Of a stretch of DNA of 64,000 bases, positions 1-64,000 are shown piece by piece. Location of the stretch: the IMG/VR virus record IMGVR_UViG_3300010885_025649, positions 1 to 64,000 of that record, one strand, 5' to 3'. Numbering within the stretch: position 1 is the first letter of the stretch; every line of letters begins with the position of its first letter. The position numbers were made by a program, and so were the translations under genes. Under the pieces are notes generated by a model. The model ran no database searches, was not told the DNA's origin, and saw nothing but the letters and a program-made list of their open reading frames with translations.

Positions 1-1
1 A

Positions 2-1864
2 GATACTTATACAGATTCAGTGAGTATTCCTGTTGGTGGATTTATTATAAATTATAAGTTTATTAATACTAATACCGCAGGAACTTTAAATAATCTACTA
101 AATGTAACTACTAATAGTGTGGCTATAGATCCTACCATAGCAGACCCCAACCAACAATTATCGCCCTTTAGAGTATTAAATAAGAAAGAGGATAACACTA
201 CTTGGTGGAATTCTAATGATCCCGCTAAAGGGCATACAGGGGACTTTAATACCACATTTAGTCTACAGAGTTTAAACAATAACTTACCAACATCTTTTGA
301 GAGAATTATTGAAACAGAACCATTTAGTAATCTTGTGAATATAACCTTAACTTTAACTGGATTCGGTTATCCAATTGACAGCACAATAAGTCTTAGATGT
401 ACAGTAGATGGCGTGCCATATAATCTAGTACCAGTTAGTGAGACCTTTCAGACCGGTACTGGAACTGGCTATGTACAAGGTGGGGTTACCTATTCTACTA
501 TAATTAGTCGAGCTGATGGAACGTGGAATGCTACAGTAACATTTCCTGCAGCTCCTATTTTACCAGGGCCGCATACAATAAGCGTATTTAGTGATAGCCC
601 TGCAGTACATGGTTCAGAAATATGGTATGTAGATAATAATTTATATAAGCGGGCAGTAGGCACAGCCAATACAGCTAATAGTAGATATAGTAATAGAGAC
701 TGGGATATATTAACCCAAGTATTACATATAAGTGAGACTTGTATGCTATCCTCATTAGATCTATTCTTCTCCACTAAAGATAGTAATTTACCTATTACTA
801 TTTGTCTTAGAGAAGTAGATGCTAATATACCTTCTGATCCAATAAATACTTTAGCCACAGTTACTTTACCCAGTAGTGCAGTTAATATTGCAGGTAAAGA
901 TTTAAATAATAATATAACCGCCATTAGTGCTACCAGATTTACATTCCCTAGACCAATCCTAGTAGAAAGTAATAAGTTATATGCAATTGTAATTCAATCT
1001 GACAGTAATAACTATAAGTTAGTAGCCGCAGTTAATGGTGATCCTAATACTCTTACAGGTACTACTATAAACGGAGTCTATAGTTACTATAAGAGTTTAT
1101 ATAAACGCACTAATAACACACAAGTAGAAATAGAGAATACTACTTTAAAGTTTGTATTATACAAAGCACAATTTAATACAGCATTAACCGGGCAGTTTGA
1201 TTCAACTGCAAGTGTAGTTACTAACTCAAATGCTTTTATTATTAATTGTGATTACACATTGCCTGAGAATACTAATGTGGAATGGAGATATAGTTTAGAT
1301 AATTGGGTAACTTATAAGTTAACACATCCATATTTCTATACTCGATTAACTAGCAGATATAGCGGAACAATACAATTTAGAATTGTAATGACCACTACTA
1401 ATGCTAACTTCTCTCCTATTATTCAATATGGTTCTGCAACTATTAGTTCTATATCTAATCTATTAACTAGTTATTATGTATCCAACATATTCACAGGTAA
1501 TACCACTTACAATAATATCAAAGTAGTATTACAGCAATACACTCCAGCATCTACCACACAGACTTTATATTGGACAGACACATTAGTACATTTAAGTAGT
1601 GAAGTGGTTCCTAGTAATGTTATTGCAGATAATGTTATATCTAGTACTAATGGAGCTGTTATAGGAAAGCTATGGTGGTATCCAATGTCATTATCCACTT
1701 CAACCTTGTTATACAATAATATCTATAGTAATACTTATCAGCTATTAAACTTAAATAACTTATATGCAAGTAATAGATTAAGTTATCGTATAATGATTAT
1801 ACAGACTAGTAGTACTGGAGTTCAGTTACCCTTATCCACTTCTATAATTATCTATCCTTACTAA
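2..1864 (+). CDS. C-terminal part of a large virion structural protein (DUF4815-like baseplate/tail protein), truncated by the window edge
   Basis: The frame is open from base 2, with no stop before the GTG at 20. The motif TQVLHISETCMLSSLDLFFSTKDSNLPITICLRE resembles the DUF4815 'QTF..LTSVDLFF..KD..P' signature. The protein is Thr/Asn/Ser-rich. Confidence 0.65.
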   Translation, partial: DTYTDSVSIPVGGFIINYKFINTNTAGTLNNLLNVTTNSVAIDPTIADPNQQLSPFRVLNKKEDNTTWWNSNDPAKGHTGDFNTTFSLQSLNNNLPTSFERIIETEPFSNLVNITLTLTGFGYPIDSTISLRCTVDGVPYNLVPVSETFQTGTGTGYVQGGVTYSTIISRADGTWNATVTFPAAPILPGPHTISVFSDSPAVHGSEIWYVDNNLYKRAVGTANTANSRYSNRDWDILTQVLHISETCMLSSLDLFFSTKDSNLPITICLREVDANIPSDPINTLATVTLPSSAVNIAGKDLNNNITAISATRFTFPRPILVESNKLYAIVIQSDSNNYKLVAAVNGDPNTLTGTTINGVYSYYKSLYKRTNNTQVEIENTTLKFVLYKAQFNTALTGQFDSTASVVTNSNAFIINCDYTLPENTNVEWRYSLDNWVTYKLTHPYFYTRLTSRYSGTIQFRIVMTTTNANFSPIIQYGSATISSISNLLTSYYVSNIFTGNTTYNNIKVVLQQYTPASTTQTLYWTDTLVHLSSEVVPSNVIADNVISSTNGAVIGKLWWYPMSLSTSTLLYNNIYSNTYQLLNLNNLYASNRLSYRIMIIQTSSTGVQLPLSTSIIIYPY

Positions 1865-1865
1865 G

Positions 1866-2282
1866 ATGCAACTATATAATATTCCTAATTCAATTGTATT
1901 TAATCCTACACATGCTAAAGACAGCACCGGTGTTAGGACATTAAATTCTCCTGCAGGTATTTATAATGGTGTAGTTTATATTCAAGCCAATAGTAATAGC
2001 AATTATATTAGTAATAACTTATTAACTATATTAGGAACCAATTCCAATAGTACTTATTTAGTAGCAATTCCATGTACAAACAAATCAAGATATGTTATTT
2101 ATACCCAGTTCATAACAATAACTGATACAGATAATTTAGTTATATTAGGATCAAACACTTTAGGAATTAGCGTAACTAATCAAAGCACAAGTAATTTATT
2201 ATCAATAACATATCCAAAAGGATTTAGATTCAAGAGTATTATAGGTACAACAGTAGAACAGTCAATATTAAGTAGTGCATAG
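1866..2282 (+). CDS. hypothetical (probably structural) protein
   Basis: 138-aa ORF directly after the upstream stop, in the structural block. Confidence 0.55.
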   Translation: MQLYNIPNSIVFNPTHAKDSTGVRTLNSPAGIYNGVVYIQANSNSNYISNNLLTILGTNSNSTYLVAIPCTNKSRYVIYTQFITITDTDNLVILGSNTLGISVTNQSTSNLLSITYPKGFRFKSIIGTTVEQSILSSA

Positions 2283-2336
2283 AAAACCATAAGAGATTAA
2301 TGTAGTATATATTTATAGGTAATTAGGAGCGTAGTC

Positions 2337-2579
2337 ATGGACAATTTAGATATCAGAGTTGACAAGCCAATTAATGAGGAATTCTGTTTCTTATTAATGA
2401 TTGATGGAATCAAACATAGATTAATAGACCATCCCCATGGTCCTATAATTTCTATCCTAGCTCCCATACCAGAGAATATAGATAGTACCTTAACTAAAAT
2501 TCATGCAAGAGCTACTAGATCTTTAGACCGCAAGCGCAGATTAGAAACCCTATTTAATAAATCCATAGATCTAACATAA
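2337..2579 (+). CDS. hypothetical protein
   Basis: 80-aa ORF with AGGAG Shine-Dalgarno (SD) upstream. Confidence 0.6.
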   Translation: MDNLDIRVDKPINEEFCFLLMIDGIKHRLIDHPHGPIISILAPIPENIDSTLTKIHARATRSLDRKRRLETLFNKSIDLT

Positions 2580-2580
2580 G

Positions 2581-3072
2581 ATGAGTATAGTAACAGACAT
2601 TCAAGCTGACATAACAACTGCCTTGGTTAATCAGGGCAGTTATTTAAACATATATAATAGTTTAGCTTTTGGAGATGTAAATGCCACATTAGCCAACTTA
2701 AGATTAAATCATGCTAGTCAAGTTGCTAATATACTAACAAAGCTAAACAATTACATTACTCAAGCTTATAACACAACACCTGCAGTTATATACACAAATA
2801 CGAGTAGTCAACTCTTAGGTAAATTAGTGCAGGTACATACAGCACAATTAGAATTATACAGATCTCATATCTACAGTACTTTAGTAATTAAACAAGCTCT
2901 GATTAATAGTAGTGGTTATGCCACTGCGGCTAATCCCACAGTAAGTATATTTAATACTACAGAGAAATTAGTACAGACATTAGATATCTGTTTATTAAAC
3001 GTAATAGTATTAGCCTTAAACACTTTATTATTACTAGTACAATACATTAATGATTTTATTCTACTAGGGTAA
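2581..3072 (+). CDS. hypothetical helical protein
   Basis: 163-aa ORF tightly coupled to the upstream gene. Confidence 0.6.
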   Translation: MSIVTDIQADITTALVNQGSYLNIYNSLAFGDVNATLANLRLNHASQVANILTKLNNYITQAYNTTPAVIYTNTSSQLLGKLVQVHTAQLELYRSHIYSTLVIKQALINSSGYATAANPTVSIFNTTEKLVQTLDICLLNVIVLALNTLLLLVQYINDFILLG

Positions 3073-3083
3073 AGGAGAGGTAA

Positions 3084-4367
3084 ATGGCAAGTAATCAAGC
3101 GTTATCATTATCTGCAGGAGTATCTAGCAATACATCTAAGAATGCTCCATTCACTTCATCAGACCCCACCTTTAGAATATATAGAGGTGATCCTGATAGT
3201 GCTAATTGTGCAGATACTTATTTCTGGGAGATGGATGTATTACCTGCCATTACTCCAGCTAATACATTTTCAGGTGAAGGTACTAGAGTTCCTAATACAG
3301 AGGTTGGAATCTCTAGTAAAGTGCGCATGAGAGTGGCCACACAACCAATCATTGGTGGTACACCTATCAAGCAATCATTAGGCATTGAGGGCCAAATGAT
3401 GACCTTTGTAGGAGCCTTTTTAGGTAGAGGCCGGGATAGCAATAACTTTGTAGATCATGAGAATGCAGACGCTAATAGTTATACAGGAACAGGACCTAAT
3501 AAAGTTGCCTCTGATAGTTATACAAGTATGCAACTACAAAAGGTAACTGCAACTGCTGTTTATAATAAAATATCTACAAGTGCAGAAGCTTATTATACCG
3601 CAGAGCAGTTTAATAGTGAGATTGTTCTTCCCGGTAGAGAAGTAACGGTTATAATCACATATCCTATGTTAAAAGACATGGATTTAAATATAGCTTCATC
3701 TCCCGGGCGTGGAATTAGAATTAAAGCCACAGGTTATATAACCTCTATAGATTACATGCATGTAAGAGCCACAAGAACTTATTACAGATTTGTATTAGAT
3801 GTAACTAAATTCTATCCATCTAAGCGGCCATTAAGTTCTGGTACCCCTGAGCTTATACTCAGCCCGGAGAATAAACAGCAATCTTGTACATCTTTAATTA
3901 ATGCTCAGATAGCTTTAGTACAAGCACAAAGTAAATTATATAGTTTACAGACACAGTTAACGACAGCACAATCATCACTAGCAAATCTACAAACTGCTTT
4001 AAATAACTTCCCAACATCAGGGCAAGGATTACCCACTGAGAATTTAATAACCGATCCTAACTCAACTGTAGAATTATTACCAAATGCCCCTAACTTTACA
4101 GCCTCAACATTTACAGATACAACTCCTACAGATTCTATTAATCTACAAACAGCTAAGATAACTACAGCTTCGGCAAGTGTAGATAGTATTAATAAACAAA
4201 TAACAACTACACAAACATCAATAACAACTCTTATAAAAACTATCATACAAGAGAGTAAATCTTGTAGTATTTATGCAAGACCGATAACAAGTCCTGGAGA
4301 ACTACAAAAGCCGGCAAGATACACACCAGCTTCTAATGCTAGTCTCGTCCCAGATATTATAAGATAA
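3084..4367 (+). CDS. hypothetical virion-associated protein with C-terminal coiled coil
   Basis: 427 aa, strong SD (AGGAGAGG), heptad-like Q/L-rich segments. Confidence 0.6.
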   Translation: MASNQALSLSAGVSSNTSKNAPFTSSDPTFRIYRGDPDSANCADTYFWEMDVLPAITPANTFSGEGTRVPNTEVGISSKVRMRVATQPIIGGTPIKQSLGIEGQMMTFVGAFLGRGRDSNNFVDHENADANSYTGTGPNKVASDSYTSMQLQKVTATAVYNKISTSAEAYYTAEQFNSEIVLPGREVTVIITYPMLKDMDLNIASSPGRGIRIKATGYITSIDYMHVRATRTYYRFVLDVTKFYPSKRPLSSGTPELILSPENKQQSCTSLINAQIALVQAQSKLYSLQTQLTTAQSSLANLQTALNNFPTSGQGLPTENLITDPNSTVELLPNAPNFTASTFTDTTPTDSINLQTAKITTASASVDSINKQITTTQTSITTLIKTIIQESKSCSIYARPITSPGELQKPARYTPASNASLVPDIIR

Positions 4368-4383
4368 GAACAGGAGTCTAATC

Positions 4384-4671
4384 ATGTTAATCATAACCAA
4401 TAAGCCAGTTGAATTAGATATAACATTACCTGCAGATACAGGAACTCCTTTAAGTATCTATACTCCAGATGTAAATACTAATGTTAGTGATGATTTAGAT
4501 ATTTATCTAAGCGGTATATCAAATGATCCTCAGCAATGTTTACTAGAAATAATAAAGGATTGTTTACCTAACGCATATAAGAATGAGTTATTATTGAGTA
4601 TTGATCAAACAAGATTAACTAATGCCGCCACAATAAATACCTTTGTGACTGGAGTATTAAATGCTAACTAG
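4384..4671 (+). CDS. hypothetical protein
   Basis: 95 aa, AGGAG SD. Confidence 0.55.
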   Translation: MLIITNKPVELDITLPADTGTPLSIYTPDVNTNVSDDLDIYLSGISNDPQQCLLEIIKDCLPNAYKNELLLSIDQTRLTNAATINTFVTGVLNAN

Positions 4672-5011
4672 AGATATGTTAACTACACAAGCGGTAAATA
4701 CTTTAGAAGTATTATTACTTAATTATGGTTCAGTAGATACTGCTTTAGAAGATCTAAACATGACTAAGGTTGCTTATATATTAGCTAACAATGGCCCTGT
4801 AAAATACATTCCTAAGAACAACCCCGTATTAAAAGTATCAGGAACTAGTTATAAAGTATTTAATATAGATGCCCAGTTAGTATATACAAACAATAGTAAT
4901 GTGTTTGGTTTAAGTGAATACGAAAGATTATTTATTAGAAATAGCGCACCGGGGACTCTGATATATATTTACAGTAACGGCACAACAATTCTAGGAGTTA
5001 TAGGAAGATAA
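4661..5011 (+). CDS. hypothetical protein
   Basis: 116 aa, GGAG SD, overlaps the upstream stop. Confidence 0.55.
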   Translation: MLTRDMLTTQAVNTLEVLLLNYGSVDTALEDLNMTKVAYILANNGPVKYIPKNNPVLKVSGTSYKVFNIDAQLVYTNNSNVFGLSEYERLFIRNSAPGTLIYIYSNGTTILGVIGR

Positions 5012-5015
5012 TTAA

Positions 5016-6818
5016 ATGGATAAAACAACCAGTAAATTAGTTGATATGCAAAATAGTTTAATCTCTGCCTTAGAGAAGAAAGTTAATAAGGGGCAGAATT
5101 ATAACATATTAGAATTTATTGAGAATGTTTTAGAAACCCCAATAAGTAAACTTTATTTAGCTCAACGAGTAATCTTCAAAGCAGTATACAAATTACCATT
5201 TGATTCTGAAGAAGCCGCTTTAATGCAGCTTTGGGTAAGTAATAATAAAACTAACTGGAAAGAAATATCAGAAGAGCAGAATTGGAAAGTTATAAATATC
5301 CAAGCAGGGATGAGAAGTTCTAAAAGCTGGATGGCTGCGGCCATAGCTTTATATGAGTTCTATAAATGGCATAACATGGATAATCCCAGAGAATTTTATG
5401 GATTACTCCAAGGAGCTATTGTAATAACTTGTTTAGCTACCACAGAAACCCAAGTAAAAGATACTATTTTTGGTAAGATAGTAAGCTTTTATGAAGGGTC
5501 TAGTTATTTTACAAATAATAATGAGATTAGTAAGATTGACACTAGAGTTAGATCTAAGACTAAAGACATGGAGATTATAGCTGCCCCGGCTAACCCTTCA
5601 GCTCTTGTAGGAAAGACTTCTATAGTAGTCGTATTTGATGAAGCTTGTCGTATGCATGAACCTAATGCTTTAGGATCTGTAGAAGCTGTAAGAGCTTTAT
5701 ATACAAGTGTGCAGAAGTCTATTACCAACATATCCCACTTCTCTAAAGTAATCACTGTATCCAGTGCTTGGGAAAAGGGAGACTTTATGGAGTATTTAAT
5801 AGAGAGAGATTGGGAGTATGCCGAGAGAGGATATTTATGCTTCAACTTATCTACATTAGATATAGCTAGTAGTAATGCTAATGTAGCCGCTGAAGTAGCC
5901 ACTCAATTAGAAGTAGAACCTATTGCGGCACTTAGAGATTTCTATAATGTAAGGCCTGAATCTCAATCAGCATTCTTAGATCCTAATGAAGTAAACAAAG
6001 CTTTAATAAGCACACCAATGATATATACAACCCCTAAAGATATTACAGTTAATGAGCATACTTGGGTAGGTGTAGACTATGCTAATATACCTAAATTACA
6101 TTTTAGTGAGATGTCATATATACATGGAGATCCTGGAGTAAGTGGAGATAGTTATGCAATAACTGTAGCTCGACCGGTATATATGGATGGCGTCTATAAA
6201 TGCTTAATAGATTGTGTAATTACTTGGGTACCTACTAAAACTAAAACAGGTGTTAAGAAAGTTAGCTTTGATTCTGTAGAGCAAACTGTTATTGAGTTAT
6301 GTAAGAAACGAAATGTAGGCGCAGTAACTCTTGACCACTTCCAAGGAGAAGGCTTGATACAGAAGCTACAACTCTTAGGTATTAATGCTAGCGAAATGCA
6401 CTTTAATAGAACTCAGCAGACTAATTTATATATGACTTTTAGACAATGGCTAAATGCCGGCCGCATTATATTACCAAAGGATATAGATGTTCCTCCTTAT
6501 AATATCATGGTACAAGAGTTAAAAAGCCTGATGTTAATCGGGGGAACTAAAGTAGATCACCCTAAGACGGGTTCAAAGGATATTGCAGATACTATTGTAG
6601 GGGCATTATCGCACGTAGTAACTCATGAAGCTAATTATCCTAGCGGTGGTACTACTAACAATGGTGCAGTTACTCTTGATAGAAGTATATTTTATACCGG
6701 GGGAATAATCTTAGCTAGAGAAGCGGCTATTCCCGCTAGACAAAACCCATTATTTAATAACAGACGGAGTGCATATGAGTCAGCAAATCTTACCAACTTT
6801 ATGTCCCCTAATAGGTAA
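5016..6818 (+). CDS. terL: terminase large subunit
   Basis: Walker A-like AGMRSSKS, Walker B VVVFDEA, coupling motif ITVSSA, RNase-H-fold nuclease acids IHGDPG..GDSY and KDIAD. Confidence 0.9.
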   Translation: MDKTTSKLVDMQNSLISALEKKVNKGQNYNILEFIENVLETPISKLYLAQRVIFKAVYKLPFDSEEAALMQLWVSNNKTNWKEISEEQNWKVINIQAGMRSSKSWMAAAIALYEFYKWHNMDNPREFYGLLQGAIVITCLATTETQVKDTIFGKIVSFYEGSSYFTNNNEISKIDTRVRSKTKDMEIIAAPANPSALVGKTSIVVVFDEACRMHEPNALGSVEAVRALYTSVQKSITNISHFSKVITVSSAWEKGDFMEYLIERDWEYAERGYLCFNLSTLDIASSNANVAAEVATQLEVEPIAALRDFYNVRPESQSAFLDPNEVNKALISTPMIYTTPKDITVNEHTWVGVDYANIPKLHFSEMSYIHGDPGVSGDSYAITVARPVYMDGVYKCLIDCVITWVPTKTKTGVKKVSFDSVEQTVIELCKKRNVGAVTLDHFQGEGLIQKLQLLGINASEMHFNRTQQTNLYMTFRQWLNAGRIILPKDIDVPPYNIMVQELKSLMLIGGTKVDHPKTGSKDIADTIVGALSHVVTHEANYPSGGTTNNGAVTLDRSIFYTGGIILAREAAIPARQNPLFNNRRSAYESANLTNFMSPNR

Positions 6819-7722
6819 GTTTAATTATCCAGATAATACTAATCTACCTATATTTAATCAAACTTATAATACACCCATATTAAATAGTGCCGGCTTACCT
6901 GTATTAGATTTATCAGGAAATGTAATAACTAAAACGGCGCAGAAATTAGTATATGGGTTAGTAGTTAGAGTAATTACTCCAATACAATCATTTACTGTAG
7001 AGAATAGTTATCAAGATTATACAATAGACGCTACCTCAGGCTTCCTTAAATTAAGTCTATATCCTAATGATCCTGTCTATAATAACGATGCTAGTTATTA
7101 TTGGGTAGAGTTTTATCTAACTGATATAACCGGAAGAACTAATAACTTTTATAGTAGTAGAGCCAAATGGACTGTGCCGAATGCCCCTAATGCAACCACT
7201 ATTACAGTTACTAGAACTGCAGGAACTTATATAGATCCTCTAGGAGATTATCAAGTAGCCTTAACAGGTATTGTAGATAGTACGGGGTTAATTAACTATG
7301 TGCCTAATGTAGATTTCACATACAATGAATACCAAATCTTCTGGTATAAACCTTATACACAAAGTTTCACTGTAAGTAGCGGGACTACATTTACTTTAAC
7401 CACAGCCCCAACAGTAAATGCTTTAAACAAAGTAGTAACAATTACTAGAAATGGATTATCTTATAAGTATGATTACGGAACCTACTGGACTATTAGTGGT
7501 AATACATTAAATTGGACCGGCACCGGAGCATTAGCAATTCAAAGTGGGGATACATTAGTAATTACTTGGAACGAACCCAGTACTAATCGACCCCCGAATA
7601 ATTCTATATATACAGTAAGTTACACTCCTGCCATAGACATTGCTACTATAAGTGATCCTAATCAATTCTGGTTGAATAACTTATATGTATATCCATTAGC
7701 ATTAACTAATGCACCATTTTAA
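6775..7722 (+). CDS. virion structural protein (beta-rich)
   Basis: ATG at 6775 follows a GGAG SD. The ORF overlaps the terL 3' end by 44 nt and is Thr/Tyr/Asn-rich. Confidence 0.6.
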   Translation: MSQQILPTLCPLIGKFNYPDNTNLPIFNQTYNTPILNSAGLPVLDLSGNVITKTAQKLVYGLVVRVITPIQSFTVENSYQDYTIDATSGFLKLSLYPNDPVYNNDASYYWVEFYLTDITGRTNNFYSSRAKWTVPNAPNATTITVTRTAGTYIDPLGDYQVALTGIVDSTGLINYVPNVDFTYNEYQIFWYKPYTQSFTVSSGTTFTLTTAPTVNALNKVVTITRNGLSYKYDYGTYWTISGNTLNWTGTGALAIQSGDTLVITWNEPSTNRPPNNSIYTVSYTPAIDIATISDPNQFWLNNLYVYPLALTNAPF

Positions 7723-7729
7723 CCAGTAT

Positions 7730-8497
7730 TTAGATCACCACATCTCTAGTAGCCACAAACACAGTTCTATAAATAGTATTAATACTACTACCACTAATAC
7801 ATTGTATTTCCAGACTATAATATTGGTCTGGAATAAACATAACTGTACCTATAGGAATAAATATTAAATTAGCCGAACCCGCAGCAGTAAAGTTATCTAA
7901 TGCACTAGTAAGAATAGCAACTGTATCTAGATTAGTACTTCTAATATCACCTTTCTTAATCTGCCCGATAAGTTGTGGGAAGGCTACAGTCATAGAAGTA
8001 GTGCTAGCAATAGCAGTAATTAATCTTCTTTGTCCTTGAATATCAATAGTCTGTCCCACTTTAAAGAAAGTAGTAAAAGTGGTACCAATACCAGTAACAG
8101 TAGTCTCTAACAAAGAAACCGTGCCTACTCCTAGTTGTCTCTGGATACTATAAGCCGTTCCGGCGCTAACCGTCAGTGAAGTATTAATAGTTAAAGTAGT
8201 ATTATTAGTAACCGCTGTTACCAGAGCAGAAACAGTTCCTATTTTTATATAGTTATTTATATTAAAGAAAGTAGTAAAGCTAGTACCAGTACCTGTAACA
8301 GTAGTACCAGAAACCGCTATAGTTCCCACTCCGGGAGTATTATCTAAATAATATGTAGTAGAACTCGCCACATTAACTGATAGCGCTGTAAAGCCGCTAA
8401 GAGCAACTTCTATAGTATCTCCTCTAAGAATGACATTACTTAAAGGTGTGATAGTTAAATCATTAGGTTTAACAATAAGTTTCATAGAATATCCCAA
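7730..8497 (-). CDS. structural protein with two 'VTGTGTxFTxxF' beta-repeat modules (likely start ATG 8485)
   Basis: Two internal repeats (GTTVTGTGTSFTTFF / ETTVTGIGTTFTTFF). The same module occurs in 61310..61843 and 61853..62440. Confidence 0.65.
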   Translation of the reverse strand: MGYSMKLIVKPNDLTITPLSNVILRGDTIEVALSGFTALSVNVASSTTYYLDNTPGVGTIAVSGTTVTGTGTSFTTFFNINNYIKIGTVSALVTAVTNNTTLTINTSLTVSAGTAYSIQRQLGVGTVSLLETTVTGIGTTFTTFFKVGQTIDIQGQRRLITAIASTTSMTVAFPQLIGQIKKGDIRSTNLDTVAILTSALDNFTAAGSANLIFIPIGTVMFIPDQYYSLEIQCISGSSINTIYRTVFVATRDVVI

Positions 8498-8511
8498 GTA
8501 TTAATAATTTA

Positions 8512-8534
8512 ATTATCACACACATTAACCTAGA
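8512..8534 (-). promoter_or_regulatory. putative phage promoter TCTAGGTTAATGTGTGTGATAAT (extended -10-like)
   Basis: Lies in the divergent gap upstream of 7730..8497. It is 20/23 identical to 50993..51015, upstream of the intron LAGLIDADG ORF. Confidence 0.5.
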
Positions 8535-8586
8535 AATGTCGGCAAAAGTATGTTATTAATAGAATAGTCCTTTAGAGATTTTATAC

Positions 8587-9072
8587 ATGGCTATTTCATT
8601 AACAAGTAACGTATACGTTGGTCCATATCCCGAGAGTCCCAATGCATACGGCCGTACATCTGTCCAAGCTTTAGGAGATTTAATTGCTACCAGTGCTACA
8701 ACTGCAATTGCAGCAGTAAATAAAGCAACTACTCTTCAACGTAATGCTGTTACAGTACAACCAGTAACAAACACCTTTGCTATTGATTTTAGTTTGGGTG
8801 ATACTTTTATCCTAAACGTTGGAGCAGCTACTGGAAACATTACAGTTAGTTTTCCTACTAACGTTCCTACAAAAGCTGTTCAATTTAATATCTTATTTGT
8901 TCAGGGTAGTACCGCAAGAACAGTTACCTTTACTGGTGCTTATAAAAACACTCCTACTTTAACTGCTTCTGCTAACGCACAAGACTTTGTTGAAGCAATT
9001 TACTTACCTGCTACTACACTTCCCACAACTACAGCTAAAGTAATCTGTCAGAACACCCTAAACATTGCGTAA
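8587..9072 (+). CDS. small structural/decoration-like protein
   Basis: 161 aa, Ala/Thr-rich, with an 'IDFSLGDTFIL..FNILFVQG..RTVTF' beta-sandwich pattern typical of tail-fibre ends. Confidence 0.55.
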   Translation: MAISLTSNVYVGPYPESPNAYGRTSVQALGDLIATSATTAIAAVNKATTLQRNAVTVQPVTNTFAIDFSLGDTFILNVGAATGNITVSFPTNVPTKAVQFNILFVQGSTARTVTFTGAYKNTPTLTASANAQDFVEAIYLPATTLPTTTAKVICQNTLNIA

Positions 9073-9100
9073 TTCTGATTTTAGTAGTTAGGAGTTTAAT

Positions 9101-9421
9101 ATGGTAGCACCTTTTCAATCCAATATAACTGCTCCTGTAGCAGGTTCTGCTGCGCCCAGTTCAATAGCAACGCCTGTAAAACTAGCAGCTAACTTTACTC
9201 CTGTAAGTACATTAGTAATTACAGCTATTAGACCTACTAGAGTAACTAATACAGGAACAGTTTATATAGGAATTTCTTCAACCAATGACACACAGTTAAT
9301 ACCATTAGCTCCTGGTGCATCTATCACATTAAACTGTGGACCAAAGACATTACTAGATGTCTCCACATTATGGGTAGATGCCACAACTGCTACAGATGGA
9401 GTATGTTGGTTAGGAATCTAG
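9101..9421 (+). CDS. small structural protein
   Basis: 106 aa, AGGAG SD, 'NTGTVYIG..IPLAPGASITL' pattern seen in small phage virion proteins. Confidence 0.55.
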   Translation: MVAPFQSNITAPVAGSAAPSSIATPVKLAANFTPVSTLVITAIRPTRVTNTGTVYIGISSTNDTQLIPLAPGASITLNCGPKTLLDVSTLWVDATTATDGVCWLGI

Positions 9422-9472
9422 TTAACACAATTTATTCATAATATAATAGTATTACTATTTGAAATTACTATT

Positions 9473-12400
9473 ATGGCTAGTACAAATGAACAATTAAGAG
9501 CACTAGGAATAACAGGGGAGGTATATAACACCTCCTCTCGTTCTAGTGTTCTTTTTACATCAAGAGGAACTAGCACAAAAGCATTTGATAGGTTACTAAC
9601 TAACGGCAATAAAATAACTAATGTATTACAATACCACATAAATCCTACAGGAGCATTAGGTGGAAAGCTAGTTAATAATGCTACTAATATTTATAGAGCA
9701 AATGATTATAATTCTAGACGCCACCCAGACAGTAGAATTAAACAAGTCCCTAATTATATAGAAGGACCAACTAGAGATAGTTATACTCACATTAAGTTGT
9801 ATGGGGGCACCAAGACTTCCATGTTCAGTACTTCAGGTGCTGGAGGTGGAAATACTCAAGACTTTGGAGAAGAGAGTGAGATAAACCTAAACTATATTTC
9901 TCCTAAGCTAAATAATCTAGAACGGACATTTGTTAAAGATTATTTAAGTGGCAATGCTAAAGATCAGTATCATGATAAAGATATAGCTTTATACTATCAA
10001 GATTATAAAACCCCTGGCATTAGTACAGAAGAAGCTAAGTTAATTAACGCTGCCCAAAAGGGTGACACTATTAATATAGGTAGTGCCACTTTAAGTAGTA
10101 ATAGTATTGTGGGTGCTGCACTAGAAGCTGCTTTAGCTAGGGGTGCACAAGTTAATATTGCTACTACCGTTGATGGAAGTAATACAACAACTACAGCAAG
10201 AACACTAAGTCACTATTCAAACTTAGGTGCAACAGTATTCCCTACTAATGTAGATGGAGTTATACTCCATGCTAACTTCTTAGGAATTAAATATAAGAAT
10301 AAACCTGAAGTAAGTTTAATAACTTCTTTTAGAGCAAGTGCTAAGGCTCAAAGTACTTATGGAGAAACTCAAACTAACCTAGCCATAGAACTCCATGGAG
10401 CAGAAGCTTCCAGTATTAATAAATATATAAATTCTGTATTATTCAAACCAGGAAATGGCCAAGCACCCAGTGCTGTAGGAATTGGTAATAGATTAGCTGA
10501 ACTGGGTAATTCAAATTATCTAAGCGCATTAGTTAATATGAGTGATGCAGTTAATGTTCTTTATACTATCCAAGCAGATATTAGTGGAGATTTATTAACC
10601 AGATATTACAGTGCTAATCAACAAGGATTAACTGGTAGAGCCAGACAGATATATTTAACTCAACCCATCTTTACTGGAGAGCCTGTAGCAGAACAGTTAT
10701 ATTATGTAACTAGAGGAAGTGCTGCTCCTAGTTACGTTAAGGTATTAGATACTATTAGAAGTAGTCCAACTATTTATAATGCTATTAATGGATTTGTGAA
10801 TCAAGCTGTAAGACCTAAAGATGAAACAGCTTTTGGGGCATTTGCTTTTGGCTTCTTAGGGGGACAAGGAGGATTCTTTAAAGGAAATGAGAATCCTATT
10901 CTATCTATATTAGCGGCACCAGCAAGAGGAATAGATAATCTATTCCGGACTCAACGAGCGCCTTTTAATAATGGTGTTTATGGAGCATTAATAGCAGGTA
11001 GCATTGGTTCTATTACTGCAGGAGTTATAGTAAGACAACGCTTTAATAATAATCTAGGATTTATAGCAGGAGCATTAATAGGGGGAAGTATTGGAGCAGC
11101 AATGAACCAAACTCCATCTAATATGTTTAGTACTCCTGGAGTTAAACTAATGGCATTAAACAAAGCTAATAAAGGAGATTTGCAAGATACTAATGCTCCC
11201 GGCCCAGCAGAAAGTCTTATTGGAAATCTATTTAATTCTGTACAATCTGTAGGATTATCCGCATTAATGTATGGAATACAATCTAGAATTGCACCTTTAG
11301 TAATGGATTATATATTCCAAAGCAGTGCTACTACTGCAGCTTTGATGAATAATATTAGTGAAGATCTAAGTAAAATGCCTCCGGGTACTTCTAATGTATC
11401 TAAATTCTTTAGAAGTATTGGAGTCTTTGGTGCTAAAAGTGTTGGACTTGTTAATACTATTGGTAACTTAAATAGTATTCGTAGAGGAATTGCTATTGGT
11501 AACTTAGGATTATATGGATCCTTTGCTAGAGATCTCTTTGGATTAGATATGTTAGTCCAATTAAATAGACCTATAGGTAATGCTACAGGAAATTATACTC
11601 ATGGAGTTGAAGTCTATCATAAAATAGGAGCTGAAAATCCTGGTGTTCTTATTAGACCAGGAGATGATTTTAGAGGTAAGTTAGATCCTATTTTAGATAA
11701 AGGTTATAATATCCAACTAAGTACAGTTTCAAGAGATCCTGAAATCTTACGTCAATATGGTAGAGGAATATTCCGGGAATCCAGTTCATCGGGGTTATTG
11801 GGAAGAGTTAATAAGAAAGTTATAGCAGAGGCGTTAAATACTATTCTAGACTTAAACTCCAGAATACATTTAAAAGATGGAACCTTTGGATTAGCACATA
11901 CTACTTATGGTAGAGCATTTGGTACAGTAGACCAAGAGTTAACCGGAGACTTAAATACACGATTAAATACTGATATTGAAAGCTTTATTAAAACACATCA
12001 TCCAACTGCTACCGTATTAGAAATAGCGGAAATAAAACGCAGGATAATATTTGGTAACGAAGTAGAGATAAATGGAAATAAAGTACGAGCACCAACTTAT
12101 CAATACCTTACTGAGGCTGGTATAGATAATATAGATAGATTGTTTGGATATTACAGACAAGGAATGAATATCTTAGGAGCTATTTATGTTAACCCCATGA
12201 TATTTGCTCTCGGGAACAAACCAAAAGATACTTCATTAACCATTAAGGATTTACTAGCTGCTATTCAAGAAGGAACCTCTAATGTATTTGGATTACCTTT
12301 AAACTTATTTGATAATGATGATAAGTTAAAAGCACTATTTAAAAGTAATAATGATGAGGGGCCTCTTAAATACTTTAGTAGTAAAGGCAAAGCCATTACT

Positions 12401-15400
12401 CAATTGTTTCTACAAGATGCTAGTAACAAAAGTATATCTGCAGACTTATCAACAAACTTAAATACTAATGATAGAGAGGTAAGATCACTAAGGGGATTCT
12501 TTGGTAAAGAATCTAGTGCGCTTGGAGAAAAGATAGCTTTATTAGGAGCTGAAAATAAATTAGCTCTTAGAGGATTAGCTGGATTAAAGTTATTAGGAAT
12601 GACACTACCACTTACTTTAGTAGGATTAGCTTTAGGAGATCAACCAGGAAACTCTTTAACTACAGCTACTACAATGTTATTTGATCAACTACAAAACGGA
12701 CCATCTCTATATGGATCTAAGCTATTAGGAGGTCTAGCAAAAGTAGGTGGAATTAATCAAGACTATTTTACTGGAGGTGTTAAACCCGCATTAGGGTTTA
12801 GTTTAAATCCATTTTATTTAAAGAGAGCAGGCATCGCCACAAATCCTAATGGAACTCCTTTAATGTATTCCGATGGTACCTATCAGTATGTAGATAAAGG
12901 AAGAGACTGGAAAGAAGATCTGCAATTAACTGGGCAATTATCTTTAGAAATTGGTGGAGGTCTTTTAGCTTATAATGCTATTAAACATGGAGTAGGATTA
13001 GCTACTGATTTAGCAGATTTAAAAGCAGGAGGTACTCGCAGCTTAGAAAGAATTATTGGGAGTAGATTAAATAGATTAGCTGGAGAAACTGTATTACCCG
13101 CATTAGCCTTACTTACCTTTGGAGCCGTAGATACGGCTGTGGATAGTCTAGTACAAAAGGTAAGTCCTTATGGAGTTAACTATGGCATGTCCTTTATGTT
13201 ACTTAGTGGTGTTGCTGGAGCAGGTATAGGAGCCGTATTTAATAAAGATTCAGGGCGTATTAAAGCAGGTGCTAAAGGGGCAGTTGGTGGATTATTACTG
13301 GGTGCGGTAGCAACCATGATTGCAGAGTTTGCTACTACATTAGGTGTAGATGCAATTAGAGGTGCCGCTGGATTAATCTCTGGAAGACCTATAGATGATG
13401 CAGTAATGAATAATACTGTAGAAGGTTCTCTAAGAAATACTTATAGATATGCTTTAAGTATTGGAGATATGGCAGGAGCTATTAGAGCTAGAGCAGAAAT
13501 GCAAAGTATGGGATTCTATATAGATAATTCTAATAGTAGATTAAGTCATTCTATAGCTACACAGTTAGGAACAACTCCGGTAGCACAAAATGCTATCTCT
13601 TTAAATATAGATAATAGTGGAGCAGTCATACCTACTCTTAGTTTCCAATTACCTTTATTAGGCTTTGGAGTTAATTTAGAATCACCTGTAAAGTTTGCCT
13701 TTAGATCTAACCAACAATTATTATTAGCTAGGGATCCAGATCAGAATTATAGTAAGGTATATGAAGGTGGTTTAGTATTACCACAACAATTAGGAATGCC
13801 TAATATGTTAGGTATGGGATTAGGAGCCATTGCTGGTATAGCAGCTAAAGGAGCCTTTACTAGATTCGGATTACCAGCAATAGTTCCAATGGCTCTTGGA
13901 GGACTTATTGGAGGATTTGGATTTAATGCTTATAACAGCCTTACTAATAAAGATAAACCAAAACAAGGAAGTCTAAGTATTGAATACAATTCTGGTAATG
14001 ATTTAGAGAAGTTAATGTTAGGTTATACAGCAATAGCTCCTATATTAGTAAGCAGTCAATTAATCAGTGGTGCTTTTATCAACACGGGTATTGGATTAGC
14101 TAATAGTTCCACAAATGAACTAGTACAAAAAGCTGGAGGTACTCTAATAGGTTTAGGATATAAAATAAGTACTAATCCTATAGTTAGCGCTGCTCGAATG
14201 ATGGGAGGGCACGCTAATAATTTAGTAGGTGGACAATGGGGATTATTTAATAATACTTATGGATTAATTAATAGAGACCGAGGAATTCCAGTTATCCCAT
14301 TAAATGATAAATTACCCGGGGGTAAAATTCCAGAAAGGTCCGTAACACATTTACCAGCATTCTTAGTAAAAGGTATAGGTAAAACAGTTAAGTATGCAGC
14401 AGCTTATATGTTATTATCTAACATGTTTGATTTAAATAAGACTATACCTTTAGGAAATGGTAATACAATACCCACATTATTTAGTCCTACAGCAGCCTTA
14501 ATTACAGGAACTTATGCTAGCTTAAAATACGGTCCTAGATTATTACCAGAAGGTAGTATAAAAGAGTTTGCTAATATTATTGGTGGAAGTAGAAGTAGAG
14601 CATTAACCTCTATGTTCGCTGTTATAGGGGCAACAGCATTATATACTTTAAGTGCACAAACCACAAATGGAATTCCAACACCAAGAAAGTCTGTAGCAGC
14701 ATTAAATAACATTGCAAGTATTCCTTTTATAGGAAACCCTCTAGCTAAGATAACTGACTTCTTCTATGGAGTTAGTAGAAATGCATCTATACAAGATAGA
14801 TACACAGTTATCCCTACAGTATTTGGAGGAATTCGTACAGGAACAAATACCAATTCATTACTTACCGGAGATTTTGGAAGTCCTATTGTAAGAAAGCGTG
14901 GTGGTGCTGGTCTTATTACTTCTGATATAACCACAGCATTAAGTTCAGGATCTTTTAGTGGATTATTATATTTAGGTGCTGCCCAGAACACTACATTAAC
15001 TATTACAGGTAATCAAGGATCTAGTTTTACTAAAATGGGCAATTACACATTACCCAGAAATAGCTATGTGCAGATGATTTTCCAAGGAGCAGATTTATCT
15101 TATGCCTATAACTTATTACCCAGCGGAGATAAAGCACAAAAACAAAGAGCATTAGCTAGATTTAATGTAATCAAAAATGCTGGCCCTAATCCTAAGAACA
15201 TATTAAAGGCATTAAATACGCAACGCCCCGGATTCAGTCAGCAAGATTATAGAACTAGTTCCCCATTATTTAGTTCAGCTACTTTAAAAGCAGTTCATTC
15301 TGAGTTAATATTAGCTGCATTAAAACAGCGGCAATTTGTCACTGAATATATCTTAAAGAATCCTTCTGAGGATATCACAAGTTATTTAGATAGTTTAGGT

Positions 15401-18400
15401 GTAGATAAAATGCTTAATGGGATAGGTGCTTTAAGTAAGCAAGTCATCCTACCTGTGCGCGGTAACTTCTACTGGAACAGAACTGCTGTAGGAGGCCCTG
15501 TAGGAGCCGGCCCAACAGGACATCCCTATTTTATTGGTGGTGGGGAAGTAGATACCAGTGCTCAATTAACCTTACAGAACTTTAATTATAATAGTTTACA
15601 AACTGTACAAAATGCCGCGGCTAATGATAAAGCATTAACTATATTTAATCTTGGATTAATAAGTCTTAGTGGATTAATATTAGCAGGACCTTTACTGGGT
15701 AATCTATTTACTAATGCCTCTAGAAGAACAAATATTGATAGATACGTGGCTGAAGGTGGTGGTCAGCGTTCTATGATTAACATAGGAGCTTATAATACAG
15801 AGCGGGGAGGCAACCAATTATTAGCAAAAGTAGCCTTATCTGGTGCTGGGGATAGTAATCTGGGTACTTTAGCTTATCTTGGGGGCTTACCTATTTATCA
15901 TACTGATGTTATACCAGGTAGTTATAAAACCGCATATGACAACGTTTCAAAGAATATATCAGAATTATATGTGGGAGACGCGCAACGAAAGCTTAATACT
16001 ATAGACAGAAATAACATCGCTTCAGTTAAAGAGTTTGCTGAATTAATCCATGGAAAGCTAACAGACTTACGTAACTCAATGTTCACAGGCTCTGAGAATA
16101 TTACGAATGAATTAAACGCACGGCCGGATATTGTAGCTAAATTTGATCCACATAGAGATAGAAATAGATTAGCTAAAATATCTGAATTAGATAAAGTATT
16201 AGCCGGATTACGAGCTGATATAGATTCCGCAGTAGATCCGCATAGATTATTAGAAAAGACTCTAAGCCGTAGAGAGCCATTTAGAGATGTAAGTGCTGCG
16301 GGGGTATTTAAACTGATGGGCTTTGAAGTAGACCCGGGTGGTAATACTTTAGCCAGAATGGCTACATGGTTTGGAGAACGAATTCCAGGAGCTAAAAGTA
16401 TATATGATTTTATCCGCCCTAATAAATTAACCAAGGCAGCTAGAGCAGAAGATCCTCTAAGACTACACACTATGAGTAGTGCAGAATCTGATCGGATATT
16501 AAACGGTTTAGGTGTTAAAGAAAGCGAGCGGATTAAAGCTAGTATCTTTACAGATGTGGAAAATCAAGTAGCCGGGAAAACCGCATTAAGGATTATGGGA
16601 AGTACTGGTGCAGGTGTTATTGGAACCTTACAGAACTTAGCTATTACAAGTATGTTCTTAGATGTTGGGGATAGTAGGCGCAGTATGGTTTATAGAGAAA
16701 ACCAAGCAACAACAGCGCTTGAAACCACTTCTTTATTCTTAGGTACTCATATGGCTACTCAAGTATTAACTACTGGAGGAAAAGCCGCATATGAATTAGC
16801 TACTACTGGAACAATGAATAGAGTAGGATTAGTCGCTATGTTTGCCAACCCTGAAGTAAGTTGGCTCCCCGGCCTTTTTATAGCCGGTGCCACCATGTTT
16901 GGTCCAACAGTATTAGACTGGATGGATCATATGGGTGTACCCGGGATTAAAGGCTTCAAACAAGGTGTAGGAAGTAATCTAGAACGTGCTGCTAATTGGG
17001 CAGATAAAGGATTAAATACTAACCAAAGTGTAGGGAGTACTTCTTTAGGATTCGCGGCATTAACAGCCTTAACTATCTTTACTGCAGGTGGAGGTTTCAT
17101 TGCTGCGGGAGTGGCCGGAGGTGTAGTTGCAGCCGCTAACTCTTTAGCTAATAAAGGTACTAAGGCTACCCCTGCCCAACAATTAGCTAATACTCTTCAA
17201 GCAATACAGAATATTCCTGGAATTGGTCCTAATGTTATAAGACCTATATGGGAAAAAGCTAATGACTTATTTGAGAGTACTTATCAAACTTTAGCAAATC
17301 AAATTAGAGGAGGCTTACAAGCAGATCCTAAGAGTTTCTGGTGGGGTGTTGCTGAAGGAATAGTAGAAGGTTCTTCTGGAAGAAATCTATTTGAGGATAG
17401 AACTAAAATAAACAGTGCTCAGAGTATGTTCTTAAGTGGTTATTATAGAGGTTCTCCACTATTCAGTGTTAATAATAGAGACTATAAAGCTTTAGGATAT
17501 GACGCTAACTACCAGAAGTTCCTAGCAGATACACATGAGCAGGAACAAAGTAGATTAAACACAGACACATTAATTAGCACAAGAATATTACACAAGACTG
17601 TATTAAACGGTATAGCATATTCTGGAGATTATCAAGATGAAGTCTTTGCTAATAGATTAATGGGAGGAAGTCAAGGAAGAATCTTTACTAAAGGTAGTAG
17701 AGCTATAGATAATCTATTAATGCTTTCTATTACTAGTAGAGCAGAAGATACTCAATGGGTATTTGGATCTGTATATAACCGAGCTGTAGAAAGAGAAACT
17801 ATTAAGAATAGTGGTGTAGCTATAGGAGCTATGCTACTACCTACATTAGGTGCTATGGCTACGCTAGGTGGTGCTGGCTATATAGCCAGCAGAGCAGCTA
17901 AGCGAGGTCGTCCACCAAGTTCAGGAGGTCTTACTGAACCTGAGGCACCAAAACCTAATCTACCTGATCCACCTAATCAAGGAGTTCTATTAGAAGAGAG
18001 GCCTGCATCACAAAGAAGAGTATTAACTCAAGCGGAGCAAACTCATGACTTCTTAATATGGCGTAATGAAACTGCTGAAGGTAAAATTGCATATAAGAAT
18101 CATGGCGTACATGCTAGGGGTATATATAATAAATTATATGGAGTTACGGGGCATCAATCTAGTGAGGCTTATGTAAAACCTTTAATGGGTAATGAGGCCC
18201 AGCATGATTATAGGCTATGGTTACAAACTGCTGAAGGTAAAGCCGCCACTATAGAAGGCAAAGGTAGTTTTGATGATTACTTTGACTTGTTTGGATTTAA
18301 AGGTCATCAACCTAAACCTAGTCCACAACCAGTAATACAAAATAAGTTAAATCCAGAGCAGTACTTAGAGTCAGCAAAGCTTGCAGCTACTCGCCCCTCA

Positions 18401-21400
18401 GTTCAAGGTCCTGCAAAGAATCCTACAACTAGTCCATTAAGCACTCCTACTGCTCCATTAGCAGCGCCTATTAGTACTCCTGTAGCACCAGTAGTTAATC
18501 AATTACAGCCGCCAAGTGATGTCACAACAACTCCTTTAACACTAGAAACAACTCCACATACACCAATCACTAATAGAAGATCATACACTTTGGGAGAGCA
18601 TACACAAGGATTAGGAGGTTTAGTACTCGGGGTAGGTTTAGTTGCTACTGCTTGGTCTTTTAGAGAAGCTCAAATGACTAACTTTAAAGACACAGATGCT
18701 GATACAAATCTCTTTATTAGTTCAGCAGGAGTAGCAACACAACTTCTGGGAGGTAAAGCAGGAGTAATTGGTAATACCATTTTAGGTATAGGTATGATTG
18801 GACTACAAGCTAAAGTTGCTGCAGAGAACCAATGGAAGAATCAAGAAGCTAATGCAAATGTAGTAGGAATTGGAAGTAATATATTAGGTAACTTAGCTGG
18901 ATTTACTGCTTTAAGTGCAGTGGCAGAAGGTTTAGGAGGAGTAGCTGGTATAGCTGCAGGAGTGGGAGCAACAACAGGATTAGCAGCAGCAGCCGTCCCA
19001 ATAGCAATTGGTGCAGCAATATTAGGCGGCGCCGCACTTATAGGGGCAACAGCAGAGTGGATTGGAAAAGGAATATATAATAATGTAACCAAACCACAGC
19101 CCGTATCACAGGTCTCAAAACCAGTTACAGTTAGTAATAAATATGTTAATGTGGCCCCTGTATATAAAAATCCAGTTAGTAATAATATACAAGTAGATAA
19201 AACCAATACTGATTATATTAGTGTATATCATTCTAATAGAAGCCCAGTAAGTACAAGAGTGCATTTAGCTAATACTGGTAGTCCACCTATTAGTGATTAT
19301 GTTGGTATGTATCATTCTAATAGAAGTCCTATAAGTAGTAAATTAAGTCTACCTAAACCTGTTCCACATATAGCAGAGTATGTAAGTAAGTACTCGTCTA
19401 GTAGAAGTCCTATTAGTAGTAAACTGCCTTTAACTAAAGTTACTAGTTCACCAATTATCAAATATCAATCTACTAGAAACCCAACCAGTACTAGAATAAA
19501 TCTATCAAATCCTATTAGCAGTTTTATTGATAGACCAGCTCACTTTAATAATCTTAATCCCGCTGAATATGTAAGTAAATATGTATCAAATAGAAGTCCT
19601 ATTAGTACTAAAATTAATCAACACAAAACTAATACTTTAGGTTCAGTTAGTAATACAAAACATATTAATACCAATCCATATTATGCAGTGATTGCTCATG
19701 TAGATGATGATAGAATAAATAGTAATCTTATAGATACAAGACAACTAACATCTTTAAACCAACTTAAGGAAACTTTAGTTAGTATCAAACATAAAGCTAA
19801 TGGACAACATGTAATATTAGATTTAGATACTCATGGTATAGAAGGAAGAGGCTTCGCATTTACAAAAACTGCGCATGGTAAGACTACAGTTAGCGCAATG
19901 TCTGCTAAATATCTTAATAGACAATTGTATGAAGCTGGGTTTAAGAAAGATGACATCACAGTTATTTTAGAAACTTGTAATGCTTATTTCTCTTATAATA
20001 GTTCAAAGAGTGGATTCAAAGCTACTTCAAAAAGTGATATTGAAAAAGCAGAATCTAGAATAAATTCTAGTAAAGCTACAGCTACCTTATTAGACACTAA
20101 TAAAGAAACACCCATAGAGTATAAAATGTATGGGCGCCGGTCAGGTAATTACGAATACTTAGCATTAGCACAATATGTAGGAAATGTAGAATTACAGGGT
20201 CCAGCTAATAGAACAGAGATTGTTGAAGTGCATGGAAATTATAAAGGCTCTGTAGATACCAACTATCCACTGACGTTCCTAAATATACACGATCAAATAA
20301 TCGCAAGTATAAATTCAAACTATATTGAACAATATCCTTCTGGCAGAAGCCCTGTAAGCACAAAGCACAGTAAAAATATATTCCAAAATATCTTTGAGTT
20401 CTTCTTCGGTAAGCCTGTTGCAGCAGATACTTTAAAGGATCCAAGTAATTGGTTAACTAATAGTCAATACACAGCATTAACCAAAACTGCAGGCGCTAGT
20501 AAATTAGAGCAGAGAGTTAATAAGAGTCTACCTGCATTAAATACTAAAGGAACGCCTCTACAAAGTATTCAGAAGAAACCTAATACATTAGACTATATAC
20601 AATCCGCTACTATGAACTTCTTTGATCAGATAAAAGAAGACTTTAATTATATTCTAAATAGAGTTGGTAGTGGTTTAAATAAAATAGGTAATGGAATTGG
20701 CCATGCTATTTCTAATTCAGTAGATGGTATTGGAAAACTATTCGGCAAAAGCTCACAAACCTTTGACCAACAATCCCCAACGTTAATGGCAAATCTTATG
20801 AGAGATTTCAGTCTCACAAAGGAACAAGCCGCGGGAATAGTAGGTAACTTAGGTCATGAGTCTGCGGGGTTACAAGCAGGTATACATCACATTGGATCTA
20901 CAAGCAGTAATGCGGGTATAGGTTGGGCACAATGGGTTGGACCCAGACGTAAAGCCTTTGAGCAATACTTAACTATGACCAATCAAAAGGCTACTGATGC
21001 AAATGCCAATTACGGCTTCTTAAAGCAGGAATTAATGGGGCAATACAGAAGTGCCATTAAAGAAGTCAGAAAGCAATCTACCGTACACAACTCCATGGTT
21101 GTATTCGAGAAGATTTACGAAGGGGCTGGTATAAAGAATTATGCTAGCAGAGAAAGATATGCTAACCGCGCTTTAGCTACATTGGGTAGTATATCTACCA
21201 CAGCAACAGTTAGTAATAATTCAGAAGCACTATTCCCTATAGTTGGGTACAGCTCTTTAACAGCTCCTGTAAGAGGTCAATTTGGTACCCAGAGGCCCGG
21301 GCATGTACACCAAGGTACTGATTATGGTATCCCAGTAGGAACAGGCCTTGTAGCCCCATTAAACGCCACTGTAAGTGAAGCCGGAAGTAATTCCAGTATG

Positions 21401-22201
21401 GGTACTTACATTAGATTAAAAGCATTAGATAATTCCGGTAGAGCTATTAAATATACCTTTATGCACTTATCTCAACTAGATGTACATAAGGGTGAACAAG
21501 TAGTAGCAGGACAGGAAATAGGTAAAAGTGGTAACTCCGGACATAGTACAGGAGCACACGTCCATATAGAAGTACAGCAAGGTAACTTGAATATAGATCC
21601 GGCAGCATATTTTGGTAAGCGCGCTGGAGTAAGTAAAGTAGCACAAGTTGTGCCTAAAGGGGAAACAAAGACTAGTAATAGTAACCAAACCCAAAGTGCT
21701 ATTGATCCTTATACCGGACAGTATAGAGGAGAAGTATATGATGGAAATACTTTAAACAGTATTAAAAGATATGTACCAACCGGTAGAGGCTATAAGTTAG
21801 ATATCCTTAATGGTTCTGAAGTAGTAGTTATAACAGATGCTAATAATAATACACAGCATCAGCATATTAATTTAGATATGAAACCTAAAGTTAATATGAG
21901 TGTAATGTCACCCACTATAGTAAGTCCAGTTAAAGCTACTCCTATAACCCCTACTAAGAAGAATAAAGTAAAGACTACTATTAAAGTAGTAGTTACACCA
22001 ACTTGTTATAAGGAGGAGATGATTAGTAGAGGGCAGATACAATTAGATACAGCTAAATCTCCTACTCCAATAAGTCATAGTGCTAAGGCTGTCATAGTAG
22101 TAAATAAAGATGGAAAGGCCAATCAAGTTATGCATGAAGAAAGAGCCACTGAATTAACAATGGCTCAATGCGGGATCCCCAATTTTCAATACAGAGCTTA
22201 A
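9473..22201 (+). CDS. giant (4242 aa) tape-measure/ejection-type virion protein with PLD-like, multi-TM, putative clan-CD protease, phage lysozyme-2 and M23 peptidase domains
   Basis: HIK at 9788 and LHAN at 10268 in a PLD-fold context. Many Gly/Ala hydrophobic helices. VILDLDTHG...VILETCN. QAAGIVGNLGHES...GWAQW (lysozyme-2 family). HQGTDYG...FMHL...STGAHVH (M23). Confidence 0.8.
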   Translation: MASTNEQLRALGITGEVYNTSSRSSVLFTSRGTSTKAFDRLLTNGNKITNVLQYHINPTGALGGKLVNNATNIYRANDYNSRRHPDSRIKQVPNYIEGPTRDSYTHIKLYGGTKTSMFSTSGAGGGNTQDFGEESEINLNYISPKLNNLERTFVKDYLSGNAKDQYHDKDIALYYQDYKTPGISTEEAKLINAAQKGDTINIGSATLSSNSIVGAALEAALARGAQVNIATTVDGSNTTTTARTLSHYSNLGATVFPTNVDGVILHANFLGIKYKNKPEVSLITSFRASAKAQSTYGETQTNLAIELHGAEASSINKYINSVLFKPGNGQAPSAVGIGNRLAELGNSNYLSALVNMSDAVNVLYTIQADISGDLLTRYYSANQQGLTGRARQIYLTQPIFTGEPVAEQLYYVTRGSAAPSYVKVLDTIRSSPTIYNAINGFVNQAVRPKDETAFGAFAFGFLGGQGGFFKGNENPILSILAAPARGIDNLFRTQRAPFNNGVYGALIAGSIGSITAGVIVRQRFNNNLGFIAGALIGGSIGAAMNQTPSNMFSTPGVKLMALNKANKGDLQDTNAPGPAESLIGNLFNSVQSVGLSALMYGIQSRIAPLVMDYIFQSSATTAALMNNISEDLSKMPPGTSNVSKFFRSIGVFGAKSVGLVNTIGNLNSIRRGIAIGNLGLYGSFARDLFGLDMLVQLNRPIGNATGNYTHGVEVYHKIGAENPGVLIRPGDDFRGKLDPILDKGYNIQLSTVSRDPEILRQYGRGIFRESSSSGLLGRVNKKVIAEALNTILDLNSRIHLKDGTFGLAHTTYGRAFGTVDQELTGDLNTRLNTDIESFIKTHHPTATVLEIAEIKRRIIFGNEVEINGNKVRAPTYQYLTEAGIDNIDRLFGYYRQGMNILGAIYVNPMIFALGNKPKDTSLTIKDLLAAIQEGTSNVFGLPLNLFDNDDKLKALFKSNNDEGPLKYFSSKGKAITQLFLQDASNKSISADLSTNLNTNDREVRSLRGFFGKESSALGEKIALLGAENKLALRGLAGLKLLGMTLPLTLVGLALGDQPGNSLTTATTMLFDQLQNGPSLYGSKLLGGLAKVGGINQDYFTGGVKPALGFSLNPFYLKRAGIATNPNGTPLMYSDGTYQYVDKGRDWKEDLQLTGQLSLEIGGGLLAYNAIKHGVGLATDLADLKAGGTRSLERIIGSRLNRLAGETVLPALALLTFGAVDTAVDSLVQKVSPYGVNYGMSFMLLSGVAGAGIGAVFNKDSGRIKAGAKGAVGGLLLGAVATMIAEFATTLGVDAIRGAAGLISGRPIDDAVMNNTVEGSLRNTYRYALSIGDMAGAIRARAEMQSMGFYIDNSNSRLSHSIATQLGTTPVAQNAISLNIDNSGAVIPTLSFQLPLLGFGVNLESPVKFAFRSNQQLLLARDPDQNYSKVYEGGLVLPQQLGMPNMLGMGLGAIAGIAAKGAFTRFGLPAIVPMALGGLIGGFGFNAYNSLTNKDKPKQGSLSIEYNSGNDLEKLMLGYTAIAPILVSSQLISGAFINTGIGLANSSTNELVQKAGGTLIGLGYKISTNPIVSAARMMGGHANNLVGGQWGLFNNTYGLINRDRGIPVIPLNDKLPGGKIPERSVTHLPAFLVKGIGKTVKYAAAYMLLSNMFDLNKTIPLGNGNTIPTLFSPTAALITGTYASLKYGPRLLPEGSIKEFANIIGGSRSRALTSMFAVIGATALYTLSAQTTNGIPTPRKSVAALNNIASIPFIGNPLAKITDFFYGVSRNASIQDRYTVIPTVFGGIRTGTNTNSLLTGDFGSPIVRKRGGAGLITSDITTALSSGSFSGLLYLGAAQNTTLTITGNQGSSFTKMGNYTLPRNSYVQMIFQGADLSYAYNLLPSGDKAQKQRALARFNVIKNAGPNPKNILKALNTQRPGFSQQDYRTSSPLFSSATLKAVHSELILAALKQRQFVTEYILKNPSEDITSYLDSLGVDKMLNGIGALSKQVILPVRGNFYWNRTAVGGPVGAGPTGHPYFIGGGEVDTSAQLTLQNFNYNSLQTVQNAAANDKALTIFNLGLISLSGLILAGPLLGNLFTNASRRTNIDRYVAEGGGQRSMINIGAYNTERGGNQLLAKVALSGAGDSNLGTLAYLGGLPIYHTDVIPGSYKTAYDNVSKNISELYVGDAQRKLNTIDRNNIASVKEFAELIHGKLTDLRNSMFTGSENITNELNARPDIVAKFDPHRDRNRLAKISELDKVLAGLRADIDSAVDPHRLLEKTLSRREPFRDVSAAGVFKLMGFEVDPGGNTLARMATWFGERIPGAKSIYDFIRPNKLTKAARAEDPLRLHTMSSAESDRILNGLGVKESERIKASIFTDVENQVAGKTALRIMGSTGAGVIGTLQNLAITSMFLDVGDSRRSMVYRENQATTALETTSLFLGTHMATQVLTTGGKAAYELATTGTMNRVGLVAMFANPEVSWLPGLFIAGATMFGPTVLDWMDHMGVPGIKGFKQGVGSNLERAANWADKGLNTNQSVGSTSLGFAALTALTIFTAGGGFIAAGVAGGVVAAANSLANKGTKATPAQQLANTLQAIQNIPGIGPNVIRPIWEKANDLFESTYQTLANQIRGGLQADPKSFWWGVAEGIVEGSSGRNLFEDRTKINSAQSMFLSGYYRGSPLFSVNNRDYKALGYDANYQKFLADTHEQEQSRLNTDTLISTRILHKTVLNGIAYSGDYQDEVFANRLMGGSQGRIFTKGSRAIDNLLMLSITSRAEDTQWVFGSVYNRAVERETIKNSGVAIGAMLLPTLGAMATLGGAGYIASRAAKRGRPPSSGGLTEPEAPKPNLPDPPNQGVLLEERPASQRRVLTQAEQTHDFLIWRNETAEGKIAYKNHGVHARGIYNKLYGVTGHQSSEAYVKPLMGNEAQHDYRLWLQTAEGKAATIEGKGSFDDYFDLFGFKGHQPKPSPQPVIQNKLNPEQYLESAKLAATRPSVQGPAKNPTTSPLSTPTAPLAAPISTPVAPVVNQLQPPSDVTTTPLTLETTPHTPITNRRSYTLGEHTQGLGGLVLGVGLVATAWSFREAQMTNFKDTDADTNLFISSAGVATQLLGGKAGVIGNTILGIGMIGLQAKVAAENQWKNQEANANVVGIGSNILGNLAGFTALSAVAEGLGGVAGIAAGVGATTGLAAAAVPIAIGAAILGGAALIGATAEWIGKGIYNNVTKPQPVSQVSKPVTVSNKYVNVAPVYKNPVSNNIQVDKTNTDYISVYHSNRSPVSTRVHLANTGSPPISDYVGMYHSNRSPISSKLSLPKPVPHIAEYVSKYSSSRSPISSKLPLTKVTSSPIIKYQSTRNPTSTRINLSNPISSFIDRPAHFNNLNPAEYVSKYVSNRSPISTKINQHKTNTLGSVSNTKHINTNPYYAVIAHVDDDRINSNLIDTRQLTSLNQLKETLVSIKHKANGQHVILDLDTHGIEGRGFAFTKTAHGKTTVSAMSAKYLNRQLYEAGFKKDDITVILETCNAYFSYNSSKSGFKATSKSDIEKAESRINSSKATATLLDTNKETPIEYKMYGRRSGNYEYLALAQYVGNVELQGPANRTEIVEVHGNYKGSVDTNYPLTFLNIHDQIIASINSNYIEQYPSGRSPVSTKHSKNIFQNIFEFFFGKPVAADTLKDPSNWLTNSQYTALTKTAGASKLEQRVNKSLPALNTKGTPLQSIQKKPNTLDYIQSATMNFFDQIKEDFNYILNRVGSGLNKIGNGIGHAISNSVDGIGKLFGKSSQTFDQQSPTLMANLMRDFSLTKEQAAGIVGNLGHESAGLQAGIHHIGSTSSNAGIGWAQWVGPRRKAFEQYLTMTNQKATDANANYGFLKQELMGQYRSAIKEVRKQSTVHNSMVVFEKIYEGAGIKNYASRERYANRALATLGSISTTATVSNNSEALFPIVGYSSLTAPVRGQFGTQRPGHVHQGTDYGIPVGTGLVAPLNATVSEAGSNSSMGTYIRLKALDNSGRAIKYTFMHLSQLDVHKGEQVVAGQEIGKSGNSGHSTGAHVHIEVQQGNLNIDPAAYFGKRAGVSKVAQVVPKGETKTSNSNQTQSAIDPYTGQYRGEVYDGNTLNSIKRYVPTGRGYKLDILNGSEVVVITDANNNTQHQHINLDMKPKVNMSVMSPTIVSPVKATPITPTKKNKVKTTIKVVVTPTCYKEEMISRGQIQLDTAKSPTPISHSAKAVIVVNKDGKANQVMHEERATELTMAQCGIPNFQYRA
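19226..20365 (+). repeat. six copies of an 11-aa repeat Y-x-S-x-R-[SN]-P-[IVT]-S-[ST]-[KR] inside the giant protein
   Basis: In-frame copies start at 19226, 19310, 19391, 19463, 19580 and 20333. Confidence 0.9.
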
Positions 22202-23544
22202 AGTCCTTGTTTAAGGAGACCTAATAAATCAGGAGTTTCCTTAAGAGCTTTAAGAGCGGCGACCTTTCTATCTAAAGGTACTCCTTCCATATAATCAATA
22301 GTTCTAGTTAAGAACTTATCAAGTTTATCTTTTCTGGCAACTCTTTCAGTAATATCTAAAGCTTGTTTAAGAATCGATCTAAGCTCTTTAAAGAAAGTTA
22401 ATAAGATTTCATTAATATCTGCACCTTTATTAGTTAAAGTAGACTTCTCATCAAACTTAATATTAGGATCATTTAATAATTGTTCTAAATAGTTATAAAC
22501 ATTATCATAACTATCTTGTAAATTATTAATAATATTAAAGACATCTCGCTGATGATACATCAATTTAAACTTATCTGGTAAAGATCTATAATAAGCCAAC
22601 CAAGTATTTATAGAATTAGATGAAAGTCTTAATTGCTCCCCAATATTAATATTAGATATATGCAAGCTTTTTAATCTCAGCACTTCTGCGCCAAGACCAA
22701 GATTCTCAACAACAACTGCTTCACCATAAGGTTTAGGTTTAATATCAGAATCACCTACTAATTGATTAGCAACTCTAGGATCAGGAACACCTTGTATACC
22801 ACTAGGAATAACATAAGCATTAGTAAGCTCTAAAGACTTTTCTATAGGTGCTGGATTATAAGATACTCCTGGAGGTGTTATATGTAATGACTGCTCTGTA
22901 TTAGATTTAATATAAGACAAAACCTCCAGTTTAATTCCTGGGATTTCTGTATCTAATACATCCAGCATATTCTCCATACACTGTTCAACACGATTAATCT
23001 CATCTAGTTTAACAATAACTTTATCTGCTAAATCATAAATAGCTCTAATCTCTTCTTGATATTTAAGCCAAAGTTGCGGGCGCGTAAGACCAAATTGATC
23101 TTGAATAACTTCAGTTCTATACTTTAACATAAGAACTAATTGAGTTAGGCGCTCGCCAAATTCTTGTATATTTTGTCCTCTCACAAACATTCTCCGATAA
23201 CAGTAGGGGATATCCCACCATCTTTTATAATAGCGTAAATCTCTAAATGAATGTGGATTATCAAATCTAATAGTAGTATATTCAGGAGCACCTATAACAG
23301 CCCAGTTATAAATAGTTTCTATCGGTACTGGATAGTTATATGGATAGCGCTTTTTATCTAAGCGTTTACCAATAAGAGGCCACCATTCAACCATTCTCCA
23401 ACTATCACCATATAACCTAAATGGGCGGCGCCTAACAAACCTTTTATTCCTATCAACTTGAGTAGATATAGGATCATGTAATGCACGATCCTTTTTAGTC
23501 CACTTAAGTTGTTTATTTAATACACCACTTCTAAGTAGGCCCAT
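22198..23544 (-). CDS. hypothetical protein with HTH-like segment and coiled coils
   Basis: 448 aa. ISNINIGEQLRLSSNSINTWL is HTH-like. Its stop overlaps that of the convergent giant gene (shared TTAA). Confidence 0.55.
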   Translation of the reverse strand: MGLLRSGVLNKQLKWTKKDRALHDPISTQVDRNKRFVRRRPFRLYGDSWRMVEWWPLIGKRLDKKRYPYNYPVPIETIYNWAVIGAPEYTTIRFDNPHSFRDLRYYKRWWDIPYCYRRMFVRGQNIQEFGERLTQLVLMLKYRTEVIQDQFGLTRPQLWLKYQEEIRAIYDLADKVIVKLDEINRVEQCMENMLDVLDTEIPGIKLEVLSYIKSNTEQSLHITPPGVSYNPAPIEKSLELTNAYVIPSGIQGVPDPRVANQLVGDSDIKPKPYGEAVVVENLGLGAEVLRLKSLHISNINIGEQLRLSSNSINTWLAYYRSLPDKFKLMYHQRDVFNIINNLQDSYDNVYNYLEQLLNDPNIKFDEKSTLTNKGADINEILLTFFKELRSILKQALDITERVARKDKLDKFLTRTIDYMEGVPLDRKVAALKALKETPDLLGLLKQGL

Positions 23545-23546
23545 AG

Positions 23547-23897
23547 TTAATCATCTGAAAGCCAAGGAAAGTAATCTAGTTCTTCTTCTGGAGCAAGTTC
23601 TGGATAAGCTATGTGTGCCATAATAATATCACAAGCTCTATCAAGTTTTCTCTTAATAGTACTGTAATCTACATTTAAGATGGCCGCAATTTCTGTCCTG
23701 GATTTATTAGAGGTATACCAACTTCTAAGAATATCTGCGATATAACTATCACTTTTAACTAGCTTTTGCATAGCCGCTTTAATTTGTTGGGGAGTATAAA
23801 CTGTATTAGTATTAGGATCAGTATAAGATTTATGATAGGGAAAATCATGTCTAATATATTTTAGAAAGTTATCCCGCTCAAAATGTGGACATGGCAT
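23547..23897 (-). CDS. sigma70 region-4-like HTH DNA-binding protein
   Basis: KSRTEIAAILNVDYSTIKRKLDRA. Confidence 0.7.
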   Translation of the reverse strand: MPCPHFERDNFLKYIRHDFPYHKSYTDPNTNTVYTPQQIKAAMQKLVKSDSYIADILRSWYTSNKSRTEIAAILNVDYSTIKRKLDRACDIIMAHIAYPELAPEEELDYFPWLSDD

Positions 23898-23943
23898 ATA
23901 ATAAAATCCTTACAAATGTAATGTAATTTTATTATATACCAGA

Positions 23944-25047
23944 TTAAATATTTAGTAAAGGATGACATTTATGTAACATAGGACACTTTACACAAGGGCT
24001 ATTATAATCAGAAGGAGCTTCTTTAATAAAACGCTTGTTAATAATATCCGTAATATATTTAGATCTATTATAGACAATATCTAAAGCTATTTGTGGTTCT
24101 ACCGGAGCAATATAATTACTACCGGTCTTAGCATTATTAATGGAAATAAAATCAGGCCAATCCCCAGTCAGTTTAAACCATGCGTACGCATAGATATTTA
24201 ACTGACTATTATGTTGAACCAAAGAGGTATTAGTAGTATCCTGCCCGGTTTTATGATCCACAATAACAATTTGACTATTATGATTCCTAGCAACTAAGTC
24301 TATAACTCCAGAGATATAAGTATTAGGTTGATTAGGCCACTCAACTAAATTCTTATAAGTACCAGTTTCATCTCTAGTAGAGAATGCTATCTCCACCATT
24401 CCGGGTATAGTTTCTTTATACCAACTAGGATGTTTATATTTCTTTAAGATATAATGACATTCACCAATTACATCTGTAAGAGCTATATTAACAAACTTAA
24501 CTTGTCTGGCAGCACGTTGATTAACAGAATTCCTGAGTACATCAATACCTTCTGCAATTAAAGCAGACTTCCAATCAGTGGTTTGAGTAGGAACTTTAGA
24601 AACAGGCCGCGCCGGCCCTTCTTGTTTACCATTCCCTTTATTTCTAATAGCATCTTTACCCAGATAATCTTCAGAAGCTCTTACATATAAGTTAGATAAC
24701 TTATCAATAATTGCTAAGATGTCTGGTTCAAGTTCACTAAGATTCTCTTCTTTAAGATATACTGGGAGATATCTATAGAAGCCTTCTTCAGGAGTTTTAT
24801 AGAAGTCTAAGTAAAGACCTTCTAAAGCCCCGTGGATAAATGTCCCCAATTCAAAATAAGATTCTGCAGAAGAAGGTACTACTTTGTCTATATAAGAATA
24901 TTTATAAAGCTCACCACATTTTCTATAAGTATCAATAGCCGAGTGACTAAATGTTGATAATTTCATTGTATTTAATTTAGAAGTAGATATACTACTTCTA
25001 GCATTAAATAGCTGCTTAAACAAGACTTTTAAATTCATCCGGGACAT
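23944..25047 (-). CDS. PD-(D/E)XK RecB/Cas4-like exonuclease
   Basis: FSHSAIDTYRKC, GTFIHGALE, GVIDLV..IVDHKTG, QLNIY, C-terminal CxxC..C. Confidence 0.85.
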   Translation of the reverse strand: MSRMNLKVLFKQLFNARSSISTSKLNTMKLSTFSHSAIDTYRKCGELYKYSYIDKVVPSSAESYFELGTFIHGALEGLYLDFYKTPEEGFYRYLPVYLKEENLSELEPDILAIIDKLSNLYVRASEDYLGKDAIRNKGNGKQEGPARPVSKVPTQTTDWKSALIAEGIDVLRNSVNQRAARQVKFVNIALTDVIGECHYILKKYKHPSWYKETIPGMVEIAFSTRDETGTYKNLVEWPNQPNTYISGVIDLVARNHNSQIVIVDHKTGQDTTNTSLVQHNSQLNIYAYAWFKLTGDWPDFISINNAKTGSNYIAPVEPQIALDIVYNRSKYITDIINKRFIKEAPSDYNSPCVKCPMLHKCHPLLNI

Positions 25048-25495
25048 TCACTATAATATTTGAAGATTTTAATATATTTGGATTAATCATATAAACAATA
25101 GGTCTACGTTTATTACTTTGAATAGTATTAATATAAAACCTAGATTCTTCTTGATCTATAGGACCAATATAACCCAAAGCTGCTTTGTTATTAACTAATT
25201 GCGGCGGGGGTATAAAAGAGTATTTAGCTTTCATATTATTATTAATCCACACAAGTCCATCCGGAAATGGAGATTTATATAAACTAAATACAATGCCACA
25301 TATAGGAACAGTCTTAAGAATAGCAATAACTTCTGCTTTCCTTAAGACCCCTATACCATATTTGAATTTTGCTTGAGACATATTTCTATTACATCTAACC
25401 CAACCAGTCTCAGTAAGTGTTTTAGATACTATAGGAGGTTCTGTACTTAAAAGAAAGATCCCCTTACTATTTGTAATATGATAAACTATTTGCAT
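25016..25495 (-). CDS. hypothetical protein
   Basis: 159-aa ORF in the operon. Confidence 0.5.
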   Translation of the reverse strand: MQIVYHITNSKGIFLLSTEPPIVSKTLTETGWVRCNRNMSQAKFKYGIGVLRKAEVIAILKTVPICGIVFSLYKSPFPDGLVWINNNMKAKYSFIPPPQLVNNKAALGYIGPIDQEESRFYINTIQSNKRRPIVYMINPNILKSSNIIVNVPDEFKSLV

Positions 25496-25995
25496 GTTGT
25501 AAATTCATACTCACAATGGGCACATTTATACACAGCTACTTTAGAAGTTTCAACTTCAAGACCAACAACAGCAGTACATTTAGGACAGACTAATCCAGAA
25601 ATAGTATGAGACTGCCCTAAATAAGCTGTAGCAAATAAACGTAATAAGTATTGCCAATCAATAATAGCAAGTTCACCAGATTCTCCAGCAACTTTGCTAA
25701 TAATAACCAAATTCAACTTACCATTATCTGTATATTTCTCAGCGCAGTCTCTAAATAATGTATGATGCGCATGACTTTGCCGGTACTTACAATCAATAAC
25801 AACATCCGGCATTTCTTTCAACGCATCTACATCATGAATAGATTGCGACTTATCTGTTCTGACAATTCGGCGCGCACTCTTAAATCCCTTAAGCTTAAGA
25901 TCCTTTGATATCTTTCTCTCCAGGCATTTCCAGCTATCGGACTGGTTACCACTTTTAGTTAACTTGGGCATGTAAATACTTATCACTAAACTCAC
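25486..25995 (-). CDS. Holliday-junction-resolvase-like nuclease with C-terminal Zn ribbon
   Basis: WKCLERKI...DV...IDCKY; CPKC...CAHC. Confidence 0.65.
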   Translation of the reverse strand: MSLVISIYMPKLTKSGNQSDSWKCLERKISKDLKLKGFKSARRIVRTDKSQSIHDVDALKEMPDVVIDCKYRQSHAHHTLFRDCAEKYTDNGKLNLVIISKVAGESGELAIIDWQYLLRLFATAYLGQSHTISGLVCPKCTAVVGLEVETSKVAVYKCAHCEYEFTTCK

Positions 25996-25999
25996 ACTA

Positions 26000-26200
26000 T
26001 CACAGATATCTAATTTCGTCTACTACTAATAGTAAATAATTATTATTGGGATGTTTTAGTTTAAGTTTATTAATAAGAAAGATCGCTTCTTGAACATCTA
26101 CTTTCCATTGAATATCTGAATAGCTGGGTTTAGATTTATGAGAACTAACCCTAGCTATCATATATTTCTTAGTATTAGGTCCCAGTACTTCCGAATCCAC
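26000..26200 (-). CDS. hypothetical protein
   Basis: 66-aa ORF filling the gap. Confidence 0.4.
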   Translation of the reverse strand: MDSEVLGPNTKKYMIARVSSHKSKPSYSDIQWKVDVQEAIFLINKLKLKHPNNNYLLLVVDEIRYL

Positions 26201-26693
26201 CTAAGCCTCGTTGTGTTGCAGGTAATCCCTCTGGTTGCTCTACTAATTGTAATGTGGTTTGAAGTTGGGGAATAGGAATTAACTGTGCAATCCTTTCACC
26301 TTTCCTAAAAGGAATTGGATACATGCCATGATTAATAGCCGCTATCATAACCTGATTTCTAAAATCACAATCGATCACGCCTATTTCATTTCTTAATCCA
26401 AATAAGAAGTTAAGAGCTACAGAACTTCGGGGCACTAACATAGTCCAAGCTAATTGCTCAGGAGCAATAGTAATACCCGTAGGGATTAATTGCTTCTCAT
26501 ACTTATATCTACGATATAATACACCTTCAAATGATAATGGTTCAAAGGATTCATCTATTACAGCTTTAAGTTGTGATGTAGGCCAGATAACAGTATCTTC
26601 TGCAACACAAAGATCAAAGCCGGCATCAGTATCATATTTTCTATATAGTTGATTTACAGGGCAATTAGGTAGCTTTTGAAAATAAATAATCAT
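26175..26693 (-). CDS. dut: trimeric dUTPase
   Basis: AGFDL, PRSS, GVIDCDFR, RIAQL, RGLGGFGSTG. Confidence 0.95.
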   Translation of the reverse strand: MIIYFQKLPNCPVNQLYRKYDTDAGFDLCVAEDTVIWPTSQLKAVIDESFEPLSFEGVLYRRYKYEKQLIPTGITIAPEQLAWTMLVPRSSVALNFLFGLRNEIGVIDCDFRNQVMIAAINHGMYPIPFRKGERIAQLIPIPQLQTTLQLVEQPEGLPATQRGLGGFGSTGT

Positions 26694-26995
26694 TTCATAT
26701 CCTCAAGATCATCAATAAAATTAATAACTTTAGTAGCACGTTCATAAGTATAAGATAACCTAGCATAAGTTACACTAGCCGGATTCTTAAGAACACTAAC
26801 TAGAATCCAATCCGGGAATACAAAATGTATATATTGATGTTTAGGAATAAAGTCAAAAGTTATAGCAGAATATTTCTTATTTAATTCTAAGACATCTTCA
26901 ATAGATGTAACATAATAGGCATATACTGAATCTATTTTAGTAGAATCAGGATAGAATACTTCTATAACATCTTGTAATAATTTAACTTCAATCAT
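26690..26995 (-). CDS. hypothetical protein
   Basis: 101 aa, ATGA overlaps on both sides. Confidence 0.55.
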   Translation of the reverse strand: MIEVKLLQDVIEVFYPDSTKIDSVYAYYVTSIEDVLELNKKYSAITFDFIPKHQYIHFVFPDWILVSVLKNPASVTYARLSYTYERATKVINFIDDLEDMK

Positions 26996-28071
26996 ACTAA
27001 AGCCCCAAAAGAAACAGCAGCATTAGTTGCTGCCGGTAAAGCGTGTGTATCTGCATAAATAGACCAAGGCATAACAATACCTCTAGTAGGATGTGTTAGC
27101 CACAATGCTTGTTTAGGAACTTGAGGTCTAAATTTATGCCCCGCTGCAAATTCATTATAACCAATCAAACTACCATTAACAATAAATTCATCAGAAGCAA
27201 TTAGAGTGTGAAAGTGGCCACAAATTAATGTGTCATAACTTTGCCCGGTACTTAGAGAAAGTAGTCTAAGATCTTGATCTGCTTTACTTACAGTAGCGGC
27301 AACCCCACCAGCAGACTTAAAGGAATCCCCATGAGTTAATAAATAGGTGCGATTAAATACACGGTAATAACAATAGAGACTATCAGGAATATAAAAAGTA
27401 ATATCCGGATTATCTTTAAAGTGGGTTGCTAAGGTTTTATAGATGACCCATTCATAAGAGTGTTGATTTCGGTTCTTATATCTAGATTTCTTAGTATCTC
27501 TACCATGATTACCTACCACACAAGGAATAAATAGTTTAGGGAAATACTTAGTCATTACTGTAATAAATTCAATTAGATTAGTAGTTAAATCTAATACAGT
27601 AGCTAATACGGGGACATCATTAGTTTCAACTAATTCTTCATGAATACCGCCGCTAATTAAATCTCCACCTAAAGCCAAGACTAAGCCGGTATAGGTAGTA
27701 TTATTAATATGATTAAATAATACATCAATAGTATTAGTAGCAATATTCTGTAGACGCTGCTTAGCAATCTTCATATTATATTCATTAAGTCCATTCATTT
27801 CAGACTTAATAACTGTTTCACCCCAATGTAAATCACTTAGAAGTAATGTCGGAATGTGTACCGAAGATTTATTATTTGAAGTAGCATCTACAATCCACTT
27901 AGGAATAAAATCATGGAGTTTATTAGTCGTTTGAACATAAACTCCTAAAAGTTTATAAGCTTCCAGTAATGTAGCTTTAGTAGTAGTTAATATTTTATTT
28001 GTATCTTTAAGTTGCTGAGTAAGAGATATTACTTCTAACTCAACACTATTTAATAATGTAGTCATAGTCAC
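26992..28071 (-). CDS. calcineurin-like metallophosphoesterase
   Basis: SDLHWG, GGDL, VGNHG, THGD, GHFH. Confidence 0.9.
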   Translation of the reverse strand: MTMTTLLNSVELEVISLTQQLKDTNKILTTTKATLLEAYKLLGVYVQTTNKLHDFIPKWIVDATSNNKSSVHIPTLLLSDLHWGETVIKSEMNGLNEYNMKIAKQRLQNIATNTIDVLFNHINNTTYTGLVLALGGDLISGGIHEELVETNDVPVLATVLDLTTNLIEFITVMTKYFPKLFIPCVVGNHGRDTKKSRYKNRNQHSYEWVIYKTLATHFKDNPDITFYIPDSLYCYYRVFNRTYLLTHGDSFKSAGGVAATVSKADQDLRLLSLSTGQSYDTLICGHFHTLIASDEFIVNGSLIGYNEFAAGHKFRPQVPKQALWLTHPTRGIVMPWSIYADTHALPAATNAAVSFGALV

Positions 28072-28084
28072 CTAATATAAATAT

Positions 28085-28567
28085 TTACTTAACAACTTTA
28101 CTACGAAGATATTGCAACCATACTTGTGCTGGTTTATCAAATATAGTAAAGATATCTCCAAATGCAATCAAACCATTATCATGATGTTTCTGATGTTGTT
28201 CAGCCGTTACTATACCAAATAGATTAAATATCTTACCTAACCAGCCAGGAGTATATAAGTTTAAAGCATTAATATGTCTATACCAAACATGAACTTGCCC
28301 CAGGACTAATCCTAATAAAGCAGCAGCCGGGTTAACTAAACTAATTAACCCAGCCACAATTAAATAAGGAAGTGCGCCTAATAATCCATCCAGAATAACT
28401 AGAGGATCATTTGTTAATACTGCATAGTGTAAATAATTTCTATTTAAAGAATGATGAATCTTTACGTGATAAGTCTGTAACTTAGGTACATGTTCAGGAA
28501 CATGATACAGAAAGGTGGACAACAAATCGCCCAGAAATAAAACACCAAATGCAAGTATCAACAGCAT
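28085..28567 (-). CDS. fatty acid hydroxylase / sterol desaturase family membrane protein (cyanobacterial type)
   Basis: His boxes YHVPEH, HVKIHH, HVWYRH, HQKHH plus transmembrane (TM) helices. Confidence 0.8.
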   Translation of the reverse strand: MLLILAFGVLFLGDLLSTFLYHVPEHVPKLQTYHVKIHHSLNRNYLHYAVLTNDPLVILDGLLGALPYLIVAGLISLVNPAAALLGLVLGQVHVWYRHINALNLYTPGWLGKIFNLFGIVTAEQHQKHHDNGLIAFGDIFTIFDKPAQVWLQYLRSKVVK

Positions 28568-28570
28568 GTC

Positions 28571-31372
28571 TTACCCCTCACATCCACAACTATCCACGGG
28601 TAGCGATGTATCCACAGTTAAAACCGGAGCTGAGTCACCCACATCAATCATTTGTCTTGCTGCCACTCTAGTAGCACTATCAGCATCTGCTGCAGATTCT
28701 CCATAAGTATAATAGATGGTAGCTAAGCCTCTATCATATGCAGCCATGTGAGTATTATGAATTTGCTGACCAGAATAAGCTCCGGTATTCTTATCTTTAC
28801 TAAAGAATAGATCTACTGATTGCCCTTGATCTAACCATTCTTGTCTCTTTGCAGCTTGATTAATAATAGCAATAGGATTAATTTCCCAAGGAGTCTTAAA
28901 GACTTCTTTCTCTAAATCACTTAATTGATGGATATGTTGGATACTTCCACCACCACCATTATCTAATAGACTATTAAGTAATGATTGTGAGTAAATTCCT
29001 TTAGCTTTTAGTAATTGTATTAATACAGGGTTCTTAACTATAAACGCGCCTTTAGCACTAAAGTCAGCATAGTAATTACCTATTGGTTGAATACCATAAC
29101 TAACTTGTCCACTAATAATTGCATTAGTTCTTGTAGGAGCAATAGCTAATAAACTACCATTACGTCTACCAGTACCTTTAAGCCATTCAGGTTCCCCATA
29201 CTCTTTAGCTAAATCCTTAGTAGCTATATCAGCATTCTGTCTAATAAACTTCATGATGTTATTAGTATAGCCAACTGCAGCAGGGGATTCAAAGGGGACT
29301 AACTTCTGTTGTAAGAATGTATGCCAGCCTAGAATTCCTAATCCTAGTGCTCTTGATTTAACCGCGCCAAGATAAACTCTTTCAAATCCGGGTAGATCTT
29401 TAGCAAGTTCCAGCCATTCTTCCATAACGGCATCCAGGAACCAAATTGCTAATTGAACTACAGTGGGATCATCTTTCCATTCATCATACTTAGCTACATT
29501 TAGAGAACTTAATACACATACGTAAGAGTGTTTATCATCATTAGGCAGGATTATTTCCGTACAGTTAGAACTAAGTAATCCAATAGATAAAGCAAACATG
29601 TGTGTTGTATTTACAGTAGTACAATACACATCTTGTTTATCTTCTAGTAATTCTACAGCTTTAACTTTATTAAATTTGCACTTAGCATTATATCCTGTAA
29701 GATCTCTAAAAGAAACTAATCTAGTAAAGGTTACAAGCTTCGCTAATTTTCTAGCTGCAACAGATGAAATAGTTAATCTCCAAGAGTCTTTACATAAATA
29801 CTCACCATACCCATCATTAAAATCTTTAAGGCCCTCTTTATTAGCAACACTAATAGTAGAATTAACTCCTAAAGTTTTAAGAAGAGTTTGTAAATCATAT
29901 AGAAAACTCTTATGAATTGAACCAAGTTGATAACCATAACTTCCTGAGGATTGCATTGCACAACCATCAGCATCAAATAAGCCAGCAATAAACTCACATT
30001 TACTTACCAGATCCCACTCAAAGACTTCTTGCGGCAACTTAACTTTGTTAGTAGTAGTCCAAGGATATAACTCATCTTTCCTAGCAGAAAGCCCTTGCAT
30101 ATTCTTTCTATTATCAGTAGAGGTTTTAAACCCTAATTCATCTATTTGATTAGTGACAGATTGTTTAGGTTTTATTTCTTCTGCAGAATCAATAAGTCTT
30201 TGCATGCAACTATATTTAGTATCATATAACCATAGCAAAGGTCTATCATCAATATGAGTCCCATCCCCACACAAGAAGCCTTTTATATAAGCTCCTTCTG
30301 TAGTTTTATTGCCATGACTTTCTTGAGTATGGCTTAGTAATTTAGTTCCAACTTTAATATCTTTAGCTAGTATCTTAGTACCATCTTCCAAAAAGAACCC
30401 ATGATCTAAAGTACAATCAACATATGAATTATCAGCTAAAGTAATTCGCATTACTTCTACATTCTGTTCAATAAGTTTAAATTGATCATTAGTTACCCAA
30501 CTATTACCATCAAAGATTGTCACAGTTTTATTAACTAAATCCTTAATAGGAAAACTACCTAAAGAGGTTGTAACTTTAGTATCTCCTGTCAAACACAGGT
30601 TAGTATTATTAAACCTTAATCCTGCATCTTTATACCATTGAGGTAGAATCCTATTAGCATTACCACTAAAAGTCTTATAAGGTTGAGAGAATTGTACACT
30701 AGTAGTTAAAGTCTTAAGCCATAAACTAACTGCTTCAGAATCACTATTCTTAACTCTCTGCATAAATTCATCAGTGAATAATGCAGAGTGATTTAGATTA
30801 CCACAGAAGGTACTAATATCCCCTTTAGGCTGTCTAATATTAAGGAACTGTAAGTAATCACCATGTTCAACATTTAAGGTAGCCTGATAAGCGCCACGTC
30901 TAACAGATCCTTGAGAGCAAGCATAAGTAGTACTATCAGCAATCTTTAACCAAGGAATAACTCCACCAGAGGTACCATTAATACCACCTCTAATAGGAGT
31001 ACCTGCAGGTCTAACTCCAGACCAATCATACCCAACAGCACCGCCGCCTTTAGTTAAAGCCGCGAATTCATTAAAGCTATCAAAGATACTACCCGGACCA
31101 TTAAGGGTATCACCTACAACAGAACCGTAGCATGACGCTGGCAAGCCTCTATTAGTACCAAAGTTAGTTAATACTGGAGTAGCAGGACAGAGCCAACCCA
31201 TCCACAGTATATGAAATATCTTCTCTTCTAATTCTGGCTTCTTTAATCTTTTAGCGGCGGTAGCGGCTAGTCTTCTATACATATCACGGGGAGTTTCCCC
31301 CTTCATTAAATAACCATTATTTAATACTTGAGAGCCATCCCGGGTTAACCACACGGGTGAAGTTTGAATCAT
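28571..31372 (-). CDS. nrdA: class I ribonucleotide reductase alpha subunit (no ATP cone), intein-containing; mature about 589 aa
   Basis: PATPVLTN, PASC, GSVRRGA, TNL|CTEI, LGLG, AIAPT, DQGQS, IYY, C-terminal CGCEG. Confidence 0.95.
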   Translation of the reverse strand: MIQTSPVWLTRDGSQVLNNGYLMKGETPRDMYRRLAATAAKRLKKPELEEKIFHILWMGWLCPATPVLTNFGTNRGLPASCYGSVVGDTLNGPGSIFDSFNEFAALTKGGGAVGYDWSGVRPAGTPIRGGINGTSGGVIPWLKIADSTTYACSQGSVRRGAYQATLNVEHGDYLQFLNIRQPKGDISTFCGNLNHSALFTDEFMQRVKNSDSEAVSLWLKTLTTSVQFSQPYKTFSGNANRILPQWYKDAGLRFNNTNLCLTGDTKVTTSLGSFPIKDLVNKTVTIFDGNSWVTNDQFKLIEQNVEVMRITLADNSYVDCTLDHGFFLEDGTKILAKDIKVGTKLLSHTQESHGNKTTEGAYIKGFLCGDGTHIDDRPLLWLYDTKYSCMQRLIDSAEEIKPKQSVTNQIDELGFKTSTDNRKNMQGLSARKDELYPWTTTNKVKLPQEVFEWDLVSKCEFIAGLFDADGCAMQSSGSYGYQLGSIHKSFLYDLQTLLKTLGVNSTISVANKEGLKDFNDGYGEYLCKDSWRLTISSVAARKLAKLVTFTRLVSFRDLTGYNAKCKFNKVKAVELLEDKQDVYCTTVNTTHMFALSIGLLSSNCTEIILPNDDKHSYVCVLSSLNVAKYDEWKDDPTVVQLAIWFLDAVMEEWLELAKDLPGFERVYLGAVKSRALGLGILGWHTFLQQKLVPFESPAAVGYTNNIMKFIRQNADIATKDLAKEYGEPEWLKGTGRRNGSLLAIAPTRTNAIISGQVSYGIQPIGNYYADFSAKGAFIVKNPVLIQLLKAKGIYSQSLLNSLLDNGGGGSIQHIHQLSDLEKEVFKTPWEINPIAIINQAAKRQEWLDQGQSVDLFFSKDKNTGAYSGQQIHNTHMAAYDRGLATIYYTYGESAADADSATRVAARQMIDVGDSAPVLTVDTSLPVDSCGCEG
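29564..30595 (-). mobile_element. intein (344 aa) with LAGLIDADG endonuclease in NrdA
   Basis: Starts CLTGDTKV and ends LSSN before the catalytic Cys (NL|...|CTE). Block B TLDH; motifs GFLCGDG and FIAGLFDADG. Confidence 0.93.
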
Positions 31373-31386
31373 ATCTTATTCTATCC

Positions 31387-34215
31387 TTATATAATAATAT
31401 CTGAGAAATCAATAGTACTTTTATTATAAACAGTATTTCTATTAGCAAAAGAATCTTGCATTTGATTACTGGCTGTAAGAACACTAAACCAATCTAAAGT
31501 ATGGGGTTTAAGATTTCTCCAATTAGTTTTGAGGCCAAGATCTCCCAATTTAGTATTAGCTCTATGTCTAATATATAATTTAATATCTTCTGCAGTAATA
31601 CCTCTAGCATTTCCTAATTTAAATGCTTCATCAATAAAAGCATCTTCATAAGTAACAATATCTCTAGCAGCTTGATAAATAGTAGCTTTTAATTCATCTG
31701 TCCATAAATGAGGATTCTCTTGAATATACTGTCTAAATAACCAACAGCCAGCTTCTGAGTGTAAAGAGTTACCAGAAATACAAACATTATTATTTCTTCT
31801 GACTACTAAAGCGCCTGTAGGTACTGCTACACAATAGACCATACCCTTATATTCTTCCAATGATTTAGTAATAGAAGAGCCAGGAATAGAAGTACCTCTA
31901 TTAATATAGATGTAATAGTCATCAACTTTAGTACGAGAAACATTAGTATAATAACCACCCAAAACAGCTATAGCTTGTAGAGTATTTATATTAATAGGAC
32001 ATGATGTTGTATAAATAACAGAATTATCTGTAGCTAAGCAAGCTGTCCATTGTGCGACATGATAAATAAAATCCACACACCATTCAGAAGTTACTGTAGA
32101 ATAATCAATCCAATTATACCGGTTAGAGAAATCATGTCCTTGGGGAACAGTAATAACAAAGGTTGTAAATAAAGATAGATCAGACTTATTAGTTTTAGAA
32201 TATTTATAAGGAAAAGAATCTAAGAATTCAGTAAGCTTAGCTTTACGTTGAGGATTATCTATACTAATAGTAATAGTAGTTTCATCAATAGTAGTTCTAA
32301 AACACCCAAGTAATACTCTAAGTTGTTCTATTAAAGTTAATTTACTTTTAGTTTTATCCTTAGCATTAGCATATCCAGCCGTAGGTAATGCATTATCTTT
32401 AGAATAATTAGCGCTACTAGCATATTCAAACTTATAACCATTACCACCTTTACCATTAATTAACATTCTATGATTTGGGGTAACAGATAAATTCATAGCA
32501 CCTCTAGTAGACTTGAAGTTATACAACTCTCCATCTACTTCATAACTCATTAATTTAGTAGGCTTAACAAAACTAATCAGTTTACTGCTGGGATTATATT
32601 GTGCAATATTTGTGGTTAAATCAACATCTTTAAGTAATTGCCACCCCGCAGGAGTAAGAACTTCTGTATCATCAGAATAGCATTCATCTTTAATAGAAGC
32701 TGTAATAATTTTACCAACACTTTTCAGCAAATTAAATCTACTAAAGTTTAACAAGATCGCAAATGAGCTAAACAAGCTAACCCCTTCAGTAAAAGCACTA
32801 AAGACTGCCAAAGATGTAGCAACATCTCTTTCATGTAGTAAGTTATTTATCTTAGCACTTAAGACTTTATTAGACAAGAATTCTGTATAAATACTATCTG
32901 GTAAGTTCAAAGAATCATTTAAGTATGAATAGCTCTTTACATGGATAGAATTACCTGTAATAGCAACTCTACCTTCTCTCCTAGAAACTATATTCTCTGT
33001 TGGAACAGAAACACAATACACTTTGCCATTATAATTAACTAATTCTCTATGAGGATATGTTCTAGTTGAGCGGTCAGATATACTTAACACATAACAAACC
33101 TTTGCAGTCTTAGGATGTCCACCTTGCGGTAAATTAACACTTAAAGCAGCTTCTTCATCTCTATTTACACCAATACAGGTTGTTTTACCAGCTAATACTC
33201 CAACTGCTTGTAGTTTATTTACCGCTTCAAAGTTAGTCGAGTAATAATAATGTCCTACTGATCCATCCCATAAAAGAGCTTCTTCTAAGACTTCACAGGC
33301 TTTTTGTTGGCTCATAGATTCTAAATCTAAGAACCCTAAGTTTTTGATATTCTTAATATCGATATCATCAGGAATAGAAAAGCTGATTGTTTGGCGATTA
33401 GCTCCACAACGTTCTTTATCATGTACATAATAAGCTATACCAGCTTCGTCAAGTAAAGATTTAATTCTAGTAATCTTTCGATCTTTAGTAAGATCGAGAT
33501 CACATCTTCTCCAATCTCTACCTTCAGCACTAGGACAATTACCTCTTAAGCAGCCATCAGCTTGAGCAGCTATTAAAATTCTTTCTAAGACAGATAAAGA
33601 ACCAGAAGCACCAACACCCTTACCAGAAGTTGGATAGCTATAATTATTTCCCAAAGTAGATTTATCCGACTTCCTCTTAGTAACCTTTTTACTAGCGGGG
33701 TGAATTGTAATTAAATCATGATTAGGAGTCACACATATATTAGTAGAATTTGTTTTATATAAGTGCATTACACCTTCATAATCATATGACATTATTTGTG
33801 TAGGCAGCACAAAAGTAATATGCTGACTTAATAAATCATACTGAGCAACCTTATCATATTCAGTTAAGTCTTTACAAAACTTCCAACCATTACTAGTTAA
33901 CAATTCTGTTTGATTATCAAAGCATTCAAAATCAGCAAATGCATTTGCCATCATAGCAATTTCAGGGTGAGGAAACCACAAAGGTACTTTAGACCAGTAT
34001 TCTTTCTGAACTTCTATTTCAGTTTGTGTAAAAAGCTTTAATATAACTGTAACAATATTTCGTTCGGCGGGGGTTAAGTTAGTATTAAAATCCTGCAAAT
34101 CCCCTTGCATACCAAACTCTGTCCATAACCAATGAGACAAATGCTGAGTAAGAAAATACTCCTCAGCTTTAGGATATAAAATTGGACGATAGTTAGTTCT
34201 ACCTTCTATTAACAT
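31387..34215 (-). CDS. nrdB: class I ribonucleotide reductase beta subunit with two inteins; mature about 312 aa
   Basis: FTQTE, FE|SIHVKSY, FTEGVSLFSSF, KDE|SLH, after removing two inteins. Confidence 0.93.
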   Translation of the reverse strand: MLIEGRTNYRPILYPKAEEYFLTQHLSHWLWTEFGMQGDLQDFNTNLTPAERNIVTVILKLFTQTEIEVQKEYWSKVPLWFPHPEIAMMANAFADFECFDNQTELLTSNGWKFCKDLTEYDKVAQYDLLSQHITFVLPTQIMSYDYEGVMHLYKTNSTNICVTPNHDLITIHPASKKVTKRKSDKSTLGNNYSYPTSGKGVGASGSLSVLERILIAAQADGCLRGNCPSAEGRDWRRCDLDLTKDRKITRIKSLLDEAGIAYYVHDKERCGANRQTISFSIPDDIDIKNIKNLGFLDLESMSQQKACEVLEEALLWDGSVGHYYYSTNFEAVNKLQAVGVLAGKTTCIGVNRDEEAALSVNLPQGGHPKTAKVCYVLSISDRSTRTYPHRELVNYNGKVYCVSVPTENIVSRREGRVAITGNSIHVKSYSYLNDSLNLPDSIYTEFLSNKVLSAKINNLLHERDVATSLAVFSAFTEGVSLFSSFAILLNFSRFNLLKSVGKIITASIKDECYSDDTEVLTPAGWQLLKDVDLTTNIAQYNPSSKLISFVKPTKLMSYEVDGELYNFKSTRGAMNLSVTPNHRMLINGKGGNGYKFEYASSANYSKDNALPTAGYANAKDKTKSKLTLIEQLRVLLGCFRTTIDETTITISIDNPQRKAKLTEFLDSFPYKYSKTNKSDLSLFTTFVITVPQGHDFSNRYNWIDYSTVTSEWCVDFIYHVAQWTACLATDNSVIYTTSCPININTLQAIAVLGGYYTNVSRTKVDDYYIYINRGTSIPGSSITKSLEEYKGMVYCVAVPTGALVVRRNNNVCISGNSLHSEAGCWLFRQYIQENPHLWTDELKATIYQAARDIVTYEDAFIDEAFKLGNARGITAEDIKLYIRHRANTKLGDLGLKTNWRNLKPHTLDWFSVLTASNQMQDSFANRNTVYNKSTIDFSDIII
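31768..32682 (-). mobile_element. NrdB intein 2 (305 aa) in the second ExxH motif
   Basis: CYSDDTEVLT..GW, VTPNH, VYCVAVPT, ends ISGN|S; endonuclease motifs decayed. Confidence 0.92.
32950..33924 (-). mobile_element. NrdB intein 1 (325 aa) in the first ExxH motif
   Basis: CFDNQTELLT..GW, VTPNH, VYCVSVPT, ends ITGN|S; degenerate LAGLIDADG motifs AAQADG and LLWDG. Confidence 0.92.
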
Positions 34216-34253
34216 ATTTGTACCATTAACATATTTATTTAGATTAACATAAC

Positions 34254-34586
34254 TTAGTGGTTAATTCTGGCTAACCATAATTGATCTCTTATTTCATGAA
34301 TTAAAGTTATCCAATTATAATCAATATCTTCTTTAGAGAAACTATAAAGCTTAAGTAATCTAGAATTAGTAATAAACATTTCTAGATTTAAATAAGCATC
34401 TAATTCTTTTAGTAGTTGAATATAATTATATAGGATAATATTTTTATCTAAAGTATTTAAGAGATATCCTTTATAAACTCTAGCTCTAAGTTCTATTTCA
34501 GTAAGAAATATTAATTGCTCTTCCGTAAGATCATATTTTAGATTAATCTGTTGAATTTCCAGAAGTAAAGATTCTAGCATATTCAT
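34254..34586 (-). CDS. hypothetical protein
   Basis: 110 aa, overlaps the uvrD-like stop. Confidence 0.55.
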   Translation of the reverse strand: MNMLESLLLEIQQINLKYDLTEEQLIFLTEIELRARVYKGYLLNTLDKNIILYNYIQLLKELDAYLNLEMFITNSRLLKLYSFSKEDIDYNWITLIHEIRDQLWLARINH

Positions 34587-36357
34587 CCTCTATTTGACTA
34601 TTACCAAATTCTATATAAAGTTTTCCCAAGGCCAAATAATCTTTAGCTCTAGTAACTGCAACATATTGTAATCTCAATTCTTCTTCATTATATTTACTAG
34701 TAGGAAATCTTCCCTCTCCCAAATCCCAAAGTAATACAGCAGAATATTCTCTACCTTTTTGTTTATGAATAGTAGAAACTAATACATCTCCTTCTTTAGG
34801 CTGGCTTTTAGCTTTAGATCCTAATTGATTAATAGTAGTTAAAGCAGAATACCAATCAGAATAACCATCTAGGAATTCAACTAAAGCATTCAGATATTGT
34901 TTAGTTTTAGAATATGCAGCAGGATCTTCTGCGTATTTAGACTGCCAATACTGTTCTAATTTAGGAAGATATCTATTAACAGATTCCAAAGGTTCTTCAG
35001 ATAATATTTGACATTGCTCTGATTTAATTTCTTTAAAAAGAGTAGTAAGGAGAGCACGTTTAGAATTACTAGTAACCGCAGCTAAATCATATTTAGTAGG
35101 CCGACCTTCAGTAGCATTCCAAATAGTAGATGCTAAAGTATTCCCTATAAATTGTTTCTGATTAACTAAATAAGACCACGGCCGTAAAGAAGGATTAATA
35201 ATAAATTCAGGGATTGCAATTATATCTAAAACAGCAGGGCTGGAAAAGAAAGAGCCCTCATAAATATAATAAGAGACCTTATTATTATTCAACCAAAGTT
35301 CCAATTCAGGTAAAGATTTAATACTTCTATATAAAATCATTGTTTGAACTTCATTATTAATCTTATCCATTAACCAAGGATAGATTTGTCCTAATCCAAT
35401 ACAGTAATCTATTTTAGGATTAAAGTTATCAGTTCTACCTTTAATTAGAAATTCCTCTGAGCCTAATTTAGTTAGTAGGCCGTTAGCTAAAGCAAGAATA
35501 TTATCAGTACTTCTATAATTATATCTAAGGGGGAGTAATTTAAACTCATTACTATTAGTAAGATTATCTAAGAATTGTGTGGTAGCATAATTCCAACCAT
35601 AAATCAACTGATGTTTATCTCCAACAGCAAACATAGATATTAAAGCACTTTGATATTTAATAGCAATAGTACTCATAAATTGATTTAGGTCTTGTGCTTC
35701 ATCAATAAGAAGATACTTATAGGTATCTGTAACAAAACAGTGTTCTGGCAATTGAGAAGCTAAGTTTAGAATATCAGTATAGGTTACATGTCCCGTAGCT
35801 AACATTTGCTCATTAATTATAGCAAGTGCTTTAGTAATTATAATTGGAGATACTTTAGATAAACTTTTATATTGACTAAGGAACATAGAGAATTTACTAC
35901 CGGACATAATACATTGTTGTCTAAGGCCATAAATTGCTCTAATCTGTTTATCATCAAGAGCTAAAGTATTAAGCCAGTGTTTATATTGTGGCAGGATATC
36001 TTTATAGAAACTATCCATAACCTTAATAGCTTCTTGTATATTCAGAAGTTTATAAAACTTAGATACTAAAGTAAGTGCAACAGAGTGAAAAGTCTTTACT
36101 GTAATCAGTTTAGATTCTTCAGATGTAAACAAAGTTGTATCTTGTTTCTTTTCATTTAATTCAACTTGGACTGCACTATTAAAAGCCAGGATTAAAATCT
36201 TAGCGGGATTTTGCAACAAGATACTTTTGGCTCTAGCCAATAAGACAGTTGTTTTACTACAACCCGCTAAACCATTAACAACAATATTCTGATCATGAGA
36301 TTGATTAATAATATCAATCTGATCTGCATTCAACTGTAAGTTACCAAATATATCCAC
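34543..36357 (-). CDS. uvrD: UvrD/Rep SF1 helicase
   Basis: GLAGCSKTT, TFHS, IDEAQD, VGDKHQLIYGW, NYRS, STIHKQKGRE, YVAVTRAK. Confidence 0.9.
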   Translation of the reverse strand: MDIFGNLQLNADQIDIINQSHDQNIVVNGLAGCSKTTVLLARAKSILLQNPAKILILAFNSAVQVELNEKKQDTTLFTSEESKLITVKTFHSVALTLVSKFYKLLNIQEAIKVMDSFYKDILPQYKHWLNTLALDDKQIRAIYGLRQQCIMSGSKFSMFLSQYKSLSKVSPIIITKALAIINEQMLATGHVTYTDILNLASQLPEHCFVTDTYKYLLIDEAQDLNQFMSTIAIKYQSALISMFAVGDKHQLIYGWNYATTQFLDNLTNSNEFKLLPLRYNYRSTDNILALANGLLTKLGSEEFLIKGRTDNFNPKIDYCIGLGQIYPWLMDKINNEVQTMILYRSIKSLPELELWLNNNKVSYYIYEGSFFSSPAVLDIIAIPEFIINPSLRPWSYLVNQKQFIGNTLASTIWNATEGRPTKYDLAAVTSNSKRALLTTLFKEIKSEQCQILSEEPLESVNRYLPKLEQYWQSKYAEDPAAYSKTKQYLNALVEFLDGYSDWYSALTTINQLGSKAKSQPKEGDVLVSTIHKQKGREYSAVLLWDLGEGRFPTSKYNEEELRLQYVAVTRAKDYLALGKLYIEFGNSQIEDEYARIFTSGNSTD

Positions 36358-36365
36358 AATAGCTC

Positions 36366-37088
36366 CTAGAAATAATTCATATCCCCCAGCAAAATACTAT
36401 TAAGACATTTAGTAGTATAAGTGTCAAGAAAGTTAGGGTTCTTAAGTAAATGGGGATATTTGGCTAAATAATTATTAATAGTATTAGGCAAGAAAGTACT
36501 TCTATGAAATCCTACCGCGGGGCCATGTTCTAAGATTGCATGGATATGTTCACTAGTAGCATAACCTTTATTATTAGCCCAATTATATAGAGGGTACTTT
36601 AGGTGTTTAGCCAGCATTATCTTATCATGATTAACCTTAGCAATAATAGAAGCAATACTACATTCAATAATAAAAGTATCAGCTTTAACTATAGCTTCTT
36701 GATTAAGCTTTGGTAAAGTAGTAATAGGAATATTTCCATCTATAATAACTTTAATATTATCATACTTAAGATTCTTACCTTGCATAAGTCTTATAAGAGC
36801 AACTTGCCAGCCAAATATTTTAGCAGTAGTAATACCCCAATGATCTATAGTATACGATTCTAAAGAGATAACACTATAATAAATTTCATCTGTTTGTTGT
36901 TGAATATAATCAAACAAAGATTCTCTTTTACTTTCACTTAGAGCTTTAGAATCTCCAAAACCTAAAGTCTTCAAGTGTTCTAACTTATCTTTATTTATCA
37001 TAACCGCACTAATAGTAAGCGGCCCTGCAATAGAGCCAACTCCTGCTTCATCAATACCAATTAAGAATTTAGATTCCTGTAACTCCAT
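36366..37088 (-). CDS. rnhB: ribonuclease HII
   Basis: GIDEAGVGSIAGP, DSKAL, IDG, KAD, SIASIIAKV, NKGY. Confidence 0.93.
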   Translation of the reverse strand: MELQESKFLIGIDEAGVGSIAGPLTISAVMINKDKLEHLKTLGFGDSKALSESKRESLFDYIQQQTDEIYYSVISLESYTIDHWGITTAKIFGWQVALIRLMQGKNLKYDNIKVIIDGNIPITTLPKLNQEAIVKADTFIIECSIASIIAKVNHDKIMLAKHLKYPLYNWANNKGYATSEHIHAILEHGPAVGFHRSTFLPNTINNYLAKYPHLLKNPNFLDTYTTKCLNSILLGDMNYF

Positions 37089-38253
37089 CTATGCGCCCTT
37101 TAACATATACTATAGATACCTTTAATTTATGTGCAATTAGTTTAATATATTCTTCATTAATATTCATAGCAAGTAAAGTATTCAAACTAATCTCATCATT
37201 TATCCAGGCATTATAAGCCAGTTCAATAACGGTAGGACTTTTAGTAGTTAGTTCTCTTAAATGTTCTTTAGTATATAACTTACAATAATCTGCAATATCT
37301 TTACCTTTAGATTTATCTTCTAAATCAAATGGAAGATTAATATTTATAATATTTAAATTAGGACAAGCGGATTGTAATTTTATCAATTCAAATAACAAAG
37401 ATTTCTGAGTAGCTTTATCATAATCCAAAGTAATATATAAGGTTTCAAGATTCTGAAACTTCTCATAATGTTTATATAAGTTCTTATTGCCAACTAATCC
37501 CACCGCACAAATATCCCAGCTAAGAAGATTACAAGCATCTAAAGGGCCTTCACAAAGGAATGCATATTTAGAATTAGTTAAAAGCTGTTGCCCAAACAAA
37601 TAATTACTAATATTAATACTACCTAATTTAGTATTATTTTCTCCATGAATATACTTCTTAGTTTGTTTAATGAAATCATCATTACCAAGATACCTACCTT
37701 GAGCTTGTACAATAATATTAGCAAAGTCTTTAAATGGAAACATTAATCGATTTGCAAAATACTCTTGTCCTTTAGGATACATTAATCCTGCGTCTACTAA
37801 TTCAGTATACTCCATTTCTTTCTTTAAGGAGTCTTTAGCATTATAACCTAATTGGTGTGTGAATATAACCTCTTCACTAATACCTCTAGCAAGTGCATAT
37901 CTAAAGACATCCACATTTTGTTTAAGCTCTCTTCGCCAAATAGAAACCGCATCATTCCAGAGTTTAATTCTTTGTGTGGGAGGTTGAGGAAATATACCAA
38001 TTTGTTTACTGAGTTGAGATATAGTTTCGGCCAATGTAAGCTGTTTAGACTTCATATACCAATCAATAACAGATCCACTCTCATTACAAACCCAACAACG
38101 GGCAGTATTTCTATGTACATCCACACTAACAGAAGGATTATCATCTTTATGCCCGGGAAGAATACATTTAGCTCTTCCTTTAGTAACAGTATCAAATAGA
38201 GAAGTTATAGGAATTTTATTCTTAATCTCAAGAACTACCGCAGAAGTCTCCAT
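37069..38253 (-). CDS. dnaG: DnaG-type primase (CHC2 Zn finger + TOPRIM)
   Basis: CILPGH..PS..CWVC, RLMFP, LCEGPLD, LDYD, KDIAD. Confidence 0.9.
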   Translation of the reverse strand: METSAVVLEIKNKIPITSLFDTVTKGRAKCILPGHKDDNPSVSVDVHRNTARCWVCNESGSVIDWYMKSKQLTLAETISQLSKQIGIFPQPPTQRIKLWNDAVSIWRRELKQNVDVFRYALARGISEEVIFTHQLGYNAKDSLKKEMEYTELVDAGLMYPKGQEYFANRLMFPFKDFANIIVQAQGRYLGNDDFIKQTKKYIHGENNTKLGSINISNYLFGQQLLTNSKYAFLCEGPLDACNLLSWDICAVGLVGNKNLYKHYEKFQNLETLYITLDYDKATQKSLLFELIKLQSACPNLNIININLPFDLEDKSKGKDIADYCKLYTKEHLRELTTKSPTVIELAYNAWINDEISLNTLLAMNINEEYIKLIAHKLKVSIVYVKGRIDGVTGI

Positions 38254-39640
38254 TTACATATTCTCCATAATATTGTAACGCAGTATTATATCTTCCATCT
38301 GCATGTTTATTTAAGTAAGGAATCTGATGATCATAGAAATCATGTATATAAGCTAGATCTTTATTCGGCGCTTTACGCAAAGCTCTACCATATTTCTGAA
38401 TTAATAAAGCTCCTGATTCTAATGCACCGGCATTAATTAAAGTAATAATACATTTAGCATTAACTCCAGTATTCAGAATATTACAGCCAATAAGAATAGG
38501 AATATTAGTTTCCTTAAACTTACTCCAAAGATCATATCTATCAGAAGATTGCCCATGAATAAATGGTAGATCTATATTATAAACCTGCCTAGCTAATCTA
38601 ATTAGATTATCTCCATGTTCTCTATAAGCTACTAGGATTAGTGCCGGGGCTTTATCAGAATCAACCGCAAGTTTAGCTAACTTAATAATCATTTTATTTC
38701 TATAATCATTATCAATAATTCCATAATCATATTGATCTGGATATGTAACCTGCTTGCCTACCTTAGTAAAGACTGCAGGAATTGTATAGAATTGAATAAC
38801 AGGAGTAGTTAAATAGCCTTCTTTAATAAGTTGAATAGGGGAAATAGTTAGAATTATATCTCCATAGATAGCCTGCATATCCAATGCTTTTGGGATATCT
38901 AATTGAGTAGTAGCGCTAAAGCCATAAGTATAAGATCTATTCTTTAGAACGGTAGCCAGTTTATTATACTGTGCAGAGCAAGATAAGTGGCATTCATCTG
39001 CAACCCAAGAGTTACATTTAGCTAACCATACTTTAGCCGCAGTATTCTTTTCCGCCGCATTAAGTAAAGATTTTACCAAGCCAACAACAATTCTGTTATC
39101 AGTATTTAAAGTACCACCTCCAATAGTAGAAATGGGTTCTTTAATCCAGAATTCAATTTCCTCAGCTAATTGAGTCATGAGATCTATTGTAGGAACTGTG
39201 ATTAAAACATTCCCGCAGAGATGCTTAACCAACCAAGCAATCGCAGCGCCCTTACCCGAAGCAGTGGGACTATCAATTATACCAAAAGAATTGTTTAAAC
39301 AAGTCTTAACAATCTCTTGTTGATAGTTATATAAAATAGGATTATCAATAAACTCTAAGTTCTTAGGGTTTTTACATTTATTAATAATAGTATAATTTAT
39401 ATTCTGCTCATCTAACAGTTTAGTAATTAGATTAGTAAAGCCAGCTTTTGCTGATTGTTTAGGAATAGAGTAATGGCTTTTAATAGTTTTAGTCTGTGCT
39501 CGCTGCCATGCAGGAATGCCGGGTCTAAAATTAGCCGTAGTATCTTCATAAGATAATCTATCCCAAATATCTTTATTTATATTTGCGGGAATATCCCCTA
39601 ATAATTTAATAGTATTGCTATTTTGTTCTAACGTGATCAT
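38228..39640 (-). CDS. SF2 helicase (UvsW-like)
   Basis: YNYQ, PTASGK, DECH, FSAT, QKYGRALR. Confidence 0.88.
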   Translation of the reverse strand: MITLEQNSNTIKLLGDIPANINKDIWDRLSYEDTTANFRPGIPAWQRAQTKTIKSHYSIPKQSAKAGFTNLITKLLDEQNINYTIINKCKNPKNLEFIDNPILYNYQQEIVKTCLNNSFGIIDSPTASGKGAAIAWLVKHLCGNVLITVPTIDLMTQLAEEIEFWIKEPISTIGGGTLNTDNRIVVGLVKSLLNAAEKNTAAKVWLAKCNSWVADECHLSCSAQYNKLATVLKNRSYTYGFSATTQLDIPKALDMQAIYGDIILTISPIQLIKEGYLTTPVIQFYTIPAVFTKVGKQVTYPDQYDYGIIDNDYRNKMIIKLAKLAVDSDKAPALILVAYREHGDNLIRLARQVYNIDLPFIHGQSSDRYDLWSKFKETNIPILIGCNILNTGVNAKCIITLINAGALESGALLIQKYGRALRKAPNKDLAYIHDFYDHQIPYLNKHADGRYNTALQYYGEYVNGDFCGSS

Positions 39641-39866
39641 AAATTTTAATAACCAATAAATGTATAGTAATAAAAACGATTATAAGATTAATAACCATAG
39701 GAAGATAATCATTATACGCAGCATTATAAATAGTAAAACAGCTACTAGCAATAACAGAACCTATAGAAAACATCCAAGTAGTTTTACTATCCTTTTGATT
39801 TATATATAAGTTAAGCCAAGATATCAGACTAATAACTGTACCTAATGTAGCAATTAAACTAATCAT
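39618..39866 (-). CDS. small 3-TM membrane protein (PQ-loop/SemiSWEET-like)
   Basis: 82 aa with three hydrophobic helices; the pattern 'K.S....WM...Y.....P..IN' resembles the SemiSWEET family. Confidence 0.45.
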   Translation of the reverse strand: MISLIATLGTVISLISWLNLYINQKDSKTTWMFSIGSVIASSCFTIYNAAYNDYLPMVINLIIVFITIHLLVIKIYDHVRTK

Positions 39867-40324
39867 GGTTTAAATGTCTCAAACTTAACTCGCTTAGCTT
39901 TAATAGCATCTCTAATAGCTCGTTGAACTTTAGTTAAAGTAGCACCTTCAGTTTTGATATCCATAAAGACTATTTCTATTTCTACACTTTCATCTCCGTC
40001 TCTATAATCCGACATACCTTTAAAGCAAATAATGTCAATAGGTTGCCCTAAGAATTTAACATCATTATATTTATAAGGAAACTCCGGCATAAATGGAGAT
40101 AATTGTTCTGCTACTTGTCCTCTAATAACTGCTTTAGATTTAGTAATAGCTTCTTTACGAGCTGCTAATAAATCCGTATCATATCTATTAACTAAATCAT
40201 TATAAGTATTTTGTAATTGTATATAAGAATTCTTAAGCTCAGTTATTTTATTATCAGCATTTATCTTAGCAATGATTGTCATAACTAACCAAGCTAAAAC
40301 AATTATAAGTAATATGATATCCAT
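39863..40324 (-). CDS. Holliday-junction-resolvase-like protein (Endonuc_Holl family) with N-terminal TM helix
   Basis: GQVAEQLSPF..F, FLGQPID, IVFMDIKT, Q..IR. Confidence 0.85.
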   Translation of the reverse strand: MDIILLIIVLAWLVMTIIAKINADNKITELKNSYIQLQNTYNDLVNRYDTDLLAARKEAITKSKAVIRGQVAEQLSPFMPEFPYKYNDVKFLGQPIDIICFKGMSDYRDGDESVEIEIVFMDIKTEGATLTKVQRAIRDAIKAKRVKFETFKP

Positions 40325-40337
40325 ATATCCTTTTTAT

Positions 40338-40847
40338 TTAATTAATATTTTCTAACATTTCTAATACAGATGGATCATAGGTAAGAATATTATTATATCC
40401 CCAAGCATATTTCTCCCATATTTCTATCTCATCACATAATAGATTCTGAGTAGCAAAATCTAACTGGCCATTTAGAGTAGCCATATTAGCAATCTCTCTC
40501 ATCTTAATAACAAAGCTAACAATATTATGTAAATCTGTAGTAAGAATATCTCTAAGTAATTTAGGAGTAGTAAAGGGAGAGAGACTATTAGTAATCATAG
40601 CTTGTGGCCCCGCATTAGATTGATAGCCCAATTGCTGAATACGCTCAGCCACTTTATCTAAAGAGATTCTATATTGATCTACAGATCTATCTAATAAATC
40701 TTTATGAATATGTAAGCTAACCAATCCAATAACTGCCCAGTGAGAATGCCAAGTAACAAGATAAGCAGACATTAAAGTAGCTAATAGAATATTTAATTCA
40801 TCAGCTATTTGTTTAGACCTATTTTCATTAAGTCCTAAGTAATTCAT
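40338..40847 (-). CDS. dps: Dps/ferritin-like protein
   Basis: HSHWAVIG..HIH, DKVAERIQQLG. Confidence 0.8.
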   Translation of the reverse strand: MNYLGLNENRSKQIADELNILLATLMSAYLVTWHSHWAVIGLVSLHIHKDLLDRSVDQYRISLDKVAERIQQLGYQSNAGPQAMITNSLSPFTTPKLLRDILTTDLHNIVSFVIKMREIANMATLNGQLDFATQNLLCDEIEIWEKYAWGYNNILTYDPSVLEMLENIN

Positions 40848-40903
40848 AGATATTCCTAATTAAAGTATAATAGTATAATACCGTATAATATTAGGAATAT
40901 CTA
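40847..40903. repeat. perfect 14-bp inverted repeat covering both ribosome-binding sites, enclosing three GTATAATA copies
   Basis: TAGATATTCCTAAT (40847-40860) / ATTAGGAATATCTA (40890-40903). Confidence 0.85.
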
Positions 40904-40904
40904 G

Positions 40905-41147
40905 ATGACTCTTAGACAACAGTTTGCGGCTTGGCGTAGATCTAATGATTACTTACAATTTCATATTTATAAACTTCGCCAACAGAATCATTGTTGTGCT
41001 ATATGCAAAGAGACTTTACGTGGAAAACAAGTTCATTGTGACCATATAAAGCCTCTAAGTAAGTTTCCAGAACTAGCTTTAGAACCCAGCAATATGCAAC
41101 TTAGTTGCAGTGACTGTAATTTAAAAAAAGGTTCTAAAACGGAGTAG
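40905..41147 (+). CDS. small HNH endonuclease
   Basis: CAIC..HCDHIKP..NMQLSCSDCNLKK; the only convincing + strand gene in the - strand block. Confidence 0.9.
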   Translation: MTLRQQFAAWRRSNDYLQFHIYKLRQQNHCCAICKETLRGKQVHCDHIKPLSKFPELALEPSNMQLSCSDCNLKKGSKTE

Positions 41148-42297
41148 CAGGTTTAACTTGAGAAATACCTGAAGGAATAACCTCAGGAGTAGTTAGCTTA
41201 GCCAGCTCAGTAGAATTAGCCACAAATGGTTTATAGGGGCTAGTATAAGGTGGCATAAACGCAACAAGTTCTTCAGCTACTTTACCTACTACAGTGATCT
41301 TAAGAGCTTTAGATTTAGGATTAAGTTCTGCTCCAGCCTTTTTAGGTGTGGGAGTAGTAACTTCCAGAGTAACTAAATGCTTTCTTAAAGTTTCAATAGC
41401 ATCATCTGATTTATCTAATCTATAACCAGGAAGTTGATTATCAAAGAACTCTTGTAAAGAAGATTGAGCATATCCACCCAGACTTAATTTAATAAGAATA
41501 GGCTTAGTTAACTTGTCTTCACCTTTATGAGTAACAAGAAAGATAACTTCGGTAACTTGTTTACCGGTCATATTAATATCAGTTTGTTTATCAATACAAA
41601 GTCTGCAATCATTACAATAAACTAAGGAATCAGCAGGTAAAGAATAGGCTTCTTTAGGAGCGACAACAATAGTCTCCGGATTATCTCTTAGAGCAATATC
41701 CAAAGTAGAATTAGTAAGAACTCTATTATTATTAATATATCTGGGTTCAGTACTATTATTAACCAGATTCTCTCTAGTAACTTTAGTTAAACCAATTGGA
41801 TTAAGTTTAGCTAAAGATTTATATCTAGAGGTTCCTGGATAATCCCAAGAGCCTTTAATAGTAACAGCAGGATCATATCTACTAGTAAACTGTTCTACTT
41901 GACACCGGGGTTGATAGTTAGTAGAAGCAGACCCGGGTAATGCAAACTTAGTACCAGTATCTACAATAACTCCACTAATAGTAGAGATATCTAATACACC
42001 ATTAAAGGTAACAGTTTTACCAGTCTTTTTATCTTTTACTTTCTCAGATAGAACTGGATCAAGCATTCCATAGTGTTGCCCTGTAGCATTTTTACCCATC
42101 TTATCTTGTAGTGTTTTAGGAACACCATCAGTATCACCAAGAGTAAAGAAACCGCCAGAGAAAGTTACTGATGGAATATAGCCATCAGTATTAGGATCTT
42201 TATAAGGTAACCAGTGTCTGGGGCCAAAGTTATTAGCAGTTCCAGGGGTATTGTAATATTCAGTATTTTGTTTATCTAAATCATCAAAGTCAATCAT
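41134..42297 (-). CDS. hypothetical replication-module protein (possible ssDNA-binding protein)
   Basis: Likely ATG at 42297 after GGAG; CNDCRLC motif; next to clamp-loader genes; C-terminal PF. Confidence 0.45.
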   Translation of the reverse strand: MIDFDDLDKQNTEYYNTPGTANNFGPRHWLPYKDPNTDGYIPSVTFSGGFFTLGDTDGVPKTLQDKMGKNATGQHYGMLDPVLSEKVKDKKTGKTVTFNGVLDISTISGVIVDTGTKFALPGSASTNYQPRCQVEQFTSRYDPAVTIKGSWDYPGTSRYKSLAKLNPIGLTKVTRENLVNNSTEPRYINNNRVLTNSTLDIALRDNPETIVVAPKEAYSLPADSLVYCNDCRLCIDKQTDINMTGKQVTEVIFLVTHKGEDKLTKPILIKLSLGGYAQSSLQEFFDNQLPGYRLDKSDDAIETLRKHLVTLEVTTPTPKKAGAELNPKSKALKITVVGKVAEELVAFMPPYTSPYKPFVANSTELAKLTTPEVIPSGISQVKPATPF

Positions 42298-43048
42298 ATA
42301 AGCTCCAGTACCAATTTGTTGCATGTATATTAGGAAGATTATTAGTACAACCCCAATAGCCTAAGCTAACAAGATTGCACCAATGAATAAATATATATAA
42401 GTCTATAAGATCATATCCTGCTATAGATAGATAAAATTTCTCTAGATCAGGAAGATTCTTTTCAAGATATCCAATAACCATAGGTGCTTCTTTATAATCT
42501 AATTTAGGTAATAAAGAAATTGCTTTATGATCATATAGACCGGATATAAACTTATTATAAGAGAAATTAGAGTTCTTAGTATTCATACCAAGATCTTTAA
42601 TTTCTTGAATAGAAACGGTGATAGGTAATAGATTAGTCAAAGTATTTAAGGTAACAAAATCACCCTTAGCTTGTAGTAACAATTCTTGTGCTTGTATACT
42701 ATTAAAGCCTTTAGACTTAATCATTCGCTGAATCACTTCTTCTTTAAACGGGGAATAAATAGTTATAAATTCCCGAAACGTATTAGCTTTGCTAAACCAA
42801 TTATCGGGGATTTCTTTTCCCATAAATTGAATAACAAAGTCTGTATTAATATTATTTGTATTTATATTTTCTGGACATGGTAGAGTTTTAGTAACTCTAA
42901 TCCAAATAAATGTCTTTTGTAGTTTAGGCTTAGAGAATAATGTAACAACATCTTGTGGATCAACTAGATATTGCTTAACCGCATAAGTATTATCTTGTTT
43001 AATTCTACATAGTAATTCTGTATAGTTATTAGTACATAGAGTAATCAT
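42290..43048 (-). CDS. putative clamp-loader delta-like subunit
   Basis: Directly downstream of the dnaX-like gene; AQELLLQAKGDFVTL resembles the AAA+ lid 'a..L.....GD'; no Walker A. Confidence 0.45.
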   Translation of the reverse strand: MITLCTNNYTELLCRIKQDNTYAVKQYLVDPQDVVTLFSKPKLQKTFIWIRVTKTLPCPENINTNNINTDFVIQFMGKEIPDNWFSKANTFREFITIYSPFKEEVIQRMIKSKGFNSIQAQELLLQAKGDFVTLNTLTNLLPITVSIQEIKDLGMNTKNSNFSYNKFISGLYDHKAISLLPKLDYKEAPMVIGYLEKNLPDLEKFYLSIAGYDLIDLYIFIHWCNLVSLGYWGCTNNLPNIHATNWYWSLYD

Positions 43049-43049
43049 A

Positions 43050-44111
43050 TTAAGCCCCTAGTAGCAATGTAGTATCTACAGATTTACTATAATTAATCGT
43101 ACTTAAATCCACACCTTGTAGACTAAAGATCGCGGCTTTAATTAATTCTGGTTTATTATTAATAACCCCAATAGATATATTCTTAATAGCCAAGATTTGT
43201 TCAGGAATACAATAGATTAATCCTTTAGCTAAATCTTTAAGTAAAGCTTTACCAAGATCTGCAGGTTGATATTTATCTATCCAAGTAGACCAGATAGTAT
43301 TAACCAGCCGCCACTCATTATTCTTAAGTGCATTCCAAAATATAATTCGCTGATTAAAAGTCAAAGTTCCTAATTGTTCCGCTACATTTGCGCCGGTAAT
43401 ATTTATATCTTGAATAGTAAACTTCTCAATAAACCGGTACACAACTCTAGCAGAGCCATCAGAAGCTTCAGCAATTAATTCTAATCCTTCATCATCATAT
43501 TCTAAATTAGCTTTCTCAGCAATATTCTTAATCATTTCACAAAGAGAACTAGACTTTAACGGATTAAATCTACATGGCATTAATCTACTAACAAAAGCCG
43601 ACTTAAGTTTAGTGGGTTCTCTCGTGGCTACAATAAAATAAACCTTAAGTAAATTACTATTAATATACAAAGATTCAAAGTCTAATAATAGAGCATCTTG
43701 CGCGGCACCACTAAGAGCATGTACTTCATCCAGTAATATAACTCTATAACCTGTAGGAGATTGAATGGTAGTCCATTGTTTCATCCTATCTAATAAGACA
43801 GCTTTATTACCTTCTTCCGCGCATGCAAATTCTATATAACATTGTGGTAACCCTTTAGGATCTTCCAAAAGAGTTACACAATTACTACACTCATTACAAG
43901 GATTATGTCCTTGAGGATTTAAACAATTAACACGTCTACCAATAATTCTAGCCAGAGAAGTTTTACCTAATCCAGATTGTTCGGAATAAAAGTATAAAGC
44001 TTGTTCTAACTGATTCTTATTAATCATACTTTTAATAAGATTAACAATACTATCCTGATCAATAATATCTTCAAATATTCTAGGTCTAAGTTCTTCAGAT
44101 AATGATTTCAT
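43050..44111 (-). CDS. dnaX: DNA polymerase III gamma/tau-like clamp loader
   Basis: LRPRIFEDII.Q, GLGKTS, Zn module C..PCNECSNC, LLDEVHALS..A..ALL, DGSAR. Confidence 0.9.
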   Translation of the reverse strand: MKSLSEELRPRIFEDIIDQDSIVNLIKSMINKNQLEQALYFYSEQSGLGKTSLARIIGRRVNCLNPQGHNPCNECSNCVTLLEDPKGLPQCYIEFACAEEGNKAVLLDRMKQWTTIQSPTGYRVILLDEVHALSGAAQDALLLDFESLYINSNLLKVYFIVATREPTKLKSAFVSRLMPCRFNPLKSSSLCEMIKNIAEKANLEYDDEGLELIAEASDGSARVVYRFIEKFTIQDINITGANVAEQLGTLTFNQRIIFWNALKNNEWRLVNTIWSTWIDKYQPADLGKALLKDLAKGLIYCIPEQILAIKNISIGVINNKPELIKAAIFSLQGVDLSTINYSKSVDTTLLLGA

Positions 44112-44112
44112 A

Positions 44113-44298
44113 TTAGTTATGTTGACTACAAATAAAGTTATAAATTTCTATAGCGGTTGGGTCTTTGTAATTATTTATCCAATAATTAATAGTATACACA
44201 AAAGTACTATAGTCAAACTTAGCATAAACATCTAGAAAATATCTACCAGTACTAGTTGTAGCAAATTGTTCAAAACTACTTAATGGTATTTCCATCAA
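44113..44298 (-). CDS. hypothetical protein
   Basis: 61-aa ORF filling the gap. Confidence 0.4.
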   Translation of the reverse strand: MMEIPLSSFEQFATTSTGRYFLDVYAKFDYSTFVYTINYWINNYKDPTAIEIYNFICSQHN

Positions 44299-45034
44299 CT
44301 AGCTCCTTTAATAATATAATATCTTGAATTTGAAACCAGCGCGCACTAAGTGGTGGTGGATTGGAGATATAATCTTGCTCTAACTTACCATTATCTAACC
44401 AAATATCTCTATGTGTAAAGGTTTCATATAAATATGGATTAGCAGAACAGATACATTTATGTCCTTTAGTAGAAGTGAATACTTCATTACGAGCAATAGC
44501 CGAAGTATTGAAAGCTTCTAATTGAGGAACTAGATATTTCATAGCTCTCAAAGCTTGGTTACCCGCGATTAAAATAGGAACTATAGGTAAAGCATTTAAC
44601 TCACTTTGTAACCAGCGGCCACATTGTTGTATATACTCAGCAGTAACTTTATTATCTCCTGGTTTACATTTAATAGCATTAGTATAATAACCTAAATGAT
44701 CTGTACTACTAATTACTTGATCTATATAATCTTTATATTTATTAGATTGTGTGAAAGTGCCACCTTTAGTTCCTCTATAAAAGGAATATAAAGTGCGAAG
44801 CTCTTTAGCTTTCTCTGGATACCAAATCCCAAAGATAACTCGGCGGATATAACCGCCGGTAACTCCAACTAGAGAAGCTCCTTGACCCACTTCTTGAGAC
44901 CCGGGATAATCAGAGATAATTATAAATTTGGGATTTCTATAATTACCTGAACTCGGTGTAGGAATGGCAGCTAAAGAGCAAGTACCAGTTGGATTACCGG
45001 TACAATTACATAAATCATTTAACACATTAATCAT
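44276..45034 (-). CDS. uracil-DNA glycosylase family 4-like protein
   Basis: N-terminal Cys cluster, IISDYPG..E...G..LVG..G, TNAIKCKP, C..WL..E. Confidence 0.8.
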   Translation of the reverse strand: MINVLNDLCNCTGNPTGTCSLAAIPTPSSGNYRNPKFIIISDYPGSQEVGQGASLVGVTGGYIRRVIFGIWYPEKAKELRTLYSFYRGTKGGTFTQSNKYKDYIDQVISSTDHLGYYTNAIKCKPGDNKVTAEYIQQCGRWLQSELNALPIVPILIAGNQALRAMKYLVPQLEAFNTSAIARNEVFTSTKGHKCICSANPYLYETFTHRDIWLDNGKLEQDYISNPPPLSARWFQIQDIILLKELVDGNTIK

Positions 45035-46275
45035 TCTGGTCGCATATATAAGGTTCTACCAAAAGGGGCAGCAAGTTTATTGTCAGTGGAAATAAATAGG
45101 ATTGGAAAAGGATATGAATCTTTACAACCATCATACAGAATCCCCAGATCGGTAAATACTAGGACTAGTTTTGGTTTATAGGATTCAACCAGTTTCATAG
45201 CAGGGCCGATACAAGTACCACCCCCGCCTTTAAAGTCAACCATATTCGATTCCACTTTACTTTTAAAAGAGATTCCATCCGCCTTAAATACTTTATCAAC
45301 TTGTACAACAGCATCCCAAGCAATAAAGTGAATATCACATCCGGTCAGATTCTGAATATAGTCCACATGAGAACTAATCTCAGGTAATGCTGTAGGATCT
45401 CCTAATACTGAACCTGAAGTATCAATTAGGAAGAAGATTCTATCAATCCCTTCAACCTCAGCTATATTCGGCATTAAGAACTCATCATTACCGCAAGCAA
45501 AGTTACGTTTATGTGGTCTAGACCAATCATCATCAAACTTAGCTGAGGTTGCATCCAGCATATACTTACGCAGGATTACAAAATAAGCAATCTTAATCTC
45601 AAAGTTACCAAGCTTAAACTTAGCAAAAAGTGAACCGGGATTAGAACCCGCTTTAAGTTGTTGTAAGACTTGTCTAAAATGTTGCTGCTGTGTTAAGTAA
45701 TCCTGACTATAAATATCCTTGATATATCCCGGAAGGGGGTCGTCAAAGGTTTCATCAAAGGTAGAATCATAAGCATCAGCCGGAACAAACTTAATTAACT
45801 TCTTAAGAATCTCATATAGAGATTGGACATCCCAATTAGTAATATCCGCAAGTATTGAGTTTAATTCTTTTGGTAGAAGGTTAGCTAAGGAGTCACTAGT
45901 AGTAATCCCAAGAATCTGATTAAAGAAAACCATACTAGCCATATTCCAAAGAGTTCTATCTCGCCCATTAAGCATGGCTTCTTGGGGATGTTGATTGACA
46001 ATGGCTAGTGCAATTTTAGTTAGCTCTTTAACTTGGGGTAACAATGCCGGGGCGCTAAGACTGGGGTTAATTGCAGAGGCCAAGGTTTTATATGCTTGGT
46101 TCATCTGAAAGAACTTATTACCTAACCTAATGGATTTACCATTAGTTTTAATTAAGAAGTCCTCATCAACAACCTTAATTGGAGTCCAAAGTAACAAAGC
46201 AGTAAGTTCAGGGAATGTCTCAGTAATATGCTGTTTAAGAAATTCCAAGAATGCCAAATTATAATCTAGACTCAT
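45031..46275 (-). CDS. vWA-domain protein (DUF2201-like) partner of AAA ATPase
   Basis: MIDAS motif IDTSGS, GGGGT, VFTD; WSRPHKR. Confidence 0.85.
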   Translation of the reverse strand: MSLDYNLAFLEFLKQHITETFPELTALLLWTPIKVVDEDFLIKTNGKSIRLGNKFFQMNQAYKTLASAINPSLSAPALLPQVKELTKIALAIVNQHPQEAMLNGRDRTLWNMASMVFFNQILGITTSDSLANLLPKELNSILADITNWDVQSLYEILKKLIKFVPADAYDSTFDETFDDPLPGYIKDIYSQDYLTQQQHFRQVLQQLKAGSNPGSLFAKFKLGNFEIKIAYFVILRKYMLDATSAKFDDDWSRPHKRNFACGNDEFLMPNIAEVEGIDRIFFLIDTSGSVLGDPTALPEISSHVDYIQNLTGCDIHFIAWDAVVQVDKVFKADGISFKSKVESNMVDFKGGGGTCIGPAMKLVESYKPKLVLVFTDLGILYDGCKDSYPFPILFISTDNKLAAPFGRTLYMRPE

Positions 46276-47471
46276 ACGGTATCATTTCCCTTTTTCTCTA
46301 ATTGAGCGATGGCAGTATAAACTTTAGACTTCATGGTATCAGTAGCCTTTTCATGTAATTTCCATTCCAAACTGCGAGTAAATATAATTAACTCTTTAGG
46401 AGGGAACTTCAATACTTTAATTGCCAGGTTATTAATACCAAATCCGGAGATCTCTTTAGCAGGAACTCCAGGAGCTGCGCTATTAGCTAAGATTAATAGA
46501 ATGCTTAAAGCTTTTTGAGCAGTTAAACTATCTACTACCAAAGATGGTAAACCATAAGCAATGGTATAAAGACTGGTAGGTTTATTAATGGCCGCAATCT
46601 TCTCAGTAATTTTATCAGAAGTTAAAGTCATTAACTCACTAATACTTAAAGCAAAATAGCCTAAAGCAAAGTCATCCATGAAGGTAACTGCAATTTCATT
46701 ACCAATAAGTCCCCGAACAGCAAAACCAACTTGAGTTTTAATGGCATCGATATTTCCGGGATCATACATAGTTTCAATGCTTTTAATCAAATTACTTACC
46801 TTAACCCAAGATCTTGGACTAGGGCTAATCAAATCGTCCTGTTTAGTACGGTTAAGATAATGCGGATTTGCTTTAATAAAACCCAATACGCTGCTATGAA
46901 CATCATTTTCTTGTGCCCATTCTAACCAATTTAGTGCGGTAGGCACTAAAGTACAATGCCAAAATCTATCTGCCATTGCACTTCCGATTGGATTATGCAA
47001 CGCACCATCTTCTTGGCGGTTACCAGCAGCAAGTACAATCCAACCATCCGGAAGGAAATAATCATTACCAATTCTGCGTTCAGTAAGAAGTTGATAAACA
47101 GTTACTTGTAATCGGGGGTGCGCTGCAGGCAATTCATCTAAGAAGATAACTCCACGGCCAGTATCATTCATAGGCGGGAGATAAGTGGTACGAATATAAT
47201 GCAAGACTTCTTCCGCATATTCTTCAGAGTATTTAGATTTAGGAACACCACGAAGATCTTCAGGAGAAATCTGACTAAGAATCAAGGGAACATATTTAGC
47301 ATTTAATAGCTTAGCTACTTGTGCAACGATTTCACTTTTACCAATACCACGATCGCCCCAAATCATTGCAGATTGTTTTGGTACTGCAGTATAACAGACT
47401 TTAAGAAATTCAATTAATTCTTTAGGGGATAAGTCAGCAGCATTGATACTACCAGTTTGAGTTACAGACAT
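46272..47471 (-). CDS. MoxR-like AAA+ ATPase
   Basis: WGDRGIGKS, DLRGVP, IFLDE, AAGN, AMADRF, SPRSW. Confidence 0.9.
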   Translation of the reverse strand: MSVTQTGSINAADLSPKELIEFLKVCYTAVPKQSAMIWGDRGIGKSEIVAQVAKLLNAKYVPLILSQISPEDLRGVPKSKYSEEYAEEVLHYIRTTYLPPMNDTGRGVIFLDELPAAHPRLQVTVYQLLTERRIGNDYFLPDGWIVLAAGNRQEDGALHNPIGSAMADRFWHCTLVPTALNWLEWAQENDVHSSVLGFIKANPHYLNRTKQDDLISPSPRSWVKVSNLIKSIETMYDPGNIDAIKTQVGFAVRGLIGNEIAVTFMDDFALGYFALSISELMTLTSDKITEKIAAINKPTSLYTIAYGLPSLVVDSLTAQKALSILLILANSAAPGVPAKEISGFGINNLAIKVLKFPPKELIIFTRSLEWKLHEKATDTMKSKVYTAIAQLEKKGNDTV

Positions 47472-47492
47472 GTTGTTTAATTTCCTTGTGTA

Positions 47493-48590
47493 TTAAATGA
47501 TGGGTGAGAGTAAAACTATACCAGCTTCTTTAAAGTTGGGATTATATATACGAATATAATAAGTATTAGCAATTGGCATAAACTGTTCAATCGCTATAAT
47601 ATCTGCATCTTTAAAATAACTACTAATAATAAAATATAATTTACTCGCCTCGTAATTCATAGTCACCCAATCACCAAGTTGTTTATAACAACTGATTTCT
47701 GCGTGATTAACTAAAGAATTACTATCATTAATAATACTTAACAAATCCTCATTAAAACTAAAGGAGCTACTACTAGTATCTTCAGTAATCTTAATTTGAT
47801 TTAAAGCTATTAATAATTCCATTCTAGGGAATTCTAAACAGCTTATAGCATCTGTATTAAGAGCTTGATCAATAATAGCTACTTGATTATTATCTACTAA
47901 TAACTTTAATTGATATTTAGAAACTTCAGTAACAAAAGATAAAACAGAATTATTATCATAGCAGATTTGAATATCTGCAGATTTTAATTCAGGTAAACCT
48001 TTAAGCATATCCGGATTAATAACTAATACTAATGGAGATTTAACATCAATAGTATTAGCAATAACCTGCTTATATGCCGTAGTTAAATCAAATGTCCAAC
48101 TATAAGCAGTTAAAGTTTTACTGTTAAATACAAGAGCTATATTAGATTTACTAGTATTAGCTAGTTTATTAAACCAAGAATACACTTCATCAGGAGAATC
48201 AGATTGGAATATTACATTAGTATTATACGGTTCAAGTTTGAATTGCGCCGTAGTATATTTTGATAATGGAATATCAATCTTATTATTTCCTGTACCTTTA
48301 ACAACCAGTTTAGATTTAGCCGCACTAATTGTACAAGATGGTTTAGGATCCAATGCTTTAATTCTACTTAGCATTAAGTTACCATTAACCAAATAGCTAT
48401 CCTTATTAGGAGTACAATCTGGAACAAGCACAGTTACTTGAGCTTTAGTAGGATTACAAGCGCTAAGTAATACTCCACCTGCTGCAGGCTCAATTAGAAT
48501 AGTTTCAGTTAATGCATTATCCGAGCTAGTGGTTTTAACAATAGCTTGTAGGAACTTTATAAACTGTGTACTATTATCAATCAATAACAT
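47493..48590 (-). CDS. DNA sliding clamp (Pol III beta-like)
   Basis: 365 aa (beta-clamp size). N-terminal 'L......ILIE....LLSA' and C-terminal 'IVLLSPI' resemble DnaN. Lies between polA and dnaX. Confidence 0.6.
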   Translation of the reverse strand: MLLIDNSTQFIKFLQAIVKTTSSDNALTETILIEPAAGGVLLSACNPTKAQVTVLVPDCTPNKDSYLVNGNLMLSRIKALDPKPSCTISAAKSKLVVKGTGNNKIDIPLSKYTTAQFKLEPYNTNVIFQSDSPDEVYSWFNKLANTSKSNIALVFNSKTLTAYSWTFDLTTAYKQVIANTIDVKSPLVLVINPDMLKGLPELKSADIQICYDNNSVLSFVTEVSKYQLKLLVDNNQVAIIDQALNTDAISCLEFPRMELLIALNQIKITEDTSSSSFSFNEDLLSIINDSNSLVNHAEISCYKQLGDWVTMNYEASKLYFIISSYFKDADIIAIEQFMPIANTYYIRIYNPNFKEAGIVLLSPII

Positions 48591-48591
48591 A

Positions 48592-49092
48592 TTAATTAAA
48601 CTCCGAAGTGCGTGGATCTTGTGTAGCTAAATTAGCTAATACAGAATTGTAACTACTTAAGACTTTATGTAAGTCTTTAGTTTCTTTCATATAATCAAAG
48701 AGACTATTAGTAAGTTCTAAATCCTCATAAAACTTAGATAATTGAAAGAAAGCTTTAATTCGATTAGGGCTAAATTTATACATAAGCAATAATTTAGTAT
48801 CGGATAAATAAGTAGTCTTAGCAAAATCACTTGAAGTTAATAACTCAAGATTTAATTCCGCCATAAAATTCAACAAAGTATTTACAACTTCAAAGTTATT
48901 ACTATCAACTGCAGTAAAATCCTCAAGTAATAATTCCACTAATATCTTAGAGCTACACATAAATAAAAGGACAGAGCAGTTCTCTGTTGTAACTGTAACA
49001 ATAGTCCCATCTAAATTAGGTGTAGCTGTAGCAGATTCCAATCCTAAAACCCCTATAAAAGTTTTAGCAAATGACATTAAAGAATGATTCAT
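48592..49092 (-). CDS. hypothetical protein (likely start ATG 49092)
   Basis: ATG 1 nt after the polA stop; 166 aa. Confidence 0.55.
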   Translation of the reverse strand: MNHSLMSFAKTFIGVLGLESATATPNLDGTIVTVTTENCSVLLFMCSSKILVELLLEDFTAVDSNNFEVVNTLLNFMAELNLELLTSSDFAKTTYLSDTKLLLMYKFSPNRIKAFFQLSKFYEDLELTNSLFDYMKETKDLHKVLSSYNSVLANLATQDPRTSEFN

Positions 49093-49093
49093 G

Positions 49094-52000
49094 TTAGTGT
49101 TCCCAATAAGTATTACAGCCAAATTCCGACGCGCCTTTAACAACATTATTCATTAGTGCCGTCGCAACTATTTCCATCATATTCTTTATTCTATAAATAT
49201 GTTTACTAGCTTCTGTATCATAGACAAAGCTTTTATAAGTATTAGATTTCTTATTATAGCTACAATTGATTATGGATTCCGGACTATAAACACTTTCATA
49301 TTTGTTAGTATCAATAGTTAAATTCCCAGGGATCTCGAATATTAATTCATCATGAACTTGCAGGATTAATGAATTAGGAAACTCTTTAGATATTTCTATC
49401 ATAGCTTCCTTAATTTGTTCTGCAGCAAAGGATTGAATAGGTGCATTTACTCCTTGTCGTCTACAAGCATTAGCATCAGATTTACCAACACTAGCATCAT
49501 TAACAAATCTGATTCTACCCTCTGCATTAACCGCATAATAGGTTAAGCCAGCAAACTCCATCTTATCAGCAATCCAAGATTTAAGTACCGGGAATGGATC
49601 AAAGTAATTATTAATAATTATTTCAGCATCTCTAACAGCTTTACGTTGTGCTAACTTTTCTCCAAAGCCTTTATCTACATATGTTTTAGCCAAGTTAAAA
49701 TCTTTAGCTAAACCATCTGCTCCTTTAGCATAGATTTGCCCTAAGCCAATAATTTTAGCTAGATCTCGCAAAGACTTATTATAAATAGGATGAATATGCG
49801 CCGCGGCTATAGGTTTTAATTCATTAAAGGTCCAGTTAGGATTATTAAAGAACTCAGGATAGTTATGATGGAAGACATCTTTAAACATTAAATATGCAGT
49901 CATAGTATGTGCATCCTGCCCTGAGTTCTGAATACGAATCATCTCAGGATCATTAGACATAAATGCCGCGATTCTAATTTCTTGACTAGATAAATCGACA
50001 CTCAGTAATAATTTGTTAGGCGGCGAGACAAATATGTGTCTATAGTTCTTCTCTTTACCATCTAAAGGATCTATCAGTTTTACTTTACTTATTTGTTGCA
50101 TGTTCTTAACTACCCTTACTTATTCTTACGTAAGGGAATGGACTATATCATAATCTTACATGCTTTCTTGTATCTTTTATACTTTCTTTCAATTCCCCAA
50201 CCATCATAATCTTTATATAACCAATTACATAAAGTATAAGTGTCTTTTTTATTACTTCTAAATCCTGGATATTTTCTAGTCTTATTATCTCTATAAATGT
50301 AATCTTTCTTTAAATTTACATCTAAAGTTTTATTCAATAACAATATAAGACCTTCTATAAAAGTTTCACTACCACAATAAATCCTAACTTCATTACTACG
50401 TATTGAGCCATCCCCATCTATAACCCCTCTAATGTAATATCTTAAACATTCAGGGTCATAAAAAGTAGTTGGCATGCTACAAGTAAAGGTTTTATTGTTA
50501 TGTAAATTGTAATGTAAACTTAAATAGTTACGTAAGTATTTTCCAGTTAGCGTAATATCATAATTATAACTATTAAACTTAGACACATAGTAACTTTTAA
50601 TATCTCTATTAAAGTAACTGCCTAACTTAATAATTATATCCTTATCTTTTTCATGTAATCTTAAAGATACCCGGTTGCCTCTATCATCAATAAAACCATC
50701 AGTAACTAATAAACCACAATAATAATTAAATACAGGATTAGTATAATCAACTTTAGTAGTATCCCAGCTAACAGGTACTATTGGTTTATGACTAATGATA
50801 TCATTAATTTTTAGTAGACATTTTATTGCACCTGGAGTTCTATTAGCTATTTTAGATATTTGAGTTGGAGTCAAATTATCATTAACATATAAATTAATAA
50901 TATTATCTTTTTCTTCTTTAGTATAAAATCTACCTTTTGGCATTATAAGACTCTCTGCGCTCAAGATTATTTCATCTTATTAATATGTCTATATTTTAAC
51001 ACACATTAACTTAGATTACTATAATTAGTCTCTAGACGTTCCTAAAGTTTCCTTGTAGGCTTCGCTTGGTATTGGCCCATTTATAAAGAAAGGCGTTCAC
51101 CGAGTTCACAGAGTTTTCATATAATATCACTACTATATGCCCCCACTTAACAAAGGGTTGTTTGAACTAAATCTCAGTTGTTATCTTATAGGCTCTTTAT
51201 CCTATAATTCTTAAGGTTTTCCATCCCTTAAGGTCAGAGTACCTCTTTAACTATTAGTATAGTTAAACCTTGTTCTTGGATATTTCATCATATGTATTAT
51301 AACATACACTTAGACTACTTTATCTACTCGTTACACACGTTTATTAATATTTCTATTAACACTGGCTAGGGATTCCCCATAAATATGTGGAGGGGTTCCC
51401 CTAATTAAAGGTTTTTACACTACAGAATCACTTCTATATGGGGCAGATATGTTTACCCGTGCTTGTTCCCAATTGATCAAAGTTACTATGCACTCTACCG
51501 GTAACAGGATTAATATAGATTTCATAATCAGTACCAATCTGTTTACGCAGAATAGATAGCTCACTAAAAGTCTTTAGCATTAAATAAATATTAGATTCTT
51601 GTTTAAACTTAATTAGATTTAATTCCGCTTCTAAATCTTCTTCTTCATCATCTTCAGTAAAATTATCTTCTTGATTAATATAATCATTTGATGATTTAAA
51701 TACCGCCAATAATTCTTGTATAACTTTCTTACTAGTATTCTCTACATCAAGACCTATAAGATTAAGTAATGATTTCATCTTAATAGGATTACTAAATAGT
51801 TTAGAATCCAAAATAATAAATTCACCCAATAAATTAACCTTAAATTTAATAAAAGACTCTGGTTCTGTAATTCCTTCTTGAATATCTTTAGCCAGTTTTA
51901 GTTGATTTATTCTAACAGCAAGTTCATATTGAATCTGTGGAATTCTATTTATAGCAACTTGGCGTAATCTTTTATACAAAGGTAAATCTAATAAGACCCC

Positions 52001-52693
52001 TTTAAGTTCCATGTCTGCAACTTTAGGTAATAGTTTATTCTCACGAATAAGAATCTTACCCATACCATAACCACCAGAACCAAAAGGTAAACTAATAGTT
52101 TCTTCTAAAGTTTCCTTTAATCTATGAAGATGAATAACATCTTCAGCAGCATATTGTAATTGTTCTATTGTTAAATCCGGTTCGGCCCAATTACTAACCT
52201 GTTGTGTCTTATCTAAATATATTCCATATAACTGCCGTAGAATACCTTTAAGGCCATCTCCATGAGTTCTTATTAAAGATACCCCGCTAGCATTTGCTAT
52301 TAGTTTAACGGCTAAATAACAATCAAATACGTTAGCTAAATTAATATCACAATTAACCTTAAGCATTTTATAATCGAACTTAATATTATAACCTATAGAA
52401 GTAACCGCAGGAGATTCTAATAAAGCTTTAAGTTCTATAACATCTGGTAGATATAAGATATCAAATATAAAACAATTAGCTGGAGTAGCTATTTGCAGTA
52501 GTCTAACTTTATTAGTATAAGGATCAGTAAAAGAAATACGTTTACCTGATTTTATAGTAGCGTCTAATCTATTATGCCACTGTAAATAGATAGGATTACT
52601 ATAAGTTTCCACATCAATACTAAGGAATTTATATTTCTGTAATTCTGAAATAGCTAAATAATAATCCGAATTCTTTTCTTTAATGTATAGCAT
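49094..52693 (-). CDS. polA: family A DNA polymerase, spliced join(52693..51455, 51174..51154, 50104..49094), 756 aa
   Basis: Exon 1 holds the 3'-5' exonuclease (DVET, YNIKFD, YAAED) and ends GTSTG. Exon 2 is RFSSNNP. Exon 3 has NMQQI..DLSSQEIR, LRDLAK..GQIY, QVHDE. The join restores TGRFSSNNPNMQQI in frame. Confidence 0.93.
50105..51153 (-). mobile_element. group I intron 2 in polA (1049 nt, with homing endonuclease ORF)
   Basis: P1 CCCU/GGGG with U-G. P7 AGAGACUA / GAUAUAGUCC. P8 AGUCUUAUA/UGUAAGAUU enclosing the ORF. Terminal G at 50105. P10 UGUU/AACA. Confidence 0.93.
50143..50943 (-). CDS. intron-encoded double-motif LAGLIDADG homing endonuclease with N-terminal HTH
   Basis: YYCGLLVTDG and YIRGVIDGDG. 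Likely ATG at 50943, right after the P8 5' strand; the stop lies inside the P7 3' strand. Confidence 0.88.
   Translation of the reverse strand: MPKGRFYTKEEKDNIINLYVNDNLTPTQISKIANRTPGAIKCLLKINDIISHKPIVPVSWDTTKVDYTNPVFNYYCGLLVTDGFIDDRGNRVSLRLHEKDKDIIIKLGSYFNRDIKSYYVSKFNSYNYDITLTGKYLRNYLSLHYNLHNNKTFTCSMPTTFYDPECLRYYIRGVIDGDGSIRSNEVRIYCGSETFIEGLILLLNKTLDVNLKKDYIYRDNKTRKYPGFRSNKKDTYTLCNWLYKDYDGWGIERKYKRYKKACKIMI
51175..51454 (-). mobile_element. group I intron 1 in polA (280 nt, no ORF)
   Basis: 5' exon ends in U. P1 GGGU/GCCC with U-G. P3 AAACCUU/AAGGUUU. P7 GAGUA/UACUC. P8 hairpin UUUAACUAU-ACUA-AUAGUUAAA. Terminal G at 51175. P10 AUCU/AGAU. Confidence 0.9.
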
Positions 52694-52977
52694 TATTTAA
52701 CCATGAACATAATATTTAGTATACTTCCATCTTTAGCTTTATTAATATTACACCAATAAGAATCAGTATAGATAATCTCAACAGTTCCTACTTTATAAAG
52801 TGTTCTTGTAGATAATTCAATAACAATTAATTTATTAGAGTTAGCGAAAATAACATTATAAAAGGGGATACATTGTACCCCCAAGATTGTTTTTAATATA
52901 GTTACATTTAATAATTTATGTTGATAGACTCCAATATAAAGACCATCAACAAGTTTATAAATATCATTACTTATCAT
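52693..52977 (-). CDS. hypothetical protein
   Basis: 94 aa, coupled to phoH and polA. Confidence 0.5.
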   Translation of the reverse strand: MISNDIYKLVDGLYIGVYQHKLLNVTILKTILGVQCIPFYNVIFANSNKLIVIELSTRTLYKVGTVEIIYTDSYWCNINKAKDGSILNIMFMVK

Positions 52978-53662
52978 ACCTATTTAATATTTCTCCTATA
53001 ATTCCATTTCTAACAACATCAGCTTTAGTAAACTCAAACAAGCCAATGCCAGGAATTCCCCTAAGTCTCTTCAACGCATCTTCCAATCCCGAATAGTTAT
53101 TACCCCGCATTTCCATTTGATTAACATCACCAGCTAATACCATCTTAGCACTATCGCCCAGTCTTGTAAGGAGTTTAAGGAAATCATCTGGAGTAGTATT
53201 TTGTACTTCTTCACAAATAACAAAGCAATGATTTAAGGAACGCCCCCGAACTAATTCAGGAGCGATAATCTCAATCTTATTATTGAGCCAATATTCAGCT
53301 TTACCTAAATCCATCATGACTAACAAGTTGTCTAAAATAGGACCAAGAAACGGAGACATCTTTTCATCAGCAGTGCCGGGTAAAAATCCCAATCTATTTT
53401 CTACTAAAGGTCTAATAATAACAATACGTTCTACTCCTGTTTTAGATCTGTGTTGTACATATCTAATTGCTTGATATAGTGCTGTTAGAGTTTTACCAGT
53501 TCCAGCAGGGCCTTGACAAATTGTATAGGTGTTACTATCAATAACTTCTATATATTCGCGTTGCGCTGGAGTAATGTGTAACGTGATATCACTTTCAGAC
53601 CTAACTTCGGAACTTAACTGAGATTTCTTAGCCATATATAGTATACCTAAAGGATATACCAT
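52967..53662 (-). CDS. phoH: PhoH-family ATPase
   Basis: GPAGTGKT, LGFLPG, RGRSL, EEVQN, LTRLG, GDVNQ, DVVR. Confidence 0.95.
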   Translation of the reverse strand: MVYPLGILYMAKKSQLSSEVRSESDITLHITPAQREYIEVIDSNTYTICQGPAGTGKTLTALYQAIRYVQHRSKTGVERIVIIRPLVENRLGFLPGTADEKMSPFLGPILDNLLVMMDLGKAEYWLNNKIEIIAPELVRGRSLNHCFVICEEVQNTTPDDFLKLLTRLGDSAKMVLAGDVNQMEMRGNNYSGLEDALKRLRGIPGIGLFEFTKADVVRNGIIGEILNRYDK

Positions 53663-53697
53663 ATATAGCTTATTTCCTATTGGGATTACTTAACTTA

Positions 53698-54285
53698 TTA
53701 AGTGCGGTTATTTAGAATAGGAAGTTCCATCTTAGGAGGATGCTGATAATAAGGAGCAATGGCTTCTAACCAATCTTGCGCTTTAGATAAACAAGTCAAG
53801 ATCTCAACATTATCTTCCGTGTCAATATTAATACCATAGGTAGCACGCATATCTTCATCACGCATCCGTCTAAGATGATCAGAAGCATTAAGCGCCATAA
53901 TCCCCGTGAAGAGTTCTGGATACTTATAGATATTATTATTATCCACACGACCATAAGACAAATCGGTATCTAAGTTACCAATCTTAGGAACAAAGTCTAA
54001 CACTACGGTTACTTCTTTAAGATCCGGAATCCCCATAATCCCATAATATCTACTAGACTTTTCCCGCTGAACATATAGAATAATAATTCCTTCAGGATTA
54101 ATCTCACTAAAGTCTGTCATGAACAACAAACCTTTAAGAATCATCTCAAGGTTACGCTCAGCCGCAGCCAAGCTGGGTTGATTAGATTTAGTAGGATCAT
54201 CATTATACATACCAATCATATTCTTAGCAACTTCAGCAAGCGCCACTTTATCACAAATAGCAGGTTTCCAAATTGTATTAGTCAT
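53698..54285 (-). CDS. hypothetical protein
   Basis: 195 aa, AGGA SD. Confidence 0.6.
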   Translation of the reverse strand: MTNTIWKPAICDKVALAEVAKNMIGMYNDDPTKSNQPSLAAAERNLEMILKGLLFMTDFSEINPEGIIILYVQREKSSRYYGIMGIPDLKEVTVVLDFVPKIGNLDTDLSYGRVDNNNIYKYPELFTGIMALNASDHLRRMRDEDMRATYGINIDTEDNVEILTCLSKAQDWLEAIAPYYQHPPKMELPILNNRT

Positions 54286-54306
54286 TTAAGTATTTCCTAT
54301 AATTAG

Positions 54307-54726
54307 TTAAGTTGCACCAAATAAATCTGCAGGTGAGCCAGATACCCGCGGTGGTATATGTTTAAAGCGTTCTTTAAGTTCCTCATCGCTAAGGCCCATA
54401 GTGCCATCAGGATCAGAGTTTCTAAAGATAGCTAAATCTTCCGCAGTAAATATATTAGCAGGAGGTTCTTTAATTACTTCTGCTGCTACCTCTTGAGATC
54501 GCTGTTTAAGTTGAGATGCTAAAGAATAGGCATCTATATAATCTACAGGCCCGCCTAAAGATTTTACTGAGGAGTTATTATCTGGGGAGAATAACTCTAA
54601 TTCCAACATAGTGTTATAAGTAACCACAAGTTTATGTTGTTGAGCAGCTTCACCAAATTCACCATTAGCTAAAGCCGCAGCAATTTTATCTAATAAAACA
54701 TATTTACTATTCATATTGGTCCTCAA
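54307..54726 (-). CDS. hypothetical protein
   Basis: about 135-139 aa. Confidence 0.55.
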   Translation of the reverse strand: MRTNMNSKYVLLDKIAAALANGEFGEAAQQHKLVVTYNTMLELELFSPDNNSSVKSLGGPVDYIDAYSLASQLKQRSQEVAAEVIKEPPANIFTAEDLAIFRNSDPDGTMGLSDEELKERFKHIPPRVSGSPADLFGAT

Positions 54727-54961
54727 TAGGCAGTTTAGATTTTACTGCTTCTAATCGTTTAATAAATTCAAAAAGTTGTTCTTGCAAACCCGGAGTAGCT
54801 TTAACCATAGCTTTAACACAAGTTAAACAGAATTTAGATTCAGTAATTGGATATGAAACTCTTTTAGAAAACTCCATAAATTGTGGATTGGGGCGCCGAT
54901 AGAAAGTTCTATAGTCAGTTCTACAGCGCTCACAGGTAGCAATCATTCGTGTTTGTCGCAT
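54707..54961 (-). CDS. small Zn-finger-like protein
   Basis: CERC...CLTC. Confidence 0.55.
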   Translation of the reverse strand: MRQTRMIATCERCRTDYRTFYRRPNPQFMEFSKRVSYPITESKFCLTCVKAMVKATPGLQEQLFEFIKRLEAVKSKLPIEDQYE

Positions 54962-55156
54962 TTATTTTAACCGATAAGCATTAAAGGGTACATCACTAGT
55001 ATAAAACATAACTTTCTTTTCAACTAATCCCTTTTTAACAAAGCTGGCTACGTGACCCCGCACTTGTTGAATAGGAATATTTAAATCTTGACTAATACTA
55101 CCAGTATCACAATCACTATTAAGCGCAATATAACCAGCAATTAAATAACTATTCAT
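54962..55156 (-). CDS. small winged-helix protein
   Basis: ISQDLNIPIQQVRGHVASFVKKGLV. Confidence 0.6.
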   Translation of the reverse strand: MNSYLIAGYIALNSDCDTGSISQDLNIPIQQVRGHVASFVKKGLVEKKVMFYTSDVPFNAYRLK

Positions 55157-55772
55157 TCTTCAAAGTCCTTTTAACTTTAATTCCAACACGTAACATAGGA
55201 TTCTTTTGGCGACTAAGATTAACATAGTCTCTACAAGTCAATCCCAAAAATTGTAGATTAGGCGCATCATCAACTAATCTCTTTAGATATCTAGTAATAC
55301 TAGAAACTGTACTTCCCCATTCCCTTAAATACTCTGCTCTACGAAGATACATAGGATTAAGTGCATGTAATAAAGTAACTAATATAATTACTTCTTTATC
55401 TAAAGGAAGTCGAAGTAATGTAGGAACTAATGCATGATAAGCATTAGTCATATTTTGGGCATCAATATCGATTACATCGTAATTTAGGATGCCCAATTCT
55501 TGTACTAATTCTACTGCAGAACGATTAAATGTAGCTTTACAGTTCAAATCATAATCATTTGTAGTAACAATCATTCCTTTGGCTACATGATGTGTAGTTA
55601 AATTTCCATGCCCCGCCATAATTTCCAAACAGGTTTTATTTGTGGGATCAAATTTAAACTCCTCAAAGATAATGTCATCAATATTACTTTTAAGTTTTGC
55701 AGTTAAGACTGATCTAGTTTGAGTCTGTGTTATTAAGGCGGTCAAGGGTGTCCTCCAATCTTTCAATGGCAT
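55149..55772 (-). CDS. class I SAM-dependent methyltransferase-like protein
   Basis: LEIMAGHG (motif I), TTND, YDVIDID. Confidence 0.55.
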   Translation of the reverse strand: MPLKDWRTPLTALITQTQTRSVLTAKLKSNIDDIIFEEFKFDPTNKTCLEIMAGHGNLTTHHVAKGMIVTTNDYDLNCKATFNRSAVELVQELGILNYDVIDIDAQNMTNAYHALVPTLLRLPLDKEVIILVTLLHALNPMYLRRAEYLREWGSTVSSITRYLKRLVDDAPNLQFLGLTCRDYVNLSRQKNPMLRVGIKVKRTLKNE

Positions 55773-56352
55773 GTGTGACAGTATTAATATCAGTGTAAAT
55801 TTCAGAAGCCTCTTTACTTAATAAATGATATTCTAATTCACTTTCATGAATATAGAAATCAGATAACAAATGATTAAGTTTAAAGACATTAAGAAATCTA
55901 TTTAAGTTATATAAAAATATAGACGGCTCTTTACGTTTAAGATAAATTAAATAAACAGTATAATCATGTTCATAAGCTAGTTGTTGTAGAATACTTTTAT
56001 ATTCAAATAGAAATCTACAATCAGTAATAACAACTCTTTGTAGATTATCTGCAAGAATTTTACGAATAGTACCATCTACAAATATAGCTTTATTAATTTT
56101 AGTCTTAACCCATTCAGCCCCTACTTGTAGTAAATGTCTAACAGTAAAACCATACGTGGTAGGTTGAACAGAGGCTTTATAACTTTGCTCATTTAACTTA
56201 TTTAAATCTAAATCAAATAAAGCCACAACAGATTTCCGTAAAGAATCTGCAAATGCGGCTTTAGTAAATCCATAATTATTAATTAAATGTTTAGCTAAAG
56301 TATCTTTACCAGAACCTAAAGGACCACAAAATATAATAATAATTTTATTCAT
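55714..56352 (-). CDS. deoxynucleoside monophosphate kinase
   Basis: GPLGSGKDT, AFADSL, R.LLQ, VITDCRF, HESE. Confidence 0.88.
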   Translation of the reverse strand: MNKIIIIFCGPLGSGKDTLAKHLINNYGFTKAAFADSLRKSVVALFDLDLNKLNEQSYKASVQPTTYGFTVRHLLQVGAEWVKTKINKAIFVDGTIRKILADNLQRVVITDCRFLFEYKSILQQLAYEHDYTVYLIYLKRKEPSIFLYNLNRFLNVFKLNHLLSDFYIHESELEYHLLSKEASEIYTDINTVTHAIERLEDTLDRLNNTDSN

Positions 56353-56614
56353 CCGTATAAATTCTAACTCCTGATTTTATAAGATCCCAAACAGTTTGAT
56401 TAGTTGGCGTTTTAAATTCCACCGGTTCATTATTAGAATTAATTACCCATAGTCCTGAATTGCCTCGACTCTCCAAGAATATTGTGTAAGCCTGTAAAGT
56501 TATAAGTTTAGTAATAGCTTCCGTTACAGAATCTACTCTTTCCATATAAGTTCTGGCCCCATAATAATCTGTAATAGTTGCCATATAAATAACAAATTGT
56601 CCTTCAGGATTCAT
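56345..56614 (-). CDS. hypothetical protein
   Basis: 89 aa in the operon. Confidence 0.5.
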   Translation of the reverse strand: MNPEGQFVIYMATITDYYGARTYMERVDSVTEAITKLITLQAYTIFLESRGNSGLWVINSNNEPVEFKTPTNQTVWDLIKSGVRIYTDE

Positions 56615-56851
56615 TTATCTTTCATCCTTAAAAGTATCTTCTGCTTCAGGAACTCTTAATCTAAACTCAGCTTCTGCTTGTGGTCCACCAATTGTATAGG
56701 TTACACCATAAGCAGTTACTACAGTTAATTTGCAGGGTTCTTTGCGTCTATAATCCTCATTCAACCAACTAAAAGCTATAGTCCGCCATTGTTCTTTAGG
56801 AGGAAGATAAGTAGCTTCCTCCACAGTCATGTCTTTAAATAGCCAGTTCAT
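56615..56851 (-). CDS. hypothetical protein
   Basis: 78 aa in the operon. Confidence 0.5.
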   Translation of the reverse strand: MNWLFKDMTVEEATYLPPKEQWRTIAFSWLNEDYRRKEPCKLTVVTAYGVTYTIGGPQAEAEFRLRVPEAEDTFKDER

Positions 56852-57189
56852 TTCGCAGATACCAAAGTTGAAGGAGTATTTAGATATGTAACTGGATTAG
56901 TAGTTACAGGCCATTGAGCATGAAACTTATTCCAGATTTGTGTTCTAAGTTCTTTAGGAAAGTCCTTAATGGCTTTTTGTAAAGAAGCTTTGCGGCCGGT
57001 TAATTTATCAAACTTATCTTTGTAATACAAAGCCGCAAACACGGAAACTATATTATTGTAATAAGTAATCTCAGGAGTTTCAATGTATTCATCAATAGTA
57101 CACATAGTTCCTTTACAGGCAAACTTAGTACCCTTTTGATCATGTTCCCACGTAATACGAAACAGACGATCTTGATAAGTAAATTCCAT
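56848..57189 (-). CDS. hypothetical phage protein
   Basis: 113 aa, GGAG SD; 'D.F.K..GRK..L..A' motif. Confidence 0.6.
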   Translation of the reverse strand: MEFTYQDRLFRITWEHDQKGTKFACKGTMCTIDEYIETPEITYYNNIVSVFAALYYKDKFDKLTGRKASLQKAIKDFPKELRTQIWNKFHAQWPVTTNPVTYLNTPSTLVSAK

Positions 57190-57212
57190 GATTTAATTCT
57201 CCAGTAGTTAAG

Positions 57213-58517
57213 TTAGCTAGATTCTTCAAGATCAACATAATCAGCTTGATCCTTTTGTTCTTGTTCCCCGAAGAGAAACAAGAATGATTTTGATTTATAA
57301 GTTGTGATTGTACCATCAGGGGCTTCTACACGAATACAAACTCCTTCTCTAATATGATTACCTAAAGGATCTTCAACAATACCATTAGTTTGTTCTTCAA
57401 TATAATCACTAATAGTTTTCATATTAGTACCATCATATAAGAAGACTTTTAGTAATGGTGGAATATCTAATCCTAATTCTCTTGCACGTTTAGTTACTTG
57501 ATAATAAGGTAATTCAACTCCATGTTTAGTAATCCTATATACCCATTCGTTATTACTGGTTTCATGTCCATAAGTAAATCTCATGGAGTTACCAAACTTA
57601 ACCTTAAGAGATTTGTCCTTATATTTAGTTATAGGAACTTCTTTCATAGTTAGTTTAGAACCAATAACTTCCCAAGGGCCAAGCTCATAGTAGACGACTT
57701 CTTCTGGCTCTAATAAATGTTTAAACTTATCAGCGCTATCAAATCTAAATCCAGCATCTTCCTTTTGATTATAAAGTACAACTCTTCTGGTACCAACAAT
57801 AGGTTGATATTTAGTTTCTCTTTGAATAGGAAACAACTTAATAAAGTGTGGGAATACTTTAGGAAAGTGTTTACTAATAAAGGTTTGTAATCTAGTTAGT
57901 TTAGGTCTAGATACTTTAACATTACCTACTCTAGCACTTGTGCCATGAATCTTTAAGGTAACATAAACCACACTACCAGGAACAATCTTATCCTTATAAT
58001 ACTTCCATTGATATGTCTCCACATGTTCAGGGAAAGCTTCCACGGATGCCTTAAAGATATCAATTGCTTTAGCAGCTTTCTCTTTACTGGCAGCTTGTTT
58101 ACGGGTAGCTTCATTTACATATTTATTGCAGATAGGAATCCCATTAAAAGTATTCAAGGTCATACCTTCTGTTAATTGAGAGATATCCCCAGCAAATTGT
58201 AGACTAGTTACAGGAGTCCAAAAAGCTTCTGATCTAACCTTACGTAAAGTTTGTGCTCTAACTCTTCTATTTTCATCAAACATCCCCCCTACATTCTCAC
58301 CAGTTTCAGGATCTTTTCTTCTTACTAAATCATTTGCAGTAGCATATTCTTTAGATAGTTGACCATCACAGGGGAATAGAATACCCAGATCACCTTCTTT
58401 ACTATTAATACCAACTACTACAGTAGTACCTTGTGCTTCTGCTATAGCTAATCTATTTACTTCTGGATCCGGGTGAGGTCTAACATTCTTTAATTTACAA
58501 ATAAACGCCATATACAT
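57213..58517 (-). CDS. RNA ligase (Rnl2/DRB0094-like) with N-terminal OB-fold
   Basis: N-terminal RPHP...RL OB domain; motif I KIHGTS; EGVCIR; KSKS. Confidence 0.8.
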   Translation of the reverse strand: MYMAFICKLKNVRPHPDPEVNRLAIAEAQGTTVVVGINSKEGDLGILFPCDGQLSKEYATANDLVRRKDPETGENVGGMFDENRRVRAQTLRKVRSEAFWTPVTSLQFAGDISQLTEGMTLNTFNGIPICNKYVNEATRKQAASKEKAAKAIDIFKASVEAFPEHVETYQWKYYKDKIVPGSVVYVTLKIHGTSARVGNVKVSRPKLTRLQTFISKHFPKVFPHFIKLFPIQRETKYQPIVGTRRVVLYNQKEDAGFRFDSADKFKHLLEPEEVVYYELGPWEVIGSKLTMKEVPITKYKDKSLKVKFGNSMRFTYGHETSNNEWVYRITKHGVELPYYQVTKRARELGLDIPPLLKVFLYDGTNMKTISDYIEEQTNGIVEDPLGNHIREGVCIRVEAPDGTITTYKSKSFLFLFGEQEQKDQADYVDLEESS

Positions 58518-58573
58518 GTTGAGATTTTTCCTTAGCTAAATTACTACAATGGACTAAACACTGGACACTAGTT

Positions 58574-59848
58574 ATGACCGAGAGTTTAACTTTAGTTAAT
58601 GTTGATACTAACTCTATATCCCTTATTCCACAAAATACAAATGCGGTATCTGTACTAGTAGCCCCACAAAAAGTAACCACAGTATTAACTGTAGGAACTC
58701 CCGGGCCTCCTGGCGCGGCTGCAACTTCAGGAGGAATTACAGGTGCCATTCAGATAAAGAATGGTAGTAACTTTGGCTCCATTACCGGCTTTACTATTAT
58801 AGGTAATACCTTAAATGCAGTCAACCTATTAGCTAGTGGAACTGTATTAGGAAGTAATCTTAGCGGTACTAATACAGGAGATGAAACCACATCTAGTATT
58901 AAGACTAAACTTGGTACGGCTTCTAATTCTACCCATGGTTATTTAACTTCTACAGATTGGACTACCTTTAATAATAAGCAGAATGCTATTACTTTAGGAA
59001 GTACAAGTCAATATCTTAGAGGGGATTTATCTCTAGCTACCTTCCCAACAACTTTATCAGCCTTTACTAATGATTTGGGTAACTATGGAGGATTTCTAAC
59101 AGCTAGTTCCACTATTACTAATGCAATGTTAGCTAATAGTGCCATAACATTAGGATCCACAGCAGTTAGTTTAGGCAGTACTGCAACTACACTAAGCGGC
59201 CTGACTAGTATTAGCGCAACAACCTTTACTGGGGCCTTAAGTGGTAATGCAAGTACCGCTACTAAATTAGCTACAGCCAGAACTATTAATGGAGTCAGCT
59301 TTGATGGATCAGGTAATATAAATATTACAGTTGATGCTAGTACATTAACAGGAACTATACAAGCTGCACAATTTCCTGCTTTAAGTGGAGATATAACTAC
59401 TACAGCCGGGTCATTAAGTACTACAATTAGTAGTAGTGCAGTAACTTTAGCTAAGATGGCTAATCTAGCTGCTAACTCTATTATTGGAAATAATACAGGA
59501 AGTGCGGCAACACCAATAGCTTTGACAACAAGTCAAGTTAAAACTTTACTTGCTATTAAAAATACAGATGTAACTGGATTAAGAGGAACTGCAGTAATTG
59601 ATTTTGGTTCAACCCGTAAGAATGATACTACTGTAGTTATAAGTGGACTAACAAGTATATTAAATACACAATTAGTCACTGCACAAATACTAGCTATAGC
59701 TACAGCAACACATAGTATTGATGAACATAGACTAGTACCCGTAACATTAATCTGTGGAGCAATTACTACTGGAGTTGGCTTTACTATATATGCTTATAGT
59801 GATTGGCAATTAACAGGAACATTTAACATTCAATGGTTCACATTATAA
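58574..59848 (+). CDS. tail fibre-like protein
   Basis: GTPGPPG; GYLTSTDWTTFNNKQ; GNASTATKLATARTINGVSFDGS, typical fibre motifs. Confidence 0.75.
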   Translation: MTESLTLVNVDTNSISLIPQNTNAVSVLVAPQKVTTVLTVGTPGPPGAAATSGGITGAIQIKNGSNFGSITGFTIIGNTLNAVNLLASGTVLGSNLSGTNTGDETTSSIKTKLGTASNSTHGYLTSTDWTTFNNKQNAITLGSTSQYLRGDLSLATFPTTLSAFTNDLGNYGGFLTASSTITNAMLANSAITLGSTAVSLGSTATTLSGLTSISATTFTGALSGNASTATKLATARTINGVSFDGSGNINITVDASTLTGTIQAAQFPALSGDITTTAGSLSTTISSSAVTLAKMANLAANSIIGNNTGSAATPIALTTSQVKTLLAIKNTDVTGLRGTAVIDFGSTRKNDTTVVISGLTSILNTQLVTAQILAIATATHSIDEHRLVPVTLICGAITTGVGFTIYAYSDWQLTGTFNIQWFTL

Positions 59849-59865
59849 TATAAAAGGATAAGACG

Positions 59866-61296
59866 ATGGGATTAACTTTACAAGGGGCAACTTCTAATAA
59901 CCTAGCTGAAGTAGATGCATTAAACCAATTACTTATACGTCCTGCACAAACAGCTACTAATGCAGGCTATAACTGGATGACTACTCTAGGAGATGAAGGA
60001 ACTATCACGGGCTCTAAACTTACACGGGATTTAGAACTAAGCAGCAACCGCCGTTTACGGCAAGGTACAGATACGCCACTTTGGAGTGAAAGCTTTAACT
60101 ATACAGCACAGAATACTAATAACTGGGGCTTAGGATTAACTACCATGACCGTGAGTTTTGCTTCTGGCTATCTGAGCTTGAACTCTGGCTCTAGTGTGGC
60201 CTCTGGCGCGGTTGCTCGTATAATTTCTTACCGCTATTTTCCACTGTACGGAGAGCAGGGGGTGTCTTTCCGTGCAACCTGCATTATCACCCAAACTCCC
60301 CAGACCTCAAATATTATAGAGATGGGCTTTGGCGTAGCTCCAGCCTCGACCGCAGCAGTCACGGATGGCATCTTGTTCCGTTATAGCACTGGTGGAATAT
60401 TACAAGGGGTACTCAACTTTAACGGCGCAGAAACAACGGCTACCCTTCCAACGCCAACATCAGGAGTAGACCACATTTACATGATCCGCGCAGACGTAAC
60501 CGCAACCGAGTTCTGGGTTGACGGGGTACTTCAGGCAACTATTGCTACCCCCGCTGGACAGTCTGGCCCATGCCTAAACCCATACCAACCAATATTTTTC
60601 CGTAACGCCAACAGCGCTGCAACCGCCGTAGCTCAAGTTCTACGTATTGCAGAAGTTCACCTATTCGCACGGGATGTACCCCTGGCAAAATCCTGGCCCT
60701 CTATCCTAGCAGGTATGGGTCAAAACGCTAACGTAGGCGGAAACGGGGAAACCCAAGGTTCCACTGCACAGCATGCCAACAACACTACTCCTGCTGCCGC
60801 AACTCCAACTAACACTACAGCAGCATTAGGTACGGGCTTTGGTGGGCAATTCCAAATGAACGCACAGGCTGCTGCTGCTACTGATTTTATAGTTCAGTCA
60901 TATCAGAACCCCTCTTGGTCTGTAAACATCCCAGCTAAAACGATTCTGATCTACGGGGTAAAAATAGCTCCTCTAAACCTTGGCGCAGCCGTAGCTACAA
61001 CAGCAACATCTATTCTTTGGACACTAAACGTAGGCCACAGCAACGTGTCCTTAGCCACCACCGAAGCAGCTAACACTAAAGCTCCCCGAAGAATTGAACT
61101 TGGCATCTCGTCCTGGTTGGTAGGTGCGGCTGTTGGCGCTCAACCTCAAAACGGAGATGTATGGGTACCATTTACGGTTCCCCTTGTGGTTTACCCCGGG
61201 GAGTTCGTAGCGGTTTCTGCTAAGTTCTTAGCCGGTACAGCTACAGCATCTCAAGTAATCTTTGTGGCTGTAACCTTTGATGCAGTCAAAGAATAA
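59866..61296 (+). CDS. virion structural protein (lectin/LamG-like core), GC-rich
   Basis: 476 aa with the 'TEFWVDG' beta-sandwich motif; GC clearly above its neighbours. Confidence 0.6.
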   Translation: MGLTLQGATSNNLAEVDALNQLLIRPAQTATNAGYNWMTTLGDEGTITGSKLTRDLELSSNRRLRQGTDTPLWSESFNYTAQNTNNWGLGLTTMTVSFASGYLSLNSGSSVASGAVARIISYRYFPLYGEQGVSFRATCIITQTPQTSNIIEMGFGVAPASTAAVTDGILFRYSTGGILQGVLNFNGAETTATLPTPTSGVDHIYMIRADVTATEFWVDGVLQATIATPAGQSGPCLNPYQPIFFRNANSAATAVAQVLRIAEVHLFARDVPLAKSWPSILAGMGQNANVGGNGETQGSTAQHANNTTPAAATPTNTTAALGTGFGGQFQMNAQAAAATDFIVQSYQNPSWSVNIPAKTILIYGVKIAPLNLGAAVATTATSILWTLNVGHSNVSLATTEAANTKAPRRIELGISSWLVGAAVGAQPQNGDVWVPFTVPLVVYPGEFVAVSAKFLAGTATASQVIFVAVTFDAVKE

Positions 61297-61309
61297 GGAG
61301 TATTAATAT

Positions 61310-61843
61310 ATGACAGCACTACTATTTCCATTAACAATTGAACAAGGCGGAACTTACTCTAATACCTTTATCTTAGGCACAACTACAGGTACAGGAGTAG
61401 TAAGTACTACTGGAACTACTACAGTAACTGGAAGTAATGGAACATTATTTACTAAATACTTTACGGTAGGAAATAAGATCAGAATTCAAGGAGAAGTACA
61501 AACTATAGCTACTATAGTAAGTGACACCCAGTTAACAACTTCAAGTGCTTTTGGAGTTTATACTAAAGCTAGTTATGGTAAAGTATATGATCTAACTAAT
61601 TGTTCAGTTAGTAGTCAAATACGTATTGGAGATATAAATACAGAACTTATTGCCACCTTCTCAACAACAATAGTAACTCCAACTAGTGGAATATTTAAGT
61701 TTAGTTTAGCTTCATCTATTACAGAAGCTTTAGTTGCTGGAACTTATCAATATGATTTATTTATTCATTACGCAGATGGAACATATGCCAAGTTATTATA
61801 TGGGCCGGTTACAGTAATTGCAAGCACAACAATAATTCCCTAA
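61310..61843 (+). CDS. BppU-like structural protein with inserted beta-repeat module
   Basis: IEQGG..F, DLT....QIR, GTYQYDL, LLYG. Confidence 0.65.
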   Translation: MTALLFPLTIEQGGTYSNTFILGTTTGTGVVSTTGTTTVTGSNGTLFTKYFTVGNKIRIQGEVQTIATIVSDTQLTTSSAFGVYTKASYGKVYDLTNCSVSSQIRIGDINTELIATFSTTIVTPTSGIFKFSLASSITEALVAGTYQYDLFIHYADGTYAKLLYGPVTVIASTTIIP

Positions 61844-61852
61844 GGTAAAATC

Positions 61853-62440
61853 ATGAGTTCAATCTTATATCCATTAATAATTGAACAGGGGGCAGACTTT
61901 AACAATGTGTTTATAGTAGGCACTACTAATGGACTCGGAGTAGTAAGTACTACTGGAACTACTACTGTTATTGGAACCAGTGGAACACTATTTACCAAAT
62001 ACTTTACTGTAGGAAATAGAATTAGAATTGTTGATGAAGTACAAACCATAGCTACTATAGTTAATGATAGTCAATTAACTACTTCAAATGCTTTTAGTAT
62101 CTTTAATAAACAAACTTATGGACAGGTTTATAATTTAACTGGTTGCACTTTTAAAGCACAAATAAGAATTGGAGATAATACTACCGAACTAATAGCAACA
62201 TTCACAATAACAATAACTAATGCTTTTAATGGAACATTTGAACTAATCTTACCGGCAATAACAACTGCCAACATTAGTCCGGGTGTTTACCAGTATGATT
62301 TATTTATAACATATACTAATGGAGATGTTAGTAGACTTTTATATGGAGATGTTACTGTATTAGCTCAAACAACAGATCCATCAGTAAATAGTAATACAGG
62401 TCAGGCCATTGGATTATTACTAGCACTCACACAAGCATAA
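61853..62440 (+). CDS. tandem paralog of 61310..61843
   Basis: Same motifs; identical 29-nt stretch at 61394-61422 and 61937-61965. Confidence 0.7.
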   Translation: MSSILYPLIIEQGADFNNVFIVGTTNGLGVVSTTGTTTVIGTSGTLFTKYFTVGNRIRIVDEVQTIATIVNDSQLTTSNAFSIFNKQTYGQVYNLTGCTFKAQIRIGDNTTELIATFTITITNAFNGTFELILPAITTANISPGVYQYDLFITYTNGDVSRLLYGDVTVLAQTTDPSVNSNTGQAIGLLLALTQA

Positions 62441-62449
62441 GAGGTATTC

Positions 62450-63559
62450 ATGTCAATTCAAGTAACACCAGGATCAGGAGTTAGCGTAGCCACAGATCTA
62501 GCTGCTGGAGATAATTACCAAATAGTTAAATTAAACTGGGGAGACCTGGGAGCTACACAGCCAGCTACCTTAAGCAATCCATTCCCTATGCAAGCGCCTA
62601 ATGGCATCCTAACTCTTCATACGGATGCAACTCCTGCTACTCAAACTATTACTGCTGCTGATGTGGCCTCTTCAACGGGTAGTGGAGCTAACTCTCAGAC
62701 CATTATTACGGGAACACCCACAGCTAACTCTACTGCAACTTTTACAGTAAGTAACTATGATACAGCAACTGTACAAGTTACAGGTACTTGGGTAGGAACA
62801 TTACAAAGTGAAATCTCTTTAGATGGTGGAGTTACTTGGTATTTAAGAACTGTACACCAAGCAGGTACTACAAGTTATACTACCTCATTTACTGCTAACT
62901 TTGCTGGCGGTGTTGTAGTTGGTGGCTATACTACTTATAGAATAAGATGTACAGCATATACTTCCGGAACCGCTACCGTAAAACTTATCACAAGTCTAAA
63001 CCCTAATCTAGTACATATTTCCAGTGGATTACCTCCGGGTACTAATAGTATTGGAGCTATTACTAATACTACATTTGCAGCCACTCAAAGCGGCACATGG
63101 AATATCGGAACGATAACTACATTACCCTCATTACCTGCTGGAGCAAATGCTATTGGATCTATTACCAATACCACCTTTGCATCCACACAAAGTGGCACAT
63201 GGACAGTAAGAACGCAAGACGGCGCTGGAACAGCTTTAACCTCTACTAGTGGAGTATTAGATGTTAATACTAAACCCACTATTAGCTTTACTACTCCCAG
63301 TGCTACCGGAGCTACTGTTACTACAACAAGTTCCACAGTATTAGCTTCAAATGCTAGTCGTAAATATGCTTCTATTATTAATTATGGAGCTGTGGATTGC
63401 TTTCTTAACTTAACTAGTGCCGCCACATTAACTACAGGTATATACCTTAAAGCTGGTGGAGGTCAATATGAAATTACCACAGGAACACTACATGGATTAG
63501 CAGTTACAGGAATTGTAGCCAGTGGAACAACAACACTTTGTATTTTAGAAGGAACCTAA
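62450..63559 (+). CDS. Thr-rich virion structural protein with internal repeat
   Basis: Duplicated LP.G.N.IG.ITNTTFA.TQSGTW; GAGG SD. Confidence 0.65.
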   Translation: MSIQVTPGSGVSVATDLAAGDNYQIVKLNWGDLGATQPATLSNPFPMQAPNGILTLHTDATPATQTITAADVASSTGSGANSQTIITGTPTANSTATFTVSNYDTATVQVTGTWVGTLQSEISLDGGVTWYLRTVHQAGTTSYTTSFTANFAGGVVVGGYTTYRIRCTAYTSGTATVKLITSLNPNLVHISSGLPPGTNSIGAITNTTFAATQSGTWNIGTITTLPSLPAGANAIGSITNTTFASTQSGTWTVRTQDGAGTALTSTSGVLDVNTKPTISFTTPSATGATVTTTSSTVLASNASRKYASIINYGAVDCFLNLTSAATLTTGIYLKAGGGQYEITTGTLHGLAVTGIVASGTTTLCILEGT

Positions 63560-63561
63560 TA

Positions 63562-64000
63562 ATGCCAGTACGTAATTCAACACAACCAACAAATAGTCAA
63601 TTAGCTTCAGCAATTGCTCAGTATAATCCTGGGGGAATTGCTCTATTAGATAACCGCGGTAATACAGTTAGAGATACTACTAATCCCACAGTAGTTATTG
63701 GCTCAGGTACCGGGGGTAACTATCCTACATCAGCTATTAGTAGTCCTGTCGCAGGGGTACCATTATTTCCTTGGTTAAGAAATGCTAATAGATTAAATAC
63801 TTGTTATAGTTATTCTCATGGTGCTATAGAAAGAGCAGAATCAATTGCTCCCGCTTATAACGCTATAGAAAGTAATGCTGTAAGTAATCCTAATACTAAA
63901 GGTAATGTAAGAGTACATTTCTATTCAGATGCCCCTCAAATAGGTTTCGTTGTTAGAGGTCAAGCAGGTTTACAATATAGAGTTATTGTAGAAGGGGTTG
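63562..64000 (+). CDS. partial ORF, possible SGNH-hydrolase-associated tail protein (3'-truncated)
   Basis: Open from ATG 63562 to the window end and absent from the ORF track. VRVHFYSDAPQIGF...YRVIVEG resembles the domain that precedes SGNH hydrolases in tail proteins. Confidence 0.5.
   Translation, partial: MPVRNSTQPTNSQLASAIAQYNPGGIALLDNRGNTVRDTTNPTVVIGSGTGGNYPTSAISSPVAGVPLFPWLRNANRLNTCYSYSHGAIERAESIAPAYNAIESNAVSNPNTKGNVRVHFYSDAPQIGFVVRGQAGLQYRVIVEGV

What the first reader, a model, noticed from the sequence alone, without database searches (positions are those of the whole stretch)
9473..22201. 4242-aa multi-enzyme virion protein that could attack each envelope layer
Seen, in order: PLD-like N-terminus; about 2800 aa with many Gly/Ala-rich hydrophobic helices; a Pro-rich linker (~17900-18570); further hydrophobic helices (~18600-19070); repeats plus putative protease; lysozyme-2; M23; a basic tail. 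Known: tape-measure proteins often carry peptidoglycan hydrolases and TM helices. Inference: this length and domain set suggest a tape-measure/ejection protein that forms a trans-envelope DNA channel through a thick (cyanobacterial-type) wall.
Basis: partly seen in the sequence, partly recalled or inferred. Interest (0 to 1): 0.7.

Follow-up and report, generated by a model that had tools for sequence, protein, structure and literature searches.

The report
Giant wall-cutting phage entry protein
A freshwater jumbo phage with a contractile tail encodes a real 4242-residue protein that ends in two cell-wall-cutting enzymes and carries about ten membrane-like segments, so it is probably carried in the virus particle to breach the host envelope, but it has not been shown to be the tail's tape measure.

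Summary
The ORF is real: window 9473-22201 (+), 4242 aa. It recurs at 99.95% nucleotide identity in a second assembly, and it has one collinear relative (6670 aa) among about 15 billion proteins.

Confirmed:
- C-terminal Phage_lysozyme2 and Peptidase_M23, with intact HxxxD/HxH motifs
- about 10-12 Gly/Ala-rich hydrophobic segments, conserved in position in the relative
- a Pro-rich linker
- five or six copies of a ~27-aa peptide repeat.

Not confirmed:
- The "PLD" call is sub-threshold and lacks the K and D of the HKD motif.
- The "protease" has no HMM, PDB or fold support. It has only a clan-CD-like His3454-Gly...Cys3502 dyad. This Cys is the only one in the first 4177 residues.

Context: a ~216-kb myophage distantly related to Microcystis phage Ma-LMM01. 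The gene lies at the end of the late/structural strand, after the large terminase, not between tube and hub. No tape-measure profile matches outside the M23 domain, and no chaperone-like genes lie upstream.

The lysozyme+M23 pair is the module found in tape-measure proteins, phi29-type gp13 and podophage ejection proteins. Ma-LMM01 carries a comparable glycosidase+M23 pair as a small baseplate-module gene. The protein is extremely poor in cysteine.

Best reading: a virion-borne, ejected envelope-breaching protein. Whether it rides in the tail lumen or the capsid is open. It is a new variant of a known kind.

The parts
9473..22201 (+). Intact 4242-aa ORF (P0001), stop codon included
   Evidence: same gene in a second contig
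9473..10510 (+). Variable N-terminal module, aa 1-346. It is not shared with the 6670-aa relative. It contains a sub-threshold PLDc_2 match (aa 189-293, nt 10037-10351) without the HKD Lys and Asp.
10511..18022 (+). Conserved core, aa ~347-2850. It is collinear with relative P0004 at 22-31% identity and nearly equal spacing. It has no known domain and no internal duplication.
10976..11116 (+). Hydrophobic glycine-zipper-like pair, aa 502-548. The 'IAGxxIGGxxGA' pattern is conserved in P0004.
13184..13348 (+). Hydrophobic Gly/Ala-rich segments, aa 1238-1292
13790..13921 (+). Hydrophobic Gly-rich segments, aa 1440-1483
15641..15706 (+). Hydrophobic segment, aa 2057-2078. P0004 has a counterpart at about aa 2096.
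17051..17149 (+). Hydrophobic Gly/Ala segments, aa 2527-2559. P0004 has a counterpart at about aa 2508.
17813..17869 (+). Hydrophobic segment, aa 2781-2799. P0004 has a counterpart at about aa 2815.
17900..18571 (+). Pro-rich linker, aa ~2810-3033, with a two-copy 'HD[FY]xxWxxTAEGK' repeat
18605..19063 (+). Second hydrophobic Gly/Ala-rich region, aa 3045-3197
19199..19672 (+). Five or six ~27-aa peptide repeats, [DE]Y[IV]xxYxSxRSP[IV]S[ST][KR], aa 3243-3400. One more copy lies at aa 3625-3640.
19745..20272 (+). Candidate clan-CD-like cysteine peptidase region, aa ~3425-3600. His3454 in 'VILDLDTHG' is at nt 19832-19834. Cys3502 in 'VILETC' is at nt 19976-19978. Not confirmed by any profile or fold.
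20789..21178 (+). Phage_lysozyme2 (PF18013) domain, aa 3773-3902
   Evidence: E 4.8e-22
21305..21601 (+). Peptidase_M23 domain, aa 3945-4043. HxxxD is at aa 3946 and HxH at aa 4029.
21602..22198 (+). C-terminal ~200 aa of unknown fold, mildly basic, holding 2 of the protein's 3 Cys
8587..9421 (+). Two small upstream ORFs (161 aa and 106 aa). They are beta-rich, do not overlap, and do not look like tail-assembly chaperones.
5016..6818 (+). Large terminase subunit, on the same strand upstream

Best explanation
P0001 is a late-expressed, virion-borne protein of a ~216-kb freshwater myophage. It is expelled through the tail at infection and breaches the host envelope.

Proposed mechanism:
1. Its C-terminal two-enzyme module cuts peptidoglycan. 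The lysozyme-type glycosidase cuts glycan strands and the M23 endopeptidase cuts peptide links.
2. Its position-conserved Gly/Ala-rich hydrophobic segments insert into membrane and help make or line the DNA path.
3. I think a tail-associated position is somewhat more likely than a capsid-internal one, with the C-terminus at the baseplate end, as in a tape measure.
4. A possible internal Cys-peptidase, with flanking repeats, could release the lysin module.

Shown: the ORF, the two hydrolase domains with intact motifs, the hydrophobic segments, the conserved core, the cysteine depletion and the gene context. Inferred: virion presence, ejection, membrane insertion, location in the particle and self-cleavage.
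For: - The lysozyme2+M23 tandem is confirmed. Across phage records it aligns to tape-measure proteins, tail lysins and phi29-type gp13.
- The cyanopodophage A4 ejection protein gp28 carries a transglycosylase plus M23 (PMC12002296).
- The gene is co-oriented with, and closes, the structural/late gene block: portal, capsid, sheath, tube, hub, baseplate, fibres, terminase, then P0001. The block was closed across the contig break.
- M23 occurs only once in the genome. The relative Ma-LMM01 instead has a 397-aa protein in its baseplate module with an M23 domain (34% identity to P0001's) and an N-terminal 'AAGRYQ' motif I read as glycosidase-like. This suggests the same tail-tip job has been moved onto P0001.
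- A separate candidate endolysin exists: a GH19-like 213-aa ORF.
- Cysteine is extremely depleted: 3 in 4242 aa against 1.29% in the rest of the proteome (P about 3e-20). The proven virion tape measure P23-45 gp96 has 0 in 5002 aa, and P0004 has 0 in 6670 aa.
- The hydrophobic segments keep their positions in P0004 despite only 22-31% identity.
- P0004 also ends in peptidoglycan hydrolases of different families, SLT and glucosaminidase. The architecture is conserved, not the particular enzymes.
Against: - There is no direct evidence of virion presence.
- No tape-measure or ejection-protein profile matches outside the M23 domain.
- The core is an orphan: no neighbours in the Atlas and nothing in the PDB.
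- The gene is about 15 kb from the tube/hub genes, and no chaperone-like genes lie upstream.
- The G/N/S/T-rich composition is unlike a helical ruler.
- Hydrophobic Gly/Ala segments scored by Kyte-Doolittle are not proof of transmembrane helices.
- P0004's hit to a tape-measure PHROG rests on a promiscuous profile that rings in 13 of 14 control genomes.
Confidence: 0.6

Rival explanations
1. It is the true tape measure. A trimer or hexamer fills the tail-tube lumen, sets tail length, and leaves first on contraction. This is a sub-case of the best explanation.
For: - No other tape-measure candidate was recognised in the genome.
- The slot after the tube holds two tube paralogues, a transposase and a hub-like protein.
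- TM segments plus a metallopeptidase are typical of tape-measure proteins, and a 5002-aa multi-enzyme tape measure exists in P23-45 (PMC10770324).
- Core length is conserved between P0001 and P0004: offsets stay within about 100 aa over 2500 aa.
- Having the hydrolases at the C-terminus fits tape-measure polarity (T5 Pb2, PMC5380687).
Against: - At 1.5 A per residue, 4242 aa gives about 640 nm and 6670 aa about 1000 nm. That is implausible for a contractile tail if the chain is fully extended (own arithmetic).
- The composition is not helix-rich.
- There are no chaperone genes or frameshift upstream.
- No tape-measure profile matches.
- Ma-LMM01 likewise has no tape measure after its tube, so an empty slot is a trait of the lineage and not evidence for P0001.
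- The second giant Cys-free protein, P0003, is an equally open candidate.
Confidence: 0.3
2. It is a capsid-packaged ejection or 'polyvalent' protein. It would be stored in the head like T7 gp16, A4 gp28, P1 DarB or the N4 virion RNA polymerase, and would follow or precede the DNA through the tail.
For: - The gene sits next to the terminase, not the tail genes.
- A4 gp28 shows that a transglycosylase+M23 pair can be capsid-internal.
- A MuF-like minor head protein gene lies beside the portal gene.
- The modular variable ends resemble polyvalent-protein logic: N-terminal PLD-like against SNase-like, and a kinase in P0004.
- The genome also encodes a 3188-aa putative RNA polymerase that would have to be delivered in the same way.
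Against: - P0001 has no MuF domain or other head-targeting domain.
- Capsid-internal ejectosomes are known mainly from podophages. A myophage tail tip needs its lysin at the baseplate, which is where Ma-LMM01 encodes it.
Confidence: 0.25
3. It is not a virion protein. It would be a membrane-anchored giant lysis, envelope-remodelling or superinfection-exclusion protein made inside the infected cell.
For: - Apart from a sub-threshold GH19 hit, it holds the only recognisable peptidoglycan hydrolases in the genome.
- PHROG hits to its M23 domain include families annotated as endolysins, one with a 2898-position profile.
- It has many hydrophobic segments.
Against: - A 213-aa GH19-like ORF in a small minus-strand island is a more ordinary endolysin candidate.
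- The lysozyme2+M23 pair aligns mostly to virion proteins.
- Extreme cysteine avoidance and the late-operon position fit a structural or ejected protein.
- A 470-kDa lysis protein would be unprecedented (own knowledge).
Confidence: 0.1
4. It is an artefact: a chimeric assembly, or several genes fused by error.
For: It comes from a metagenome, and the family has only two members.
Against: - Two assemblies agree, with 7 substitutions in 12.7 kb and no indels.
- A public freshwater run holds 98% of the sampled words from 6 kb of the gene.
- P0004 is collinear over about 2500 aa.
- Cysteine avoidance is uniform along the whole ORF.
Confidence: 0.02

Closest known systems
Thermus phage P23-45 gp96, a 5002-aa tape-measure protein with a fused virion RNA polymerase (PMC10770324)
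   Same: - A giant single polypeptide, free or nearly free of cysteine.
- Hydrophobic membrane segments plus an M23-type metallopeptidase (33% identity over 105 aa).
- A multi-enzyme protein delivered by the virion.
   Different: - gp96 lies in the canonical tail slot of a siphovirus with an 800-nm tail. It is A/L/E-rich and carries a DFDGD RNA polymerase.
- P0001 is in a myovirus, away from the tube/hub genes, and is G/N/S/T-rich. It has no DxDGD motif and adds a lysozyme domain.
- There is no similarity outside the M23 domain.
- In this genome the DxDGD motif sits in a separate 3188-aa protein.
phi29-family gp13 and staphylococcal/SPbeta-like tape-measure lysin modules (lysozyme + M23)
   Same: The same two-domain order. 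The domains align together: Bacillus phage GA1 gene 13 at 25.6% identity over both domains, and Mammaliicoccus/Staphylococcus tape-measure proteins at 26-28%.
   Different: Those proteins are about 365 aa (own recollection for gp13) to about 2000 aa and come from phages of Gram-positive hosts. Here the module is the last ~500 aa of a 4242-aa protein.
Phage T5 Pb2 (tape measure with fusogenic and muralytic activities) and phiKZ gp181 (246-kDa virion peptidoglycan hydrolase) (PMC5380687)
   Same: Large tail-associated proteins that combine a long body, membrane-active parts and a C-terminal muralytic domain.
   Different: No sequence similarity was detected. A tblastn search of aa 1-3000 against 50,697 phage records found nothing. 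P0001 is two to three times larger.
Anabaena podophage A4 gp28 ejection protein (PMC12002296)
   Same: Helical body plus lytic transglycosylase plus M23. It is proposed to degrade peptidoglycan and to build a trans-envelope ejectosome.
   Different: gp28 is 1058 aa, is stored inside the capsid of a short-tailed phage, and has no series of hydrophobic segments reported there.
Microcystis phage Ma-LMM01 gp095 (397-aa 'metallo-endopeptidase' in the baseplate module)
   Same: It comes from the nearest cultured lineage. Its M23 domain is 34% identical to P0001's, and it is preceded by an 'AAGRYQ' motif I read as glycosidase-like.
   Different: It is a small stand-alone baseplate-module gene. Ma-LMM01 has no detectable counterpart of the 2850-aa core.

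Membership tests
Tail tape measure protein | Gene lies between the tail tube / assembly chaperones and the baseplate hub | tested here: not met
   Sheath, tube, two tube paralogues, a transposase and a hub-like protein lie at G000 187848-198441. P0001 lies about 15 kb further on, after the fibres and the terminase. T4 shows this rule is not absolute (own knowledge).
Tail tape measure protein | Upstream chaperone pair with a programmed frameshift | tested here: not met
   The upstream ORFs (161 aa and 106 aa) are beta-rich, are separated by 28 nt, and have no family hit.
Tail tape measure protein | Match to tape-measure sequence profiles outside any lysin domain | tested here: not met
   Pfam and PHROG hits cover only aa 3771-4176. 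phrog_1272 finds nothing in the genome.
Tail tape measure protein | Long helix-rich body | tested here: inconclusive
   Composition is G 10%, N 7%, S 8%, T 7.5%, E 3.5%, against A 13%, L 13%, E 10% in P23-45 gp96. Chou-Fasman averaging was uninformative. No reliable secondary-structure prediction was available.
Tail tape measure protein | Hydrophobic membrane segments and a peptidoglycan hydrolase domain (frequent, not universal) | tested here: met
   PMC10770324
Tail tape measure protein | Protein length proportional to tail length; present in the tail lumen | not testable with these tools
   No isolate, EM image or proteome exists.
Peptidase M23 (lysostaphin/LytM type) | Profile match over the cut-off and the Zn-ligand motifs HxxxD and HxH | tested here: met
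   68 bits against a cut-off of 28.7. H3946xxxD and H4029xH are present. PDB M23 chains match down to E 2e-12.
Phage_lysozyme2 (PF18013) | Profile match over the cut-off | tested here: met
   79 bits against a cut-off of 28.2, covering profile positions 7-138 of 140. A Glu is present in 'GHES'. Its catalytic role is inferred.
Phospholipase D / Nuc (HKD) superfamily | HxKxxxxD catalytic motif and a profile match over the cut-off | tested here: not met
   19.5 bits against a cut-off of 27. His266 sits in 'LHANFLGIK', and there is no HxK...D anywhere in the protein. The AF2 model has pLDDT 37.
Clan CD cysteine peptidases (caspase / C80 CPD-like) | His-Gly and Cys, each after a hydrophobic strand, in the order His then Cys, about 40-50 aa apart | tested here: inconclusive
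   The motif is present: 'VILDLDTH3454G' then 48 aa then 'VILETC3502'. This Cys is the only one in the first 4177 residues. The language-model search lists Peptidase_C80 and DUF4347 clusters at scores of 0.89-0.91. There is no Pfam, PDB or homologue hit, and the fold model is unusable.
Polyvalent (MuF-linked, head-packaged) proteins | MuF or another head-targeting domain fused to effector domains | tested here: not met
   P0001 has no such domain. A separate MuF-like minor head protein lies at G000 178830-180272.

The most novel reading that the evidence does not exclude
This myophage lineage has no conventional tape measure. Instead it loads two giant cysteine-free polypeptides for delivery through the contractile tail. 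One is P0001, a 4242-aa envelope-spanning conduit protein that cuts peptidoglycan, inserts its glycine-zipper segments into the membranes, and frees its lysin module with a built-in clan-CD autoprotease acting at the flanking RSP[IV]S repeats. The other is a 3188-aa single-chain two-barrel RNA polymerase (P0003). Together they would split between two proteins what Thermus phage P23-45 does with one fused tape measure-polymerase.
Probability: 0.15. Interest if true: 0.8.

Novelty: new variant of a known kind. Interest (0 to 1): 0.55.

Why it matters
Giant multi-enzyme virion proteins are emerging as the way large phages carry their first-contact machinery into the cell. P23-45 gp96 and the crAss-like virion RNA polymerases are examples.

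P0001 defines a very rare family: two members among about 15 billion proteins. The family has a ~2850-aa orphan core of conserved length and exchangeable enzymatic ends. It occurs in a freshwater myophage lineage related to bloom-controlling Microcystis phages, in which no tape measure has been identified.

If the protein proves to be virion-borne, it would show how a contractile-tailed phage gets DNA across a thick wall. It would also supply a new two-enzyme lysin module, and possibly the first self-processing clan-CD peptidase in a phage entry protein.

Tried and rejected
- **Sequence searches.** A tblastn search of aa 1-3000 against 50,697 GenBank phages found nothing. Word-indexed searches of 5.8 billion protein clusters, using the whole length and aa 1200-2900, found only the protein itself. 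A search with aa 3425-3640 alone found nothing.
- **Scans of contig collections.** IMG/VR and JGI-metagenome scans used patterns from aa 1-1200 alone and from two P0001/P0004 alignments. They returned only the same phage. P0004's 25.7-kb contig could not be fetched because the protein is too long for the look-up and the contig is absent from the scanned set.
- **Distant relatives.** Relatives found through the large terminase (23-33% identity) have no giant ORF nearby.
- **Structure prediction.** Single-sequence AF2 of aa 3400-3760 and of aa 1-346 gave pLDDT 36-37. I therefore ran no fold search, since one would be meaningless.
- **Protein Atlas.** The core (aa 340-2380) found no meaningful neighbour.
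- **PDB.** Only M23 chains matched.
- **Internal structure.** Self-BLAST found no internal duplication in the core. Chou-Fasman averaging did not discriminate.
- **Rejected: the 1176-aa ORF (P0002) after the tube is the tape measure.** It is S/T/N-rich, it is collinear with Ma-LMM01 gp093, and its Atlas neighbours are GpP/Gp44 hub families.
- **Rejected: P0004's tape-measure PHROG hit as evidence.** That profile rings in 13 of 14 control genomes.
- **Rejected: homology between P0001 and P0003 or Ma-LMM01 gp080.** No significant match was found.
Full report
**1. The observation**

Window 9473-22201 (+) is a single open frame of 4242 codons. At about 35% GC, roughly 7% of random codons are stops, so chance is excluded (own arithmetic).

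The window is the first 64 kb of a 212,497-bp IMG/VR virus record. A second, independently assembled contig of 155,514 bp from a freshwater metagenome carries the same gene. It shows 12 substitutions over 22,226 nt. Seven lie in the gene, changing four residues, and there are no indels. A public freshwater run holds 98% of the sampled words from 6 kb of the gene. The gene is real and correctly assembled.

**2. Domain calls**

- *Hydrolases.* Pfam finds Phage_lysozyme2 at aa 3773-3902 (E 5e-22) and Peptidase_M23 at aa 3945-4043 (E 8e-19), and nothing else over threshold. The M23 Zn motifs HxxxD (aa 3946) and HxH (aa 4029) are intact. The PDB search returns only M23 chains.
- *PLD.* The PLDc_2 match scores 19.5 bits against a cut-off of 27. 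The aligned His sits in 'LHANF', without the Lys and Asp of the HKD motif. An active PLD is therefore not supported.
- *Protease.* The region at aa ~3425-3640 has no Pfam, PDB or homologue hit. It does contain 'VILDLDTH3454G' followed 48 residues later by 'VILETC3502'. That is the His-Gly...Cys arrangement after hydrophobic strands typical of clan CD peptidases (own knowledge). A language-model search lists Peptidase_C80 and DUF4347 clusters among its neighbours. Cys3502 is one of only three Cys in the protein and the only one before residue 4178. This remains a lead, not a finding.
- *Structure.* Both AF2 single-sequence models were unusable (pLDDT 36-37).
- *Other features.* Kyte-Doolittle analysis finds 12 uncharged Gly/Ala-rich hydrophobic segments. 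The Pro-rich linker and the ~27-aa repeats 'YxSxRSP[IV]S[ST][KR]' are there as described. The C-terminal tail is only mildly basic.

**3. A two-member family**

An exhaustive HMMER search of aa 1-1200 against 1.84 billion representative proteins found one relative. This is P0004, 6670 aa, from a 25.7-kb JGI metagenome contig.

The two proteins are collinear over aa ~350-2850, with almost unchanged spacing:

| P0001 | P0004 | Note |
|---|---|---|
| 347-1121 | 252-1075 | |
| 1264-1403 | 1260-1406 | |
| 1696-2048 | 1724-2087 | 31% identity |
| 2577-2847 | 2606-2894 | |

The hydrophobic segments sit at matching positions, and one glycine-zipper-like pattern is conserved.

Outside the core the two differ. 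P0004 has a weak SNase-like N-terminus, an ABC1/kinase-like domain, an SLT-like stretch and a glucosaminidase at the C-terminus. The family plan is therefore a variable N-terminal module, a ~2500-aa orphan core of conserved length, then variable cargo that ends in peptidoglycan hydrolases.

The core has no internal duplication. It has no neighbours in the Atlas. It finds nothing in GenBank phages, IMG/VR or the JGI contigs.

**4. Genome context**

PHROG scans identify a myovirus:

| Gene | G000 coordinates |
|---|---|
| Portal | 175914-177416 |
| Major capsid | 182517-183674 |
| Sheath | 187848-191420 |
| Tube | 191431-192102 |
| Baseplate wedge | 206054-207121 |

The second contig closes the circle. 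A 3607-bp gap between the record's end and window position 1 holds most of a 1765-aa fibre-like ORF. One co-oriented late block therefore runs portal, capsid, sheath, tube, hub, baseplate, fibres, large terminase (window 5016-6818), two small beta-rich ORFs, then P0001. The replication genes follow on the other strand.

The capsid protein's only matches in GenBank phages are freshwater cyanophages of the Ma-LMM01 group, at about 26% identity. The portal, sheath and tube proteins also match Ma-LMM01's and lie in the same order.

**5. Is it the tape measure?**

Against:
- It is not in the canonical slot.
- The upstream ORFs do not look like chaperones.
- No tape-measure profile matches outside the M23 domain.
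- Its composition is unlike the A/L/E-rich P23-45 gp96.
- A fully extended 4242-aa (or 6670-aa) ruler would give a 640-nm (or 1000-nm) contractile tail (own arithmetic).

For:
- No other tape measure was recognised.
- The slot after the tube holds two tube paralogues, a transposase and P0002. P0002 is a weak collinear homologue of Ma-LMM01 gp093, and its Atlas neighbours are hub families. The whole lineage therefore lacks a tape measure in that place.
- TM segments plus a metallopeptidase are typical of tape-measure proteins, and a 5002-aa multi-enzyme tape measure is known (PMC10770324).

I leave this question open, at about 0.3.

**6. Why a virion-borne entry protein is the best reading**

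- The lysozyme+M23 tandem aligns as a unit to tape-measure proteins, tail lysins and phi29-type gp13. A transglycosylase+M23 pair also occurs in the capsid-stored ejection protein of cyanopodophage A4.
- M23 occurs only once in this genome. Ma-LMM01 encodes a comparable pair as a 397-aa baseplate-module gene. Its M23 domain is 34% identical to P0001's, and I read its N-terminal 'AAGRYQ' motif as glycosidase-like. This suggests functional displacement onto P0001.
- A GH19-like 213-aa ORF is an ordinary endolysin candidate, so P0001 is not needed for lysis. Eight other hydrolase families were searched and are absent elsewhere in the genome.
- P0001 has 0.07% Cys, against 1.29% in the rest of the proteome (P about 3e-20). 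P0004 (0 of 6670), the proven virion protein gp96 (0 of 5002) and this phage's second giant protein (0 of 3188) share the trait. That fits proteins threaded through a narrow channel into an oxidising compartment (inference).

**7. Mechanism (inferred)**

1. On sheath contraction the protein leaves the particle.
2. The C-terminal glycosidase and M23 endopeptidase open the peptidoglycan.
3. The Gly/Ala-rich segments insert into membrane and help form the DNA path.
4. The candidate Cys-peptidase, flanked by repeats on both sides, may release the lysin module.

None of these steps was tested.

**8. Verdict**

This is a new variant of a known kind: giant virion-associated lysin or tape-measure-like proteins. 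It stands out for its size, its rarity and its orphan core of conserved length.

Noticed in passing
G000:C1:165329-174895 (-) = L002:1329-10895 (outside the window): A second giant ORF (P0003, 3188 aa, no Cys) lies antisense just upstream of the portal gene. It carries 'GDYDGD' at aa 2135, which resembles the Mg-binding DxDGD motif of two-barrel RNA polymerases. It ends in three Gly/Ala-rich hydrophobic segments and an acidic tail. It has no Pfam or PDB hit. It is a possible virion RNA polymerase.
   Followed up: partly
L011:2700-13388 (-) = Microcystis phage Ma-LMM01 gp080 (NC_008562.1 57700-68388): The syntenic 3562-aa hypothetical protein of Ma-LMM01 carries 'GDFDGD' at aa 2537, has no Cys, and has a similar hydrophobic-plus-acidic C-terminus. 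No paper in the searched library links Ma-LMM01 to a two-barrel RNA polymerase.
   Followed up: partly
G000:C1:193580-194806 (+) = L003:9580-10806: A transposase gene (phrog_506, E 1e-107) sits inside the tail module between the tube paralogues and the hub-like gene. This is exactly where a tape-measure gene would be expected.
   Followed up: no
window 28571-31372 (-) and 31387-34215 (-); G000:C1:69061-70989 (-): The large and small ribonucleotide reductase subunits are each about 930-940 aa and have extra internal hits (terminase, endonuclease, PhoH-like). The thymidylate synthase ORF carries an HNH endonuclease insert. These are probably inteins or homing elements.
   Followed up: no
G000:C1:202661-204992 (-): A four-ORF minus-strand island lies inside the plus-strand tail module. 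Its 213-aa ORF has a sub-threshold GH19 match (E 3.6e-5, 20.3 bits). This is a candidate lysis cassette.
   Followed up: partly
L008:1726-7023 (+) (G001:C1:127726-133023), bridging the G000 end and window position 1: The 3607-bp gap of the record is closed by the second contig, giving a circular map of about 216.1 kb. The gap lies inside a 1765-aa fibre-like ORF (phrog_877, E 3e-71) with a Ser/Thr-rich repeat tail that ends in a Gly run.
   Followed up: yes
G000:C1:192194-193480 (+): The two ORFs after the tail tube gene (130 aa and 290 aa) are paralogues of the tube protein (E 7e-8 and 2e-6 against Ma-LMM01 gp092).
   Followed up: partly
P0004 (6670 aa, JGI metagenome protein), aa ~4000-4280: The only relative of P0001 carries an ABC1/protein-kinase-like domain (E 4e-13) between the conserved core and its peptidoglycan hydrolases.
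   Followed up: no
window 58574-64000 (+), continuing to G000 66249: A plus-strand gene block with locally raised GC (0.44 at 60-62 kb, against about 0.33 elsewhere). The ORFs are mostly unknown, and one has an LtfC-like beta-sandwich. This may be a second fibre or host-range cluster.
   Followed up: no
G000:C1:100933-103002 (-): An rIIA-like gene (phrog_612, E 4e-64) is present in this Ma-LMM01-related freshwater phage.
   Followed up: no

Follow-up and report, generated by a model that had tools for sequence, protein, structure and literature searches.

A candidate built-in caspase-fold peptidase preceding the peptidoglycan-hydrolase module of a giant jumbo-phage protein

Introduction

The 212-kb contig of an uncultured freshwater jumbo phage, whose source lakes are represented by samples 3300010885 and 3300009154, encodes a giant protein, over 4,000 aa long, whose His/Cys domain is flanked by repeated Arg-containing motifs and directly precedes two peptidoglycan hydrolases. 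This arrangement raises the question of whether the domain is a protease and, if so, whether its substrate is the polypeptide in which it is embedded. An initial annotation had proposed both, with a putative clan CD protease for which the repeats would be cleavage or docking sites and which would free itself and the downstream hydrolases from a membrane-anchored body. Here we consider the proposal in light of the repeats, the conservation and predicted fold of the domain, and its distribution. The window referred to throughout is the whole 64-kb stretch of DNA (64,000 nucleotides) that was analysed.

Results

The giant gene lies within a block of + strand genes, after that of the large terminase (5016-6818), which is distantly related to the terminases of Microcystis and Microcoleus phages. 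The features relevant to the present analysis are as follows.

9473-22201, + strand: giant open reading frame of 4,242 aa, uninterrupted, bearing all of the domains below
10037-10351, + strand: weak PLD-like domain, aa 189-293 (Pfam PLDc_2, E 0.0069, 16.7 bits, under the cut-off)
18941-19054, + strand: final two strongly hydrophobic 19-mers, aa 3157-3194, candidate membrane-inserting segments (Kyte-Doolittle scan)
19226-19612, + strand: Ser/Pro-rich linker with repeats 1-5 (pattern search)
19226-19258, 19310-19342, 19391-19423, 19463-19495 and 19580-19612, + strand: repeats 1 to 5 (regular expression)
19679-20179, + strand: conserved core of the His/Cys domain, aa 3403-3569 (profile match; predicted caspase/haemoglobinase-like alpha/beta fold)
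19832-19834, + strand: codon of His3454 (CAT), candidate general base, directly after the strand at aa 3447-3452 and followed by Gly
19976-19978, + strand: codon of Cys3502 (TGT), candidate nucleophile, two residues past the strand at aa 3495-3500 and followed by the invariant Asn3503
20333-20365, + strand: repeat 6, directly 3' of the His/Cys domain (pattern search)
20789-21178, + strand: Phage_lysozyme2 domain, aa 3773-3902 (Pfam, E 4.8e-22)
21305-21601, + strand: Peptidase_M23 domain, aa 3945-4043 (Pfam, E 8.4e-19)

Judged solely by its hydrophobic segments and gene neighbourhood, the giant protein is presumed to be a virion or ejection protein, and the same two features are what suggests that its body is membrane anchored. 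Matches to the PHROG metallo-endopeptidase, endolysin and tape-measure families are confined to the Peptidase_M23 stretch. The protein is also strikingly poor in cysteine, with 3 residues versus 50.6 expected (Poisson P about 2e-18), one of which is Cys3502. A profile HMM search found no further degenerate copies of the His/Cys domain in the giant protein or in the other reading frames of the window.

With respect to the repeats, five had been claimed before the domain and one after it, and the expression Y.S.R[SN]P[IVT]S[ST][KR] indeed matches exactly six times, with starts at aa 3252, 3280, 3307, 3331, 3370 and 3621. The giant protein contains no R[SN]P outside of these six repeats, and a six-frame search of the 64-kb window located the 7-residue repeat core in none of its other frames. 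Shuffling of the whole protein gave not even one core match in 2,000 trials, and shuffling of the local 401 aa gave a core match in 1 of 5,000, which excludes a chance origin of the repeats. Five of the six continue upstream as Y-[IV]-x-x-Y, and the linker that contains the first five (aa 3251-3395) is 20.7% Ser and 10.3% Pro. Searched as a DNA pattern over IMG/VR, a narrow query that assumed AGY codons for Ser, the repeat matched only this phage, and the same AGY-restricted pattern has no other match in the 212-kb contig.

The sequence between repeats 5 and 6, described initially as a globular insert of about 235 aa, spans 240 aa and contains the conserved core at aa 3403-3569. The His and Cys codons reported at 19832 and 19976 correspond to His3454 and Cys3502, 48 residues apart, and neither residue varies across the 15 homologous domains that were aligned. 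One bacterial clade accounts for 10 of these rows, which leaves an alignment of only about 6-7 independent lineages. Asn3503, Ser3477, Gly3514 and Asp3541 are likewise conserved in 15/15 domains, and Gly3455, which follows the His, in 14/15. The residue before the Cys is generally small (G in 10 domains, T in 2, A in 2 and S in 1), and strands rich in Val, Leu and Ile precede both motifs. Clan CD peptidases carry a motif of the His-Gly ... Ala-Cys type with a hydrophobic strand before each part (PMC12445089); the aligned domains share this pattern of His-Gly and then a small residue plus Cys after hydrophobic strands, as well as a dyad in His-then-Cys order that is retained across the family.

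A structural model of the domain (AlphaFold; fragment 19655-20332) was obtained with a pLDDT of 75.4 and a pTM of 0.76, with most of the region surrounding the dyad at pLDDT 82-96. In fragment numbering, the order of elements is strand 53-58, His60, a hairpin (67-73/76-82), helix 84-93, strand 101-106, Cys108, two helices, strand 141-146, Asp147 and strand 157-161. The corresponding order in caspases is beta3-His-(small sheet on L3)-alpha3-beta4-Cys-...-beta5-beta6 (PMC4357240). The predicted model thus places His and Cys at the C-terminal ends of the consecutive strands beta3 and beta4 with a small sheet and alpha3 between them, and the caspase helix between the first two strands (alpha1) appears to be missing.

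An AlphaFold model followed by a Foldseek search had been put forward initially as a way of checking the clan CD assignment. The four best Foldseek matches in the PDB, and 14 of the best 50, are caspase-fold chains, among them Raptor-containing entries, insect caspase-1, a C11 peptidase, caspase-3, caspase-6 and drICE, with highest probabilities of 0.98, 0.84 and 0.75. In BFVD, six named caspase or metacaspase proteins appear among the best 25. The scores themselves are weak (best E 4.4e-3 in the PDB and 1.2e-3 in BFVD, TM <= 0.37, RMSD about 9-11 A), and other Rossmann-like folds (RecA/DMC1, isochorismatase, esterase) are mixed among the PDB matches. An earlier model built from 10 mostly near-identical sequences (pLDDT 43.9) served as a negative control; its Foldseek results were meaningless and included no caspase match. 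Caspase-1, the standard for overall similarity, has a six-stranded sheet of order 2-1-3-4-5-6 together with five helices. Given the weakness of the structural matches, a caspase fold is likely rather than proven. The proposal of a clan CD dyad is upheld in part, as regards the invariant His and Cys, the order of secondary structure and the identity of the nearest structural neighbours, but not by the strength of those matches or by any family model. Overall, we consider it probable that the domain is a caspase-fold His/Cys enzyme.

In terms of family assignment, neither the domain nor its homologues matched Pfam, NCBIfam or PHROG. Specifically, Pfam models including Peptidase_C80, C14, C11 and CHAT gave no match to the domain or to 10 homologues at E <= 10, and the Pfam and NCBIfam models did not place it by sequence in the C14 (caspase/metacaspase), C11, C13, C25 or CHAT families. 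Single-sequence and profile searches of PDB sequences returned only chance-level matches and no clan CD chain. Other cysteine enzymes were considered and set aside: isochorismatase-like and glutamine-amidotransferase-like hydrolases call for a Lys or a Cys-before-His order that is absent here, and the His-Cys clans of the sortase, DeSI and Npro types have folds that are not alpha/beta sandwiches.

The domain is also very rare. A search of 1.84 billion representative proteins recovered only four non-self relatives, and homologues were found at E 7e-13 to 6e-06. The nearest are stand-alone proteins of 317-411 aa in bacterial chromosomal contexts. No cargo domain was detected in the stand-alone bacterial homologues of 324-411 aa, so the ancestral role of the family may be cleavage in trans. 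By eye, the bacterial homologues have no evident signal peptide. A search of a genome collection with a bacterial-only alignment found one Sericytochromatia MAG, and a single-protein query of that collection gave no match. The contigs of two homologues, P0002 and P0003, are too short for gene context. Searches with the family alignment against IMG/VR and JGI metagenomes recovered only the two assemblies of this phage, and word-indexed protein searches with aa 3240-3640 of the giant protein and aa 3500-4060 of its relative P0005 retrieved only the queries themselves. In GenBank phages, there was no megablast match to 17000-22500 and no tblastn match to the domain, to the first 2,999 aa or to either of the P0005 domain copies.

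P0005, a protein of 4,652 aa, is encoded on L002. Four genes 3' of the giant gene occur in the same order and on the same strand in the window and in L002, which identifies the two giant genes as positional orthologues. By BLASTP, the His/Cys domain is the only part that the two proteins detectably share. P0005 has two copies of it (aa 3503-3701 and 3848-4046), and its only two cysteines, 3628 and 3972, are the aligned Cys residues of these copies. A PLDc_2 match, here above the cut-off, occupies the same relative place as the weak PLD-like domain of the window protein, and the final strongly hydrophobic segment (aa 3350-3368) lies just before the linker and domain. Both giant proteins therefore run from a last hydrophobic segment to a linker, the domain and a pair of peptidoglycan hydrolases, whereas the hydrolases themselves differ: Phage_lysozyme2 and M23 in the window, Peptidase_M15_3 and SLT in P0005. 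The R-[SN]-P repeats are absent from P0005, whose linker is composed of Pro, Ser and Thr, and Arg or Lys there directly precedes Pro, a poor P1' residue.

Discussion

The best explanation of these observations, to which we assign slightly less than an even chance, is that the domain belongs to a new clan CD-like family and acts as a built-in processing peptidase. According to this model, aa 3403-3569 would form a caspase-fold cysteine peptidase whose dyad is His3454 and Cys3502, with the hydrophobic body and its low-complexity linker on one side and a peptidoglycan-hydrolase module that can be exchanged on the other. As a 'releasing' peptidase, it would cut the linkers on its flanks, in cis or inside the assembled particle, and the cut would free the lysozyme and M23 module, and the peptidase itself, from the hydrophobic body. 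The position of the domain just before the cell-wall-degrading end suggests that it probably cuts that end free, and this placing fits, by analogy, the logic of the releasing peptidases of polymorphic toxins. Catalysis by the domain, autoprocessing, the site of cleavage and a location in the virion or periplasm are points that we infer from these features. That the domain processes its own polypeptide is a tentative conclusion whose odds fall just below even.

In this phage, the best candidate for P1 would be the Arg that all six repeats share. In this respect, the residues predicted to line the S1 pocket are acidic, namely Asp3411 (13 D, 1 N and 1 E among the 15 domains), Glu3500 at Cys minus 2 (12 E, 2 N and 1 D) and the invariant Asp3541 just past the next strand. 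The S1 pocket of the Arg-specific MALT1 contains Asp365, Asp462 (also Cys minus 2) and Glu500 in L5 (PMC4357240). As cleavage sites, five tandem motifs spaced 17-39 aa apart nonetheless have no obvious purpose. Cuts at five sites within 130 aa would free only tiny peptides, so docking or linker roles fit the repeats equally well. We regard it as rather unlikely that the repeats are the cleavage sites. The most far-reaching version of the model has similar odds: a new clan CD family would be all that is conserved among orthologous proteins of >4,000 aa from a freshwater jumbo-phage clade, would free interchangeable wall-degrading cargo from a membrane-inserting body by cutting after Arg in repeated linker motifs, and would have stand-alone relatives in Sericytochromatia. 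A protein of the phage particle would in that case follow the logic of polymorphic toxins.

A rather unlikely but substantial alternative is that the domain is a caspase-fold protease working in trans, carried with the giant protein into or onto the host, where its targets would be proteins of the host or other proteins of the phage and the repeats would serve only as flexible linker, docking site or spacer. The closest homologues, being stand-alone bacterial chromosomal proteins of 317-411 aa with no cargo domain, indicate that the family can function outside a polyprotein, and the repeats are not kept in P0005. Some caspase-like domains of polymorphic toxins are, moreover, toxins themselves (PMC3482391). 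Against this, the domain is internal in both giant proteins, exactly between hydrophobic body and lytic module, and the absence of the repeat motif from the rest of the 64-kb window, and of the narrower DNA pattern from the rest of the 212-kb contig, means that no trans substrate bearing it was seen there. It is less probable still that the domain joins the lysozyme and M23 modules as a third enzyme of the cell wall, in which role it would be a cysteine amidase or endopeptidase attacking peptidoglycan stem peptides or cross-bridges. Virion lysins with several domains are common, the domain always neighbours peptidoglycan hydrolases (including M15_3 and SLT in P0005), and depletion of Cys fits an extracytoplasmic protein. 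However, the domain has no sequence or structure match to the CHAP, NlpC/P60, YkuD or amidase families, His before Cys on consecutive parallel strands is unlike CHAP or NlpC/P60, and the bacterial homologues appear to lack signal peptides. To our knowledge, there is also no caspase-fold peptidoglycan hydrolase.

Marginally more remote than a cell-wall role is a caspase-like architecture with other chemistry or none, either a transpeptidase or ligase of the legumain or GPI-transamidase type that would link at the repeats, or a Raptor-like scaffold. Raptor-containing entries are the best Foldseek matches, the caspase-like domain of Raptor is non-catalytic, and a series of repeats makes more sense as a set of attachment or docking points than as a set of cuts. 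A pure scaffold is difficult to reconcile with invariant His, Cys, Asn and Asp residues and with retention of the Cys in otherwise nearly Cys-free proteins, and nothing specific supports ligation. Finally, the His/Cys motifs and repeats could in principle be chance features of a low-complexity linker, and the region is compositionally biased in Ser and Pro. This reading is extremely improbable and is refuted by shuffles that essentially never yield the repeat, by the significance of the homologues among 1.84 billion proteins, by the invariant dyad and by a confidently predicted fold.

If the built-in processing model is correct, a new sequence family joins the caspase-fold peptidases, and giant proteins of jumbo phages can bring along the protease that processes them, for deploying swappable wall-degrading modules. 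Phage entry machinery would then be connected with polymorphic and autoprocessing toxins through the releasing-peptidase principle. One His, one Cys and six Arg motifs also provide a testable handle on the maturation of otherwise opaque proteins of >4,000 aa. Should its target instead prove to be the wall or a substrate in trans, the domain would still represent a new enzyme family, and the account of a self-cleaving polyprotein would fall.

Several known systems offer points of comparison. The tail-associated lysins (Tal) of the lactococcal phages Tuc2009 and TP901-1 shed a C-terminal M23 domain by proteolysis (PMC6115969). They share with the giant protein a C-terminal M23 peptidoglycan hydrolase in a virion protein, the release of which is described there and proposed here, but Tal proteins have no dedicated protease domain and are unrelated in size and architecture. 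A search of the literature for a caspase-type domain in tape-measure proteins or virion lysins found none. The 'polyvalent proteins' of phages and plasmids are proposed to travel with the DNA and to be divided into functional units by a zincin-like metallopeptidase domain of their own (Iyer et al. 2017, PMC5512222). These too are large multidomain proteins with a peptidase of their own; that enzyme is a metallopeptidase as opposed to the Cys/His caspase-like domain predicted here, their signature domains were not detected in the giant protein, and the word 'caspase' is absent from the paper describing them (PMC5512222).

Among clan CD enzymes, those specific for Arg or Lys (MALT1, metacaspases, RgpB, clostripain/C11, YabG) resemble the domain in having His then Cys, Gly after the His and a small residue before the Cys, and MALT1 does so further in its acidic S1-lining positions before beta2, at Cys minus 2 and after beta5. 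RgpB, C11 and YabG autoprocess at Arg residues that lie within the domain or beside it (PMC4357240, PMC12445089). There is, however, no detectable sequence relationship to any of these enzymes, the phage domain seems to lack the helix that follows the first strand, and its specificity is predicted.

The initial annotation had also called the arrangement MARTX-like, and in common with the C80 peptidases of MARTX and the large clostridial toxins, this would be a built-in His-then-Cys clan CD domain of a very large protein; C80 domains autoprocess at inter-domain linkers, and the spacing of their dyad is similar. Activation of C80 domains depends on a cofactor of the eukaryotic cytosol, an inositol phosphate acting through a basic pocket, and their cleavage follows Leu, both of which are ill-suited to a bacterial phage with an Arg-centred motif. 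No C80 structure occurs among the best 50 Foldseek PDB matches and, with neither a Pfam Peptidase_C80 match at E <= 10 nor an NCBIfam match, membership of C80 is unsupported, such that 'MARTX-like' describes an analogy.

The closest parallel is with polymorphic toxins. Although the strategy was not initially recognised as described, releasing peptidases directly upstream of C-terminal effectors have been reported for these systems (PMC3482391). Caspase-like examples (Tox-Caspase) occur in polymorphic toxins and phage-tail-like PVC systems, with a phyletic range that lists Caudovirales (Zhang et al. 2012, PMC3482391), and they combine a conserved peptidase, sometimes in tandem copies, with variable C-terminal cargo (PMC3482391). 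In both the window protein and P0005, the predicted caspase-fold domain is likewise internal, with a variable enzymatic module following it directly at the C-terminus, the conserved putative peptidase is again paired with exchangeable cargo, and the two copies in P0005 recall the tandem peptidase arrays. The differences lie in the cargo, which consists of peptidoglycan hydrolases here and of toxins with immunity proteins there, in the carrier, a jumbo-phage protein of >4,200 aa in which neither RHS nor any other hallmark of polymorphic toxins was seen, and in the lack of a Pfam or NCBIfam model match. Our verdict is that the domain constitutes a new, very rare and previously unclassified sequence family, in which the setting is new and the principle is of a known kind.

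The giant protein and its gene setting

The full contig, IMGVR_UViG_3300010885_025649, measures 212,497 bp, and the window (34% G+C) is its first 64 kb. In addition to the features below, the window codes for helicases, DNA polymerase and RNA ligase.

Features of the window (aa, residues of the giant protein)
5016-6818 (+): large terminase; nearest cultured relatives are Microcystis phages (Ma-LMM01, MaMV-DC) and a Microcoleus phage, at 27-29% identity
9473..22201 (+): giant ORF, uninterrupted, 4,242 aa
10037-10351 (+): N-terminal PLD-like match, below the Pfam cut-off (E 0.0069)
aa 3157-3194 (+): last strongly hydrophobic segments, by hydrophobicity
19832 (+): codon CAT, His3454
19976 (+): codon TGT, Cys3502, 48 residues after His3454
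aa 3773-3902 (+): Phage_lysozyme2 (Pfam), downstream of the His/Cys domain
aa 3945-4043 (+): Peptidase_M23 (Pfam), downstream of the His/Cys domain
28571-31372 (-): ribonucleotide reductase large subunit, 933 aa, with an intein carrying a LAGLIDADG domain (Pfam Intein_splicing, LAGLIDADG_3)
31387-34215 (-): ribonucleotide reductase small subunit, 942 aa; reductase match in three stretches, with a sub-threshold intein-splicing match
61310-61843 and 61853-62440 (+): adjacent ORFs, both matching phrog_1084, the second also a tail-fibre assembly family

The interrupted reductase match and the sub-threshold splicing match suggest that the small subunit ORF probably also contains one or more inteins, and the shared phrog_1084 match identifies the two adjacent ORFs as tandem paralogues. 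The relatives of the terminase hint at a cyanobacterial or related host. The giant gene has no GenBank phage match at the DNA or protein level. From only its gene block and the type of its hydrolase domains, we infer that the giant protein is located in the virion.

The same phage was also assembled from another sample, at 99.95% identity. The second assembly, whose contig stops at window position 22226, differs from the window by five bases across 9.7 kb. All five fall at 21405-21959 (+ strand), in the final 270 codons of the giant gene, where they cause three amino-acid changes and one silent change; the repeats and the His/Cys domain are free of differences.

Conservation of the His/Cys dyad

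The initial annotation had placed a His/Cys dyad with 48-residue spacing ahead of a lysozyme and M23 module, and both the dyad positions and the Pfam matches bear this out. Across an alignment of 15 domains, 10 of which come from one bacterial clade so that some 6-7 independent lineages are represented, the residues His3454, Ser3477, Cys3502, Asn3503, Gly3514 and Asp3541 never vary, 14 domains keep Gly3455, and the residue preceding the Cys is small in every one. The giant protein contains just three Cys residues (aa 3502, 4178 and 4233), against 50.6 expected from the window's other ORFs. Its 4,652-aa orthologue, P0005, has only two, and these are the aligned Cys residues of its two domain copies. 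Retention of this residue at aligned positions in two nearly Cys-free giant proteins is strong sequence evidence that it is functionally required. The depletion itself fits exposure to an oxidising compartment.

Predicted fold

None of Pfam, NCBIfam, PHROGs or PDB sequences recognises the domain. An AlphaFold model built from 13 sequences, including both P0005 copies and the stand-alone relatives P0002 and P0003, reached pLDDT 75.4 and pTM 0.76, and the surroundings of the dyad were mostly at pLDDT 82-96. Its elements run strand, strand, helix, strand-His, beta-hairpin, helix, strand-Cys, helix, helix, strand-Asp, strand, helix. The central part of the model has exactly the order described for clan CD structures, where the His stands at the end of beta3 and the Cys at that of beta4, separated by a small sheet and helix alpha3 (PMC4357240).

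In Foldseek searches of the PDB, caspase-fold chains took the top 4 places, 14 of the top 50 and all of the highest probabilities. These were Raptor-containing entries (the Raptor N-terminal domain is caspase-like), insect caspase-1, Bacteroides C11 peptidase, caspase-3, caspase-6 and drICE. Six named caspase or metacaspase proteins were among the top 25 in BFVD. A low-confidence model from a shallow alignment (pLDDT 43.9) gave none of these caspase matches and serves as a negative control. The scores were weak: none reached E <= 1e-3, TM did not exceed 0.37, and the caspase matches were interleaved with other Rossmann-like folds. Overall, we consider a caspase/haemoglobinase-like fold likely from the modelling. 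The clan CD-type reading of the initial annotation is supported by the conserved dyad and the predicted element order, but structural matches are weak and sequence points to no named family. Sequence tests gave no support for membership of C80, C14, C11 or CHAT.

Relatives and a positional orthologue

An exhaustive HMMER search with the 233-aa insert against 1.84 billion representative proteins returned only four non-self relatives: the stand-alone P0002, P0003 and P0004 (317-382 aa), and giant P0005. A profile search added eight stand-alone proteins (324-411 aa), and just one genome among 185,579 species representatives, a Candidatus Sericytochromatia MAG, carries such a protein. Stand-alone homologue genes lie at L001 8001-9236 and L005 4001-5098 (from this MAG and related metagenome contigs), and in each product a short motif with an Arg occurs twice after the domain, flanking a Pro/Ala-rich stretch. 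On two bacterial contigs the homologue gene adjoins a MacB/OEP-type exporter and a T2SSE-like ATPase.

P0005 comprises a PLD-like N-terminus, hydrophobic segments (last 3350-3368), a Pro/Ser/Thr linker, two tandem domain copies (aa 3503-3701 and 3848-4046), Peptidase_M15_3 and SLT. Its PLD-like match exceeds the Pfam cut-off (E 3.5e-08, 33.8 bits), so the counterpart in the window is probably real but divergent. Its contig, L002 (Logan SRR30923186_667486), also has DNA ligase, dUTPase and PD-(D/E)XK genes. Gene order is matched between L002 3284-25674 and window 9473-36357: four downstream genes share order and strand at 25-38% identity, which marks the giant genes as positional orthologues from distantly related phages. 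By BLASTP the His/Cys domain is the sole detectable part shared by the two giant proteins, and their terminal wall hydrolase families differ. In both, the hydrophobic segments give way to a low-complexity linker, then to the domain and after it to the lytic module.

The repeats

Six pattern matches (starting at aa 3252, 3280, 3307, 3331, 3370 and 3621) agree in all details with the repeats initially described. The 4,242 aa contain no further R-[SN]-P, and the core motif is absent from every other frame of the 64-kb window; on shuffling, it arose in none of 2,000 trials with the whole protein and in one of 5,000 with the local sequence. An upstream extension, Y-[IV]-x-x-Y, is present in five of the six. 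Pairwise identity is 33-80% in residues and 53-82% in bases, the same residue often being specified by different codons, which argues that the repeats are old and maintained and did not originate by recent duplication. They are limited to the phage of the window: P0005 lacks them, and a DNA-pattern scan of IMG/VR gave no other phage.

Proposed role

With respect to mechanism, we favour a role for the domain as a built-in processing peptidase of the giant protein. Its kept position, its conservation while the lytic module was exchanged and its two copies in one orthologue form the pattern of releasing peptidases, as described for caspase-like examples in polymorphic toxins (Zhang et al., PMC3482391). 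In lactococcal phages, a virion protein is known to lose its C-terminal M23 domain through proteolysis (PMC6115969). In the window phage, the Arg that forms the centre of the repeat, invariant in all six, could plausibly occupy P1. Clan CD enzymes are P1-driven (PMC12445089), and the acidic residues of the Arg-specific MALT1 S1 pocket, Asp365, Asp462 (Cys minus two) and Glu500 (loop after beta5), correspond here to Asp3411, Glu3500 and invariant Asp3541; RgpB provides a precedent in autoprocessing at two Arg residues of its flanking prodomain (PMC4357240).

A weak point is that cuts at five sites in 130 aa would leave only short peptides, which counts against the repeats as cleavage sites. The self-cleaving polyprotein first proposed is favoured in its processing aspect by position and the releasing-peptidase pattern, but the repeats do not extend beyond the window phage and the bacterial relatives have no detected cargo domain. 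The latter finding would suit a protease acting in trans. Less probably, the domain might be a wall-directed cysteine hydrolase, or a ligase or scaffold. Taken together, the observation is confirmed and its interpretation partly supported.

Comparison with known systems

Autoprocessing by a built-in protease is described for MARTX-type toxins. The same general idea is found in phage polyvalent proteins with a built-in metallopeptidase (PMC5512222), so the strategy as such has precedents. Our literature search found no description of a giant phage protein in which a caspase-type domain accompanies peptidoglycan hydrolases as cargo. In its working the domain would resemble clan CD releasing peptidases; by sequence it forms a new family, and the principle, itself known, is met here in a new setting.

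What the first reader, a model, noticed from the sequence alone, without database searches (positions are those of the whole stretch)
31387..34215. NrdB carries two related inteins, one in each pseudo-symmetric ExxH metal-binding motif
Seen: intein 1 (33924..32950) interrupts FE|SIH and intein 2 (32682..31768) interrupts DE|SLH. Each sits between the Glu and the +1 Ser of one of the two ExxH ligand motifs. The inteins resemble each other (C-x-x-x-x-TE-x-LT-x-x-GW, AQY, VTPNH, YxGxVYCVxVPT, ending GN without the penultimate His). Intein 1 keeps recognisable LAGLIDADG-like motifs (AAQADG, LLWDG); intein 2 has lost the acidic residues (LLGCF, AQWTA). Inference: one intein lineage colonised the structurally equivalent second site of the same fold, either by ectopic homing to a similar target or by two invasions. 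About two-thirds of the precursor is intein, and no metal site forms until both have spliced.
Basis: partly seen in the sequence, partly recalled or inferred. Interest (0 to 1): 0.8.

Follow-up and report, generated by a model that had tools for sequence, protein, structure and literature searches.

The report
Phage NrdB with two inteins
A freshwater phage's ribonucleotide reductase small-subunit gene is interrupted by two self-splicing inteins, one in each metal-binding ExxH motif; this is real, but both insertion sites and the intein family are already known, and the double arrangement recurs in public metagenomes.

Summary
ORF 31387..34215(-) encodes a 942-aa NrdB precursor. Intein 1 (325 aa, 33924..32950) splits FADFE|SIH. 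Intein 2 (305 aa, 32682..31768) splits IKDE|SLH. The deduced 312-aa extein aligns without gaps to intein-free NrdBs.

Both inteins are HINT + LAGLIDADG proteins (AF2 pLDDT 96 and 94). They are related to each other (E=2e-25). They belong to the family of the Aquifex aeolicus R2 intein and the AceL NrdHF intein.

They are not copies of one another. Intein 1 sits inside a tight site-1 clade (up to 58% identity). Intein 2 is a divergent site-2-type intein. So there were two separate invasions.

Intein 1 keeps 60 of 61 family-conserved columns. Intein 2 keeps its splicing residues, but only 7 of about 21 conserved endonuclease columns, and both catalytic Asp are lost.

Inteins at both R2 metal-ligand regions are published (PMC8772380, PMC7891396). 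Double occupancy occurs in at least 8 other protein clusters, including GenBank DAS76287.1, and arose at least 5 times independently.

Verdict: a new member of a known kind. The one less ordinary point is that Cys1 occurs together with a near-invariant block-F Cys, the nucleophile of class 3 inteins.

The parts
31387..34215 (-). nrdB ORF: 942-aa precursor of a class I RNR beta subunit (class Id-like), stop codon included
33925..34215 (-). N-extein (aa 1-97). Contains ligand 1 (FTQTE) and ends with the Glu of the first ExxH motif
32950..33924 (-). Intein 1 (325 aa), site-1 type: C1, T66/H69 (TPNH), block-F C304, T323-G324-N325, +1 Ser
33070..33612 (-). Intein 1 LAGLIDADG endonuclease domain (about intein aa 105-285). 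Catalytic D123 (33556..33558) and D220 (33265..33267) are kept; 19 of 20 family-conserved columns are kept
32683..32949 (-). Middle extein (aa 423-511): SIH..SY (His ligand, Tyr), FTEGV (Glu ligand), ending in the Glu of the second ExxH motif
31768..32682 (-). Intein 2 (305 aa), divergent site-2 type: C1, T68/H71/M73 (TPNHRM), block-F C284, S303-G304-N305, +1 Ser
31897..32361 (-). Intein 2 degenerate LAGLIDADG domain (about intein aa 108-262). F128 (32299..32301) and T213 (32044..32046) replace the catalytic Asp; only 7 of about 21 conserved columns are kept
31387..31767 (-). C-extein (aa 817-942 plus stop), starting SLH (His ligand)
28571..31372 (-). nrdA, 15 nt downstream in the same operon. 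Class Id-like alpha subunit (589-aa extein) carrying a third, unrelated intein
29564..30595 (-). NrdA intein (344 aa, LAGLIDADG_3), inserted NTNL|C...SSN|CTEI. The +1 residue is the Cys of the NxCxE motif

Best explanation
This is the nrdB gene of a large freshwater phage. It has been invaded twice by homing inteins of one widespread phage intein family. The family signature is C-[FY]-x-x-x-T-E-[LIV]-L-T ... TPNH ... VYCV.VP ... GN, and its known members are the Aquifex aeolicus R2 intein and the AceL NrdHF intein.

Each intein belongs to its own site-specific lineage. Intein 1 is a typical member of the lineage that homes to GAA|[TCN] of the first ExxH motif. Intein 2 is an old, diverged member of the lineage that homes to the second ExxH motif.

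The precursor is translated as one 942-aa chain. Each HINT domain then excises itself and ligates its flanks (Cys1 thioester, transfer to Ser+1, cyclisation of the terminal Asn). This restores E-S-I-H and E-S-L-H and yields a 312-aa beta subunit with a complete dimetal site and Tyr.

Intein 1 still has an apparently active LAGLIDADG endonuclease and can probably home into empty site-1 alleles in co-infecting phages. Intein 2 has lost both catalytic Asp and most conserved endonuclease residues, but keeps every splicing residue. That is the expected late stage of the homing cycle: selection keeps only splicing, because the host gene needs it.

Shown here: anatomy, family membership, fold, the conservation pattern, and the separate ancestry of the two inteins. 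Inferred: actual splicing, endonuclease activity, and the order of arrival.
For: - Junctions and a gap-free extein.
- HINT + LAGLIDADG fold: AF2 pLDDT 96.1 and 94.1. Foldseek hits TliVMA, PI-PfuI, PI-SceI, I-DmoI and AceL NrdHF at E 1e-13 to 1e-5.
- Family kinship: the site-2 profile hits 6zgq (AceL NrdHF) at E=1e-15. The Aquifex R2 intein sequence in PMC8772380 Fig. S4 shows the same motifs: GTEVLT, VAQYD, LIVLQADG, WDG, KVYCVSVP, AGN|CH.
- Site-specific lineages: 58 site-1 and 33 site-2 or site-2+1 inteins were found. Trees are, HMM scores, discriminating columns.
- Conservation: intein 1 keeps 60 of 61 conserved columns. Intein 2 keeps 21 of 23 columns counted as HINT, and the two misses are columns where it has a gap. 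It keeps 7 of 21 HEN columns. Its HEN identity to the family consensus is 0.35, the lowest of 32, while its HINT identity is 0.72 against a median of 0.77.
- Sporadic distribution on the extein tree (24 changes for site 1, 16 for site 2) fits mobile elements.
- Family members splice experimentally: Aquifex R2 (PMC8772380) and AceL NrdHF (PMC7891396).
Against: - No experiment shows that either intein splices here.
- Intein 2 sits on a long branch (1.15-1.19 changes per site), and no well-supported clade holds it.
- The AU test does not reject an intein 1 + intein 2 sister pair (p=0.19).
- The role of the near-invariant block-F Cys is unknown, so the textbook class 1 pathway is assumed, not shown.
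- No close relative of this phage was found, so the order and age of the two invasions cannot be dated.
Confidence: 0.8

Rival explanations
1. Intragenic spread: intein 2 arose in this phage lineage from intein 1 (or the reverse) by ectopic homing into the similar GAA|TCT..CA target of the other ExxH motif, and then decayed.
For: The two target sites share a GAATCT core and 13 of 24 central bases, among the best in-frame matches in the gene. The AU test does not reject an intein 1 + intein 2 sister pair (p=0.19). Cross-site jumps did occur elsewhere: site-2-type inteins sit at site 1 in P0083, P0116, phage phiTE and Vibrio phage C-ZP2022, and the two inteins of P0116 pair together.
Against: Intein 2 scores 69 bits higher on the site-2 HMM than on the site-1 HMM. 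Intein 1 ranks only 35th of 58 site-1 inteins as its partner. Intein 2 carries no site-1-specific states, 0 of 7. It starts CYSDDTEVLT, ends SGN and has the WIDxxxVTxEW..FI endonuclease motif of the site-2 consensus. The sister constraint costs 37 lnL.
Confidence: 0.05
2. One or both inserts no longer splice, most plausibly the decayed intein 2. The gene would then be a dead or dying nrdB rather than a working precursor.
For: Intein 2 is the most diverged member of its family (237 bits on the site-2 HMM, against 314-426 for the other site-2-site inteins scored), and its endonuclease domain is clearly degenerate. Pseudogenised inteins are documented (PMC3196547, title and abstract seen).
Against: The 2829-nt reading frame is intact. 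Intein 2 keeps all 8 invariant columns of its family alignment (six in the splicing domain: C1, L9, T10, G13, H71, G304, N305 among them) plus T68 and C284. Its HINT identity is in the normal range. The AF2 model of the HINT part is confident. All extein ligand residues are intact. The adjacent nrdA is intact too.
Confidence: 0.07
3. The inteins are retained because they help. They would act as post-translational gates or chaperones for assembly of the dimetal cofactor, or as redox-sensitive switches through Cys1 and the block-F Cys, not merely as selfish elements.
For: For Aquifex R2, the intein-containing construct gave higher Fe occupancy and twice the activity (PMC8772380). Inteins of this family cluster on ligand residues at six or more distinct points in NrdB. 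Cys1 and the block-F Cys are both near-invariant.
Against: Presence and absence are patchy on the extein tree, and many close NrdB homologs have no intein. The same family sits in many unrelated phage proteins. Clustering at conserved active-site codons is what homing endonuclease target choice predicts. Nothing here tests conditional splicing.
Confidence: 0.08

Closest known systems
Aquifex aeolicus R2 (NrdB) intein, 346 aa (Rehling et al. 2022, PMC8772380)
   Same: Same host protein and same intein family: C1, GTEVLT, VAQYD, LIVLQADG / WDG LAGLIDADG motifs, KVYCVSVP block F, terminal GN without a penultimate His. It splits the second ExxH ligand motif and splices in E. coli.
   Different: It is inserted one residue later (E-L|C-H rather than E|S-L-H), with Cys at +1. 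The host is a bacterial class Ia-type R2 carrying a single intein with intact LAGLIDADG motifs.
AceL NrdHF split intein (PDB 6zgq; PMC7891396)
   Same: The insertion point is identical to that of intein 2 (SIRDE|SMHVE against SIKDE|SLHSE). It comes from a phage-like metagenomic contig. The N-part is homologous (site-2 profile E=1e-15) and PNHRM is identical. The block-F Cys and T-x-N end align, and it lacks the same two His residues.
   Different: AceL is naturally split with a GIY-YIG gene in between. It has Ala1 and is a proven class 3 intein. The window's inteins are contiguous, carry LAGLIDADG domains and keep Cys1.
Single R2 inteins of cultured phages: Pectobacterium phiTE, Vibrio C-ZP2022, Tenacibaculum PTm1, Pseudanabaena PA-SR01
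   Same: Same intein superfamily at the same two ligand regions. phiTE and C-ZP2022 carry theirs at E|TIH (site 1). PTm1 and PA-SR01 carry theirs at DEx|CH (site 2+1).
   Different: Each carries one intein only. All four are site-2-type by HMM. No member of the site-1-type clade (CFD..TELLT..TGN) and no double-occupied NrdB was seen among the best-ranked hits in the 50,697 phage records (only four of 255 matching records were opened).
Metagenomic double-occupied NrdBs: P0002, P0003, P0018, P0116, P0311, P0243, P0256; P0114 = GenBank DAS76287.1 (Caudoviricetes sp.)
   Same: Inteins of the same family sit in both ExxH regions of one NrdB.
   Different: They share 28-40% identity with the window protein and sit at separate places on the extein tree. 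P0114, P0115 and P0133 use DEx|CH for the second intein. P0003 has a third intein. P0243 and P0256 each have one mini-intein.

Membership tests
Intein (HINT protein-splicing domain) | In-frame insertion in a conserved host protein, whose removal restores a gap-free match to intein-free homologs | tested here: met
Intein (HINT protein-splicing domain) | Block A nucleophile (Cys1), block B TxxH, C-terminal Asn, and a +1 Ser/Thr/Cys | tested here: met
   Intein 1: C1, T66, H69, N325, S+1. Intein 2: C1, T68, H71, N305, S+1
Intein (HINT protein-splicing domain) | HINT fold | tested here: met
   AF2 pLDDT 96 and 94. Foldseek hits to TliVMA, PI-SceI, AceL NrdHF and hedgehog Hint
Intein (HINT protein-splicing domain) | Actual excision and extein ligation | not testable with these tools
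   Needs expression of the precursor. Related members splice (PMC8772380, PMC7891396)
LAGLIDADG homing endonuclease (double-motif, intein-borne) | Two alpha-beta-beta-alpha-beta-beta-alpha half-domains with LAGLIDADG helices | tested here: met
   Both models hit PI-PfuI, PI-SceI and I-DmoI. Helices end at residues 123 and 220 (intein 1) and 127 and 213 (intein 2). Pfam LAGLIDADG models themselves did not hit
LAGLIDADG homing endonuclease (double-motif, intein-borne) | Acidic residue at the end of each LAGLIDADG helix | tested here: met
   Intein 1 only: D123 and D220, conserved in at least 90% of 54 site-1 inteins
LAGLIDADG homing endonuclease (double-motif, intein-borne) | Acidic residue at the end of each LAGLIDADG helix (intein 2) | tested here: not met
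   F128 and T213 stand where 94% of the family has Asp. 14 of about 21 conserved HEN columns are changed
Class 3 inteins | No Cys/Ser/Thr nucleophile at intein position 1 | tested here: not met
   Cys1 in both inteins, and in 207 of 207 sampled family members
Class 3 inteins | Cys at block F position 4 (branch nucleophile) | tested here: met
   C304 and C284 lie in VYCV and align with the C124A position of 6zgq. That alignment stretch is weak on its own. Cys occupies this column in 192 of 207 family members
Class 3 inteins | Trp at B:12 and Thr at G:5 (WCT triplet) | tested here: not met
   B:12 is L71 (intein 1) and M73 (intein 2). G:5 is T323 (intein 1) and S303 (intein 2). AceL NrdHF itself is an MCT variant
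Site-1-type NrdB intein lineage (CFD..TELLT...TGN at E|xxH of motif 1) | Same insertion point, and membership of the clade by tree and HMM | tested here: met
   Intein 1: clade support 100; 452 bits against 234 bits; 7 of 7 diagnostic states
Site-2-type NrdB intein lineage (Aquifex R2 / AceL NrdHF kin) | Same insertion point, and a better fit to the site-2 profile than to the site-1 profile | tested here: met
   Intein 2: 237 bits against 168 bits; nearest neighbours are site-2 inteins; 3 of 7 site-2 states and 0 of 7 site-1 states. It sits on a long branch with no supported clade
Class I RNR beta subunit (NrdB, ferritin-like dimetal-carboxylate) | E/D + ExxH + E + ExxH ligand set and the radical-site Tyr | tested here: met
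   FTQTE, E97-S-I-H100, Y104, FTE152GV and E186-S-L-H189 in the deduced extein; PF00268 E=8e-41. NrdA's best PDB matches are 6dqw and 6dqx, which I recall as class Id alpha subunits

The most novel reading that the evidence does not exclude
The intein family seen here combines an invariant Cys1 with a near-invariant block-F Cys and a penultimate Gly. It also includes, at the very same NrdB site, a proven class 3 intein (AceL NrdHF) that has lost Cys1. The least ordinary reading still open is that these inteins, including the two in this NrdB, use the block-F Cys as a working nucleophile or redox partner. That would make them a class 1 / class 3 hybrid or relay, possibly disulfide-gated. The family would then be the evolutionary bridge by which a second, independent class 3 lineage arose. 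The double insertion would act as a redox- or metal-sensitive gate on assembly of the RNR cofactor.
Probability: 0.15. Interest if true: 0.6.

Novelty: new member of a known kind. Interest (0 to 1): 0.3.

Why it matters
It adds one well-resolved case to a published pattern: mobile inteins and introns in R2 genes pile up on the metal-ligand and radical-site codons (PMC8772380).

One gene shows two stages of the homing cycle side by side. One intein has an intact endonuclease. The other has kept only what the host needs, the splicing domain.

The survey made here may be useful to intein specialists. It found at least six distinct insertion points of one intein family around the NrdB ligands, repeated independent double occupancy, and site-2-type inteins sitting at site 1. 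This gives a natural system for studying how a LAGLIDADG intein retargets between two pseudo-symmetric sites.

The Cys1 + block-F Cys signature links a class 1-looking family to a proven class 3 intein, and it is cheap to test by mutagenesis.

None of this changes what is known about RNR or about inteins in general.

Tried and rejected
- Megablast of the gene against 50,697 phage records found nothing. tblastn found only distant relatives, at most 31% identity.
- Pfam alone was weak. Intein_splicing scored below its cut-off for intein 1 and gave no hit for intein 2. No LAGLIDADG model hit either intein. The fold had to be shown by AF2 and Foldseek.
- phmmer of intein 1 against PDB sequences found nothing.
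- Deep branching of the intein superfamily is unresolved. FastTree and the IQ-TREE quick search disagree on what is sister to the site-1 clade. The AU tests reject neither the intein 1 + intein 2 pair (p=0.19) nor a single ExxH-site clade (p=0.79). I therefore relied on HMM scores, partner rank and diagnostic columns.
- Only 7 strictly diagnostic columns separate the site-1 and site-2 types, so that test is thin.
- GC and GC3 give no usable signal for the age of either intein.
- Read laying was uninformative about intein-free alleles. The only run holding the sequence is kept as contigs and may be the source sample.
- Tori & Perler 2011 and Brace et al. 2010, on class 3 inteins that retain an N-terminal nucleophile, are not in the library. 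What I say about them is from memory.
- I considered that the NrdA intein might belong to the same family. It does not.
Full report
**What is in the sequence.** The minus-strand ORF 31387..34215 encodes 942 aa. Translation puts a 325-aa insert at aa 98-422 (nt 33924..32950) and a 305-aa insert at aa 512-816 (nt 32682..31768). Removing both leaves 312 aa.

Pfam's Ribonuc_red_sm matches the precursor in three stretches (E=8e-41). Solved R2 structures (9dws, 8dq3, 6cwo) match in three pieces that break at aa 98/423 and 512/817.

Aligned with 15 intein-free NrdBs found later, the deduced extein runs across both junctions without a gap. The conserved features are FTQxE, F..xE|xIH...Y, FTEGV and S[IV][RK]DE|SxHSE. 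Intein 1 therefore sits between the Glu and the next residue of the first ExxH motif, and intein 2 at the same position of the second. Inteins make up 66.9% of the precursor.

An independent Logan assembly of a freshwater metagenome run holds 31000..34600 in one contig with one SNP. That run may be the source sample.

**Context.** The window is phage DNA. It encodes a terminase large subunit, tail-fibre-like proteins, a DnaB-type helicase and an RNA ligase. It also encodes a primase, RNase HII, a UvrD helicase and a 4242-aa protein with tail-lysozyme and M23 domains. The same NrdB protein is on a 212-kb contig.

nrdA follows nrdB after 15 nt. Its 589-aa extein best matches 6dqw and 6dqx, which I recall as the class Id alpha subunits. 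The cofactor may therefore be dimanganese rather than di-iron. NrdA carries a third intein (aa 260-603, nt 30595..29564) before the Cys of its NxCxE motif. That intein does not belong to the NrdB intein family.

**What the inserts are.** The two inserts are homologous to each other over their whole length (BLASTP E=2e-25, 24% identity). AlphaFold2 models built on family alignments are confident (pLDDT 96.1 and 94.1). Both models match intein-endonucleases (TliVMA, PI-PfuI, PI-SceI) at E 1e-13 to 1e-9, I-DmoI for the middle domain, and the AceL NrdHF intein for the splicing domain. Both are therefore HINT + LAGLIDADG inteins.

The splicing residues are present in both: Cys1, TPNH in block B, terminal Asn and +1 Ser.

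**Family and relatives.** Two searches of 5.8 billion proteins and one exhaustive HMMER search of 1.84 billion cluster representatives found a large family. I delimited inteins with N- and C-terminal HMMs.

Among 215 hits there were 58 inteins at E|[STC]xH of the first motif. They start CFD..TELLT and end TGN; I call this 'site-1 type'. There were 26 at the same point of the second motif, starting CYSDDTEILT and ending SGN ('site-2 type'). Seven more lie one residue later (DEx|CH).

Other inteins of the same superfamily sit before ligand 1 (FTQ|SD) and after the first His (ExxH|T). About 100 lie in unrelated phage proteins: NAPRT, PolA, ThyX, NrdA, NrdD, MCM, GTP cyclohydrolase I and helicases.

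**The literature already knows this family in R2.** The Aquifex aeolicus R2 intein is 346 aa and of LAGLIDADG type. It lies between L229 and C230 inside E228-x-x-H231, and it splices in E. coli. The same paper states that inteins and introns of R2 genes lie mainly at the two metal-ligand regions and the radical Tyr, and it names Pectobacterium, Corynebacterium, Pseudanabaena and Tenacibaculum phages (PMC8772380). The sequence printed in its Fig. S4 shows the family motifs, including KVYCVSVP and AGN|CH.

The AceL NrdHF split intein has the flanks SIRDE|SMHVE, which is the site of intein 2 (PMC7891396). The site-2 profile hits its structure 6zgq at E=1e-15.

I checked four cultured phages directly. 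phiTE and Vibrio C-ZP2022 carry their intein at E|TIHSRSY. Tenacibaculum PTm1 and Pseudanabaena PA-SR01 carry theirs at DEx|CH.

**Are the two inteins copies of each other?** No.
- Intein 1 lies in a site-1 clade with support 100 in both FastTree and IQ-TREE. It is up to 58% identical to other members.
- Intein 2 sits on a long branch (1.15-1.19). Its nearest neighbours are site-2 and site-2+1 inteins.
- Intein 1 scores 452 bits on the site-1 HMM and 234 on the site-2 HMM. Intein 2 scores 237 on site-2 and 168 on site-1.
- Among 58 site-1 inteins, intein 1 ranks only 35th as a partner of intein 2.
- At 7 columns that separate the types, intein 1 has 7 site-1 states. Intein 2 has 0 site-1 states and 3 site-2 states.
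- The one caveat is the AU test. Forcing the two together costs 37.4 lnL but is not rejected (p=0.19).

I conclude that there were two separate invasions from allelic donors.

**Did one lineage colonise both sites, at family level?** This is possible and partly shown. A tree that holds all ExxH-site inteins as one clade is 25.9 lnL better than the tree found by the free quick search (p-AU 0.79). Deep branches are short and the two tree methods disagree, so this is not proof.

More directly, site-2-type inteins sit at site 1 in P0083 and P0116, and in phages phiTE and C-ZP2022. In P0116 the site-1 intein pairs with the site-2 intein of the same protein. Cross-site colonisation therefore has happened, in other genomes.

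The two target DNAs in the window share GAATCT and 13 of the 24 central bases. The in-frame mean is 7.6, and two other windows also reach 13.

**State of the two inteins.** Of the columns conserved in at least 85% of family members, intein 1 keeps 60 of 61.

Intein 2 keeps 21 of the 23 counted as splicing-domain columns; the two misses are columns where it has a gap. It keeps only 7 of 21 endonuclease columns. The changes include D128F, G129R, E208H and D213T. Its endonuclease identity to the family consensus is 0.35, the lowest of 32 (median 0.79). Its HINT identity is 0.72 (median 0.77).

Intein 1 thus looks mobile. Intein 2 looks like a resident that has lost homing but must still splice.

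**How common is double occupancy?** In the first sample of 97 intein-bearing NrdBs, 5 have site 1 + site 2, 3 have site 1 + site 2+1, and 1 has site 1 + pre-ligand-1. The five site-1 + site-2 cases need five separate origins on the extein tree.

Among the top 150 representatives at 50% identity, the script's own labels give 5 site-1 + site-2 and 1 site-1 + site-2+1. By inspecting flanks I count about ten with inteins in both ExxH regions, including two with tandem inteins 2 aa apart. One cluster is in GenBank as DAS76287.1 from Caudoviricetes sp. contigs of 140-148 kb.

I saw none among the best-ranked cultured-phage hits, though I opened only four of the 255 matching records.

**Mechanism.** The default is class 1 splicing: Cys1, then Ser+1, then Asn cyclisation. 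The penultimate residue is Gly in place of the usual His, as in the Aquifex intein, which does splice.

One feature is not textbook. In 207 sampled family members Cys1 is invariant, and the block-F position is Cys in 192 and Ser in 13. That position aligns with the C124A site of 6zgq, although the alignment stretch is weak on its own. C124 is the essential class 3 branch nucleophile of AceL NrdHF. The AceL paper does not mention the Aquifex intein or discuss the ancestry of its intein.

Whether the block-F Cys here acts as a nucleophile, a general base in place of the usual Asp, or a redox partner of Cys1 cannot be decided from sequence.

The Aquifex study argues that metal may load before splicing.

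**Verdict.** This is a real and cleanly delimited double-intein NrdB. It is a new member of a known kind. It is of modest interest as a natural example of two homing-cycle stages in one gene, and as an entry point to a Cys1 + block-F Cys intein family.

Noticed in passing
window 29564..30595 (-), inside nrdA 28571..31372: A third intein (344 aa, Pfam LAGLIDADG_3 + Intein_splicing) is inserted NTNL|C...SSN|CTEI, so the +1 residue is the Cys of the NxCxE motif of NrdA. It is not of the NrdB intein family, yet it also has a Cys in its block F (VYCTTV) and lacks the penultimate His.
   Followed up: partly
207 inteins extracted from P0001-P0215 (scripts): The superfamily signature is Cys1 207/207, His B:10 207/207, block-F Cys 192/207 (Ser 13), penultimate Gly 199/207. 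The block-F Cys aligns with the class 3 nucleophile C124 of AceL NrdHF, so the family is neither textbook class 1 nor class 3.
   Followed up: partly
P0083:117-438, P0116:115-437; L003 (Pectobacterium phage phiTE) and L002 (Vibrio phage C-ZP2022) NrdB inteins: These inteins sit at site 1 (first ExxH) but are site-2-type by HMM score (for example 335 against 195 bits). This is direct evidence that the lineage has switched between the two pseudo-symmetric sites. In P0116 the two inteins of one protein pair together on the tree.
   Followed up: partly
P0240 (1294 aa), P0251 (814 aa), P0302, P0328, P0336, P0347: There is a further insertion point two residues before the first ExxH (AE|SExRH). In P0240 and P0251 two inteins lie in tandem, only 2 aa apart, in the same motif. 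Other points are FTQ|SD before ligand 1 and ExxH|T after the first His. NrdB ligand codons are a dense intein hot-spot.
   Followed up: no
window 9473..22201 (+): A 4242-aa ORF whose only Pfam matches are a phage tail lysozyme domain (aa 3773-3902) and an M23 peptidase domain (aa 3945-4043) near the C-terminus. It is probably a giant tail or tape-measure-like lytic protein.
   Followed up: no
window 45031..46275 (-): A free-standing HNH endonuclease ORF (PHROG 1314, E=1e-24) lies in the replication module. With it, this phage region carries at least four homing-type elements.
   Followed up: no
window 32899: The Logan contig of the freshwater metagenome run differs from the window by a single T>G in the middle extein. 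There are no other differences and no intein-free joint across 31000..34600.
   Followed up: yes
extein aa 62-66 (window about 34018..34032): The first metal ligand is Glu (FTQTE), as in all the close intein-free homologs aligned. NrdA best matches 6dqw and 6dqx, which I recall as class Id alpha subunits. The enzyme is probably a class Id-like (dimanganese) RNR rather than an iron-tyrosyl class Ia.
   Followed up: partly
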